A DNA stretch of 30,495 nt. Source: a virus. Lineage: Duplodnaviria > Heunggongvirae > Uroviricota > Caudoviricetes. Positions 1-30,495 of the stretch are shown here, piece after piece (positions within the stretch are counted from its first letter, which is position 1; the number at the start of each line of letters is the position of its first letter). The position numbers were made by a program, and so were the translations under genes. The notes under the pieces were generated by a model, which was not told the origin of the DNA, did not search any database, and was given only the letters and a program-made list of their open reading frames with translations. The DNA is taken from positions 1 to 30,495 of IMG/VR virus record IMGVR_UViG_2778261162_000001; one strand, given 5' to 3'.

Positions 1-18
1 TACGTTACCAATACTGGC

Positions 19-393
19 TTAATGGCTACATACGGCAGTCGGTTTACGCTTACCATCGAACATCAGCTGACCGCTTTTAAATATCGGCGTCCATCCGTCC
101 ATGTGCTTACGTGATACTACGGCCAGGCACGGATGAATAATCGCGTTGGTGTCTTCTTCAGTCAGGGAAGACAGTTCCTCAGCGATACGCGGAAGCAGGG
201 TTTCAAATACCGTTTTCAACTGATCGAATTTCACGGTGTCGATTTTGCCATCAACAGGCAACAGGGAGCGAATGCTCCCGAAATCTGACATCATTCCCGC
301 CAGTACCGGCAGAAGTTTGCGGGTCACTTTCAGCTGGTCAAAAACGCTGAGTTTTGCCACGCGATATTTCACGCCTTTGATTTCGAATTCCAT
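19..393 (-). CDS. Putative tail assembly chaperone (assigned by position downstream of tail tube candidate)
   Basis: 124 aa ORF in the same orientation and tightly spaced after the putative tail tube gene; function inferred from gene order only. Confidence 0.35.
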   Translation of the reverse strand: MEFEIKGVKYRVAKLSVFDQLKVTRKLLPVLAGMMSDFGSIRSLLPVDGKIDTVKFDQLKTVFETLLPRIAEELSSLTEEDTNAIIHPCLAVVSRKHMDGWTPIFKSGQLMFDGKRKPTAVCSH

Positions 394-396
394 GTA

Positions 397-837
397 TTAA
401 AACTCCCCGAGAACCTGGTCAATCTTGCCGCAGTCAAACACCCACGGCATCGTATTACCGGTTTTAGCGTTGGCATTATCCGGTTGTTTCTGGAACGCAA
501 CACTACGTGCCGTGATGATGTCGCCGCTGACCTTGTTTCGGATCACAATAACGTTATTCCCCCATGTGGCAGAAGACTGGCTCTGTGCGTTATACGCCAG
601 CGACAATTTTTTATTTGTCGGTGATGTCTTCAGAAGGTTAACGGTAATCGTCCCGCTTTTATCTGCATGGAGACTGTGCATCACTTCGCCATCAGCACCG
701 ATGGTCATGGTGTTTTTAGGGCCGCCCATCGCAACCACAATCCCCTCTTCAGAACTTGCAGAACCGTACCCGAGGTCAATCGAACCGGTCGGGCCGGTCA
801 GCGTCGCAGTGACATCCATAAAAGAATAGGTAGACAT
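397..837 (-). CDS. Putative major tail tube-like protein
   Basis: 146 aa ORF immediately downstream of the 381 aa tail protein candidate; size and position typical of a tube protein; recognition from memory, no search run. Confidence 0.45.
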   Translation of the reverse strand: MSTYSFMDVTATLTGPTGSIDLGYGSASSEEGIVVAMGGPKNTMTIGADGEVMHSLHADKSGTITVNLLKTSPTNKKLSLAYNAQSQSSATWGNNVIVIRNKVSGDIITARSVAFQKQPDNANAKTGNTMPWVFDCGKIDQVLGEF

Positions 838-847
838 TCACTTCCCC

Positions 848-1993
848 TTAGCGAACAACGTTAATCTGTACGTCAGCGTAATGAACCGCGCCTGCAAGTT
901 TTATTGCAGCCTGAATCACCGGAGCCTTACGGGCTTCACGTTCTGATTGTGCCTGTTCATTCAGCGGCTGGGCGTATACGTAATAACCTTTGGGCAGTGT
1001 GTCACCTGATGACAGCTGACCAAGGTCGCCCCCGTTCCATACGCCCGGAGCAATCAGTCCATTCTGAACGGCCTGATCCAGTGATTTTTCAACATTTGAT
1101 AACAGTCGGGTAATACCGGCTTCAGTCTGGGGAACTTTCGTGGTGCTGGTATAAAGCAGGTTATAGAGGTTGGTCTGCACATAATTCTGTAACCAGTCCA
1201 GGCCGTGGCGTTCATCAAAGAAATCGCCGTTAGCCATCACTCCCTGCTGGAGGATAGCTGTATCATTCTGGTAGTACACGAACACATTGCAGTTTTTTGC
1301 ATCAATTGCCGATGCCTGGCTGACTGTCAGTGTTTCATACCCGACACCCGGCTCCTGCTTAAACTTGAGCGTAATCGCGGTATTACTGCCATTGAAATTA
1401 ACCGTGAATGCCCGGCCAAATGCAGATAACGCAGCGTATTTATTACCCGATGAATACTGAATAAAACTGCGTGAATATCCGGCGGTTTTCAGTTTTGATG
1501 CCAAATCATCGCTGGATGCAGTCTGCAGGCATTTCTCATCGCTTGTCGTAATCGCCAGAATACGGCTTACAGAAGAGGATTCGATCGCCGCAGCCACTTT
1601 CAGCCAGTCTGCATCCGGAATATCTGCATCGTCTGCAATCCCCAGCCCATACCATGAAGTATAATCAAGCATGGCATTCACAGCCTGCTCCAGCGTCTCA
1701 GGCGTGGCCTGTTCGCTGTCTCCCTTCGTTTTCACCCAACGACCAACAAAAACCTCCTGAGGTTTCGGTGATTGTGAGAAAAACACCTGCGCAGCCTTAT
1801 ATTCTGGTGATTCCACGCCAAAATCTTTTCCAATATCTTCCGCGGCAGAATAACGGCGAATGCGCTCACTTACCGGAATGATTGTGGACGGGCCGAGAAT
1901 GAGTAATGCACCAAAATTTCGCCCTGATGCTGCACGCGGCGACATGATCACATCAACATTAACAACGTTTGATACAGGCAAGCCCTGTGCCAT
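848..1993 (-). CDS. Putative major tail or sheath-like structural protein
   Basis: 381 aa ORF in the tail module, 4 nt after the preceding gene; assignment by position and size. Confidence 0.45.
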
Positions 1994-1996
1994 AGC

Positions 1997-2605
1997 TTAA
2001 TCTCCGAAAAAGATGACTGGTGCTTCCACCAGCGATTTAATACCGTACTCGCGCACAACCTTCCGGCGCAGGCGCACCGTCATATCGTAGCGGCGGACCC
2101 ATTGCTGATTAATAAGTTCAGGGAAGGGAGTCAGATCTGTGTAATCGCCAAGAGACAGCCCCAGCGCATTCAGTGCTGCATTGTTCTGCGGCACAGATAT
2201 ACCGTCACGAAACCGGGACGCATACACCATCCCCGCCGGTCCATAAAACGAAGCCATACACTCAATCGTTTCATGCCGCCAGAGCTGAGAGCCATCATCG
2301 GTCTGTCTGGTGAATGCCGGACTGTCATCACCTGACCATCCGATAACCCCAAACGCACACCAGTTCGTTTCAACCGGTAGCAGTGGCGGCTGCTCTTTCT
2401 GCCAGCGCGGGCGAACCATCCCGGCAGACAGACCGGAAACGTTACGCATCCACTGGCTTAACAGCCTGTCGAGCGCTTCGTCATAATCCGGATCGCCACT
2501 GGTTGGTATCAGCCATCCGCGCTCTGTGCTGGTGTTATTGCTCAACCGGAACTCCCCCATCAAACGGCAGCAACTCACAATGCGCCTGAACGAATCCGGC
2601 ACCAT
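1997..2605 (-). CDS. Phage structural protein of unknown function (head-tail joining region)
   Basis: 202 aa ORF co-oriented in the structural operon; the true start may be an internal Met because the N-terminus overlaps the upstream gene. Confidence 0.4.
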   Translation of the reverse strand: MVPDSFRRIVSCCRLMGEFRLSNNTSTERGWLIPTSGDPDYDEALDRLLSQWMRNVSGLSAGMVRPRWQKEQPPLLPVETNWCAFGVIGWSGDDSPAFTRQTDDGSQLWRHETIECMASFYGPAGMVYASRFRDGISVPQNNAALNALGLSLGDYTDLTPFPELINQQWVRRYDMTVRLRRKVVREYGIKSLVEAPVIFFGD

Positions 2606-2924
2606 ACGCTGTATACGGGTCGACGAAAGTCACACGATAATCACGGCCCTGATACGTCACGATATCGGCATCACGGCCAGTCTGTCCCTGCGTCAGTCGC
2701 TCAGTCGTCACAATCAGAATTGCACCACTGATTACCTGCCCGGCCTGCATACGACGGTTTTCCAGAGAGCGATCAACAGTTACGACTCCGGCAAACTGCT
2801 TTTTAACTTCGCTGTCGCTGCCGATCCCGTCCTCATCCACCGTTTGCACACGGCGTGTTACCCACAAATTGAAGTCGCAAAAATCGGGGTCAAAAAGCAC
2901 ATCTGTTACATCAAGAGTCGGCAT
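2535..2924 (-). CDS. Phage structural protein of unknown function
   Basis: 129 aa ORF, co-oriented, tight spacing in the structural operon. Confidence 0.4.
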   Translation of the reverse strand: MPTLDVTDVLFDPDFCDFNLWVTRRVQTVDEDGIGSDSEVKKQFAGVVTVDRSLENRRMQAGQVISGAILIVTTERLTQGQTGRDADIVTYQGRDYRVTFVDPYTAYGAGFVQAHCELLPFDGGVPVEQ

Positions 2925-3465
2925 TTTTATCCCTCACAACATGGGTAATCGCTCTGCGATATTGCCCGGTGTCAATTAATGGTTTCGCCAGTTCGGTTCC
3001 CGGGGATTCGCCAGCAGCACGCCGGGCAAGTTCCAGTGTTGCCCCCTTGCGCCCCCGACGAGCCCGGGCTTCAACAGTACTGTCAGCAAGCGGCGTAAAG
3101 CCGGTAATGGTCATGTAACGCCTGACGCCATTAGCGGCCAGTGTTCCGGCACGGTTGAGTGCGCTTTCTGCTCCCGCAGCATTACCATCAAGTGCAGCCT
3201 GCGCCGCGGTTTTGAGCTGCGGCACCGTCTGCTCTTCTGCCGATTTAACGCCGGGGACCAGGTGAGGTCGTGGCGGGATGTTCTGCTCTGGTGAGCCGTA
3301 TTCGTTGAGGTAACCGATGCCTGCATTACCAAACGGAACATCATCCCGCTCGCTGTCTTCCGAAGGGATGCCGACCAGCACATCTTTTTTGGTTAACGAC
3401 CTGAGCGCATCCAGAATGGCCTTAGCGTTATCCACCCTCGTTGTTACACCGCTTTTGAAACTCAT
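2911..3465 (-). CDS. Putative head-tail connector or neck protein
   Basis: 184 aa ORF between the capsid and tail genes; overlapping stop/start with neighbours. Confidence 0.4.
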
Positions 3466-3869
3466 AGCTGGCGACCGCCTGCACCGAACATCGTGATCAA
3501 CTGATAAAATTCAGCGCCATATCGGGTGTTATTCCAGAAACCTGCATCAGGATTCAGCGTCGCGCTGGTGTCATAGCTGACGCTTACCTTGTCAACGGAC
3601 TTTGAGGACTGAACACCATTGGTTGAACCGCCCGGACCACCAGCCAGCATCGCTCTGCTGTCTGCCGCCCAGAGCGTCATGTAGTGCGCAACGAACAATC
3701 CGGCAAAGTACGGAAACAACTTTTTGCCGGTGACGTTTTCACTCAGCAGTTCATCGGCCAGATTCAGACGAAACTGGATTTGCGCTTCGGGATATTTGGC
3801 AGGGTCAGCAAACTGCGGGAAGTCGCGGCGAAAATCACTTACCGCTGGCAGACTTTGATTCTTTGGCAT
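3462..3869 (-). CDS. Putative head completion or head-tail adaptor protein
   Basis: 135 aa ORF downstream of the capsid gene with translational coupling to the next gene. Confidence 0.4.
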
Positions 3870-4056
3870 TTTTTACCTCGTTACGCGCGTCTGTGGCTTT
3901 GCCAACGGATACTTCCGCGTGCGCACGAGTGAACCAGTGCGTGGCAACTTCTTCCTCCACAGCATGACGGCCTTTAACAAACTCGCGCCGTGAACCGTCG
4001 GGAAGCGTGAGCACAAACGGGGTATGTACGTGTATTACTGCATTATTTTTTGCCAT
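3835..4056 (-). CDS. Small phage structural-module protein, unknown function
   Basis: 73 aa ORF immediately downstream of the major capsid gene on the same strand. Confidence 0.3.
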
Positions 4057-4098
4057 CGGGTCATCCTTAATGGCCCCCGCCAGGGGGCCATGTGGCTG

Positions 4099-5040
4099 TT
4101 AAATGCCATCAACGTACGAAATGGTTTCTTTGTACACTGGCTCAACCGCACCCAGCTTGCCGTAGTAAGTGACGATCTGATACAGACCGCGATACTGCAC
4201 CGGCACGCTCTGAAGCGGAACCAGCGGGTAGCGGACGTATTTTTTATCGTTGGTATACGCAACCATGCGATCCTTTTTCCCCACACCACGGCCTTTCAGC
4301 CATTTAACCGCGCGGATATTCAGCGGAACACCGTTCTGGTGATAGCTGATGGTGTTGGTCTGAAGATACGTCAACAGGGACTGGTTACCCGCAGATGAAA
4401 CGATGATGCTGGACAACAGAGCAAACTGCTCAGGCGGGATCAGCAAATCACGCGGAACCACAGAGTAACCGGAAGCGGCCCACGCATCAGACAGCACCTG
4501 GTTAATGCTTGCGCGGATTTCGTCCGGTGTTGAGGTTGCCCACGTTTTAGCAGCGTTGTTGACAGGCACGCCGTCCAGGGTAACAAGGCCTTTCAGGTTT
4601 AATGCGGAATCGCCAACATATACCTGTTCATCGTTATCCATCTGCCATTTCAGTTGCATACCGTCATACTTCTGCGTATCAATCGGGCGGCCGACCTGCT
4701 GAGCAGCCTGCAATTCTATGACCGTCCAGCCAAGTTCCATCCCCCACAGGTTCAGCGGGTTACCGGATTTGCCGATATCCACGTTCACGCCAGCAATAGC
4801 GGTTGAGTCTTTGCCTACCCAGTTTTTGCCATTCGGATTTGCACCAGTACCCGCAGCGGCGAAGCTGGTATTCGTCCAGCTGGAAATGTCATCTGCGATA
4901 GAGACATCTTCACGCAACTGAATATCGCGGGTCCAGGTGTACCCCACCAGTGGCAGGTTCAGCGTCTGGTCGAGTCGCTCCAGCTCCCCGATGAGAAAGG
5001 CACCAGAGCTGTCAACGGTTGCCTGATCAAAAGTAATCAT
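4099..5040 (-). CDS. Major capsid protein candidate
   Basis: 313 aa ORF located after portal, minor head, scaffold-like and decoration-like genes; size and position fit a major capsid protein. Confidence 0.65.
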   Translation of the reverse strand: MITFDQATVDSSGAFLIGELERLDQTLNLPLVGYTWTRDIQLREDVSIADDISSWTNTSFAAAGTGANPNGKNWVGKDSTAIAGVNVDIGKSGNPLNLWGMELGWTVIELQAAQQVGRPIDTQKYDGMQLKWQMDNDEQVYVGDSALNLKGLVTLDGVPVNNAAKTWATSTPDEIRASINQVLSDAWAASGYSVVPRDLLIPPEQFALLSSIIVSSAGNQSLLTYLQTNTISYHQNGVPLNIRAVKWLKGRGVGKKDRMVAYTNDKKYVRYPLVPLQSVPVQYRGLYQIVTYYGKLGAVEPVYKETISYVDGI

Positions 5041-5051
5041 TCGTCTGTTCC

Positions 5052-5558
5052 TTAAATCTTCCAGGAAATTTCTGCATTGCCGTCAGCATCAGCGGCACCT
5101 GTGAATTCAGCGTTGGTCAGCACCACATTTTTGCCACTGACTGACGTGGACATGAATCCACCCAGCGGCACTTTGATGGATTCATCAGTGGAGACGACAA
5201 CGTATACCGGGTCGCCTTTTTTGATGGTGCTGGCATCAAAATCAGAACCGAGATTAACAGTCACGTAGCCACGCTTCATGGCGTCGCCCGGGAAGTTCTT
5301 GCCTGTTCCCACCTGGCGAACCATGTCCGGCTGCGACGTGGTCGGATAAGGGCGCACGTAGATCCCCTTCACCTTGTCTGCGGTATCACCATCTGCCAGC
5401 GGCACGAAAAAACCGTCATCATCGTATTTACCAGCCAGGCCATAGGCAGCGAAGGCGTTATCGGATTTAAGGACCACCGGTTCGACGGTTAAGTCCTGCG
5501 GGCGAGAGACAGCCCCGGCAATGCCAACAGGCATCCGGTACAGAAATACATTATTCAT
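5052..5558 (-). CDS. Head structural or decoration-like protein
   Basis: 168 aa ORF between the scaffold/protease-like gene and the capsid gene. Confidence 0.45.
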   Translation of the reverse strand: MNNVFLYRMPVGIAGAVSRPQDLTVEPVVLKSDNAFAAYGLAGKYDDDGFFVPLADGDTADKVKGIYVRPYPTTSQPDMVRQVGTGKNFPGDAMKRGYVTVNLGSDFDASTIKKGDPVYVVVSTDESIKVPLGGFMSTSVSGKNVVLTNAEFTGAADADGNAEISWKI

Positions 5559-5561
5559 TTT

Positions 5562-6782
5562 TTACCCTTTACGGTTTGCCCAGAATTCAGCGTTTTGTTT
5601 GTTCAGGGAAGCGATACTGGTCATGCCCATGTTTAGGCGCTGTGCATCGCCGGTGGTGGTGCGGGTGTTTCGCCCTTTGGCAATCTCAGACACGGCATTA
5701 AACGCCATGTCGACCGATTGTTTCGGCAATTTGCGGATATCCGCATCACCGACGATCTGGCGAACCAGCGTTTTGTCAGCAGAAGCCAGAACCTCACGTT
5801 TGAACGCGGTCGGTTTCATCTTACGGCTGAGATCGATACCCGGAACGATAACTTCGGCACGCCAGGCTGAGTCACCAGTAATCGTGGTTTCCTCTTCATC
5901 GTCCTCGCCGTCACAGGTCGGATTATCGTCAGGCTTATTGTCGTTATCGCCCGTGGCATTTCCTTCCAGCTTAGCCAGCAGGGCTTTCAGTAATGTTTTG
6001 AGGTCATCATCACTGTCGCCGGTTGGACCTCCACCCATCTCTGGTGCTTTGTCCGGTAGTGGTTGCTGCGGGGACAGGTTGATGTTGAGATTAACGCCCT
6101 GCGGCAAATCCCCCTCATCTCCTGTAACCGATGCGGGAGCCGACTCCACCAGTTCGTTCATGGTGTCGGCATCTCCTGTCGTGATGGCTGCACGCATGCG
6201 GTTCCACCAGTTTTTCTTTTGATTTGCCATTGTGTCTCTGTCTCCAATTGCACAACGATTTCCGGCTCTGCCTTTGGGGACAAGAGCCACATGGTTTCCG
6301 GTAATATCGACCTGCTCGGCTTTACCTGGCTCGGTCTGCTCGTACTCCGCGTCATAGCCGCACGACACTTCACGCAGGCCATCTTCGATAAGCTGAATGG
6401 CGTTTTCGTCTTTGACGATAAGGTCAGCCAGCATCAAATCAGACTGCTCACCCGTCCCGCGCCGGACATTCTGGAGGTGCCCGACAGCAAGCTCTTTCCA
6501 GTTCTCGGGATTTACCAGCCGCACATTCCCGTTTTCATCTTCAGGATGCAGGATCGTGATGCTCATCCCTTCGAATGAGGCAAGCGTGGCCGGATGGAAT
6601 ACCTGCTCAGGAGAACGCGTGACGACTATTTCACCGAACTTATCGGGTTTCAGTTTTGGCAGGTCATCAGCACCATAGAGCTGCTTACCTGTTCGTCCTA
6701 TCGGCACGTCTTTGCACAGCAACGAGCCGTCAGCCAGCTGATAGCGGGTTTCCCCCAGCCGGGTATTGAAAAAATATTTCAT
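5562..6782 (-). CDS. Prohead scaffold/protease-like protein with acidic low-complexity C-terminal half
   Basis: 406 aa ORF with an Asp/Glu/Gly-rich central region (GDSDDD...DGEDDEEETT), located between the minor head gene and the capsid gene. Confidence 0.5.
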   Translation of the reverse strand: MKYFFNTRLGETRYQLADGSLLCKDVPIGRTGKQLYGADDLPKLKPDKFGEIVVTRSPEQVFHPATLASFEGMSITILHPEDENGNVRLVNPENWKELAVGHLQNVRRGTGEQSDLMLADLIVKDENAIQLIEDGLREVSCGYDAEYEQTEPGKAEQVDITGNHVALVPKGRAGNRCAIGDRDTMANQKKNWWNRMRAAITTGDADTMNELVESAPASVTGDEGDLPQGVNLNINLSPQQPLPDKAPEMGGGPTGDSDDDLKTLLKALLAKLEGNATGDNDNKPDDNPTCDGEDDEEETTITGDSAWRAEVIVPGIDLSRKMKPTAFKREVLASADKTLVRQIVGDADIRKLPKQSVDMAFNAVSEIAKGRNTRTTTGDAQRLNMGMTSIASLNKQNAEFWANRKG

Positions 6783-6796
6783 GTGTTACCTGCGAT

Positions 6797-7570
6797 TCAG
6801 GCGGGGTAAGAATGGGAGGTGGGAAAAACGATTTCTTTATAACAGCGACAATTCGGGAACTCGCCAGCGTGACCTGTCATGCCGTCAAGCGTTGGAGGTT
6901 TGCCCCATTCGACAAATTTACCTTCCATTTCCCGATGAGAATGCCTGACGTCACCATCTTCGGCTGTACGCCAGATATAACCATTCGAACCAATTGCCAG
7001 CGCACGCGCCTGATCCAGCGCGCCGGTTGCACGTCCAAGTTCAGTACGGGCAATCAGGTCAGCTCTGGACTTTGCTATATCACCCGATGCTGCTATTTCT
7101 TTAGCAAAATGTTCCGCTCTCCCACCGGTCACAACAGCTTCAATCGCCCGATTCTGGATGTCGTACACCCTGTCAGCCGCCTCGAGGGGTAGCGATTTAA
7201 TGTACTTAACCTGTTCAGCAACGATGGATTTCATCACCTGCCCTAGAGGGGCACTGTTTACCAGATTGCGTAGCTCACGGCTGATGGTTTTGCTGTGTTT
7301 ACGCCACTGCTCATCATTCTTGCGCACAATGTCGGCGGTAAAGTTTTCCGCGACCTTTGTCGCCCAGGGGGTGATGATTTCACTGTAGCGTTCCAGCGCC
7401 TCAATAATTTCCGTGATACTGTCATTTGAACCATCGTAGCGACCATTTACGATGTCCCCGACCGCCCGCGCTATCCTGCGTAGACTGGTTCGATACCGGA
7501 TTTCCGCCTGACGGTTCCTGCGGTTCGTCATCAGGTTCGCCGATGCCGGGCGGCGCTTCGTCTTCGGCAT
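6797..7570 (-). CDS. Minor head morphogenesis protein (Mu F-like / SPP1 gp7-like)
   Basis: 257 aa ORF whose C-terminus carries VRHSH and FPNCRCY motifs typical of the Mu F-type head morphogenesis domain; sits directly after the portal gene. Confidence 0.7.
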   Translation of the reverse strand: MPKTKRRPASANLMTNRRNRQAEIRYRTSLRRIARAVGDIVNGRYDGSNDSITEIIEALERYSEIITPWATKVAENFTADIVRKNDEQWRKHSKTISRELRNLVNSAPLGQVMKSIVAEQVKYIKSLPLEAADRVYDIQNRAIEAVVTGGRAEHFAKEIAASGDIAKSRADLIARTELGRATGALDQARALAIGSNGYIWRTAEDGDVRHSHREMEGKFVEWGKPPTLDGMTGHAGEFPNCRCYKEIVFPTSHSYPA

Positions 7571-8888
7571 TCTCTATGTCCTCGTCGGTAATGGATGCCC
7601 CGATGCCGGTTACGTCAGAATTTTCGCGCAAATCGGTCATAGCGGCTTTCAGTGTCATCAGACCATCACCCAGCGCCGTACTGATTGCGTTGGTGGTGTT
7701 TAACGCCACCGTTGAGCGATCGACATCAGACATTTGCCAGAGCGGGTTAAACTCAAACGTGAAATCATCCGGCAGCGGCTTGCCAAGTTCCGAACGATGC
7801 ATGATGTCCAGTATCCGACGCACCGGAAGACGTAAACGCCTCTCCTGCAACGAACTGATGCGGTCGTAATAGTTGGCAAGATCTGCATCACCGGTAGAAA
7901 ATCCTTTCGGGGACTGTCCGAACAACCGCACCAGTGGAATACCAACAGCGCCACTAATCTGTTCTGCAAACTGCGATAGGATGTCATCCAGACCACTGAA
8001 GCTGTACTGATGCGTTTCAAACTTATCCCGCGAGTCCATGAGCGTCATGCCTTCATTGCTCTGGAACTGTCGAATCAGGTCGATATTCTTCAGCAACGCT
8101 TCATACGCAGGACCACCAAGTGCGATAAGCTCGCGTAGCTTCTCCACGCTGTAGGTACGCAAATGCGCTTTGTAGACCAGCTGCGCCGCGCCGACAGTGG
8201 CGCTGTCGAACGCAGTAAGCCGATCCCAGATACGCTCTACAACCGACATTCCCCATTCGTTCTCGGTCATCTTCTGCTGAAATGGCAGCGTGACGCCATC
8301 AAAGCGAATCAGGCGACTGTGATGAATGCGCCAGGCAGGAATTCCCGTTGCTGTGGTCACCACATCGTAAAACTCAGGTTTACCCAGGTCCGGCCCCATA
8401 TCTTTAATGCGGCGGGTCAGTACCGGGTCAATCATCCAGCGGTCGAGCGGGAGAATCCCCTTAAACTTGCCTTTACCGATGGTTTCGGGTCGCAGCGGGG
8501 TCATTGGTGCCTGCCCCTCAATCATGATGAAACCCACCGCGCCGCCGTAGAGGCGCGACCATTTCAGCACGTCATTCAGCGCATCCCAGATTTGCAACTC
8601 ATCCAGTTGTGATTCTAGAATGCCACGATCTTTTGCATCAATTTCCGAAGTAATGCGAATGCCTTTGCGGGTCATATCATCCGGGATAGCATCGACTGCT
8701 TCGCCGATGATCCAGGATGAACGATAGGACCATTCCACCAGCATGCGGTTACGACTGGTGAAATTAGCCCGATAGGTGGATGCTGAGTGCTGGTTAGGTG
8801 TCTGCATCCCTACGCGGGCAATAAAATTCTCATAACCATCAGCTGTGGCCTGCGCAGTTCGCCGCAGGGCTTGTTTGTTTCGTGCCAT
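7422..8888 (-). CDS. Portal protein
   Basis: 488 aa ORF immediately downstream of terminase large subunit, with start overlapping the terminase stop and an acidic C-terminal tail; canonical position. Confidence 0.7.
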   Translation of the reverse strand: MARNKQALRRTAQATADGYENFIARVGMQTPNQHSASTYRANFTSRNRMLVEWSYRSSWIIGEAVDAIPDDMTRKGIRITSEIDAKDRGILESQLDELQIWDALNDVLKWSRLYGGAVGFIMIEGQAPMTPLRPETIGKGKFKGILPLDRWMIDPVLTRRIKDMGPDLGKPEFYDVVTTATGIPAWRIHHSRLIRFDGVTLPFQQKMTENEWGMSVVERIWDRLTAFDSATVGAAQLVYKAHLRTYSVEKLRELIALGGPAYEALLKNIDLIRQFQSNEGMTLMDSRDKFETHQYSFSGLDDILSQFAEQISGAVGIPLVRLFGQSPKGFSTGDADLANYYDRISSLQERRLRLPVRRILDIMHRSELGKPLPDDFTFEFNPLWQMSDVDRSTVALNTTNAISTALGDGLMTLKAAMTDLRENSDVTGIGASITDEDIENAEDEAPPGIGEPDDEPQEPSGGNPVSNQSTQDSAGGRGHRKWSLRWFK

Positions 8889-10510
8889 CAGGCCTGTCTC
8901 CCTAGCAGCTCCCAGATGTTCAGGGCTGAATTCATTGGGGCATAGTTGATCATCACCGAGTCGGCAAGGTTTGGCGACCGGGTTCCATCAGGCTGTTTAT
9001 CAATAACGATTTTTCCCACACCATTAATGGAATAGGTCGGCTGCGAAAGCTCGATGATGAGTTTATCTTTGAGCGCCATGCTACTGCTGATTGAGATGAT
9101 TTCGTCCGGGTTGTAAGCCATACCTTCAACCACGGCGCGCCAGGTATTCTGAAAAAGTTTACGTAACCGCCACCAGCTCTGGGCTTTGGCGTTAGCGAAG
9201 AAGTCCTTGTTCAGACGTGCGGCTTGCCCGTTGTCCCCGCGAACAGCTTCATCATCCGGATCAAATACCGCGCCACTACCTCGAAACGGTGTGGCGAGTA
9301 TTGACGGTCGGCGCGCAGCGTTACGCAGTTCGTTGATAGCGCGCGCATCGCCGCGAACGCCAGCGCCCAGCCCGTCCTCGTCAAAGCGAAACTCTTCGAG
9401 GTTGTCCTGTTCGCAAAAACCGAAGACCTTCTCGACGGACTGATAAATGTCGCTGCCCACACCAGACCATTCCCGCACATTTTCCAGGAGGAAGCCATGA
9501 CGGGTGGAAAAGGCATTTTTGTCCCTGCCTTCGTCGGCGACATCCATCGCGCCAAGTCGTTTGCCTGTTGGCTGGATACCCAGTTTGATATGCGCATCAA
9601 CGGCAGCCTGTACCCATTCTGATGGAATCAGAACGCCTTCCGCTGATGCGCTGTAGTTCAGATCAAGTTCCTGTGCCACCACCACCGGATTATCGATTTT
9701 CTCGCATTCCCTGCGATACCACTCTTCATCCTTGCGAGGATCATCCCGCCAGTGGAATGTGAATACCGGTATCTTCCCGCCATGACGCTTCTGAGCGAAC
9801 GGGTTAGCCATGCCGTTAACTGAACTCAGGTCGATACGGCAACGCGTCGTTTGTGACAACGCCGCATCAATCAGCAGAGGACGCTGAAGGAATGCAGCCT
9901 CATCAACCAGATAAAGCGTGGTACGGTCACCACGACCAATATTATCGCCAGCCTCGCCTTTGATAACGGCACCAGTTTCAGGAAACTCAACACGCATATA
10001 TGGCGCGTGCTTCTTCTCGCTCCACGAACCGCGAAACTCTACAGGTAGCGTTTCCACGAACTTGCGCGCCTTCCAGAACAATGCTTTCGGGTCACCAGTG
10101 CTGTCGACGTATTCCTCTTTACGGGAGCCGAAACCGATAACCATTTCTTTGTTGAAGAGACAAAGCGAGCAGGCCAGTCCGATCGCGGTCCAACTGAGCC
10201 CCATTTCACGGGATTTTTCGGTAATACCATTCTCCCGATTGCTCCAGCGTTCCATAATCCAGTGGATCCACTCCTCCTGCTTAGGGAAGAGTAAAAACGG
10301 AATGGTCACCGGCAGGCCATAATCAATATTACGCGGGTCCGTTGTCATGCCCCAGTCGATGATGAACTGAGCCGGATTAGTTCGGTAAAACTGTTTTAGT
10401 GCAGGCAATATTTCAGGATTCTGGCGAATGCGCTGTAGGCGTTCCATCCGCCATTCAAAAACCATCTGGTAATCAGGATGTTTAAAATCGAAGGGGAATG
10501 GTAACGGCAT
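8888..10510 (-). CDS. Terminase large subunit
   Basis: 540 aa ORF directly after the small subunit; contains an ATPase-like GxxxxGKT-type region and a C-terminal nuclease-like half typical of TerL. Confidence 0.85.
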
Positions 10511-10512
10511 AC

Positions 10513-11064
10513 TTAGCCCATTATTTTTCTATACGCCTCTGCAGCCTGCTCCGGCGTTAAGTTGGTAATTTCTGTTCTGACTGGTCCTCCATCAGCGCCA
10601 GTCACTTCATTTTTGACGTTGTCTTTAAACGCCTGAACAGAAACATGACGCCCAAGCAATTCAAGATTTTTAACCTTATCAGGCCATTTGATTTTCTTCA
10701 GAAGTGCGGCGCTATCTGCGGATACCATCTCCACGACATCCATTCCTGATAGCGTTGTGCGCCATACCTTAGGCCAGTCTTTGATGGGTTTTAGCTCACC
10801 GTTTTGCAGGAGAATGTCAAGCACATCCATCTGGTCGATTTCAATAAGGCGATTAAGTACATATTCTGCATTTATTCCAACAGAGTCATTGCGTTGCGCT
10901 TTCAATTCGGAGATTCTGAATTGTATGTCAGGTTTTGACATGTTTTCGGACGCAGTACGGTTGGCTGTCTTTGCGCTGTACCCCGCCCGAATAGCCGCTT
11001 GCGTAGCGTTTAAATCGATGAGGTACTCGCGACAGAACATTTCTTGCTTGTCGGTGAGTGCCAT
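10513..11064 (-). CDS. Terminase small subunit
   Basis: 183 aa ORF beginning [30 protein letters not shown], a conserved terminase small subunit N-terminal HTH motif; precedes TerL. Confidence 0.8.
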
Positions 11065-11084
11065 TGTTTTTCCTTGGGTATTTT

Positions 11085-22311: not shown

Positions 22312-22447
22312 CCATTAATCACCAGATGCTTCGTGCTGCACAGAACAAAGCAGTAATAGCCAGATTTATTGGTGATTCAAAAATGTGGCTTGAAGCAAAT
22401 AAAGCGATGAAATCAGCTATCAACCTTCCGTGGTATCGCAGGAAATG
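22296..22447 (+). CDS. kil: Kil-like small protein
   Basis: 50 aa ORF MRNEIAINHQMLRAAQNKAVIARFIGDSKMWLEANKAMKSAINLPWYRRK; ARFIGDSKMWLEA resembles lambda Kil ATFIGDEKMFREA; canonical position after cIII. Confidence 0.5.
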
Positions 22448-22702
22448 AGTTTTACAGATAACTGGTCAGACGAAGAATTCATTCGTCAGATGAAAGATTT
22501 AATCGGTAACGAAGGAGATATTCATGTCACTTGCAACCACAGTGAAGGAGAGCAAGTTACAGAGACGCATGTACACGCAGAAAGCTCTCTGGTATCGCCA
22601 TAATGGTGACCGCGAAGGAATGCGGGTATGCCTTAATTTGTCCCGAGTCGAAGTATTAAATCAGCGTTATTTCCTTGGGCCGTGTCCATTCTGAGGTGAA
22701 TT

Positions 22703-23410
22703 ATGGATTTGAACAAATTCGATGAGCCATTCAGCCCTGAAGATATCGAATGGCGAATACAGCAAAGCGGTAAAACACGCGATGGCAAGGTGTGGGCTAT
22801 GGTGCTGGCTTATGTCACGAACCGGGCAATCATGAAACGCCTGGACGATGTTTGCGGCAAAGCAGGATGGCGCAATGAATACCGCGATATTCCCAACAAC
22901 GGCGGAGTTGAATGCGGCATATCAATCAAGATTGATTCCGAATGGGTAACCAAATGGGATGCTGCTGAAAACACGCAGGTAGAAGCCGTCAAAGGTGGTC
23001 GTTCAGGTGCAATGAAGCGTGCTGCCGTTCAGTGGGGAATCGGTCGGTATCTGTATAACCTTGAGGAAGGTTTCGCACAAACATCTCTCGATAAAAAGCA
23101 GGGGTGGCACAGGGCAAAACTGAAGGATGGAACAGGATTTTGCTGGCTCCCTCCATCGCTGCCGGGATGGGCAATCCCAGCATCAGATAACAAACCATCA
23201 CCAGAAAATACCAACCAGAAATCTCCATCGGTTGACTGCGAACAAATCCTGAAAGACTTCAGCGATTATGCGTCAACAGAAACTGACAAGAAAAAACTCA
23301 TCGAGCGTTATCAGCGTGACTGGCAATTAATGGCTGGCAACGAGGAGGCGCAGGCTAAATGCGTTCAGGTAATGAACATCAGAGTTAACGAACTAAAACA
23401 GGCGGCATAA
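22703..23410 (+). CDS. Single-strand annealing recombinase (Rad52-like family)
   Basis: 235 aa; occupies the bet position in the PL operon, directly upstream of ssb; the central motif MKRAAVQWGIGRYLY is remembered as Rad52-like. Confidence 0.65.
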   Translation: MDLNKFDEPFSPEDIEWRIQQSGKTRDGKVWAMVLAYVTNRAIMKRLDDVCGKAGWRNEYRDIPNNGGVECGISIKIDSEWVTKWDAAENTQVEAVKGGRSGAMKRAAVQWGIGRYLYNLEEGFAQTSLDKKQGWHRAKLKDGTGFCWLPPSLPGWAIPASDNKPSPENTNQKSPSVDCEQILKDFSDYASTETDKKKLIERYQRDWQLMAGNEEAQAKCVQVMNIRVNELKQAA

Positions 23411-23917
23411 ATGGCAAGCAGAGGCGCAAATAAGGTGATTATCCTTGGTCGGGTAGGACAAGACCCGGAAGTTCGATACTCACCATCAGGAACAGCGTTC
23501 GCTAACCTGACAATAGCCACGTCAGAACAATGGCGAGATAAAAATACTGGCGAGCAAAAGGAATTGACTGAATGGCATCGTGTTGCTGTATCCGGGAAAC
23601 TGGCTGAGGTCGTGGGGCAGTATGTGAAAAAAGGTGATCAGATTTATTTCGAGGGAATGCTGAGAACCAGAAAGTGGAAAGACCAGTCAGGGCAAGACCG
23701 TTACACAACCGAGGTTCATGTCGGAATTAATGGCGTGATGCAAATGCTTGGCGGCATTGGCGACAGCAAACAACAAGCAGCCAGCAGGCAATCACAGAAG
23801 CCACAGCAGCAATCATCACCAGCACAACACAACGAACCTCCGATGGATTTTGACGACGATATACCCTTTGCACCAGTAACTCTCCCCTTCCCTCGTCACG
23901 CTATTCACGCAATTTAA
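23411..23917 (+). CDS. ssb: Single-stranded DNA-binding protein
   Basis: 168 aa; OB-fold N-terminus [23 protein letters not shown]..., Gln/Pro-rich linker, acidic C-terminal tail DFDDDIPF. Confidence 0.9.
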
Positions 23918-23930
23918 TCAGGAGAAAATC

Positions 23931-24224
23931 ATGCCAGCGCCTCTGTATGGTGCGGATGACGCGCGCCGCTGTTCCGGCAATTCCGTATCGGAGGTGCTGG
24001 ATAAATTCAGGAAAAACTACAACCGGATAATGTCGCTACCGCAGGAAACGAAAGAGGAAAAGGAATTTCGCCATTGTATATGGCTTGCAGAGAAAGAAGA
24101 ACGCGAGCGAATTTACCAGACATCAATCCGACCATTCCGCAAAGCCACATATACCCACTTCCCTGAAATTGACCCGCGCCTGCGTAATTACCGCTCACGC
24201 TATGGCGCTATCAGTAATGACTGA
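23931..24224 (+). CDS. Early-left protein of unknown function
   Basis: 97 aa ORF, co-oriented, 13 nt after ssb. Confidence 0.5.
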
Positions 24225-24234
24225 GGAATTTACC

Positions 24235-24399
24235 ATGAGAGGACTTGCATACAATCCCGGCATTCTTCCGGCAGAAATGATTATTCGCCAACGCGTAAAG
24301 CCAATGCCATCGAGAGAGGAATTGCTTAAGAGAAATTCTTTTCCATCAGTAAATCAAAACAAATATCTGAATGCGATGTGGCGGAGTGGGAAGAAATGA
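24235..24399 (+). CDS. Small early protein of unknown function
   Basis: 54 aa ORF from ATG with Shine-Dalgarno GAGGAA 7 nt upstream; under the 60 aa track threshold. Confidence 0.35.
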
Positions 24400-24674
24400 A
24401 ACAAATGTCACTAATTGAGATGGATGGATTTCTGAAAGGTAAATGCATCCCACGAGATTTAAAGGTTAACGAAACAAACGCTGAATATCTTGTCCGTAAG
24501 TTCGGTGAACTTGAATCAAAACTCAACGAGCAGCGTGAGTATTACGAAGGTGTTATCTCGGATGGGAGTAAGCGCATTGCTGAACTGGAGAAAAGCGAAG
24601 AGCAACTCATTATTGAGCAAGCAACTCACTGGATGCCACTACCAGAACCGCCACAGGAGTCGAAGAGTGAATAA
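24378..24674 (+). CDS. Early-left protein of unknown function (coiled-coil-like)
   Basis: 98 aa ORF; the actual start may be the Met at 24396 or 24405. Confidence 0.45.
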
Positions 24675-24888
24675 AGCAGAGTTATTTCAGAAAATATCGG
24701 CTCTCGCGACTGAATGCCACGCTATAGCATCTGAGCTTGATGTTGGCGATGAACGAACCGAGATGTTCGAAATATACAGTGTGCTGCGCAATCTCTGTCG
24801 GCGTGGCTACGCCACTCAAGTAGGGCGAATGACTAACCCACTACTCTCATCCTGTGATGAGGATGACTCGGATGAGGATGACGAATGA
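24666..24888 (+). CDS. Small acidic early protein of unknown function
   Basis: 74 aa from GTG at 24666 preceded by AGGAG; acidic C-terminus DEDDSDEDDE; translationally coupled to the next gene. Confidence 0.4.
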
Positions 24889-25550
24889 TGCATAAATCAG
24901 TAGCCGGTGAGTTTCAGAAGGAAGTCGATAATACTACCGTTCTATTGGACGATATTTTAAGCATTCTCGCGCTGCTTGAGGCTGGCGATTGGTCAGAACA
25001 TTGCACTAAAACAGAGCTAGGCGGTCGGCTTGAAAGAGAGATTACACGACTTATTGGTGATGCGCAGGAAGCTACAGTCACTAGTTATGAGTTAATCGCT
25101 GAAGCCTGGCGTTTGATGGATGGACAAGATCCTAAAACCAGCGATTGGCATAGCAAGGCTTCGAAGTATTTAAATTCCAATAGGGTAGAAAAAGTTGATG
25201 ATGTGAAACCGAAGCCAGTAGACCACGGTTTCCGCGATAACTGCGAATGCTCTAGTTGCCAGACCACGGCCCGTATTTGTTCCGAATTGACAGATAAGTC
25301 CAGCCTAATCTACGAAGTTAATGTAGGCGGTAATACATGGGTCGAATGCACAAGAGCTGCATACGTAAGAGCAAAAGACAAGGGTGAATTAACCAGAGTT
25401 GTTACCAATCACCCAAATAATGAGCTTAAAGATCACCAGATTCGAGAACTGGTGAACGAGTTGAGGGATATTGCGGTTCAGTACCACGGAACGCAGCAAT
25501 TGCGGGAGAAGATTGCCAGAGCAGTGAACAACTCAGTCCGTAAAAAATAA
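24885..25550 (+). CDS. Early-left protein of unknown function (221 aa, Cys cluster CECSSC)
   Basis: Last gene of the PL-direction operon before a strong hairpin at 25569-25591. Confidence 0.55.
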   Translation: MMHKSVAGEFQKEVDNTTVLLDDILSILALLEAGDWSEHCTKTELGGRLEREITRLIGDAQEATVTSYELIAEAWRLMDGQDPKTSDWHSKASKYLNSNRVEKVDDVKPKPVDHGFRDNCECSSCQTTARICSELTDKSSLIYEVNVGGNTWVECTRAAYVRAKDKGELTRVVTNHPNNELKDHQIRELVNELRDIAVQYHGTQQLREKIARAVNNSVRKK

Positions 25551-25605
25551 GCAATAGTACGATAAAGAGGCCCCATGCTCTTGATGGGGCCTGTAGCAAC
25601 TAGCG

Positions 25606-25689
25606 TTATGGACGCTGGTTTACGTACTCAATGATCGCTTTGATAATCGCGAACATCGGCGGCACGATTTTGAACAGTAAGTTAACCAT
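25606..25689 (-). CDS. Candidate small peptide (27 aa, partly hydrophobic), speculative
   Basis: ATG preceded by GAGG at 6 nt spacing; peptide MVNLLFKIVPPMFAIIKAIIEYVNQRP; followed on the minus strand by the 8 bp GC-rich hairpin at 25569-25591. Confidence 0.3.
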   Translation of the reverse strand: MVNLLFKIVPPMFAIIKAIIEYVNQRP

Positions 25690-25993
25690 AACAGGCCTCA
25701 CTTAGTTTTATCGCGCCTAGCTGCAAATACCTTTGGGCTTGCCTTTGCAGTTGCAATATCTGTAGTCGCCAGATACTTACGGCACGATTTCGAGTTAAGG
25801 TAAGGTTTTAGAGTCACCAAAAACCTGGACTTAAATCTTCTTTGAGAACAACGATGTTTAGTAAATGGTCATTATTACCTGGTATGACCACTCAACGTTT
25901 CTTGATGAATCCAGTACATTCGGTTAATCTTAATTCAGTCGCCAGATACTTATGGCTCAGGAACAGAGCCGCAAACTCTGTTTCCTTTTAAAA

Positions 25994-26020
25994 AGCCCAG
26001 CCTAGTCAACTGGGCTTTTT
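25994..26020. terminator. Bidirectional rho-independent terminator-like hairpin
   Basis: Stem AGCCCAG/CTGGGCT with 9 nt loop, flanked by an A-run upstream and a T-run downstream. Confidence 0.55.
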
Positions 26021-26315
26021 AATGTCTATTTTTAACCCAATGAACCTTCAATACCGCAACATCAATGTCTTGCGAATTAAGATAGTGTGTATAGGTTATA
26101 CATGCAAGTGCATAACTCTGTGGATAACTCAGGAAGGAAAAAGTAGCTTCCGCGCAATTTAGGCCAGACAAGGCTTTCGCAAAAGTCAACGGAGAGAAAA
26201 AATTTGTTAAAAATAACGTTTGTTGGAATAGTATATATTTATGCCTTTCAATAGTTAGCATCTTATTAACATCTTTTTTAAGAGATAGAGTTCAAAAATA
26301 TATAGCTTCAACATA

Positions 26316-26335
26316 TACTGTATATATACACAGCA
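26316..26335 (+). promoter_or_regulatory. LexA box (SOS operator) upstream of the UmuD'-like gene
   Basis: TACTGTATATATACACAGCA fits CTG-N10-CAG with an AT-rich centre; 17 bp upstream of the start codon. Confidence 0.65.
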
Positions 26336-26351
26336 TTAAGAGGCGAGTATT

Positions 26352-26807
26352 ATGGGCTTCCCTTCTCCTGCGGCGGATTATGCTGAGAGCCGTATTTCTC
26401 TTGATCAGCAGATAATTAGACATCCTTCAGCGACCTACTTCTTGAGGGCAGCTGGTAGCCATCATCGTGAGGGAATATTGCAGGGTGCATTGCTGGTGGT
26501 CGATTCATCACTCACTCCTGTTGATGGATCTCTTCTTGTATGTGCTCTGGATGGGGAATATCGCGTAAAAAGATACCGGAAGTATCCGCGCCGCCATGAT
26601 TGTCTTTCTCCTAATGCAGGAAAAGCAGAATGGCTAAATCATCAGCAGAGCGCAAAGCCGATCAGAGAGCCAAGCAAGCATCATCCGGTATGCGTAAGCT
26701 GGAGCTTGTACTTGATGCTCAGGAAATTGAAATGCTGGATCGTAACTGAGCCACGCGCCGCTTCAGGCATTCGCCTTGCGAGTTTGGTGAGTACATCGCG
26801 TTACTGA
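26352..26807 (+). pseudogene. UmuD'-like (LexA/S24 fold) gene, probably degenerate: similarity to UmuD 25-110 only, catalytic Ser apparently replaced, divergent C-terminus
   Basis: MGFPSPAADYAESRISLDQQIIRHPSATYFLRAAGSHH...LLVVDSS...ALDGEYRVKR aligns to E. coli UmuD from the Cys24-Gly25 cleavage site onward; GDSM is replaced by GSHH; no similarity after about residue 90. Confidence 0.5.
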
Positions 26808-26968
26808 GCCGCCAGGATGATGCACATGTGCGCTGGCGTATAAAATCGATCAGCAGAAAACGTTGCGGTAAGTGCGGCGAGAGAGTTCCTGTTAATTCAT
26901 GCCCGTGTAATGGTGACTCACAATGCTGGGTGACCAAAGGCTGGCACGAAACAAAATTAATGATATAA
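26630..26968 (+). pseudogene. ORF interrupted by in-frame TGA at 26747-26749; downstream part Cys-rich (zinc-finger-like)
   Basis: Shine-Dalgarno AGGAAAAG then MAKSSAERKADQRAKQASSGMRKLELVLDAQEIEMLDRN, TGA, then 72 in-frame codons ending ...RKRCGKCGERVPVNSCPCNGDSQCWVTKGWHETKLMI. Confidence 0.35.
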
Positions 26969-26996
26969 ATCTCTGTGACATGTCACGGAGGCGGCA

Positions 26997-27425
26997 ATGA
27001 AATTAGACCAGCAATATCTAAAAGATCTACTTATCGCATTCGAAAAAACTCGTGGCCCTGACACGATGCTTAGTGAACTAGAGGATAATGGCTTTAATAG
27101 ATATGACCAAGATTTTATTTTCCATATGCGATTATTATATGACTACGAATTAATAGTCAGGGTTGATGGAAAACCTGGGTTCGGTCATATAATGTCCAAA
27201 GCGTTAGGGGAAGGTGTTGGATATAGTTGGATCGAAGTACCACTGAGGTTGACAGCAAGAGGGCATGATTTTATTGCTGACTTACGTCAAAAGGATGTCT
27301 GGCAAGCTATAAAAACAAACTTTAAGGATGAGGGAATTAGTACACTTATGAGTGTTTCAAAATCACTAGCAAAAGGCTTTGCAAGGAAAAAGATAAAAGA
27401 TATTACAGGAATAGATATTGAATAA
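26997..27425 (+). CDS. Protein of unknown function (142 aa)
   Basis: Strong Shine-Dalgarno GGAGG; perfect 12 bp palindrome GTGACATGTCAC at 26975-26986 just upstream; own terminator-like hairpin downstream. Confidence 0.5.
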   Translation: MKLDQQYLKDLLIAFEKTRGPDTMLSELEDNGFNRYDQDFIFHMRLLYDYELIVRVDGKPGFGHIMSKALGEGVGYSWIEVPLRLTARGHDFIADLRQKDVWQAIKTNFKDEGISTLMSVSKSLAKGFARKKIKDITGIDIE

Positions 27426-27470
27426 TTCTTAGCATCAAGCAACTACTGCCTTTGGTGGAAATTATATCTG

Positions 27471-27495
27471 AACTCGCTACGGCGAGTTTTGTTTT
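27471..27495 (+). terminator. Terminator-like hairpin
   Basis: Stem ACTCGC/GCGAGT, loop TACG, followed by TTTTGTTTT. Confidence 0.5.
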
Positions 27496-27508
27496 ATGGA
27501 GATGATAA

Positions 27509-27676
27509 ATGCACTTCCGAGTCACAGGTGAATGGAATGGAGAGCCATTCAACAGGGTTATCGAAGCAGAGAACATCAACGACTGCTATAACCACTGGAT
27601 GATATGGGCGCAGATAGCGCATGCAGACGTAACCAATATTCGAATTGAAGAACTGAAAGAACACCATGCCGCCTGA
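27509..27676 (+). CDS. Small protein of unknown function (55 aa)
   Basis: Shine-Dalgarno GGAG 7 nt upstream; MHFRVTGEWNGEPFNRVIEAENINDCYNHWMIWAQIAHADVTNIRIEELKEHHAA; stop codon sits inside a terminator hairpin. Confidence 0.4.
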   Translation: MHFRVTGEWNGEPFNRVIEAENINDCYNHWMIWAQIAHADVTNIRIEELKEHHAA

Positions 27677-27689
27677 TGGCGGTTTTTTA
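27668..27689 (+). terminator. Rho-independent terminator
   Basis: Stem GCCGCC/GGCGGT, loop TGAT, followed by TTTTTT. Confidence 0.6.
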
Positions 27690-27702
27690 TTGGAGACAAG
27701 AA

Positions 27703-28047
27703 ATGTCAGATTTGGCTATGAAGGTTTTGAAATGGCAATCGACTGGCGATGTCGGCATCAGTAGCGCAACTCTTGCCTCAATCGCATGTGGACTGAAAAA
27801 GAATATCTATGGTCATAGCTTCGGTGCTCCACATGACGCAGCCGATTTCCGGCGATGCGTTGCACTTGTTGAGCAGATTCCAGAAATCAGAGATTCATTC
27901 GACAAGGTTGCAAAGCGCGTTCCGGCATTCAAAGGCATCCTCAACGAATGGGATTCTCTCGTTGCTCTGTTGAAGTCTGAAATGAAGATACACGGAAACA
28001 AAGCACCAGAGACTTACAGAAGAATCAGCGAGCTACGCAAGGACTAA
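27703..28047 (+). CDS. Protein of unknown function (114 aa)
   Basis: ATG with Shine-Dalgarno GGAGA upstream (the Met at 27676 lies inside the terminator and is less likely). Confidence 0.5.
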   Translation: MSDLAMKVLKWQSTGDVGISSATLASIACGLKKNIYGHSFGAPHDAADFRRCVALVEQIPEIRDSFDKVAKRVPAFKGILNEWDSLVALLKSEMKIHGNKAPETYRRISELRKD

Positions 28048-28129
28048 CCACAGTCTCACACTCGATGAGGCCTGTTCATTTCTCAAGATATCCAGACCTA
28101 CCATTGCTGCATCAATGCGGCTTTTTATT

Positions 28130-28150
28130 GCCTGATTTGCAGGTTCGATT
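28130..28150. repeat. Fragment resembling the T-arm of tRNA-Arg (argW); possible att scar
   Basis: ATTTGCAGGTTCGATTCC matches the recalled argW segment AATTGCAGGTTCGATTCC (17 of 18) and then diverges. Confidence 0.4.
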
Positions 28151-28171
28151 CCCTATTCGGAGATAGCACTC

Positions 28172-28372
28172 ATGCAACACGAACTACAGCCTGATTCACT
28201 GGTTGATTTGAAATTCATCATGGCTGATACTGGCTTCGGTAAGACCTTCATCTATGACCGGATTAAGTCCGGCGACCTGCCTAAAGCCAAAGTTATCCAC
28301 GGACGAGCAAGATGGTTATATCGTGACCATTGTGAATTCAAAAATAAGCTCTTAAGCCGCGCCAATGGGTAA
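28172..28372 (+). CDS. AlpA-family transcriptional regulator / excisionase-like protein
   Basis: 66 aa; KFIMADTGFGKTFIYDRIKSGDLPKAKVIHGRARWLYRDHCEF is typical of the AlpA HTH family found next to P4-type integrases. Confidence 0.75.
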   Translation: MQHELQPDSLVDLKFIMADTGFGKTFIYDRIKSGDLPKAKVIHGRARWLYRDHCEFKNKLLSRANG

Positions 28373-28440
28373 AATAGCGGGTAAAATATTTTTCACATCT
28401 AAAAAATACCATTCCAATCAATCCCCTGCCGCGCCAAGTA

Positions 28441-28460
28441 GATGCCTGCAGGGGACACCA
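28441..28460. repeat. Fragment matching the 3' end of tRNA-Arg (argW) including CCA; likely attR-type scar
   Basis: GATGCCTGCAGGGGACACCA versus the recalled argW 3' end GATTCCTGCAGGGGACACCA (19 of 20); upstream sequence does not form the rest of a tRNA. Confidence 0.5.
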
Positions 28461-28901
28461 GATACCCTTCAAACGAAATCTACCTTCACCCCGTAAAAGA
28501 TGGGTTTGGCAGCACACTTGCCTTATATCTACTCATTTTTACTGCAACAGGTTGAAATCTCAGCACTGTCAGAAAGCGCTGATGACTAAACAGCCCTGGG
28601 CCGGGCGATGTAACCATCACACAGAATCCTGATAGCGAAATATGGCGTGACTCGATACTTCACTCCGCAATGCATTCCTTGATGAATTCGCAGGACCGTG
28701 ATACACGGGACAGGTCACTGAATGACGACAATGTCCTGGAAATCAGCGAACCGCGCATCTGAAGTACATTTGAGCGACTGTACCAGAACATGAATGAGGC
28801 GTTTGGATTAGGCGATTATTAGCAGGGCTAAGCATTTTACTATTATTATTTTCCGGTTGAGGGATATAGAGCTATCGACAACAACCGGAAAAAGTTTACG
28901 T

Positions 28902-30149
28902 CTATATTGCTGAAGGTACAGGCGTTTCCATAACTATTTGCTCGCGTTTTTTACTCAAGAAGAAAATGCCAAATAGCAACATCAGGCAGACAATACCCGA
29001 AATTGCGAAGAAAACTGTCTGGTAGCCTGCGTGGTCAAAGAGTATCCCAGTCGGCGTTGAAAGCAGCACAATCCCAAGCGAACTGGCAATTTGAAAACCA
29101 ATCAGAAAGATCGTCGACGACAGGCGCTTATCAAAGTTTGCCACGCTGTATTTGAAGACGGATATGACACAAAGTGGAACCTCAATGGCATGTAACAACT
29201 TCACTAATGAAATAATCCAGGGGTTAACGAACAGCGCGCAGGAAAGGATACGCAACGCCATAATCACAACTCCGATAAGTAATGCATTTTTTGGCCCTAC
29301 CCGATTCACAAAGAAAGGAATAATCGCCATGCACAGCGCTTCGAGTACCACCTGGAATGAGTTGAGATAACCATACAGGCGCGTTCCTACATCGTGTGAT
29401 TCGAATAAACCTGCATAAAAGACAGGAAAAAGTTGTTGATCAAAAATGTTATAGAAAGACCACGTCCCCACAATAAATATGACGAAAACCCAGAAGTTTC
29501 GATCCTTGAAAACTGCGATAAAATCCTCTTTTTTTACCCCTCCCGCATCTGCCGCTACGCACTGGTGATCCTTATCTTTAAAACGCATGTTGATCATCAT
29601 AAATACAGCGCCAAATAGCGAGACCAACCAGAAGTTGATATGGGGACTGATACTAAAAAATATGCCGGCAAAGAACGCGCCAATAGCATAGCCAAAAGAT
29701 CCCCAGGCGCGCGCTGTTCCATATTCGAAATGAAAATTTCGCGCCATTTTATCGGTGAAGCTATCAAGCAAACCGCATCCCGCCAGATACCCCAAGCCAA
29801 AAAATAGCGCCCCCAGAATTAGACCTACAGAAAAATTGCTTTGCAGTAACGGTTCATAAACGTAAATCATAAACGGTCCGGTCAAGACCAGGATGAAACT
29901 CATACACCAGATGAGCGGTTTCTTCAGACCGAGTTTATCCTGAACGATGCCGTAGAACATCATAAATAGAATGCTGGTAAACTGGTTGACCGAATAAAGT
30001 GTACCTAATTCCGTCCCTGTCAACCCTAGATGTCCTTTCAGCCAAATAGCGTATAACGACCACCACAGCGACCAGGAAATAAAAAAGAGAAATGAGTAAC
30101 TGGATGCAAAACGATAGTACGCATTTCTGAATGGAATATTCAGTGCCAT
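28902..30149 (-). CDS. cscB: Sucrose:proton symporter CscB (LacY-family MFS permease)
   Basis: 415 aa translation begins MALNIPFRNAYYRFASSYSFLFFISWSLWWSLYAIWLKGH and is recognised as E. coli CscB over its length; 12 TM helices. Confidence 0.95.
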   Translation of the reverse strand: MALNIPFRNAYYRFASSYSFLFFISWSLWWSLYAIWLKGHLGLTGTELGTLYSVNQFTSILFMMFYGIVQDKLGLKKPLIWCMSFILVLTGPFMIYVYEPLLQSNFSVGLILGALFFGLGYLAGCGLLDSFTDKMARNFHFEYGTARAWGSFGYAIGAFFAGIFFSISPHINFWLVSLFGAVFMMINMRFKDKDHQCVAADAGGVKKEDFIAVFKDRNFWVFVIFIVGTWSFYNIFDQQLFPVFYAGLFESHDVGTRLYGYLNSFQVVLEALCMAIIPFFVNRVGPKNALLIGVVIMALRILSCALFVNPWIISLVKLLHAIEVPLCVISVFKYSVANFDKRLSSTIFLIGFQIASSLGIVLLSTPTGILFDHAGYQTVFFAISGIVCLMLLFGIFFLSKKREQIVMETPVPSAI

Positions 30150-30220
30150 AATTACCTGCCTGTCGTTAAAAAATTCACGTCCTATTTAGAGATAAGAGCG
30201 ACTTCGCCGTTTACTTCTCA

Positions 30221-30495: not shown

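Follow-up and report, generated by a model that had tools for sequence, protein, structure and literature searches.

What occupies the gap of ~0.8 kb at positions 25551–26350 of the window, i.e. the whole stretch of 30,495 nucleotides analysed here? The earlier note had described it as a non-coding region lying where integrase and excisionase genes would be expected, and had offered a type I toxin-antitoxin or small-RNA locus on the one hand and decayed att-arm sequences on the other as possible readings. All sequence features that it listed were found where it had placed them; its framing was wrong. Judged from its sequence, the region is a mosaic, with a module in the left 0.47 kb and other elements at the right. 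We consider it likely that the left part (25560–26022) is a type I toxin-antitoxin module, and it is for this segment only that the comparative evidence backs the toxin-antitoxin or small-RNA reading.

The genomic setting removes the expectation of integration genes at this place. A TorI-like excisionase (TorI/Xis homologue) is encoded at 28172–28372 (PGAP name; PHROG 66, E 2.7e-8), and in the genome of AST215, the best match at 99.3% identity, the integrase IntS is found at the opposite end of the prophage beside a tRNA-Arg. Thus, the gap is not the expected int/xis site, the statement that integrase and excisionase are both missing does not hold, and the idea of a prophage without excision functions is corrected. 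Positions 24628–26590 share 98.5% identity with SSU5-like phage-plasmids, e.g. pLF82/Cyrano, and we propose that this phage-plasmid segment of 2 kb brought the module into a chromosomal P22/HK620-like prophage. Rfam searches at gathering thresholds returned two tRNAs only.

The minus strand of the module contains the 27-aa ORF with a Shine-Dalgarno sequence that had been noted before, and we confirmed it at 25606–25689. The putative toxin (MVNLLFKIVPPMFAIIKAIIEYVNQRP) is hydrophobic with a polar C-terminal end. A Shine-Dalgarno GUGAGG (25696–25701, minus strand), read from the sequence, lies 6 nt 5' of the AUG, and the homologues carry a purine-rich Shine-Dalgarno at the equivalent place. Relatives of the peptide, traced by tblastn and DNA patterns, show that the ORF is conserved, being kept in 23 of 23 distinct loci (with a GTG start in two). 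Among 10 distinct 84-nt ORFs, the variable sites are distributed over the three codon positions as 11/6/23 and pN/pS is 0.24; between the ORFs of the window and locus L013 there are nine synonymous and two non-synonymous changes. This coding substitution pattern contradicts the description of the gap as non-coding, and the aligned ORFs indicate that the 27-residue putative membrane peptide is under purifying selection. The peptide consensus is M..LL.K(I/L).PP...II...(E/D)Y.N.R, and some loci contain two tandem peptide genes with a single small RNA. Pfam, NCBIfam, PHROGs, and PADLOC gave no toxin-family match for any of 16 peptides.

Past the ORF, the GC-rich hairpin reported earlier proved to be real (25568–25592, 9 bp, six of them G-C). 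It consists of AGGCCCCAU...AUGGGGCCU followed by CUUUAU, is terminator-like on the minus strand only, and is predicted to act as a Rho-independent terminator that ends the toxin transcript. Two divergent loci (Kp2-1 and CF5125) have unrelated GC hairpins and T runs at the same spot past the ORF. At the other end of the predicted transcript, no convincing or consistent sigma-70-like promoter was found across 21 distinct loci; candidates picked by eye were dropped as their spacing was inconsistent. A search of the toxin gene for a LexA box like that of dinQ was also negative.

On the plus strand, and divergent from the peptide gene, lies a candidate antitoxin small RNA of 84 nt (25937–26020), in which a 5' recognition segment (the first 20–24 nt) precedes stem-loop 1 and a terminator hairpin with its U run. 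Each of 43 loci has a single copy of it; its folding z-score is −5.8, and both stem-loop 1 and the terminator co-vary. The bidirectional terminator of the earlier description was confirmed as a perfect 13-nt inverted repeat (25988–26022), which can be assigned to both directions because it is flanked by A and T runs and which is predicted to end the small RNA. Transcription would start from a candidate promoter at 25902–25930 (plus strand) with the −35 element TTGATG, a 17-nt spacer, and the −10 element TAATCT. In a 5-locus alignment, the TTG of the −35 element is invariant, as are four positions of the −10 element (T, A, A, and the last T); the candidate matches the consensus at 7 of 12 positions and was not flagged by a promoter scan.

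The connection between the two predicted transcripts comes from the first of the two direct repeats that had been noticed, AGTCGCCAGATACTTA(C/T)GGC, which is present at 25764–25783 and 25937–25956 with 19 of 20 positions identical; by a rough estimate, ~2e-5 such matches would be expected by chance in 800 bp. The small RNA opens with 20 nt that also occur in the toxin leader, and because the leader is read from the opposite strand, the two RNAs are complementary. The target site GCCGUAAGUAUCUGGCGACU (25764–25783, minus strand) comprises the 5' half and the loop of a hairpin located 75–94 nt 5' of the AUG, and the predicted duplex of 20–24 bp would form ~75 nt 5' of the start codon. In the 23 distinct loci, which represent six enterobacterial genera, the duplex is paired in 96.2% of cells, and 9 of its 24 pairs are changed on both sides, a number reached in none of 500 shuffles and compared with 0–3 in slid controls; this sampling of loci is biased, since they are related to each other and most were retrieved with the leader-hairpin pattern. 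In the 20-nt core, all one-sided differences are C-to-T or A-to-G, changes that yield G-U pairs in a single orientation, namely with the small RNA transcribed from the plus strand and the mRNA from the minus strand. The stretch over which the repeat copies agree starts exactly at the predicted 5' end of the small RNA. A scan of the whole window with the 24 nt at this 5' end gave the toxin leader as by far the best trans target (−38.7 kcal/mol, next best −27.9 kcal/mol). Co-variation of direct repeats could in principle also arise by gene conversion.

The architecture of the leader of the minus-strand transcript is conserved, with co-variation. In its 5' hairpin (25801–25828), the UUGGUGA loop is invariant and the stem co-varies, with three pairs changed on both sides. 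This hairpin is followed by an element E1 (AUCGUGCC, 25781–25788), which shares 3 nt with the target site, by a second hairpin (CUGCAAAGG...UUUGCAG, 25721–25750), and by an element E2 (GGCGCGAU, 25710–25717) that is able to pair either with E1 or with a third element, E3 (AUCGUGCC, 25661–25668), within codons 8–10 of the ORF. The sequence of the second hairpin is invariant, which is partly an effect of ascertainment because this hairpin served as the search pattern, and it is also present in locus L044, which was found by BLAST only. An E1:E2 helix is present in 15 of 15 divergent sequences, and E2:E3 is among the top alternative pairings in 11 of the 15, being weak or absent in the other four. 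The second direct repeat of the earlier description, CGGCACGATTT(T/C)GA, was recovered at 25660–25673 and 25780–25793 (13 of 14 positions identical, which alone is only marginally beyond chance), and its two copies correspond to E3 and E1. The repeat thus provides E2 with two alternative partners, an arrangement suggestive of an RNA switch in the three-element leader.

Taken as a toxin-antitoxin module, the locus might operate as follows. The minus strand would give rise to an mRNA with a structured leader of ~100–190 nt, the ORF for the hydrophobic peptide, and its own terminator, and the plus strand to the divergent small RNA. The 5' end of the small RNA would touch the loop of the target hairpin and then zip up, taking E1 out of the E1:E2 helix; the freed E2 could then pair with E3 inside the ORF, enclosing the Shine-Dalgarno sequence and the start codon. 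RNase III might, in addition, cleave the long duplex, and by either route no peptide would be made as long as the small RNA is present. On SSU5-like phage-plasmids, loss of the element would then lead to killing or arrest of the cells, i.e. to addiction.

The distribution of the module is that of a largely plasmid-borne element. It is present in 114 of 5426 complete Escherichia coli genomes (~2%), mostly on SSU5-like phage-plasmids, and 105 of the 115 places in E. coli where it occurs are on plasmids. Its sequence in this prophage is 100% identical to that of dozens of phage-plasmids. Unrelated plasmids of Citrobacter, Klebsiella, Enterobacter, Kosakonia, and Kluyvera carry the module by itself in unannotated gaps, with a PHD antitoxin and RepB, or RepA, among its neighbours in some cases, and in other genera it is conserved down to ~68% identity with its functional signatures intact. 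In the annotation of the E. coli carriers the module is never annotated, and the literature yielded nothing on the peptide sequence or on type I modules in SSU5, pLF82, and pHCM2 elements. A hidden addiction module would help to account for the stable carriage of the common SSU5-like phage-plasmids in E. coli, some of which, e.g. pECOH89, carry the CTX-M-15 resistance gene (PMC3999498).

A comparable arrangement is known from dqlB/agrB of pOXA-48 and other plasmids, which on pOXA-48 is an experimentally shown addiction module (PMC12365149) with the DinQ-like type I toxin DqlB (Kristiansen et al. 2016, PMC5066626). That system is also plasmid-borne and usually unannotated, and it combines a small single-helix peptide (31 aa there, 27 aa here) with a divergently transcribed small RNA that acts in trans and starts with a copy of a leader segment ~70–75 nt before the start codon, at a repeat spacing of ~180 nt compared to 173 nt here. 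In contrast, the complementarity extends over 35 nt in dqlB/agrB and 20–24 nt here, the small RNA described here has an extra internal stem-loop, the leaders share no sequence similarity, and the usual carriers are SSU5-like phage-plasmids rather than IncL/M, IncI1, IncX, and other plasmids (PMC12365149). The chromosomal dinQ/agrB system (agrA; Weel-Sneve et al. 2013) has the same layout and an ORF of likewise 84 nt, and in a side-by-side view of the K-12 dinQ/agrB and pOXA-48 loci with the module, a divergent small RNA repeats a leader segment at its 5' end. The dinQ leader adopts mutually exclusive structures, and the small RNA binds upstream of the ribosome binding site (PMC3567139); E1, E2, and E3 suggest a switch analogous to this translation control. 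Differences are that the dinQ promoter has a LexA box, in contrast to the toxin gene here, and that the dinQ locus has two small-RNA genes compared to one. Finally, zorO/orzO and tisB/istR-1 resemble the module in the divergent small RNA that base-pairs a long way 5' of the ribosome binding site, the short pairing of 18–21 nt, the long leader, and the peptide of ~29 aa (see also PMC5397157), although their peptides are unrelated to the one described here. OrzO-P matched some relatives of the module with 21–33 bits, compared to a gathering score of 60, and there was no profile match to Hok, Ldr, Fst, TisB, Ibs, ShoB, ZorO, or other catalogued families.

These likenesses raise the question of whether the module belongs to the dinQ/agrB-dql group as a genuine but very diverged member, with a small RNA homologous to AgrB, which we regard as possible but rather doubtful. 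The geometry is identical in that an ORF of 84–96 nt has the repeat ~75 nt before its start codon and a divergent small RNA beginning with this repeat 170–230 nt away, and the N-terminus of the peptide (MVNLL) resembles that of DqlB (MINLL). Furthermore, the Rfam AgrB model (RF02891) gives a full-length match at 25942–26023 (27.6 bits, E 0.004–0.03), with CAGAGCC.C.AACUC shared in stem-loop 1. However, this score is below the gathering threshold of 40, and the match is absent in 10 divergent loci; the model is narrow, as it also fails to find the agrB of pOXA-48. In the reverse search, the best foreign matches of our small-RNA model R1 were agrB of pOXA-48 and agrB and agrA of K-12, but the agrB scores (18–28 bits) do not stand out from the level of terminator-only hits (25 bits). 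The NCBIfam models NF041472 (DinQ) and NF041473 (DqlB) recognise DinQ itself, whereas the six peptides of the module that were compared with them gave no match, and hhalign gave a probability of 5.7% with only six N-terminal residues aligned; these peptide comparisons covered DinQ and the DqlB of pOXA-48. With sensitive blastn, the region shows only scattered matches of 10–31 nt (E ≥ 0.04) to the K-12 dinQ locus and no colinear similarity in the leader, and the missing LexA box of the toxin gene also speaks against membership. The module may represent a deep branch of the DinQ/AgrB lineage, and if so, it would illustrate how far such modules diverge while their geometry stays. The chances seem to us about evenly balanced that it constitutes an undescribed type I family, in which the peptide and the 84-nt RNA serve addiction to SSU5-like phage-plasmids and other enterobacterial plasmids, the RNA flips the E1/E2/E3 switch, and tandem toxins of some plasmids share one RNA.

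The conservation and duplex evidence show regulation and coding rather than toxicity, so that the product could also be a small membrane protein whose level is tuned by the small RNA, instead of a toxin whose killing is prevented by it. Such a protein might, for example, modulate a transporter, exclude superinfecting phages, or control phage-plasmid lysogeny, and the peptide without a known toxin-family match and the lack of a strong toxin promoter would be in line with this. Nevertheless, we consider a non-toxin role improbable: the module is overwhelmingly plasmid-borne, it moves alone among unrelated plasmids where it adjoins replication or stability genes, some loci have two tandem peptide genes per small RNA, and it shares its architecture with toxin modules that have been proven (PMC12365149, PMC3567139). 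Much less probable still is an explanation at the DNA level, i.e. that the repeats are protein-binding, arm-type, or iteron-like sites kept alike by gene conversion, with the ORF and the hairpins being incidental. Direct repeats 173 bp apart that are alike within a locus would also be expected of paired protein-binding sites. Yet no candidate gene for a binding protein travels with the module, the ORF has its coding substitution pattern, the copies differ only in ways that preserve G-U pairing in one orientation, and the start of the repeat is exactly promoter-spaced, with two co-varying stem-loops and then a U run coming after it. We give almost no credence to decayed attachment-site arms or junk left where int/xis were lost. 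Nothing more than the position near a prophage end favours this reading, and it is at odds with the excisionase gene 1.8 kb further right, IntS at the other prophage end, the full identity to dozens of phage-plasmids, and signatures that are intact at ~68% identity elsewhere. The module also lies in unannotated gaps of unrelated plasmids without an integrase nearby, and the repeats, viewed as att arms or IS remnants, have copies inside plasmids that are far from any integrase and not tied to the ends of elements.

A type I toxin-antitoxin module thus offers an explanation for a seemingly empty gap of 0.8 kb and indicates that whole type I families still escape annotation pipelines. Its role in addiction would bear on plasmid curing, as for dqlB/agrB of pOXA-48 (PMC12365149), and the 23 co-varying loci represent natural compensatory mutants for studies of the recognition between small RNA and leader.

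The right part of the gap (26100–26350) is separate from the module and, from its sequence similarity, is a P1-like DnaA-box stretch with the LexA-controlled promoter of a humD pseudogene. The AT-rich tract of the earlier note is present, with a GC content of 0.31–0.37 over 26075–26374. Positions 26103–26202 are homologous to 86413–86514 of P1, a counterpart annotated with two DnaA boxes, and include the sequence TGTGGATAA at 26118–26126. An 80-aa ORF on the minus strand (26019–26261) was considered as an SOS-induced gene divergent from humD, in the manner of P1 lxr, and rejected, as no similarity to Lxr was found. One subgroup has a truncated version of 53 aa, three loci lack the ORF, and non-conservative changes are frequent, so that it is unlikely to be a gene. 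The hot and lxr genes, which lie between the two conserved pieces in P1, are absent here. The second piece, 26316–26335, corresponds to the LexA site before P1 humD; its LexA box (TACTGTATATATACACAGCA) overlaps the humD promoter TTCAAA-17-TATACT (26291–26335, plus strand), an assignment in line with the P1 annotation. The sole CTG-N10-CAG site of the region (26318–26333) is located here, past the small-RNA gene and before humD, which is truncated in the window.

The gap between a 221-aa gene whose function is not assigned (24885–25550) and a shortened, umuD-like humD gene (26352–26807, plus strand) contains every feature listed for it in the earlier note: a GC hairpin of 9 bp that is terminator-like on the minus strand only (25568–25592), a small ORF, two direct repeats, a bidirectional terminator consisting of a perfect 13-nt inverted repeat flanked by A and T runs (25988–26022), and an AT-rich tract. 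The ORF (25606–25689, minus strand; 84 nt, 27 aa) has a GUGAGG motif 6 nt ahead of its AUG, and the repeats are identical at 19/20 (25764–25783 and 25937–25956) and 13/14 positions (25660–25673 and 25780–25793). We file the locus as a putative type I toxin-antitoxin module that would work like dinQ/agrB and dqlB/agrB, with family membership not demonstrated. The K-12 dinQ/agrA/agrB and pOXA-48 dqlB/agrB loci have a common layout, with a small ORF on one strand, a divergent small RNA on the other, and a direct repeat of which one copy lies in the leader, some 70–76 nt before the start codon, and the other forms the 5' end of the small RNA. The layout in the window is exactly theirs, and the dinQ ORF has the same length of 84 nt.

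Weak BLAST matches revealed the module in unrelated plasmids of Citrobacter, Klebsiella, Enterobacter, and Kosakonia, each time in a gap with no annotation, and more loci were recovered from genome and viral contigs by a pattern from the conserved leader hairpin. The peptide ORF is present in all 23 distinct loci of the resulting set (two with a GTG start), which are related to each other and were mostly found with the leader-derived pattern. Among ten distinct 84-nt ORFs, the bias of variable sites by codon position (11/6/23) and a pN/pS of 0.24 constitute a coding signature; the ORFs of the window and of locus L013 differ by nine synonymous and two non-synonymous changes. The peptide consensus is M..LL.K(I/L).PP...II...(E/D)Y.N.R. 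Two tandem ORFs of different sub-types (for example MQMLLLFLKLAHPVTVIIMTLLGFWKNR then MVNLLMKLLPPLVSIIVMVVDYFNKR) occur in the plasmids L007 (~1300–1500), L008, L011, L024, L044 (1300–1480), and L045, both behind one leader and with a single small-RNA gene. The module is unannotated in every record examined, and our literature search turned up no account of the peptide, nor of a module of this kind in SSU5-type elements.

Of the first repeat, copy 1 lies 75–94 nt upstream of the AUG, and copy 2 lies 173 nt beyond, followed by a stem-loop and the terminator. Opposite strands are read at the two copies, so the transcripts would be complementary. Across loci the copies vary in step (GTCGCCAGATACTTA, ..ACATT, GTCGCCGGTTAACAAC, GCTGCCAGATACATT, GTAGCC..), and 96.2% of cells pair in the intermolecular helix. 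Both-sided changes affect 9 of the 24 duplex pairs, a number reached by 0/500 shuffles, and sliding the partner by 1–3 columns as a control left 0–3 both-sided pairs and pairing of about 30%. Within the 20-nt core, all differences between copies are C/T or A/G, in a direction yielding G-U pairs only if the small RNA is copy 2 (plus strand) and the mRNA copy 1 (minus strand). Gene conversion could contribute to the identity of the repeats, but it leaves unexplained both this one-directional G-U pattern and the coincidence with promoter and terminator signals. The first nucleotide predicted for the small RNA is exactly where copy-to-copy identity starts, and the repeat begins 7 nt past the -10 element of a candidate promoter that is weak relative to the consensus (7/12), in which the -35 TTG, the T, A, A, and final T of the -10, and the 17-nt spacing are invariant.

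The small RNA is predicted to fold as a 5' segment, stem-loop 1, and the terminator; both stems co-vary, and the folding z-score is -5.8. Its covariance model found exactly one copy per locus in the 43 family loci searched. For the first 24 nt, the toxin leader is the sole outstanding trans target in the window (-38.7 kcal/mol; next best -27.9). In the interval that separates the toxin leader from the small-RNA promoter is a palindrome (GGTCAT-N11-ATGACC, 25867–25889), possibly an operator or a stem-loop at the 5' end of the toxin mRNA. In locus L012 it reads AGTCAT...ATGACT, changed on both sides, and other sub-groups have different palindromes at the equivalent position, e.g. GGAACC...GGTTCC. 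The search for a toxin promoter found none.

We do not count the locus as a demonstrated family member, since its peptide, leader, and RNA fail the sequence tests for dinQ/dqlB. Under permissive settings, the Rfam model of AgrB, which is the antitoxin RNA in the dinQ type I system, matched over its full length at 25942–26023 on the plus strand, with 27.6 bits (E 0.004–0.03) against a gathering score of 40; this match was not seen in divergent relatives, which had weak RNAI or OrzO-P matches instead. Conversely, the best foreign matches of the small-RNA model were pOXA-48 agrB and K-12 agrB and agrA (18–28 bits), scores no better than those of terminator-only matches (25 bits). The peptide matches nothing in Pfam, PHROGs, or PADLOC. 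It also has no match to the NCBIfam models for DinQ and DqlB, by which DinQ itself is recognised, and its profile aligned only six N-terminal residues with DinQ and DqlB at a probability of 5.7%. The dinQ leader has no colinear similarity to the window leader, and no LexA box was found at the toxin gene. Distant homology to dinQ/agrB-dqlB/agrB is possible.

The consensus fold of 15 divergent leaders consists of a co-varying 5' hairpin and a helix between two short elements, E1 (AUCGUGCC, 25781–25788) and E2 (GGCGCGAU, 25710–25717), present in 15/15 leaders. This helix encloses an invariant hairpin (25721–25750) and a target hairpin, in which the predicted small-RNA binding site comprises the 5' half and the loop. 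The second direct repeat corresponds to E1 and an identical octamer, E3, at codons 8–10 of the ORF (25661–25668). When the window mRNA is folded as a single sequence, E2:E3 pairing encloses the Shine-Dalgarno sequence and start codon. At 11 of 15 loci, E1 and an ORF-internal element 49–55 nt downstream of E2 are both among the best four partners of E2, an ORF-internal partner being kept even with the other ORF sub-type, where E3 reads CUCGCGC; at two further loci, the alternative partner directly covers the Shine-Dalgarno sequence and start codon. From these folds we infer a leader switch by mutually exclusive E1:E2 and E2:E3 structures. Pairing of the small RNA involves the target hairpin plus 3 nt of E1, so that a bound small RNA should favour the closed E2:E3 form. 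The proposed switch has a parallel in dinQ, for which a mechanism based on leader structures that exclude one another has been published (PMC5066626). The part of the leader around the target site (25764–25830, minus strand) also resembles the ORF start (25640–25689, minus strand), the in-frame readings being L-E-I-V-P-stop and L-F-K-I-V-P-P, respectively, a similarity that hints at an origin of the leader, and with it of the small-RNA gene, by tandem duplication of the toxin ORF.

Among 5426 complete E. coli genomes, 114 contain the module; 105 of its 115 places are on plasmids of about 100–120 kb and 10 are chromosomal. Post-segregational killing is the probable native role, as suggested by this plasmid bias, by the free-standing occurrence of the module beside replication and stability genes, and by the precedent established experimentally for dqlB/agrB (PMC12365149). 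Many phage-plasmid copies match the 471-nt core of the window at 100% identity, so the module is intact in the window.

The window itself is a P22/HK620-like prophage from an E. coli chromosome, with 99.3% identity to strain AST215 in its right half. Contrary to the earlier note, which took integrase and excisionase to be missing and expected them in the gap, a TorI-type excisionase (66 aa, PHROG 66, E 2.7e-8) is encoded at 28172–28372 (plus strand). The AST215 prophage is flanked on the left by tRNA-Arg with intS (9762–11155 of the AST215 sequence, L051) and on the right by the TorI-type excisionase and then the csc sucrose genes, which directly follow the prophage end (cscB, 28902–30149, in the window). 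The two genes thus flank the prophage at opposite ends, as in KplE1/HK620-type elements. The late region of the prophage also carries tRNA genes for Thr(TGT) and Asn(GTT), both phage-borne (13571–13726, minus strand).

The segment 24628–26590 is a foreign insert, with 98.5% identity to SSU5-like phage-plasmids, among them pLF82, which has a second deposit under the name phage Cyrano. The similarity stops at ~26590, which marks a recombination breakpoint; as it ends inside humD, of which only residues 1–96 match the 129-aa HumD model, humD in the window is a pseudogene. The whole 0.8-kb cassette is absent from the related phage-plasmids PhiR41_1 and one CMS-2020a record (CP054387), so the presence of the module is polymorphic. 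Its site is occupied in such phage-plasmids by a different 0.85 kb that includes a hypothetical gene of 174 aa (L002 5354–5878), and the gap content is therefore an exchangeable cassette.

Further right, 26103–26202 is about 80% identical to P1 86413–86514, annotated there with two predicted DnaA boxes, and contains a perfect TGTGGATAA (26118–26126) and a near copy (26108–26116). Positions 26291–26335 contain a promoter-like site overlapped by a LexA box (TACTGTATATATACACAGCA) that is conserved with P1 humD. Another promoter-like site overlaps the box on the minus strand (26324–26297), and an SOS-induced transcript ending at the small-RNA terminator is conceivable. An 80-aa ORF (26019–26261, minus strand) extends from the vicinity of the LexA box as far as the bidirectional terminator; it is truncated or absent in several relatives, does not resemble P1 Lxr, and is probably non-coding. 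In IncY P1-like plasmids, the DnaA-box segment is about 87% identical and lies about 1.4 kb away from humD. An unannotated 1-kb gap adjoins it in one such plasmid (L052), with a strongly hydrophobic 45-aa ORF (MNAFFQFLSAFLDAPIISQILAIILIIVLILLLRSVKNGIMHWLT, 2079–2216, minus strand) that may encode another unannotated small membrane peptide.

What the first reader, a model, noticed from the sequence alone, without database searches (positions are those of the whole stretch)
26316..26968. LexA-box-controlled UmuD'-like gene lacking the cleavable N-terminal arm, followed by a TGA-interrupted Cys-rich ORF
A near-consensus SOS box sits 17 bp upstream of an ORF that begins exactly at the position equivalent to the UmuD Cys24-Gly25 autocleavage site, so it encodes a pre-activated UmuD'-like module. 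The catalytic Ser region (GDSM) reads GSHH and similarity stops after about 90 residues. Instead of umuC, the downstream gene is a different-frame ORF with a good Shine-Dalgarno that hits an in-frame TGA after 39 codons and then continues for 72 codons ending in a C4-type Cys cluster. This is either a decaying SOS-regulated module or an unusual SOS-induced two-gene system (possibly with stop-codon recoding).
Basis: partly seen in the sequence, partly recalled or inferred. Interest (0 to 1): 0.6.

Follow-up and report, generated by a model that had tools for sequence, protein, structure and literature searches.

The report
Truncated phage humD plus nonsense-mutated regulator gene
This is debris in a lambdoid E. 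coli prophage: the SOS-controlled front 80 codons of a P1-type humD (UmuD'-like) gene, joined by an old recombination accident to a neighbouring phage regulator gene that has a premature stop codon. It is ordinary gene decay, not a new SOS system or a recoding event.

Summary
The sequence features are real. There is an 18/20 LexA box at 26316-26335. An ORF starts at the residue equivalent to UmuD Gly25. A second ORF has TGA at codon 40, followed by 72 more codons that include a Cys cluster.

Both genes have intact relatives, and those relatives are not natural partners. Gene 1 is the first 80 codons of humD, the known LexA-regulated, naturally "pre-cleaved" UmuD' homologue of phage P1 (129 aa). 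It breaks off at an 8-bp microhomology (TCCGCGCC, 26585-26592) and runs into the 3' tail of ninX. Gene 2 is a 112-aa phage protein (PHROG 536). My model indicates a ribbon-helix-helix domain plus a Cys-rich tail. Its Cys40 codon TGT has become TGA.

No SECIS-like structure follows the TGA. Alleles carrying TGA evolve neutrally (pN/pS 1.1, against 0.13 for intact copies next to terS). Other copies in the same lineage carry independent stops and frameshifts. RefSeq already marks both genes as pseudogenes.

The most interesting thing nearby is an unannotated small-ORF/antisense-RNA cassette at 25568-26023. It accompanies the LexA box in all 19 loci with enough sequence to check.

The parts
26291..26319 (+). 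Promoter-like site TTCAAA-17-TATACT; its -10 hexamer overlaps the LexA box.
   Evidence: Consensus scan only. The sequence is conserved in six phage-plasmid and prophage copies. Activity was not tested.
26316..26335 (.). LexA operator (SOS box) TACTGTATATATACACAGCA.
   Evidence: 18/20 to consensus, with 0 expected by chance. It lies in the same position as the annotated LexA site of P1 lxr/humD. The CTGT and ACAG arms are invariant in six diverged copies while the centre varies.
26338..26343 (+). Shine-Dalgarno AAGAGG of humD.
   Evidence: Read directly from the sequence.
26352..26592 (+). 5' fragment of a P1-type humD gene, codons 1-80 of 129.
   Evidence: NCBIfam HumD equivalog scores 139.5 bits over profile positions 1-95 of 129. 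The DNA is 96% identical to intact humD of plasmid pEC332_01 up to 26587, and 85% identical to P1 humD up to 26592. It aligns to UmuD residues 25-103. PGAP calls it a pseudogene missing its C-terminus.
26585..26592 (.). Recombination junction: the 8-bp microhomology TCCGCGCC, shared by humD and the 3' end of ninX.
   Evidence: Five-way alignment of the window, two humD genes and two ninX genes. The same junction is present in every clade-A locus examined.
26593..26637 (+). 3' tail of a lambdoid ninX gene. Its TAA at 26635-26637 overlaps the next gene's start.
   Evidence: Alignment to the intact ninX / 112-aa gene pair in L005 and L006.
26352..26807 (+). Chimeric 151-codon ORF: 80 HumD codons followed by 71 out-of-frame codons read across the ninX tail and the next gene.
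   Evidence: ORF list. Pfam S24 matches residues 1-82 only. Nothing beyond that has similarity to anything.
26630..26968 (+). Pseudogene of a 112-aa phage protein (PHROG 536; ribbon-helix-helix domain plus Cys-rich tail).
   Evidence: The intact 112-aa homologue matches phrog_536 at E 1.6e-54. There are 394 homologous protein clusters, nearly all 112 aa. PGAP marks it 'internal stop'.
26747..26749 (+). Premature stop TGA, replacing the TGT codon of Cys40.
   Evidence: DNA alignment with intact alleles. Among fetched loci 119 are TGT and 22 are TGA. Cys40 is invariant in 27 close family members.
26864..26947 (+). Cys-rich C-terminal motif: C79, C82, C91, C93, C99, H106.
   Evidence: These positions are invariant in the close family. 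C79 and C82 are invariant across 62 distant relatives.
26997..27425 (+). Intact DUF2513 gene immediately downstream (context). It is followed by a terminator-like hairpin at 27470-27489.
   Evidence: Pfam PF10711 at E 2.1e-10 and phrog_585. It is annotated as intact in 5 of the 6 long-form complete genomes and frameshifted in PK6. Terminator scan.

Best explanation
The region is a recombination scar inside the distal early-left region of a lambdoid prophage integrated at argW.

A P1-type humD gene encodes a UmuD' homologue that is made without the cleavable arm and is repressed by LexA. This copy recombined at an 8-bp microhomology with the 3' end of a ninX gene. The event deleted humD codons ~81-129. 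It also brought in the gene that normally follows ninX in phiV10-type phages, a 112-aa ribbon-helix-helix / Cys-rich putative regulator.

That transplanted gene later suffered a TGT->TGA nonsense mutation at Cys40 and has drifted neutrally since.

What probably still works is the LexA-repressed promoter (inferred, not shown). On DNA damage it should produce a transcript that encodes a truncated, misfolded HumD fragment, a 39-aa stub and the intact DUF2513 gene. It probably ends at the hairpin near 27470-27489. Neither a functional UmuD'-like protein nor a functional regulator is made.
For: Intact parents exist, separately.
- Full-length humD (129 aa) with the same LexA box and upstream DNA occurs on ~110-kb phage-plasmids. 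Identity is 96% over window 25215-26587.
- P1 humD is annotated with the LexA site and as complementing UmuD'. The gene is described as LexA-regulated in PMC9603915.
- The 112-aa gene is intact next to ninX or an ASCH gene and terS in many prophages and phages.

The junction is mapped.
- It lies at TCCGCGCC, 26585-26592, and is shared by all 45 clade-A loci.
- The HumD family profile is covered only to position 95 of 129, and UmuD only for residues 25-103 of 139.

The stop is a decay mutation, not a signal.
- It is TGT->TGA at a Cys invariant in the close family.
- The 54 nt starting at the TGA fold no better than shuffles (z = +0.35).
- There is no Rfam hit in that stretch at E<=10.
- pN/pS is 1.12 among TGA alleles, 0.33 among their TGT sisters and 0.13 among copies next to terS. 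Fisher p = 0.003.
- The window allele also has R47H and R66H at family-invariant positions.
- Sister copies carry independent lesions: another stop in L051, frameshifts in L065 and L028, and replaced C-termini in L085, L097 and L107.
- One TGA sub-lineage has also lost Cys99.

Existing annotation agrees.
- PGAP marks both genes as pseudogenes in all six complete genomes with this arrangement. These sit at three or more different integration sites.
- In two of those genomes the LexA box or promoter region has itself been cut, by a group II intron or by ISKox3.
Against: - No expression data exist. LexA binding and promoter activity are inferred from sequence and from the P1 annotation.
- The TGA allele is common: about half of the clade-A copies I fetched, in three sub-lineages up to 13 nt apart. 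It is found in all seven long-form copies. A purely deleterious lesion would not spread like that. This is expected for a dispensable passenger gene, but a selected loss of function or some residual use cannot be excluded.
- The pN/pS estimate for TGA alleles rests on few changes (15 replacement and 3 silent states).
- A stop at a conserved Cys is the classic signature of a selenoprotein. I rejected that reading on indirect evidence only.
Confidence: 0.9

Rival explanations
1. Promoter capture. The humD coding fragment is junk, but its LexA-repressed promoter has been retained because it now gives SOS-inducible expression of the intact downstream DUF2513 gene, and perhaps of genes as far as the excisionase torI.
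For: - The box, the -35/-10 hexamers and the SD are intact in the window.
- DUF2513 is intact in 5 of the 6 long-form complete genomes (frameshifted in PK6).
- No strong terminator was found between 26352 and 27425.
Against: - Most copies of the same module lack the promoter altogether. The short form starts at 26487 in 38 of 45 clade-A loci, so DUF2513 does not need it.
- In two strains the box or promoter region has been cut by mobile elements.
- Terminator-like hairpins at 27470-27489, 27668-27683 and 28106-28121 lie before torI.
- The gene already sits in the pL operon.
Confidence: 0.2
2. Stop-codon recoding. The TGA at codon 40 is decoded as selenocysteine or by read-through, giving a full-length 112-aa protein under SOS control.
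For: - The TGA replaces a Cys that is invariant in the close family, the pattern seen in Sec/Cys homologue pairs.
- The downstream frame stays open for 72 codons in all 22 TGA alleles.
- E. coli has the Sec machinery (general knowledge).
Against: - The 54 nt starting at the TGA give no hairpin better than shuffled sequence (z +0.35). The intact TGT alleles fold equally or better.
- No Rfam family, SECIS models included, matches there at E<=10.
- pN/pS is ~1.1 in TGA alleles.
- Invariant residues have been lost downstream: R47H and R66H in the window, and C99Y in another TGA lineage.
- Cys40 is not conserved in more distant family members, so it is unlikely to be a catalytic redox residue.
Confidence: 0.02
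3. The 80-residue HumD fragment, or the 151-aa chimera, is a functional SOS-induced modulator. For example, it might poison UmuD'2C or bind RecA filaments.
For: - The ORF has an intact start, SD and operator.
- Its differences from the plasmid humD are mostly synonymous: 9 silent and 2 replacement.
Against: - The fragment lacks the part equivalent to UmuD 104-139, about a quarter of the S24 fold, so a stable fold is unlikely.
- The 71-codon tail is out-of-frame read-through of two other genes and has no homologues.
- Most descendants have deleted the first 45 codons as well.
- The silent-biased differences are explained by divergence between two once-functional alleles before the truncation.
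Confidence: 0.05

Closest known systems
Bacteriophage P1 HumD (NCBIfam NF051876, 'HumD family'). McLenigan et al. 1999, J Bacteriol 181:7005, is known to me only from reference lists.
   Same: - It begins MGFPSPAADY..., at the UmuD Gly25 position.
- The LexA box lies just upstream of the ATG (16 nt here, 19 nt in P1).
- There is no adjacent umuC.
- The DNA is 85% identical to P1 humD and 96% identical to humD of P1-like phage-plasmids.
   Different: - Only codons 1-80 of 129 remain; the C-terminal 49 residues are replaced by out-of-frame sequence.
- There are a D35G change in the ADSHH motif and an M31L change.
- The copy is in a lambdoid prophage, not in P1.
E. coli UmuD / UmuD' (PDB 1UMU, 1AY9, 8GMT)
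   Same: The S24 fold segment equivalent to UmuD residues 25-103 aligns at E 4e-21. The Lys97 equivalent (K73) is present.
   Different: - There is no N-terminal arm and no umuC partner.
- The C-terminal third is missing.
- The GDSM Ser motif is not conserved as such.
PHROG 536, 'transcriptional regulator': 112-aa proteins of phiV10 / TL-2011b-type phages and many enterobacterial prophages
   Same: The gene is 89-97% identical in DNA over its full length. It has the same Cys/His positions in the tail.
   Different: - It is interrupted by TGA at codon 40.
- It belongs to a displaced sub-lineage (clade A) that sits in the early-left region next to DUF2513 and xis, rather than between ninX or an ASCH gene and terS.
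- That sub-lineage shows relaxed or neutral evolution.
Ribbon-helix-helix (CopG/Arc/MetJ-type) DNA-binding proteins
   Different: - No sequence-level match to any Pfam family or PDB chain.
- There is an extra long helix and a Cys-rich C-terminal motif.

Membership tests
HumD family (P1-type UmuD' homologue) | The protein starts at the residue equivalent to UmuD Gly25, with no cleavable arm. | tested here: met
   Query residue 2 aligns to UmuD' chain residue 1 and to UmuD residue 25. The N-terminus is identical to that of P1 HumD.
HumD family (P1-type UmuD' homologue) | Score above the curated cut-off of the NF051876 equivalog model. | tested here: met
   139.5 bits against a cut-off of 120, but only profile positions 1-95 of 129 are covered.
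HumD family (P1-type UmuD' homologue) | Full-length ~129-aa protein with the C-terminal part of the S24 fold. | tested here: not met
   Homology ends at codon ~80 (window 26587-26592). PGAP: 'missing C-terminus'.
HumD family (P1-type UmuD' homologue) | LexA operator in the promoter region. | tested here: met
   18/20 to consensus with none expected by chance. It is homologous in position to the annotated P1 LexA site. Binding itself was not tested.
HumD family (P1-type UmuD' homologue) | Substitutes for UmuD' in SOS mutagenesis. | not testable with these tools
   This needs a genetic complementation assay.
umuDC-type operon | A Y-family polymerase gene (umuC, mucB or rumB) immediately downstream. 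| tested here: not met
   The downstream genes are the ninX tail, the PHROG 536 pseudogene and DUF2513. P1 humD is likewise followed by phd-doc, not umuC.
PHROG 536 112-aa RHH/Cys-rich phage protein | Uninterrupted ORF of ~112 codons. | tested here: not met
   TGA at codon 40, whereas 119 of 142 fetched copies read TGT.
PHROG 536 112-aa RHH/Cys-rich phage protein | Conserved C-terminal Cys/His positions (C79, C82, C91, C93, C99, H106). | tested here: met
   All are present in the window's reading frame after the stop.
Bacterial selenoprotein gene (UGA = Sec) | In-frame UGA at a position where homologues have Cys. | tested here: met
   TGT in intact alleles, TGA here. Cys40 is invariant in the close family but not in distant members.
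Bacterial selenoprotein gene (UGA = Sec) | SECIS stem-loop immediately 3' of the UGA. | tested here: not met
   MFE -14.9 kcal/mol against a shuffle mean of -15.9 (z +0.35). No Rfam match in that stretch at E<=10.
Bacterial selenoprotein gene (UGA = Sec) | Purifying selection on the codons downstream of the UGA. | tested here: not met
   pN/pS is 1.12 among TGA alleles, against 0.13 in intact clade B. Fisher p = 0.003.

The most novel reading that the evidence does not exclude
The humD remnant is not inert. Its LexA-repressed promoter has been co-opted as an SOS-inducible promoter for the intact DUF2513 gene, or for a short regulatory peptide. Together with the always-linked upstream small-ORF/antisense-RNA cassette (25568-26023), it forms a mobile SOS-responsive accessory module that moves between P1-like phage-plasmids and lambdoid prophages.
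Probability: 0.15. Interest if true: 0.35.

Novelty: already known. Interest (0 to 1): 0.1.

Why it matters
It matters little for biology and somewhat for annotation.

- It is a clean, fully traceable example of how prophage mosaics form. The crossover is at an 8-bp microhomology, a passenger gene then dies, and the dead module spreads among prophages at several attachment sites.
- It warns that a stop at a conserved Cys and an "arm-less UmuD" are not signs of recoding or of a new SOS system here.
- It exposes database artefacts built from split gene calls: a 40-aa PHROG family and protein clusters of 39 aa and 46 aa.
- The intact 112-aa family, which sits just upstream of terS and is under strong purifying selection, remains uncharacterised. 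So does the small-ORF/sRNA cassette next to the LexA box. Both are better targets than the finding itself.

Tried and rejected
- Selenocysteine or read-through: I folded the 54 nt starting at the TGA in the window and in two intact alleles and ran Rfam at E<=10. Nothing was found, and I rejected this reading.
- Assumption that the window is strain 13C1065T: the first BLAST hit was 100% identical over 801 bp, but only 24923-28460 matches that strain. The best overall match is strain AST215. therefore describes another strain's locus, not the window.
- First AlphaFold run on 27 close homologues gave pLDDT 54.7 and was discarded. A second run with 62 diverse relatives gave 89.6.
- Sequence searches of the 112-aa family found nothing: Pfam, NCBIfam and PDB, with a single sequence and with a profile.
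- The McLenigan 1999 paper is not held in the library, so HumD function is cited from the P1 GenBank annotation and from reference lists.
- The 27-aa peptide matched nothing in Pfam, PHROGs or NCBIfam or in the paper library. It is too short for the large protein search.
- RNA duplex folding over long partners was uninformative.
- The 80-aa ORF 26019-26261(-) matches phrog_28987. It lies in the least conserved stretch of the region, which has a 1-base indel among homologues, so I regard it as a spurious call.

Full report
**1. What is in the sequence**

- TACTGTATATATACACAGCA at 26316-26335 matches the LexA consensus at 18 of 20 positions. It is the only such site in the 30.5-kb window, and none of 100 dinucleotide-preserving shuffles gave a hit at up to three mismatches.
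- A promoter-like TTCAAA-17-TATACT overlaps the box.
- AAGAGG lies 8 nt before the ATG at 26352.
- ORF 26352-26807 is 151 codons. Its residues 2-79 align to residues 1-79 of crystallised UmuD' and to residues 25-103 of full-length UmuD at E ~1e-20 to 1e-21. It therefore starts exactly at the post-cleavage Gly25 position.
- A second ORF starts at 26630 behind an AGGA. It reaches TGA at 26747-26749 after 39 codons, and the same frame then continues for 72 codons to 26968.

**2. Where the window comes from**

- Positions 20000-30446 are 99.2% identical to the chromosome of E. coli AST215. There this DNA is the early-left arm of a full-size lambdoid prophage, ending with torI (xis) next to the csc/dsd locus.
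- Positions 51-10695 resemble structural genes of phage vB_EcoM-606R2, and 12437-24523 resemble the early region of HK446/Sf6.
- My first assumption, that the window was strain 13C1065T, was wrong. Only 24923-28460 matches that strain.

**3. The first gene is a truncated humD**

- The ORF hits the NCBIfam equivalog 'HumD family translesion DNA polymerase' at 139.5 bits, but covers only profile positions 1-95 of 129. Pfam S24 covers residues 1-82 only.
- The DNA from 25215 to 26587 is 96% identical to a ~110-kb phage-plasmid, pEC332_01. In that plasmid the same LexA box precedes an intact 129-aa humD.
- Against phage P1 itself the match is 85%. It runs from the first base of the LexA box to 26592.
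- The P1 GenBank record annotates that box as the 'LexA binding site in the regulatory region of lxr and humD', and says HumD 'functionally complements E. coli UmuD''. PMC9603915 describes humD as a LexA-regulated SOS gene.
- The experimental paper (McLenigan et al. 1999) is known to me only from reference lists and is not held in the library.
- HumD homologues are common in temperate phages, including lambdoid and P22-like ones.
- It follows that the 'missing arm', the LexA box and the absence of umuC are defining, known properties of HumD.
- The GSHH/GDSM observation depends on where a one-residue gap is placed. P1 HumD reads ADSHH, and the window differs from it by D35G.

**4. Why similarity stops**

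- A five-way alignment shows the window following humD up to ...AAGTATCCGCGCC. It then follows the last ~45 nt of ninX (...TCCGCGCCGCCATGATTG...).
- The two parents share the octamer TCCGCGCC (26585-26592), so this is a microhomology-mediated junction.
- After the junction, the humD frame reads out of frame across the ninX tail and the next gene until a chance stop at 26805-26807.

**5. The second gene is a nonsense-mutated 112-aa phage gene**

- In many prophages and phages, ninX (or an ASCH-domain gene) is followed by a 339-bp gene that overlaps its stop codon and lies just upstream of terS.
- Its product is 112 aa and matches PHROG 536, 'transcriptional regulator', at E 1.6e-54. It has 394 homologous clusters across Enterobacteriaceae, almost all 112 aa long.
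- The window's copy is colinear with these. It differs only by point substitutions, one of which turns TGT (Cys40) into TGA.
- Cys40, C79, C82, C91, C93, C99 and H106 are invariant among 27 close relatives. Across 62 more distant relatives only C79 and C82 are invariant, C99 is nearly so, and Cys40 is not conserved.
- The family has no Pfam, NCBIfam or PDB sequence match.
- Codon 40 lies in the first RHH helix, so the 39-aa product cannot form the fold (inference from the model).

**6. Is the TGA meaningful?**

I took the selenocysteine idea seriously, because a stop at a conserved Cys is the classic signature. The evidence is against it.
- The 54 nt starting at the TGA fold no better than shuffles (z = +0.35). 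The intact alleles fold as well or better.
- Rfam finds nothing in that stretch at E<=10.
- I extracted the gene from 142 fetched loci: 119 have TGT and 22 have TGA.
- The copies fall into two clades. Clade B lies next to terS. Clade A lies in the early-left region next to DUF2513 and xis/int.
- Pairwise pN/pS is 0.13 in clade B, 0.33 in clade-A TGT alleles and 1.12 in TGA alleles.
- Replacement versus silent states are 15:3 in TGA alleles and 31:42 in clade B, Fisher p = 0.003.
- The window allele also carries R47H and R66H at family-invariant positions.
- Other clade-A copies show independent damage: a second nonsense codon (L051), frameshifts (L065, L028), replaced C-termini (L085, L097, L107), and loss of Cys99 in one TGA sub-lineage.
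- This is the pattern of a dispensable, decaying passenger gene.

**7. History of the module**

- Every clade-A locus carries the same humD/ninX junction, so the fusion happened once.
- Most copies (38 of 45) retain only a 111- to 141-bp internal humD piece, starting at 26487 or 26457.
- Seven loci, including the window type, keep the promoter-proximal part of humD, and all seven have the TGA.
- The six complete E. coli genomes with this long form carry it in prophages or remnants at three or more different sites: argW/dsdC or csc, thrW/proA, and near sbmC.
- In two of those genomes a group II intron or ISKox3 has cut the DNA at or just inside the LexA box.
- PGAP annotates the pair as pseudogenes in all six ('missing C-terminus' and 'internal stop').

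**8. How it most likely works now**

- Shown: the operator, promoter hexamers and SD are intact; both coding regions are broken.
- Inferred: LexA represses a promoter that, on DNA damage, transcribes the humD stub, the dead regulator gene and the intact DUF2513 gene. Transcription probably ends at the hairpin at 27470-27489.
- The HumD stub lacks the equivalent of UmuD 104-139 and carries 71 nonsense-frame residues, so no UmuD'-like activity is expected.
- A weak alternative is that the promoter is kept because it serves DUF2513. Against this, most copies of the module lack the promoter.

**9. Verdict**

The arm-less, LexA-controlled UmuD' homologue is the known HumD family, and the locus is already annotated as two pseudogenes. 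Interest is low.

**10. Seen nearby**

- The ~770 bp between the preceding gene and the LexA box is unannotated in more than 100 E. coli plasmids and about 30 chromosomes, yet it is highly organised.
- A 27-codon ORF on the minus strand (25686..25606, MVNLLFKIVPPMFAIIKAIIEYVNQRP) has a GAGG SD and a strong terminator at 25592..25568. It changes mostly synonymously between copies that are ~90% identical in this region: 6 silent against 2-3 replacement codons.
- On the plus strand, 25937-26023 looks like an ~87-nt sRNA. By eye it has a TTGATG-17-TAATCT promoter, followed by a stem-loop and a bidirectional terminator. It gives a sub-threshold Rfam hit to AgrB, the antisense RNA of the LexA-regulated dinQ toxin: 27.6 bits against a gathering score of 40, E 0.02.
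- Its first 20 nt are a direct repeat of 25764-25783. They are therefore complementary, with one G·U pair, to the putative mRNA about 80 nt upstream of the small ORF.
- In 22 of 22 loci found with a degenerate pattern for the peptide, both repeat copies are present at fixed spacing. A CTGT-N8-ACAG box lies ~655-660 nt away in all 19 loci with enough upstream sequence.
- The layout resembles chromosomal SOS-linked type I toxin-antitoxin loci (tisB/istR, dinQ/agrB). No toxicity, transcript or LexA dependence has been shown.

Noticed in passing
window 25568-26023 (small ORF 25606-25686 minus strand; terminator 25568-25592; repeats 25764-25783 and 25937-25956; candidate sRNA 25937-26023 plus strand): An unannotated cassette that looks like a type I toxin-antitoxin locus.
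- A conserved 27-aa ORF changes mostly synonymously between copies.
- A divergent ~87-nt candidate sRNA has a 5' 20 nt complementary to the ORF's putative 5' UTR.
- The sRNA gives a sub-threshold Rfam hit to AgrB (27.6 bits against a gathering score of 40).
- The two repeat copies are present in 22/22 loci, and a LexA-type box ~655-660 nt away in 19/19 loci with enough upstream sequence.
- The region is unannotated in more than 100 E. coli phage-plasmids.
- The peptide matches nothing in Pfam, PHROGs, NCBIfam or the paper library.
   Followed up: partly
intact homologues of window 26630-26968, e.g. L003:4001-4339 and L005:3046-3384: The intact 112-aa family is conserved across Enterobacteriaceae and sits directly upstream of terS in phiV10/TL-2011b-type phages. 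It is under strong purifying selection (pN/pS 0.13) and has no Pfam or PDB match. A confident AlphaFold model (pLDDT 89.6) suggests a ribbon-helix-helix domain plus a Cys-rich C-terminal motif. It is an uncharacterised, probably zinc-binding, phage regulator.
   Followed up: partly
databases: phrog_34005; protein clusters P0199 (39 aa) and P0155 (46 aa): A 40-aa PHROG family matches residues 1-40 of the 112-aa protein. Protein clusters of 39 aa and 46 aa match only its N-terminal or C-terminal part. These look like families created by gene callers splitting the TGA allele. Phage Chlobot, whose allele is intact (TGT), is nevertheless annotated with a 46-aa 'transcriptional regulator' and an overlapping 'UmuD-like protein'.
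   Followed up: partly
window 26079-26220: This stretch of the variable region between the candidate sRNA and the LexA box is 84-88% identical to the chromosomal ypaB region of E. coli. The meaning is unknown.
   Followed up: no
window 26019-26261 minus strand: An 80-codon ORF ends at the bidirectional terminator and matches phrog_28987. It lies in the least conserved part of the region, which has a 1-base indel among homologues, so it is probably a spurious call. A minus-strand promoter-like site (26324..26297) overlaps the LexA box. This recalls the divergent lxr/humD arrangement annotated in P1.
   Followed up: partly
L010:~3001 and L011:~2998 (other E. coli strains): In strain 97.3 a group II intron (ltrA) abuts the LexA box. 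In strain PK6 an ISKox3 has removed its left half. Homology to the window starts at 26317 and 26327 respectively. This is further decay of the same module.
   Followed up: partly
window 13571-13726 minus strand: Two adjacent phage-borne tRNA genes, tRNA-Thr(TGT) and tRNA-Asn(GTT). In the related AST215 prophage, a tRNA-Asn lies between the lysis genes and the Q antiterminator gene.
   Followed up: no
window 1-25000: The prophage is a mosaic. Positions 51-10695 are 98% identical to structural and terminase genes of Escherichia phage vB_EcoM-606R2. Positions 12437-24523 are 96-97% identical to the early regions of HK446 and Sf6. The closest chromosome, AST215, instead has P22-type structural genes.
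   Followed up: no
window 27470-27489, 27668-27683, 28106-28121: Three terminator-like hairpins lie between DUF2513 and torI. The scan of 26300-28600 found 9 terminator-like sites in all, against 1.7 expected in shuffles. They would limit read-through from the LexA-controlled promoter towards the excisionase gene.
   Followed up: no

What the first reader, a model, noticed from the sequence alone, without database searches (positions are those of the whole stretch)
28130..28460. AlpA-family gene flanked by two different fragments of a tRNA-Arg (argW-like) 3' half; no integrase anywhere in the window
18 nt resembling the argW T-arm occur at 28130-28150 and 20 nt matching the argW 3' end with CCA at 28441-28460, with an AlpA-type excisionase-like gene between them and chromosomal csc genes right after. 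This looks like nested att scars from sequential integrations at argW, with the intact tRNA and integrase expected beyond the tail end of the prophage. That would mean the lambdoid prophage has a non-lambda int location or has lost int/xis and is locked in place. The argW sequence was recalled from memory, which is the main uncertainty.
Basis: partly seen in the sequence, partly recalled or inferred. Interest (0 to 1): 0.5.

Follow-up and report, generated by a model that had tools for sequence, protein, structure and literature searches.

The report
TorI excisionase beside argW attR site
This is the ordinary, already well-studied right-hand end of a prophage sitting in the argW tRNA gene of E. 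coli: the phage's excisionase gene torI followed by the attR junction. The integrase normally lies at the other end of the prophage, which this short assembly contig does not reach.

Summary
Both argW fragments are real. Window 28137-28152 equals argW nt 46-61 and 28445-28460 equals argW nt 60-75, ending in CCA. The gene between them (28172-28372) is torI, 100% identical to K-12 TorI (PDB 1Z4H), the recombination directionality factor of the KplE1/CPS-53, HK620, Sf6 and Kapi1 module. In that module attP lies between xis and int, so a prophage has argW-intS at one end and torI-attR at the other. The 3' fragment is the attR core: 1415 of 5426 complete E. coli genomes carry the matching empty site. 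The missing integrase says nothing, because the window is a whole 30,495-bp draft contig that breaks inside tail genes. The 5' fragment is not a chromosomal scar. It is carried by phage HK620 and K-12 KplE1, and no genome uses it as a junction (0 of 5426). A related T-arm-like box sits at a fixed distance upstream of the RDF gene in many enterobacterial genera. Its function is unknown. My guess is a TorI- or IntS-binding site in the leader. The finding is already known and of low interest; the conserved box is a small open question.

The parts
28038..28102 (+). Remnant of the 5' end of a P22/ST64T-type xis gene (encodes HSLTLDEACSFLKISRPT; no start codon; truncated after about 20 codons). It marks the junction where a P22-like xis-int-attP module was replaced.
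   Evidence: A local alignment of 65 columns to phage ST64T xis has 4 mismatches and one 1-base gap, about 92% identity. The translation matches Xis residues 4-21 with one substitution. The same remnant precedes torI in K-12 KplE1.
28106..28129 (+). Intrinsic-terminator-like hairpin (GCTGCA-TCAA-TGCGGC) plus a T-run, immediately upstream of the torI leader.
   Evidence: Terminator scan and RNA fold. A terminator occupies this position in HK620, CUS-3 and most relatives.
28137..28152 (+). 'Fragment 1': a T-arm-like box, TTGCAGGTTCGATTCC, equal to argW nt 46-61. It is part of the phage-borne torI leader and is not an att junction.
   Evidence: exact and unique. (present in K-12 KplE1, HK620 and CUS-3, and exact in 46 of 49 IMG/VR loci). 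(conserved at 18-19 nt from the ATG across genera). (never a junction).
28159..28162 (+). Shine-Dalgarno sequence GGAG of torI.
   Evidence: Read from the sequence. The block CGGAGAT is conserved in the alignment.
28172..28372 (+). torI: recombination directionality factor (excisionase) and TorR inhibitor, 66 aa, intact.
   Evidence: 100% identical to K-12 TorI and HK620 HkaC. Full-length match to PDB 1Z4H, E = 6.6e-43. RefSeq annotation of near-identical DNA.
28367..28386 (+). Two direct GGGTAAAA repeats (28367-28374 and 28379-28386) overlapping the torI stop codon. They are putative IntS arm-type sites of the P arm.
   Evidence: Inferred. The same TAAA-containing motif recurs in attL, where Panis 2010 mapped IntS P' sites (PMC2951348; attL sequence). 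The repeats are conserved in the attR flanks of almost all divergent loci that retain one. They lie inside the 135-bp attR used for in vitro excision (PMC3509656).
28349..28460 (+). attR recombination region: P arm plus core, corresponding to the experimentally used K-12 attR.
   Evidence: 106 of 112 positions identical to the K-12 attR, measured from the attR-IHF2 primer site to the end of the core (primers in PMC3509656).
28445..28460 (+). 'Fragment 2': the attR core. CTGCAGGGGACACCA lies at 28446-28460, and C28445 extends identity to argW nt 60-75. It is equivalent to the K-12 pseudogene 'pawZ'.
   Evidence: K-12 annotation. Published core CTGCAGGGGACACCAT (PMC2951348). Empty-site test: a contiguous argW...CCA|GATACCC... 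is present in 1415 of 5426 genomes.
28461..30495 (.). Chromosomal flank of the argW-dsd hypervariable region: a small DUF4942 gene fragment (about 28640-28822 by homology), cscB (28902-30149, minus strand) and the start of cscK.
   Evidence: Co-linear with strain AST215 at 99.2% identity, with annotation. In AST215 the csc cluster is followed by truncated dsdX and dsdA. No further argW fragment lies downstream.

Best explanation

In the circular phage the order is early-left (PL) operon, terminator, torI, P arm, 15-16-nt core, P' arm carrying the intS promoter, then intS. Integration splits this between torI and intS. The prophage therefore reads argW(attL)-intS ... torI-attR.

Excision (established knowledge from the K-12 system):
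- IntS is made constitutively at a low, self-repressed level from a promoter inside attL.
- The switch is TorI expression, which comes from read-through of upstream early-left transcription.
- TorI binds GTTCG-type sites in attL and directs IntS and IHF to recombine attL with attR.

The 3' argW fragment is the attR core. The 5' fragment is not a second att scar of this chromosome. It is a conserved, phage-borne box in the torI leader. It is very probably of tRNA (argW T-arm) ancestry.

My inference for its role, at roughly 0.3-0.35 probability, is a protein-binding regulatory site for TorI and/or IntS. The remaining probability is split between an inert relic and some other leader function.

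Shown here: identities, boundaries, conservation. Taken from the literature: the biochemistry of IntS and TorI. Inferred: what lies on the missing contig(s), and the function of the box. The confidence given (0.9) is for the identification of the locus as the torI-attR end of an IntS/TorI-type prophage at argW, not for the function of the box.
For: Identity of the parts:
- TorI is 100% identical to K-12 TorI, HK620 HkaC and PDB 1Z4H.
- The core and P arm are 106 of 112 identical to the functional K-12 attR.

Arrangement in relatives:
- Window 19084-30445 is co-linear at 99.2% with strain AST215, whose prophage is yfdC-argW-intS-...-torI-attR-cscB.
- HK620 has torI-attP core-int contiguous.

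Boundary:
- The empty site argW|GATACCC... is present in 1415 of 5426 genomes, with the boundary exactly after the CCA.

The contig:
- The window is a complete draft contig.

The box is phage-borne and conserved:
- Presence in K-12 KplE1, HK620 and CUS-3.
- Conservation across loci and genera.
- No sigma70-like promoter lies between the terminator and torI. This fits read-through expression.
Against: - intS and the intact argW of this particular strain were not seen, because they are on other contigs.
- The virion module of this prophage differs from AST215's. It matches a prophage that elsewhere sits at torS-torT with a lambda-type xis-int. The left end is therefore inferred from the module, not observed.
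- For the box, binding by TorI or IntS rests only on motif resemblance. GGTTCG is the core of published site I4, and the box equals the argW sequence just left of the crossover.
- The box lies outside the 135-bp attR that suffices in vitro.
- Several lineages lack the box.
- The number of segregating sites in the box is not significantly reduced.
Confidence: 0.9

Rival explanations
1. One reading: the two fragments are nested att scars left in this chromosome by two successive integrations at argW. The AlpA-like gene would be the remnant of the second element, and the prophage would be locked in place.
For: Both fragments really are argW-derived and are directly oriented. The argW-dsd region is a known hot spot with varied inserts (PMC8787464 citing Moritz and Welch 2006). 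A DUF4942 fragment next to csc hints at older elements. The two copies overlap in tRNA coordinates, both covering GAT(T/G)CC. In other genera the box and the sequence left of the core both contain TTCGAT. So an ancient duplication of an att-like sequence in the ancestry of the module is possible.
Against: Fragment 1 plus torI is carried in the genome record of phage HK620 and in K-12 KplE1 with the same spacing. It lies inside the insert delimited by the empty-site test. A true middle att site of a tandem array would run through to the tRNA 3' end; fragment 1 stops at nt 61. torI and attR are intact and near-identical to the functional K-12 versions. No genome has a junction at fragment 1.
Confidence: 0.05
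2. Fragment 1 (TTGCAGGTTCGATTCC) is the true att core, as annotated in the CUS-3 GenBank record. torI would then lie outside the prophage.
For: In CP000711 the 16-nt repeat in argW is annotated 'attL core', and the copy upstream of torI is annotated 'attR core'. The two are perfect 16-nt direct repeats.
Against: 0 of 5426 complete E. coli genomes contain the junction this model predicts, whereas 1415 contain the empty site predicted by the CTGCAGGGGACACCA core. In vitro excision works with a 135-bp attR that lacks fragment 1 (PMC3509656). HK620 carries fragment 1, torI, the core and int contiguously.
Confidence: 0.02
3. Fragment 1 is an inert evolutionary relic of a tRNA-derived sequence, for example an older att copy at the edge of the swapped module. 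It would have no present function and persist only because the module is young and spreads horizontally.
For: It sits about 8 nt from the left edge of the shared module: homology to HK620 starts at window 28117. That edge is next to a xis remnant that marks a module swap. Several lineages lack it or have cleanly deleted it (L016, L221, L007). Some close relatives carry 1-2 substitutions in it. It is not needed for in vitro excision.
Against: It is retained across genera whose RDF proteins differ by up to about 30%, with a fixed 18-19 nt distance to the ATG, while its flanks and the 5-7 nt spacer have diverged. Tandem copies exist (L208, L211-L213). The minor-allele load within E. coli is about 10-fold below that of synonymous sites.
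Confidence: 0.3
4. Fragment 1 acts at the RNA or promoter level. Options are an anti-Shine-Dalgarno hairpin (UUCC pairing with GGAG), a T-loop-like processing signal, or part of an activator-dependent promoter as annotated for HK620 ('phage integration' promoter with a cII site TTGC-N5-TTGC).
For: HK620 annotation. RNAalifold places box residues opposite the SD region. Some lineages have a complete T-arm hairpin (ACAGGTTCGATTCCCTGT in Edwardsiella and Pantoea stewartii).
Against: The consensus hairpin is weak (-2.9 kcal/mol) with no compensatory changes. The window's leader folds no better than shuffled sequence (z = -0.65). No sigma70-like hexamers are present. The TTGC repeat has N5 rather than N6 spacing and is not conserved in other genera. 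A cII promoter upstream of the RDF gene would also express the excisionase during lysogenisation, which would be counter-productive.
Confidence: 0.15

Closest known systems
KplE1 (CPS-53) prophage recombination module of E. coli K-12: argW-attL-intS ... torI-attR (pawZ)
   Same: TorI protein is identical. The leader is the same, including the 16-nt T-arm box and the xis remnant. The attR arm is 106 of 112 identical and the core is the same. The integration site, argW, is the same.
   Different: KplE1 is a 10-kb defective remnant next to dsdC. Here the module is attached to an apparently complete lambdoid prophage, with immunity, replication, lysis, head and part of the tail genes visible, and it abuts the csc sucrose island.
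Phages HK620, Sf6, CUS-3 and Kapi1 (P22-like podoviruses integrating at argW)
   Same: The same torI(hkaC)-attP-int arrangement and the same core. HK620 matches window 28117-28460 at 96.8%. The published statement that int and xis end up at opposite prophage ends applies (PMC8787464).
   Different: Their virions are P22-like. The window's structural genes match a different virion module that includes a tail-tube protein (Phage_Tube_PhiTE), Pfam E217_gp27/gp31 families, a Mu F-like head protein and baseplate genes. In HK620 and CUS-3 the terminator of the 55-aa ORF directly abuts the torI leader. In the window a 123-aa ORF plus the xis remnant are interposed.
Lambda Int/Xis module (PL ... xis-int-attP)
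   Same: A heterobivalent tyrosine integrase, a small winged-helix RDF and IHF. The RDF is the last or near-last gene of the leftward early operon. Strand exchange occurs within a short common core.
   Different: In lambda attP lies after int, so xis and int stay together in the prophage, are co-transcribed from PL, and Xis binds the P arm (attR). Here attP lies between the two genes, TorI binds attL, and intS has its own autoregulated promoter inside attL (PMC2951348). A sister prophage with the same body and a lambda-type xis-int at torS-torT shows that the two modules are interchangeable.
AlpA of CP4-57 and P4-like islands (Pfam Phage_AlpA)
   Same: A small (about 66-70 aa) winged-helix or MerR-like DNA-binding protein that controls excision of a tRNA-integrated element. 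Some NCBI records name TorI homologues 'AlpA family'.
   Different: TorI does not reach any Pfam threshold. It shows only HTH_17 at 16.9 bits against a cut-off of 27, with no Phage_AlpA hit. Its solved structure is described as Xis-like. AlpA acts mainly as a transcriptional activator of its integrase gene, whereas TorI represses intS and acts architecturally.

Membership tests
KplE1/HK620-type IntS/TorI recombination module at argW | RDF gene torI (66-aa winged-helix protein) is the last prophage gene and reads towards attR. | tested here: met
   100% identical to K-12 TorI and HK620 HkaC. Matches PDB 1Z4H at E = 6.6e-43. The position is 73 nt upstream of the core.
KplE1/HK620-type IntS/TorI recombination module at argW | The common core CTGCAGGGGACACCA(T), identical to the 3' end of argW, forms the prophage/chromosome boundary. 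| tested here: met
   The core lies at 28446-28460. The reconstructed empty site is contiguous in 1415 of 5426 E. coli genomes, with the best hits at 100% coverage and 99.6% identity.
KplE1/HK620-type IntS/TorI recombination module at argW | The P arm between torI and the core carries the IntS arm-type and IHF sites of the functional attR. | tested here: met
   106 of 112 positions identical to the K-12 attR used in vitro (PMC3509656). The GGGTAAAA repeats are intact. The binding itself was not tested.
KplE1/HK620-type IntS/TorI recombination module at argW | [quoted passage not shown] | not testable with these tools
   The window is the whole 30,495-bp contig and ends in tail genes. There is no IntS homologue in it. 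This feature is present in strain AST215, which shares the right 11.4 kb at 99.2%.
KplE1/HK620-type IntS/TorI recombination module at argW | TorI-dependent excision yields attP and attB. | not testable with these tools
   Needs PCR or sequencing of the junctions after induction or torI over-expression.
AlpA family (Pfam PF05930 Phage_AlpA) | A match to the family profile above the curated threshold. | tested here: not met
   The only Pfam hit is HTH_17 at 16.9 bits against a cut-off of 27. NCBIfam gives no hit. The resemblance is functional and at fold level only.
Tandem or nested att scars from sequential integrations | The inner partial tRNA copy is chromosomal or junctional: absent from the free element, and it runs from the crossover to the tRNA 3' end. 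| tested here: not met
   The inner copy is present in the HK620 phage genome record and in K-12 KplE1. It covers only argW nt 46-61. It lies inside the insert. It is never a junction.
Lambda-type int-xis-attP module | int and xis are adjacent, on the same side of attP. | tested here: not met
   torI is followed directly by the attR core and the chromosome, with no int between or nearby.

The most novel reading that the evidence does not exclude
The T-arm-like box (consensus CAGGTTCGATT[C/T]CC) lies at a fixed 18-19 nt upstream of torI-family RDF genes in Escherichia, Citrobacter, Enterobacter, Serratia, Pantoea, Edwardsiella and relatives. On this reading it is an undescribed operator derived from the target tRNA. 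TorI, whose published sites have the core GTTCG (I4 = TGGTTCGC), and/or the core-binding domain of IntS would bind it. That would give feedback control of excisionase synthesis, the step said to decide excision in this module and whose promoter and regulation are still called 'non-characterized'.
Probability: 0.3. Interest if true: 0.4.

Novelty: already known. Interest (0 to 1): 0.15.

Why it matters
For annotation, this locus should be labelled torI plus attR of an IntS/TorI-type prophage at argW. The split int/xis layout is normal for this module. It is no evidence of a decayed or immobile prophage. The case also shows two practical traps. First, a contig end can look like a missing integrase. 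Second, the 16-nt argW T-arm repeat upstream of torI can be mistaken for an att core, as appears to have happened in the CUS-3 GenBank record. That error places the prophage boundary about 310 bp too far in and excludes the excisionase gene. The only open biology is the conserved T-arm-like box in the torI leader. It could bear on how excisionase expression, the controlling step of excision in this family, is regulated.

Tried and rejected
- Chance origin of the fragments: rejected.
- A tRNA or other Rfam RNA in 27600-28900: only two noise hits with E near 8. ARAGORN finds only the phage tRNA-Thr and tRNA-Asn at 13571-13726.
- An integrase hidden in the window: tblastn with IntS finds nothing. 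Pfam on the unannotated ORFs of 24.9-28.2 kb shows only DUF2513 and a Peptidase_S24 fragment.
- A further argW fragment beyond the csc genes, which would indicate a csc island bounded by att scars: none in strain AST215.
- Fragment 1 as a recombination boundary: 0 of 5426 genomes.
- A conserved RNA structure around the box: weak, with no covariation.
- A sigma70 promoter for torI: none.
- A second TorI-like pentamer 12 nt downstream of the box: exact in a few lineages (GTTCG in L021, GTCCG in L020 and L215) but degenerate in most, so I did not rely on it (by eye).
- Similarity of the spacer and SD region to the argW acceptor strand: not distinguishable from an ordinary Shine-Dalgarno sequence, so dropped.
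- Reading Panis 2007 (JBC), Menouni 2013 (PNAS) and King 2007 (J Bacteriol): not held in the library. Statements about Rho and read-through control of torI rest on my memory of the Menouni 2013 abstract.
- More distant RDF families at other tRNAs were not sampled.

Full report
**Observation**

I took argW from an annotated tRNA-Arg in E. coli AST215 (L001 5762-5836). Two exact stretches of it occur in the window, both on the + strand:
- argW nt 46-61, TTGCAGGTTCGATTCC, at 28137-28152.
- argW nt 60-75, CCTGCAGGGGACACCA, at 28445-28460.

Each is unique in the window even with two mismatches allowed. Chance expectation is 0.02 and 0.01 matches. The two copies therefore overlap in tRNA coordinates, both covering GAT(T/G)CC. 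They are not the two halves of one split copy.

The ORF between them (28172-28372) is intact. cscB and cscK follow.

**What the gene is**

The 66-aa product is 100% identical to K-12 TorI and to HK620 HkaC. It matches PDB 1Z4H, 'Tor inhibition protein', over its full length. RefSeq annotates near-identical DNA as torI in thousands of E. coli genomes.

TorI is the recombination directionality factor of the KplE1/CPS-53 prophage (PMC3509656; PMC2951348). It does not reach Pfam's AlpA or HTH_17 thresholds. 'AlpA-family' is therefore a functional analogy rather than membership.

**What the 3' fragment is**

K-12 annotates the same 15 nt after torI as the pseudogene pawZ at the end of CPS-53. Panis et al. 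give the duplicated core as CTGCAGGGGACACCAT. The 112 nt from the published attR primer site to the end of the core differ at only 6 positions between the window and K-12.

I built the predicted empty site from argW through its CCA, joined to window 28461-28760. It is present as one contiguous alignment in many strains, and 1415 of 5426 complete genomes reach at least 80% coverage. The best hits have 100% coverage and 99.6% identity. So 28460 is the exact right boundary of an insertion into argW. Everything to its left, including torI and the 5' fragment, belongs to the inserted element.

**Where the integrase is**

The module is known for an unusual layout in which attP lies between the RDF gene and int. 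A prophage therefore carries int next to the tRNA at one end and the RDF at the other (PMC2951348; PMC8787464 for Kapi1). HK620 shows torI(hkaC)-attP core-int contiguously.

Strain AST215 is co-linear with window 19084-30445 at 99.2%. Its order is yfdC-argW-intS-[prophage]-torI-attR-DUF4942 fragment-cscB-cscK-cscA.

The window is the complete 30,495-bp contig NTPL01000044.1 of a draft assembly, and it stops inside tail genes. A sister prophage has about 10 kb of tail genes beyond the corresponding point. The absence of an integrase is therefore an assembly limit. It is not evidence of loss.

The structural and late region of the window (78-11066) matches at 97.7% a prophage that sits between torS and torT with an adjacent lambda-type xis-int. 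This phage body is thus found with either recombination module.

**What the 5' fragment is**

It is not a scar in this chromosome.
- The identical 16-mer, with identical spacing to torI, is in K-12 KplE1, in the HK620 genome record and in CUS-3.
- It is exact in 46 of the 49 IMG/VR loci whose torI start my search located, out of 80 fetched.
- The junction expected if it served as an att core, argW T-arm fused to the torI leader, is found in 0 of 5426 genomes.

The CUS-3 GenBank record nevertheless labels this repeat 'attR core', labels its argW twin 'attL core', and ends the prophage there, excluding torI. I consider that a mis-annotation. HK620's annotators instead placed a hypothetical cII-activated promoter over it.

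**Context of the 5' fragment**

Homology to HK620 begins at window 28117. Immediately upstream lie:
- an intrinsic-terminator-like hairpin with a T-run at 28106-28129;
- before it, at 28038-28102, a remnant of the 5' end of a P22/ST64T-type xis gene, encoding HSLTLDEACSFLKISRPT.

The same remnant is present in K-12. This marks an old swap of a P22-like xis-int-attP module for the torI-attP-intS module.

**Comparative result on the box**

I collected TorI homologues and their loci from one genome per species and from IMG/VR.
- 48 distinct RDF proteins had readable upstream sequence. Of these, 26 have GGTTCGATTCC (one mismatch or fewer) upstream.
- 21 of them have it at a fixed 18-19 nt from the ATG.
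- Across Escherichia, Citrobacter, Enterobacter, Serratia, Pantoea and Edwardsiella the block CAGGTTCGATT(C/T)CC is kept. The upstream flank and the 5-7-nt spacer before the Shine-Dalgarno sequence vary.
- Some lineages have two tandem copies (L211-L213, L208). Some have a complete T-arm hairpin (Edwardsiella, Pantoea stewartii). Some have a clean deletion (L016, L221). Where the RDF is fused to an upstream gene (Klebsiella phage Chronis) the box is absent.
- Within E. coli-type modules (65 haplotypes) the minor-allele load in the box is 0.005 per site per haplotype. The comparison values are 0.049 at torI third codon positions and 0.023 in flanking non-coding sites. The number of segregating sites is not significantly lower.
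- To the left of the core, the attR of most lineages reads aaTTCGATGTa. The tRNA-like sequence of attP therefore extends imperfectly into the T-loop, and the module holds two partly overlapping T-loop-like copies.

**Mechanism**

*Established for K-12.* IntS is expressed from a promoter inside attL and is repressed by IntS and TorI. TorI binds five sites in attL with cores GTTCG, GATCG or GTCCG. Excision in vitro needs IntS, TorI, IHF, attL and a 135-bp attR. The torI promoter is 'non-characterized' (PMC2951348; PMC3509656). From my memory of Menouni et al. 2013 (not readable here), torI is expressed by read-through transcription that Rho normally suppresses.

*In the window.* torI is the last gene of the leftward early operon. 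By transfer from AST215, the cI-like repressor is at 19445-20077 and the N homologue near 20783-21106, followed by erf, ssb and abc. No sigma70-like promoter lies between the terminator and torI. I infer that induction leads to N-antiterminated PL transcription through the terminator, then TorI synthesis, then attL x attR recombination.

*The box.* It contains GGTTCG, the core of published TorI site I4 (TGGTTCGC). It also equals the argW sequence immediately left of the crossover, where a core-type IntS site would be expected. My preferred but unproven reading is a protein-binding regulatory site of tRNA ancestry. An RNA hairpin with the Shine-Dalgarno sequence gets no support.

**Verdict**

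The finding describes a known structure correctly and draws a partly wrong inference.
- Right: this is an att site at argW, the int location is non-lambda, and the integrase lies beyond the tail end.
- Wrong or unsupported: nested scars from sequential integrations, and a locked-in prophage.

Novelty: already known. The only residue of interest is the conserved T-arm-like box in the torI leader. I found no description of it in the searchable literature.

Noticed in passing
window 1-30495: The window is the complete contig NTPL01000044.1 (30,495 bp) of draft assembly GCA_002463795.1. Both window ends are assembly breaks: the left one inside phage tail genes, the right one inside cscK.
   Followed up: yes
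window 28038-28102: Remnant of the first ~20 codons of a P22/ST64T-type xis gene (HSLTLDEACSFLKISRPT), without a start codon, directly upstream of the torI module. It is also present in K-12 KplE1. It is a footprint of an exchange of recombination modules between lambdoid phages.
   Followed up: yes
L211-L213 (about 30-60 nt upstream of the RDF start), L208, L020-L022, L016, L221: In relatives from other genera the T-arm-like box occurs as tandem copies (AGGTTCGATTCCcgtcAGGTTCGATTCC), as a complete T-arm hairpin (ACAGGTTCGATTCCCTGT), or is cleanly deleted. Its distance to the RDF start codon is otherwise fixed at 18-19 nt.
   Followed up: partly
L004 1521-1536 and L005 1-16 (GenBank CP000711, phage CUS-3): The public CUS-3 record annotates the argW T-arm 16-mer and its copy upstream of torI as the attL and attR cores, and ends the prophage before torI. 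Population data contradict this: 0 of 5426 genomes have the junction that annotation predicts, against 1415 of 5426 with the empty site predicted by the CTGCAGGGGACACCA core.
   Followed up: yes
window 27668-27693 versus 28106-28130: Two terminator-plus-'TTTTTATTG' copies bracket a 123-aa ORF of unknown function (27676-28047) and the xis remnant. In HK620 and CUS-3 the first terminator abuts the torI leader directly. The ~440 bp therefore look like a mosaic insertion between short direct repeats.
   Followed up: partly
window 26352-26807: An ORF whose first ~82 residues match Peptidase_S24. AST215 annotates the co-linear stretch as a C-terminally truncated 'HumD family translesion DNA polymerase' pseudogene, followed by another pseudogene with an internal stop.
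   Followed up: partly
window 13571-13726 (minus strand): Phage-borne tRNA-Thr(TGT) and tRNA-Asn(GTT) lie between the Q antiterminator region and the lysis genes. The related prophage at torS-torT carries the same pair, while AST215's has only tRNA-Asn.
   Followed up: no
window 78-24383 versus L006 (NZ_CP182374.1, torS-torT locus): Much the same phage body (replication, nin region, lysis, terminase, head and tail genes; 72% of window 1-25000 aligned at 96.8%) occurs in other E. coli between torS and torT, with an adjacent lambda-type excisionase-integrase pair. This directly illustrates integration-module swapping. By coincidence, that site borders the tor genes that TorI inhibits.
   Followed up: partly
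window 28445: The base just left of the core is C here, matching argW and giving 16 nt of identity. It is T in K-12 and HK620, and in all but one of the 33 IMG/VR E. coli-type loci whose sequence reaches the core. It could be a phage variant or the trace of mismatch correction after strand exchange.
   Followed up: no
window 28461-28900; L259: Between attR and cscB lies a short DUF4942 gene fragment. In AST215 the csc cluster (cscB, K, A, R) replaces dsdC and most of dsdX. No additional argW fragment bounds the csc genes.
   Followed up: partly
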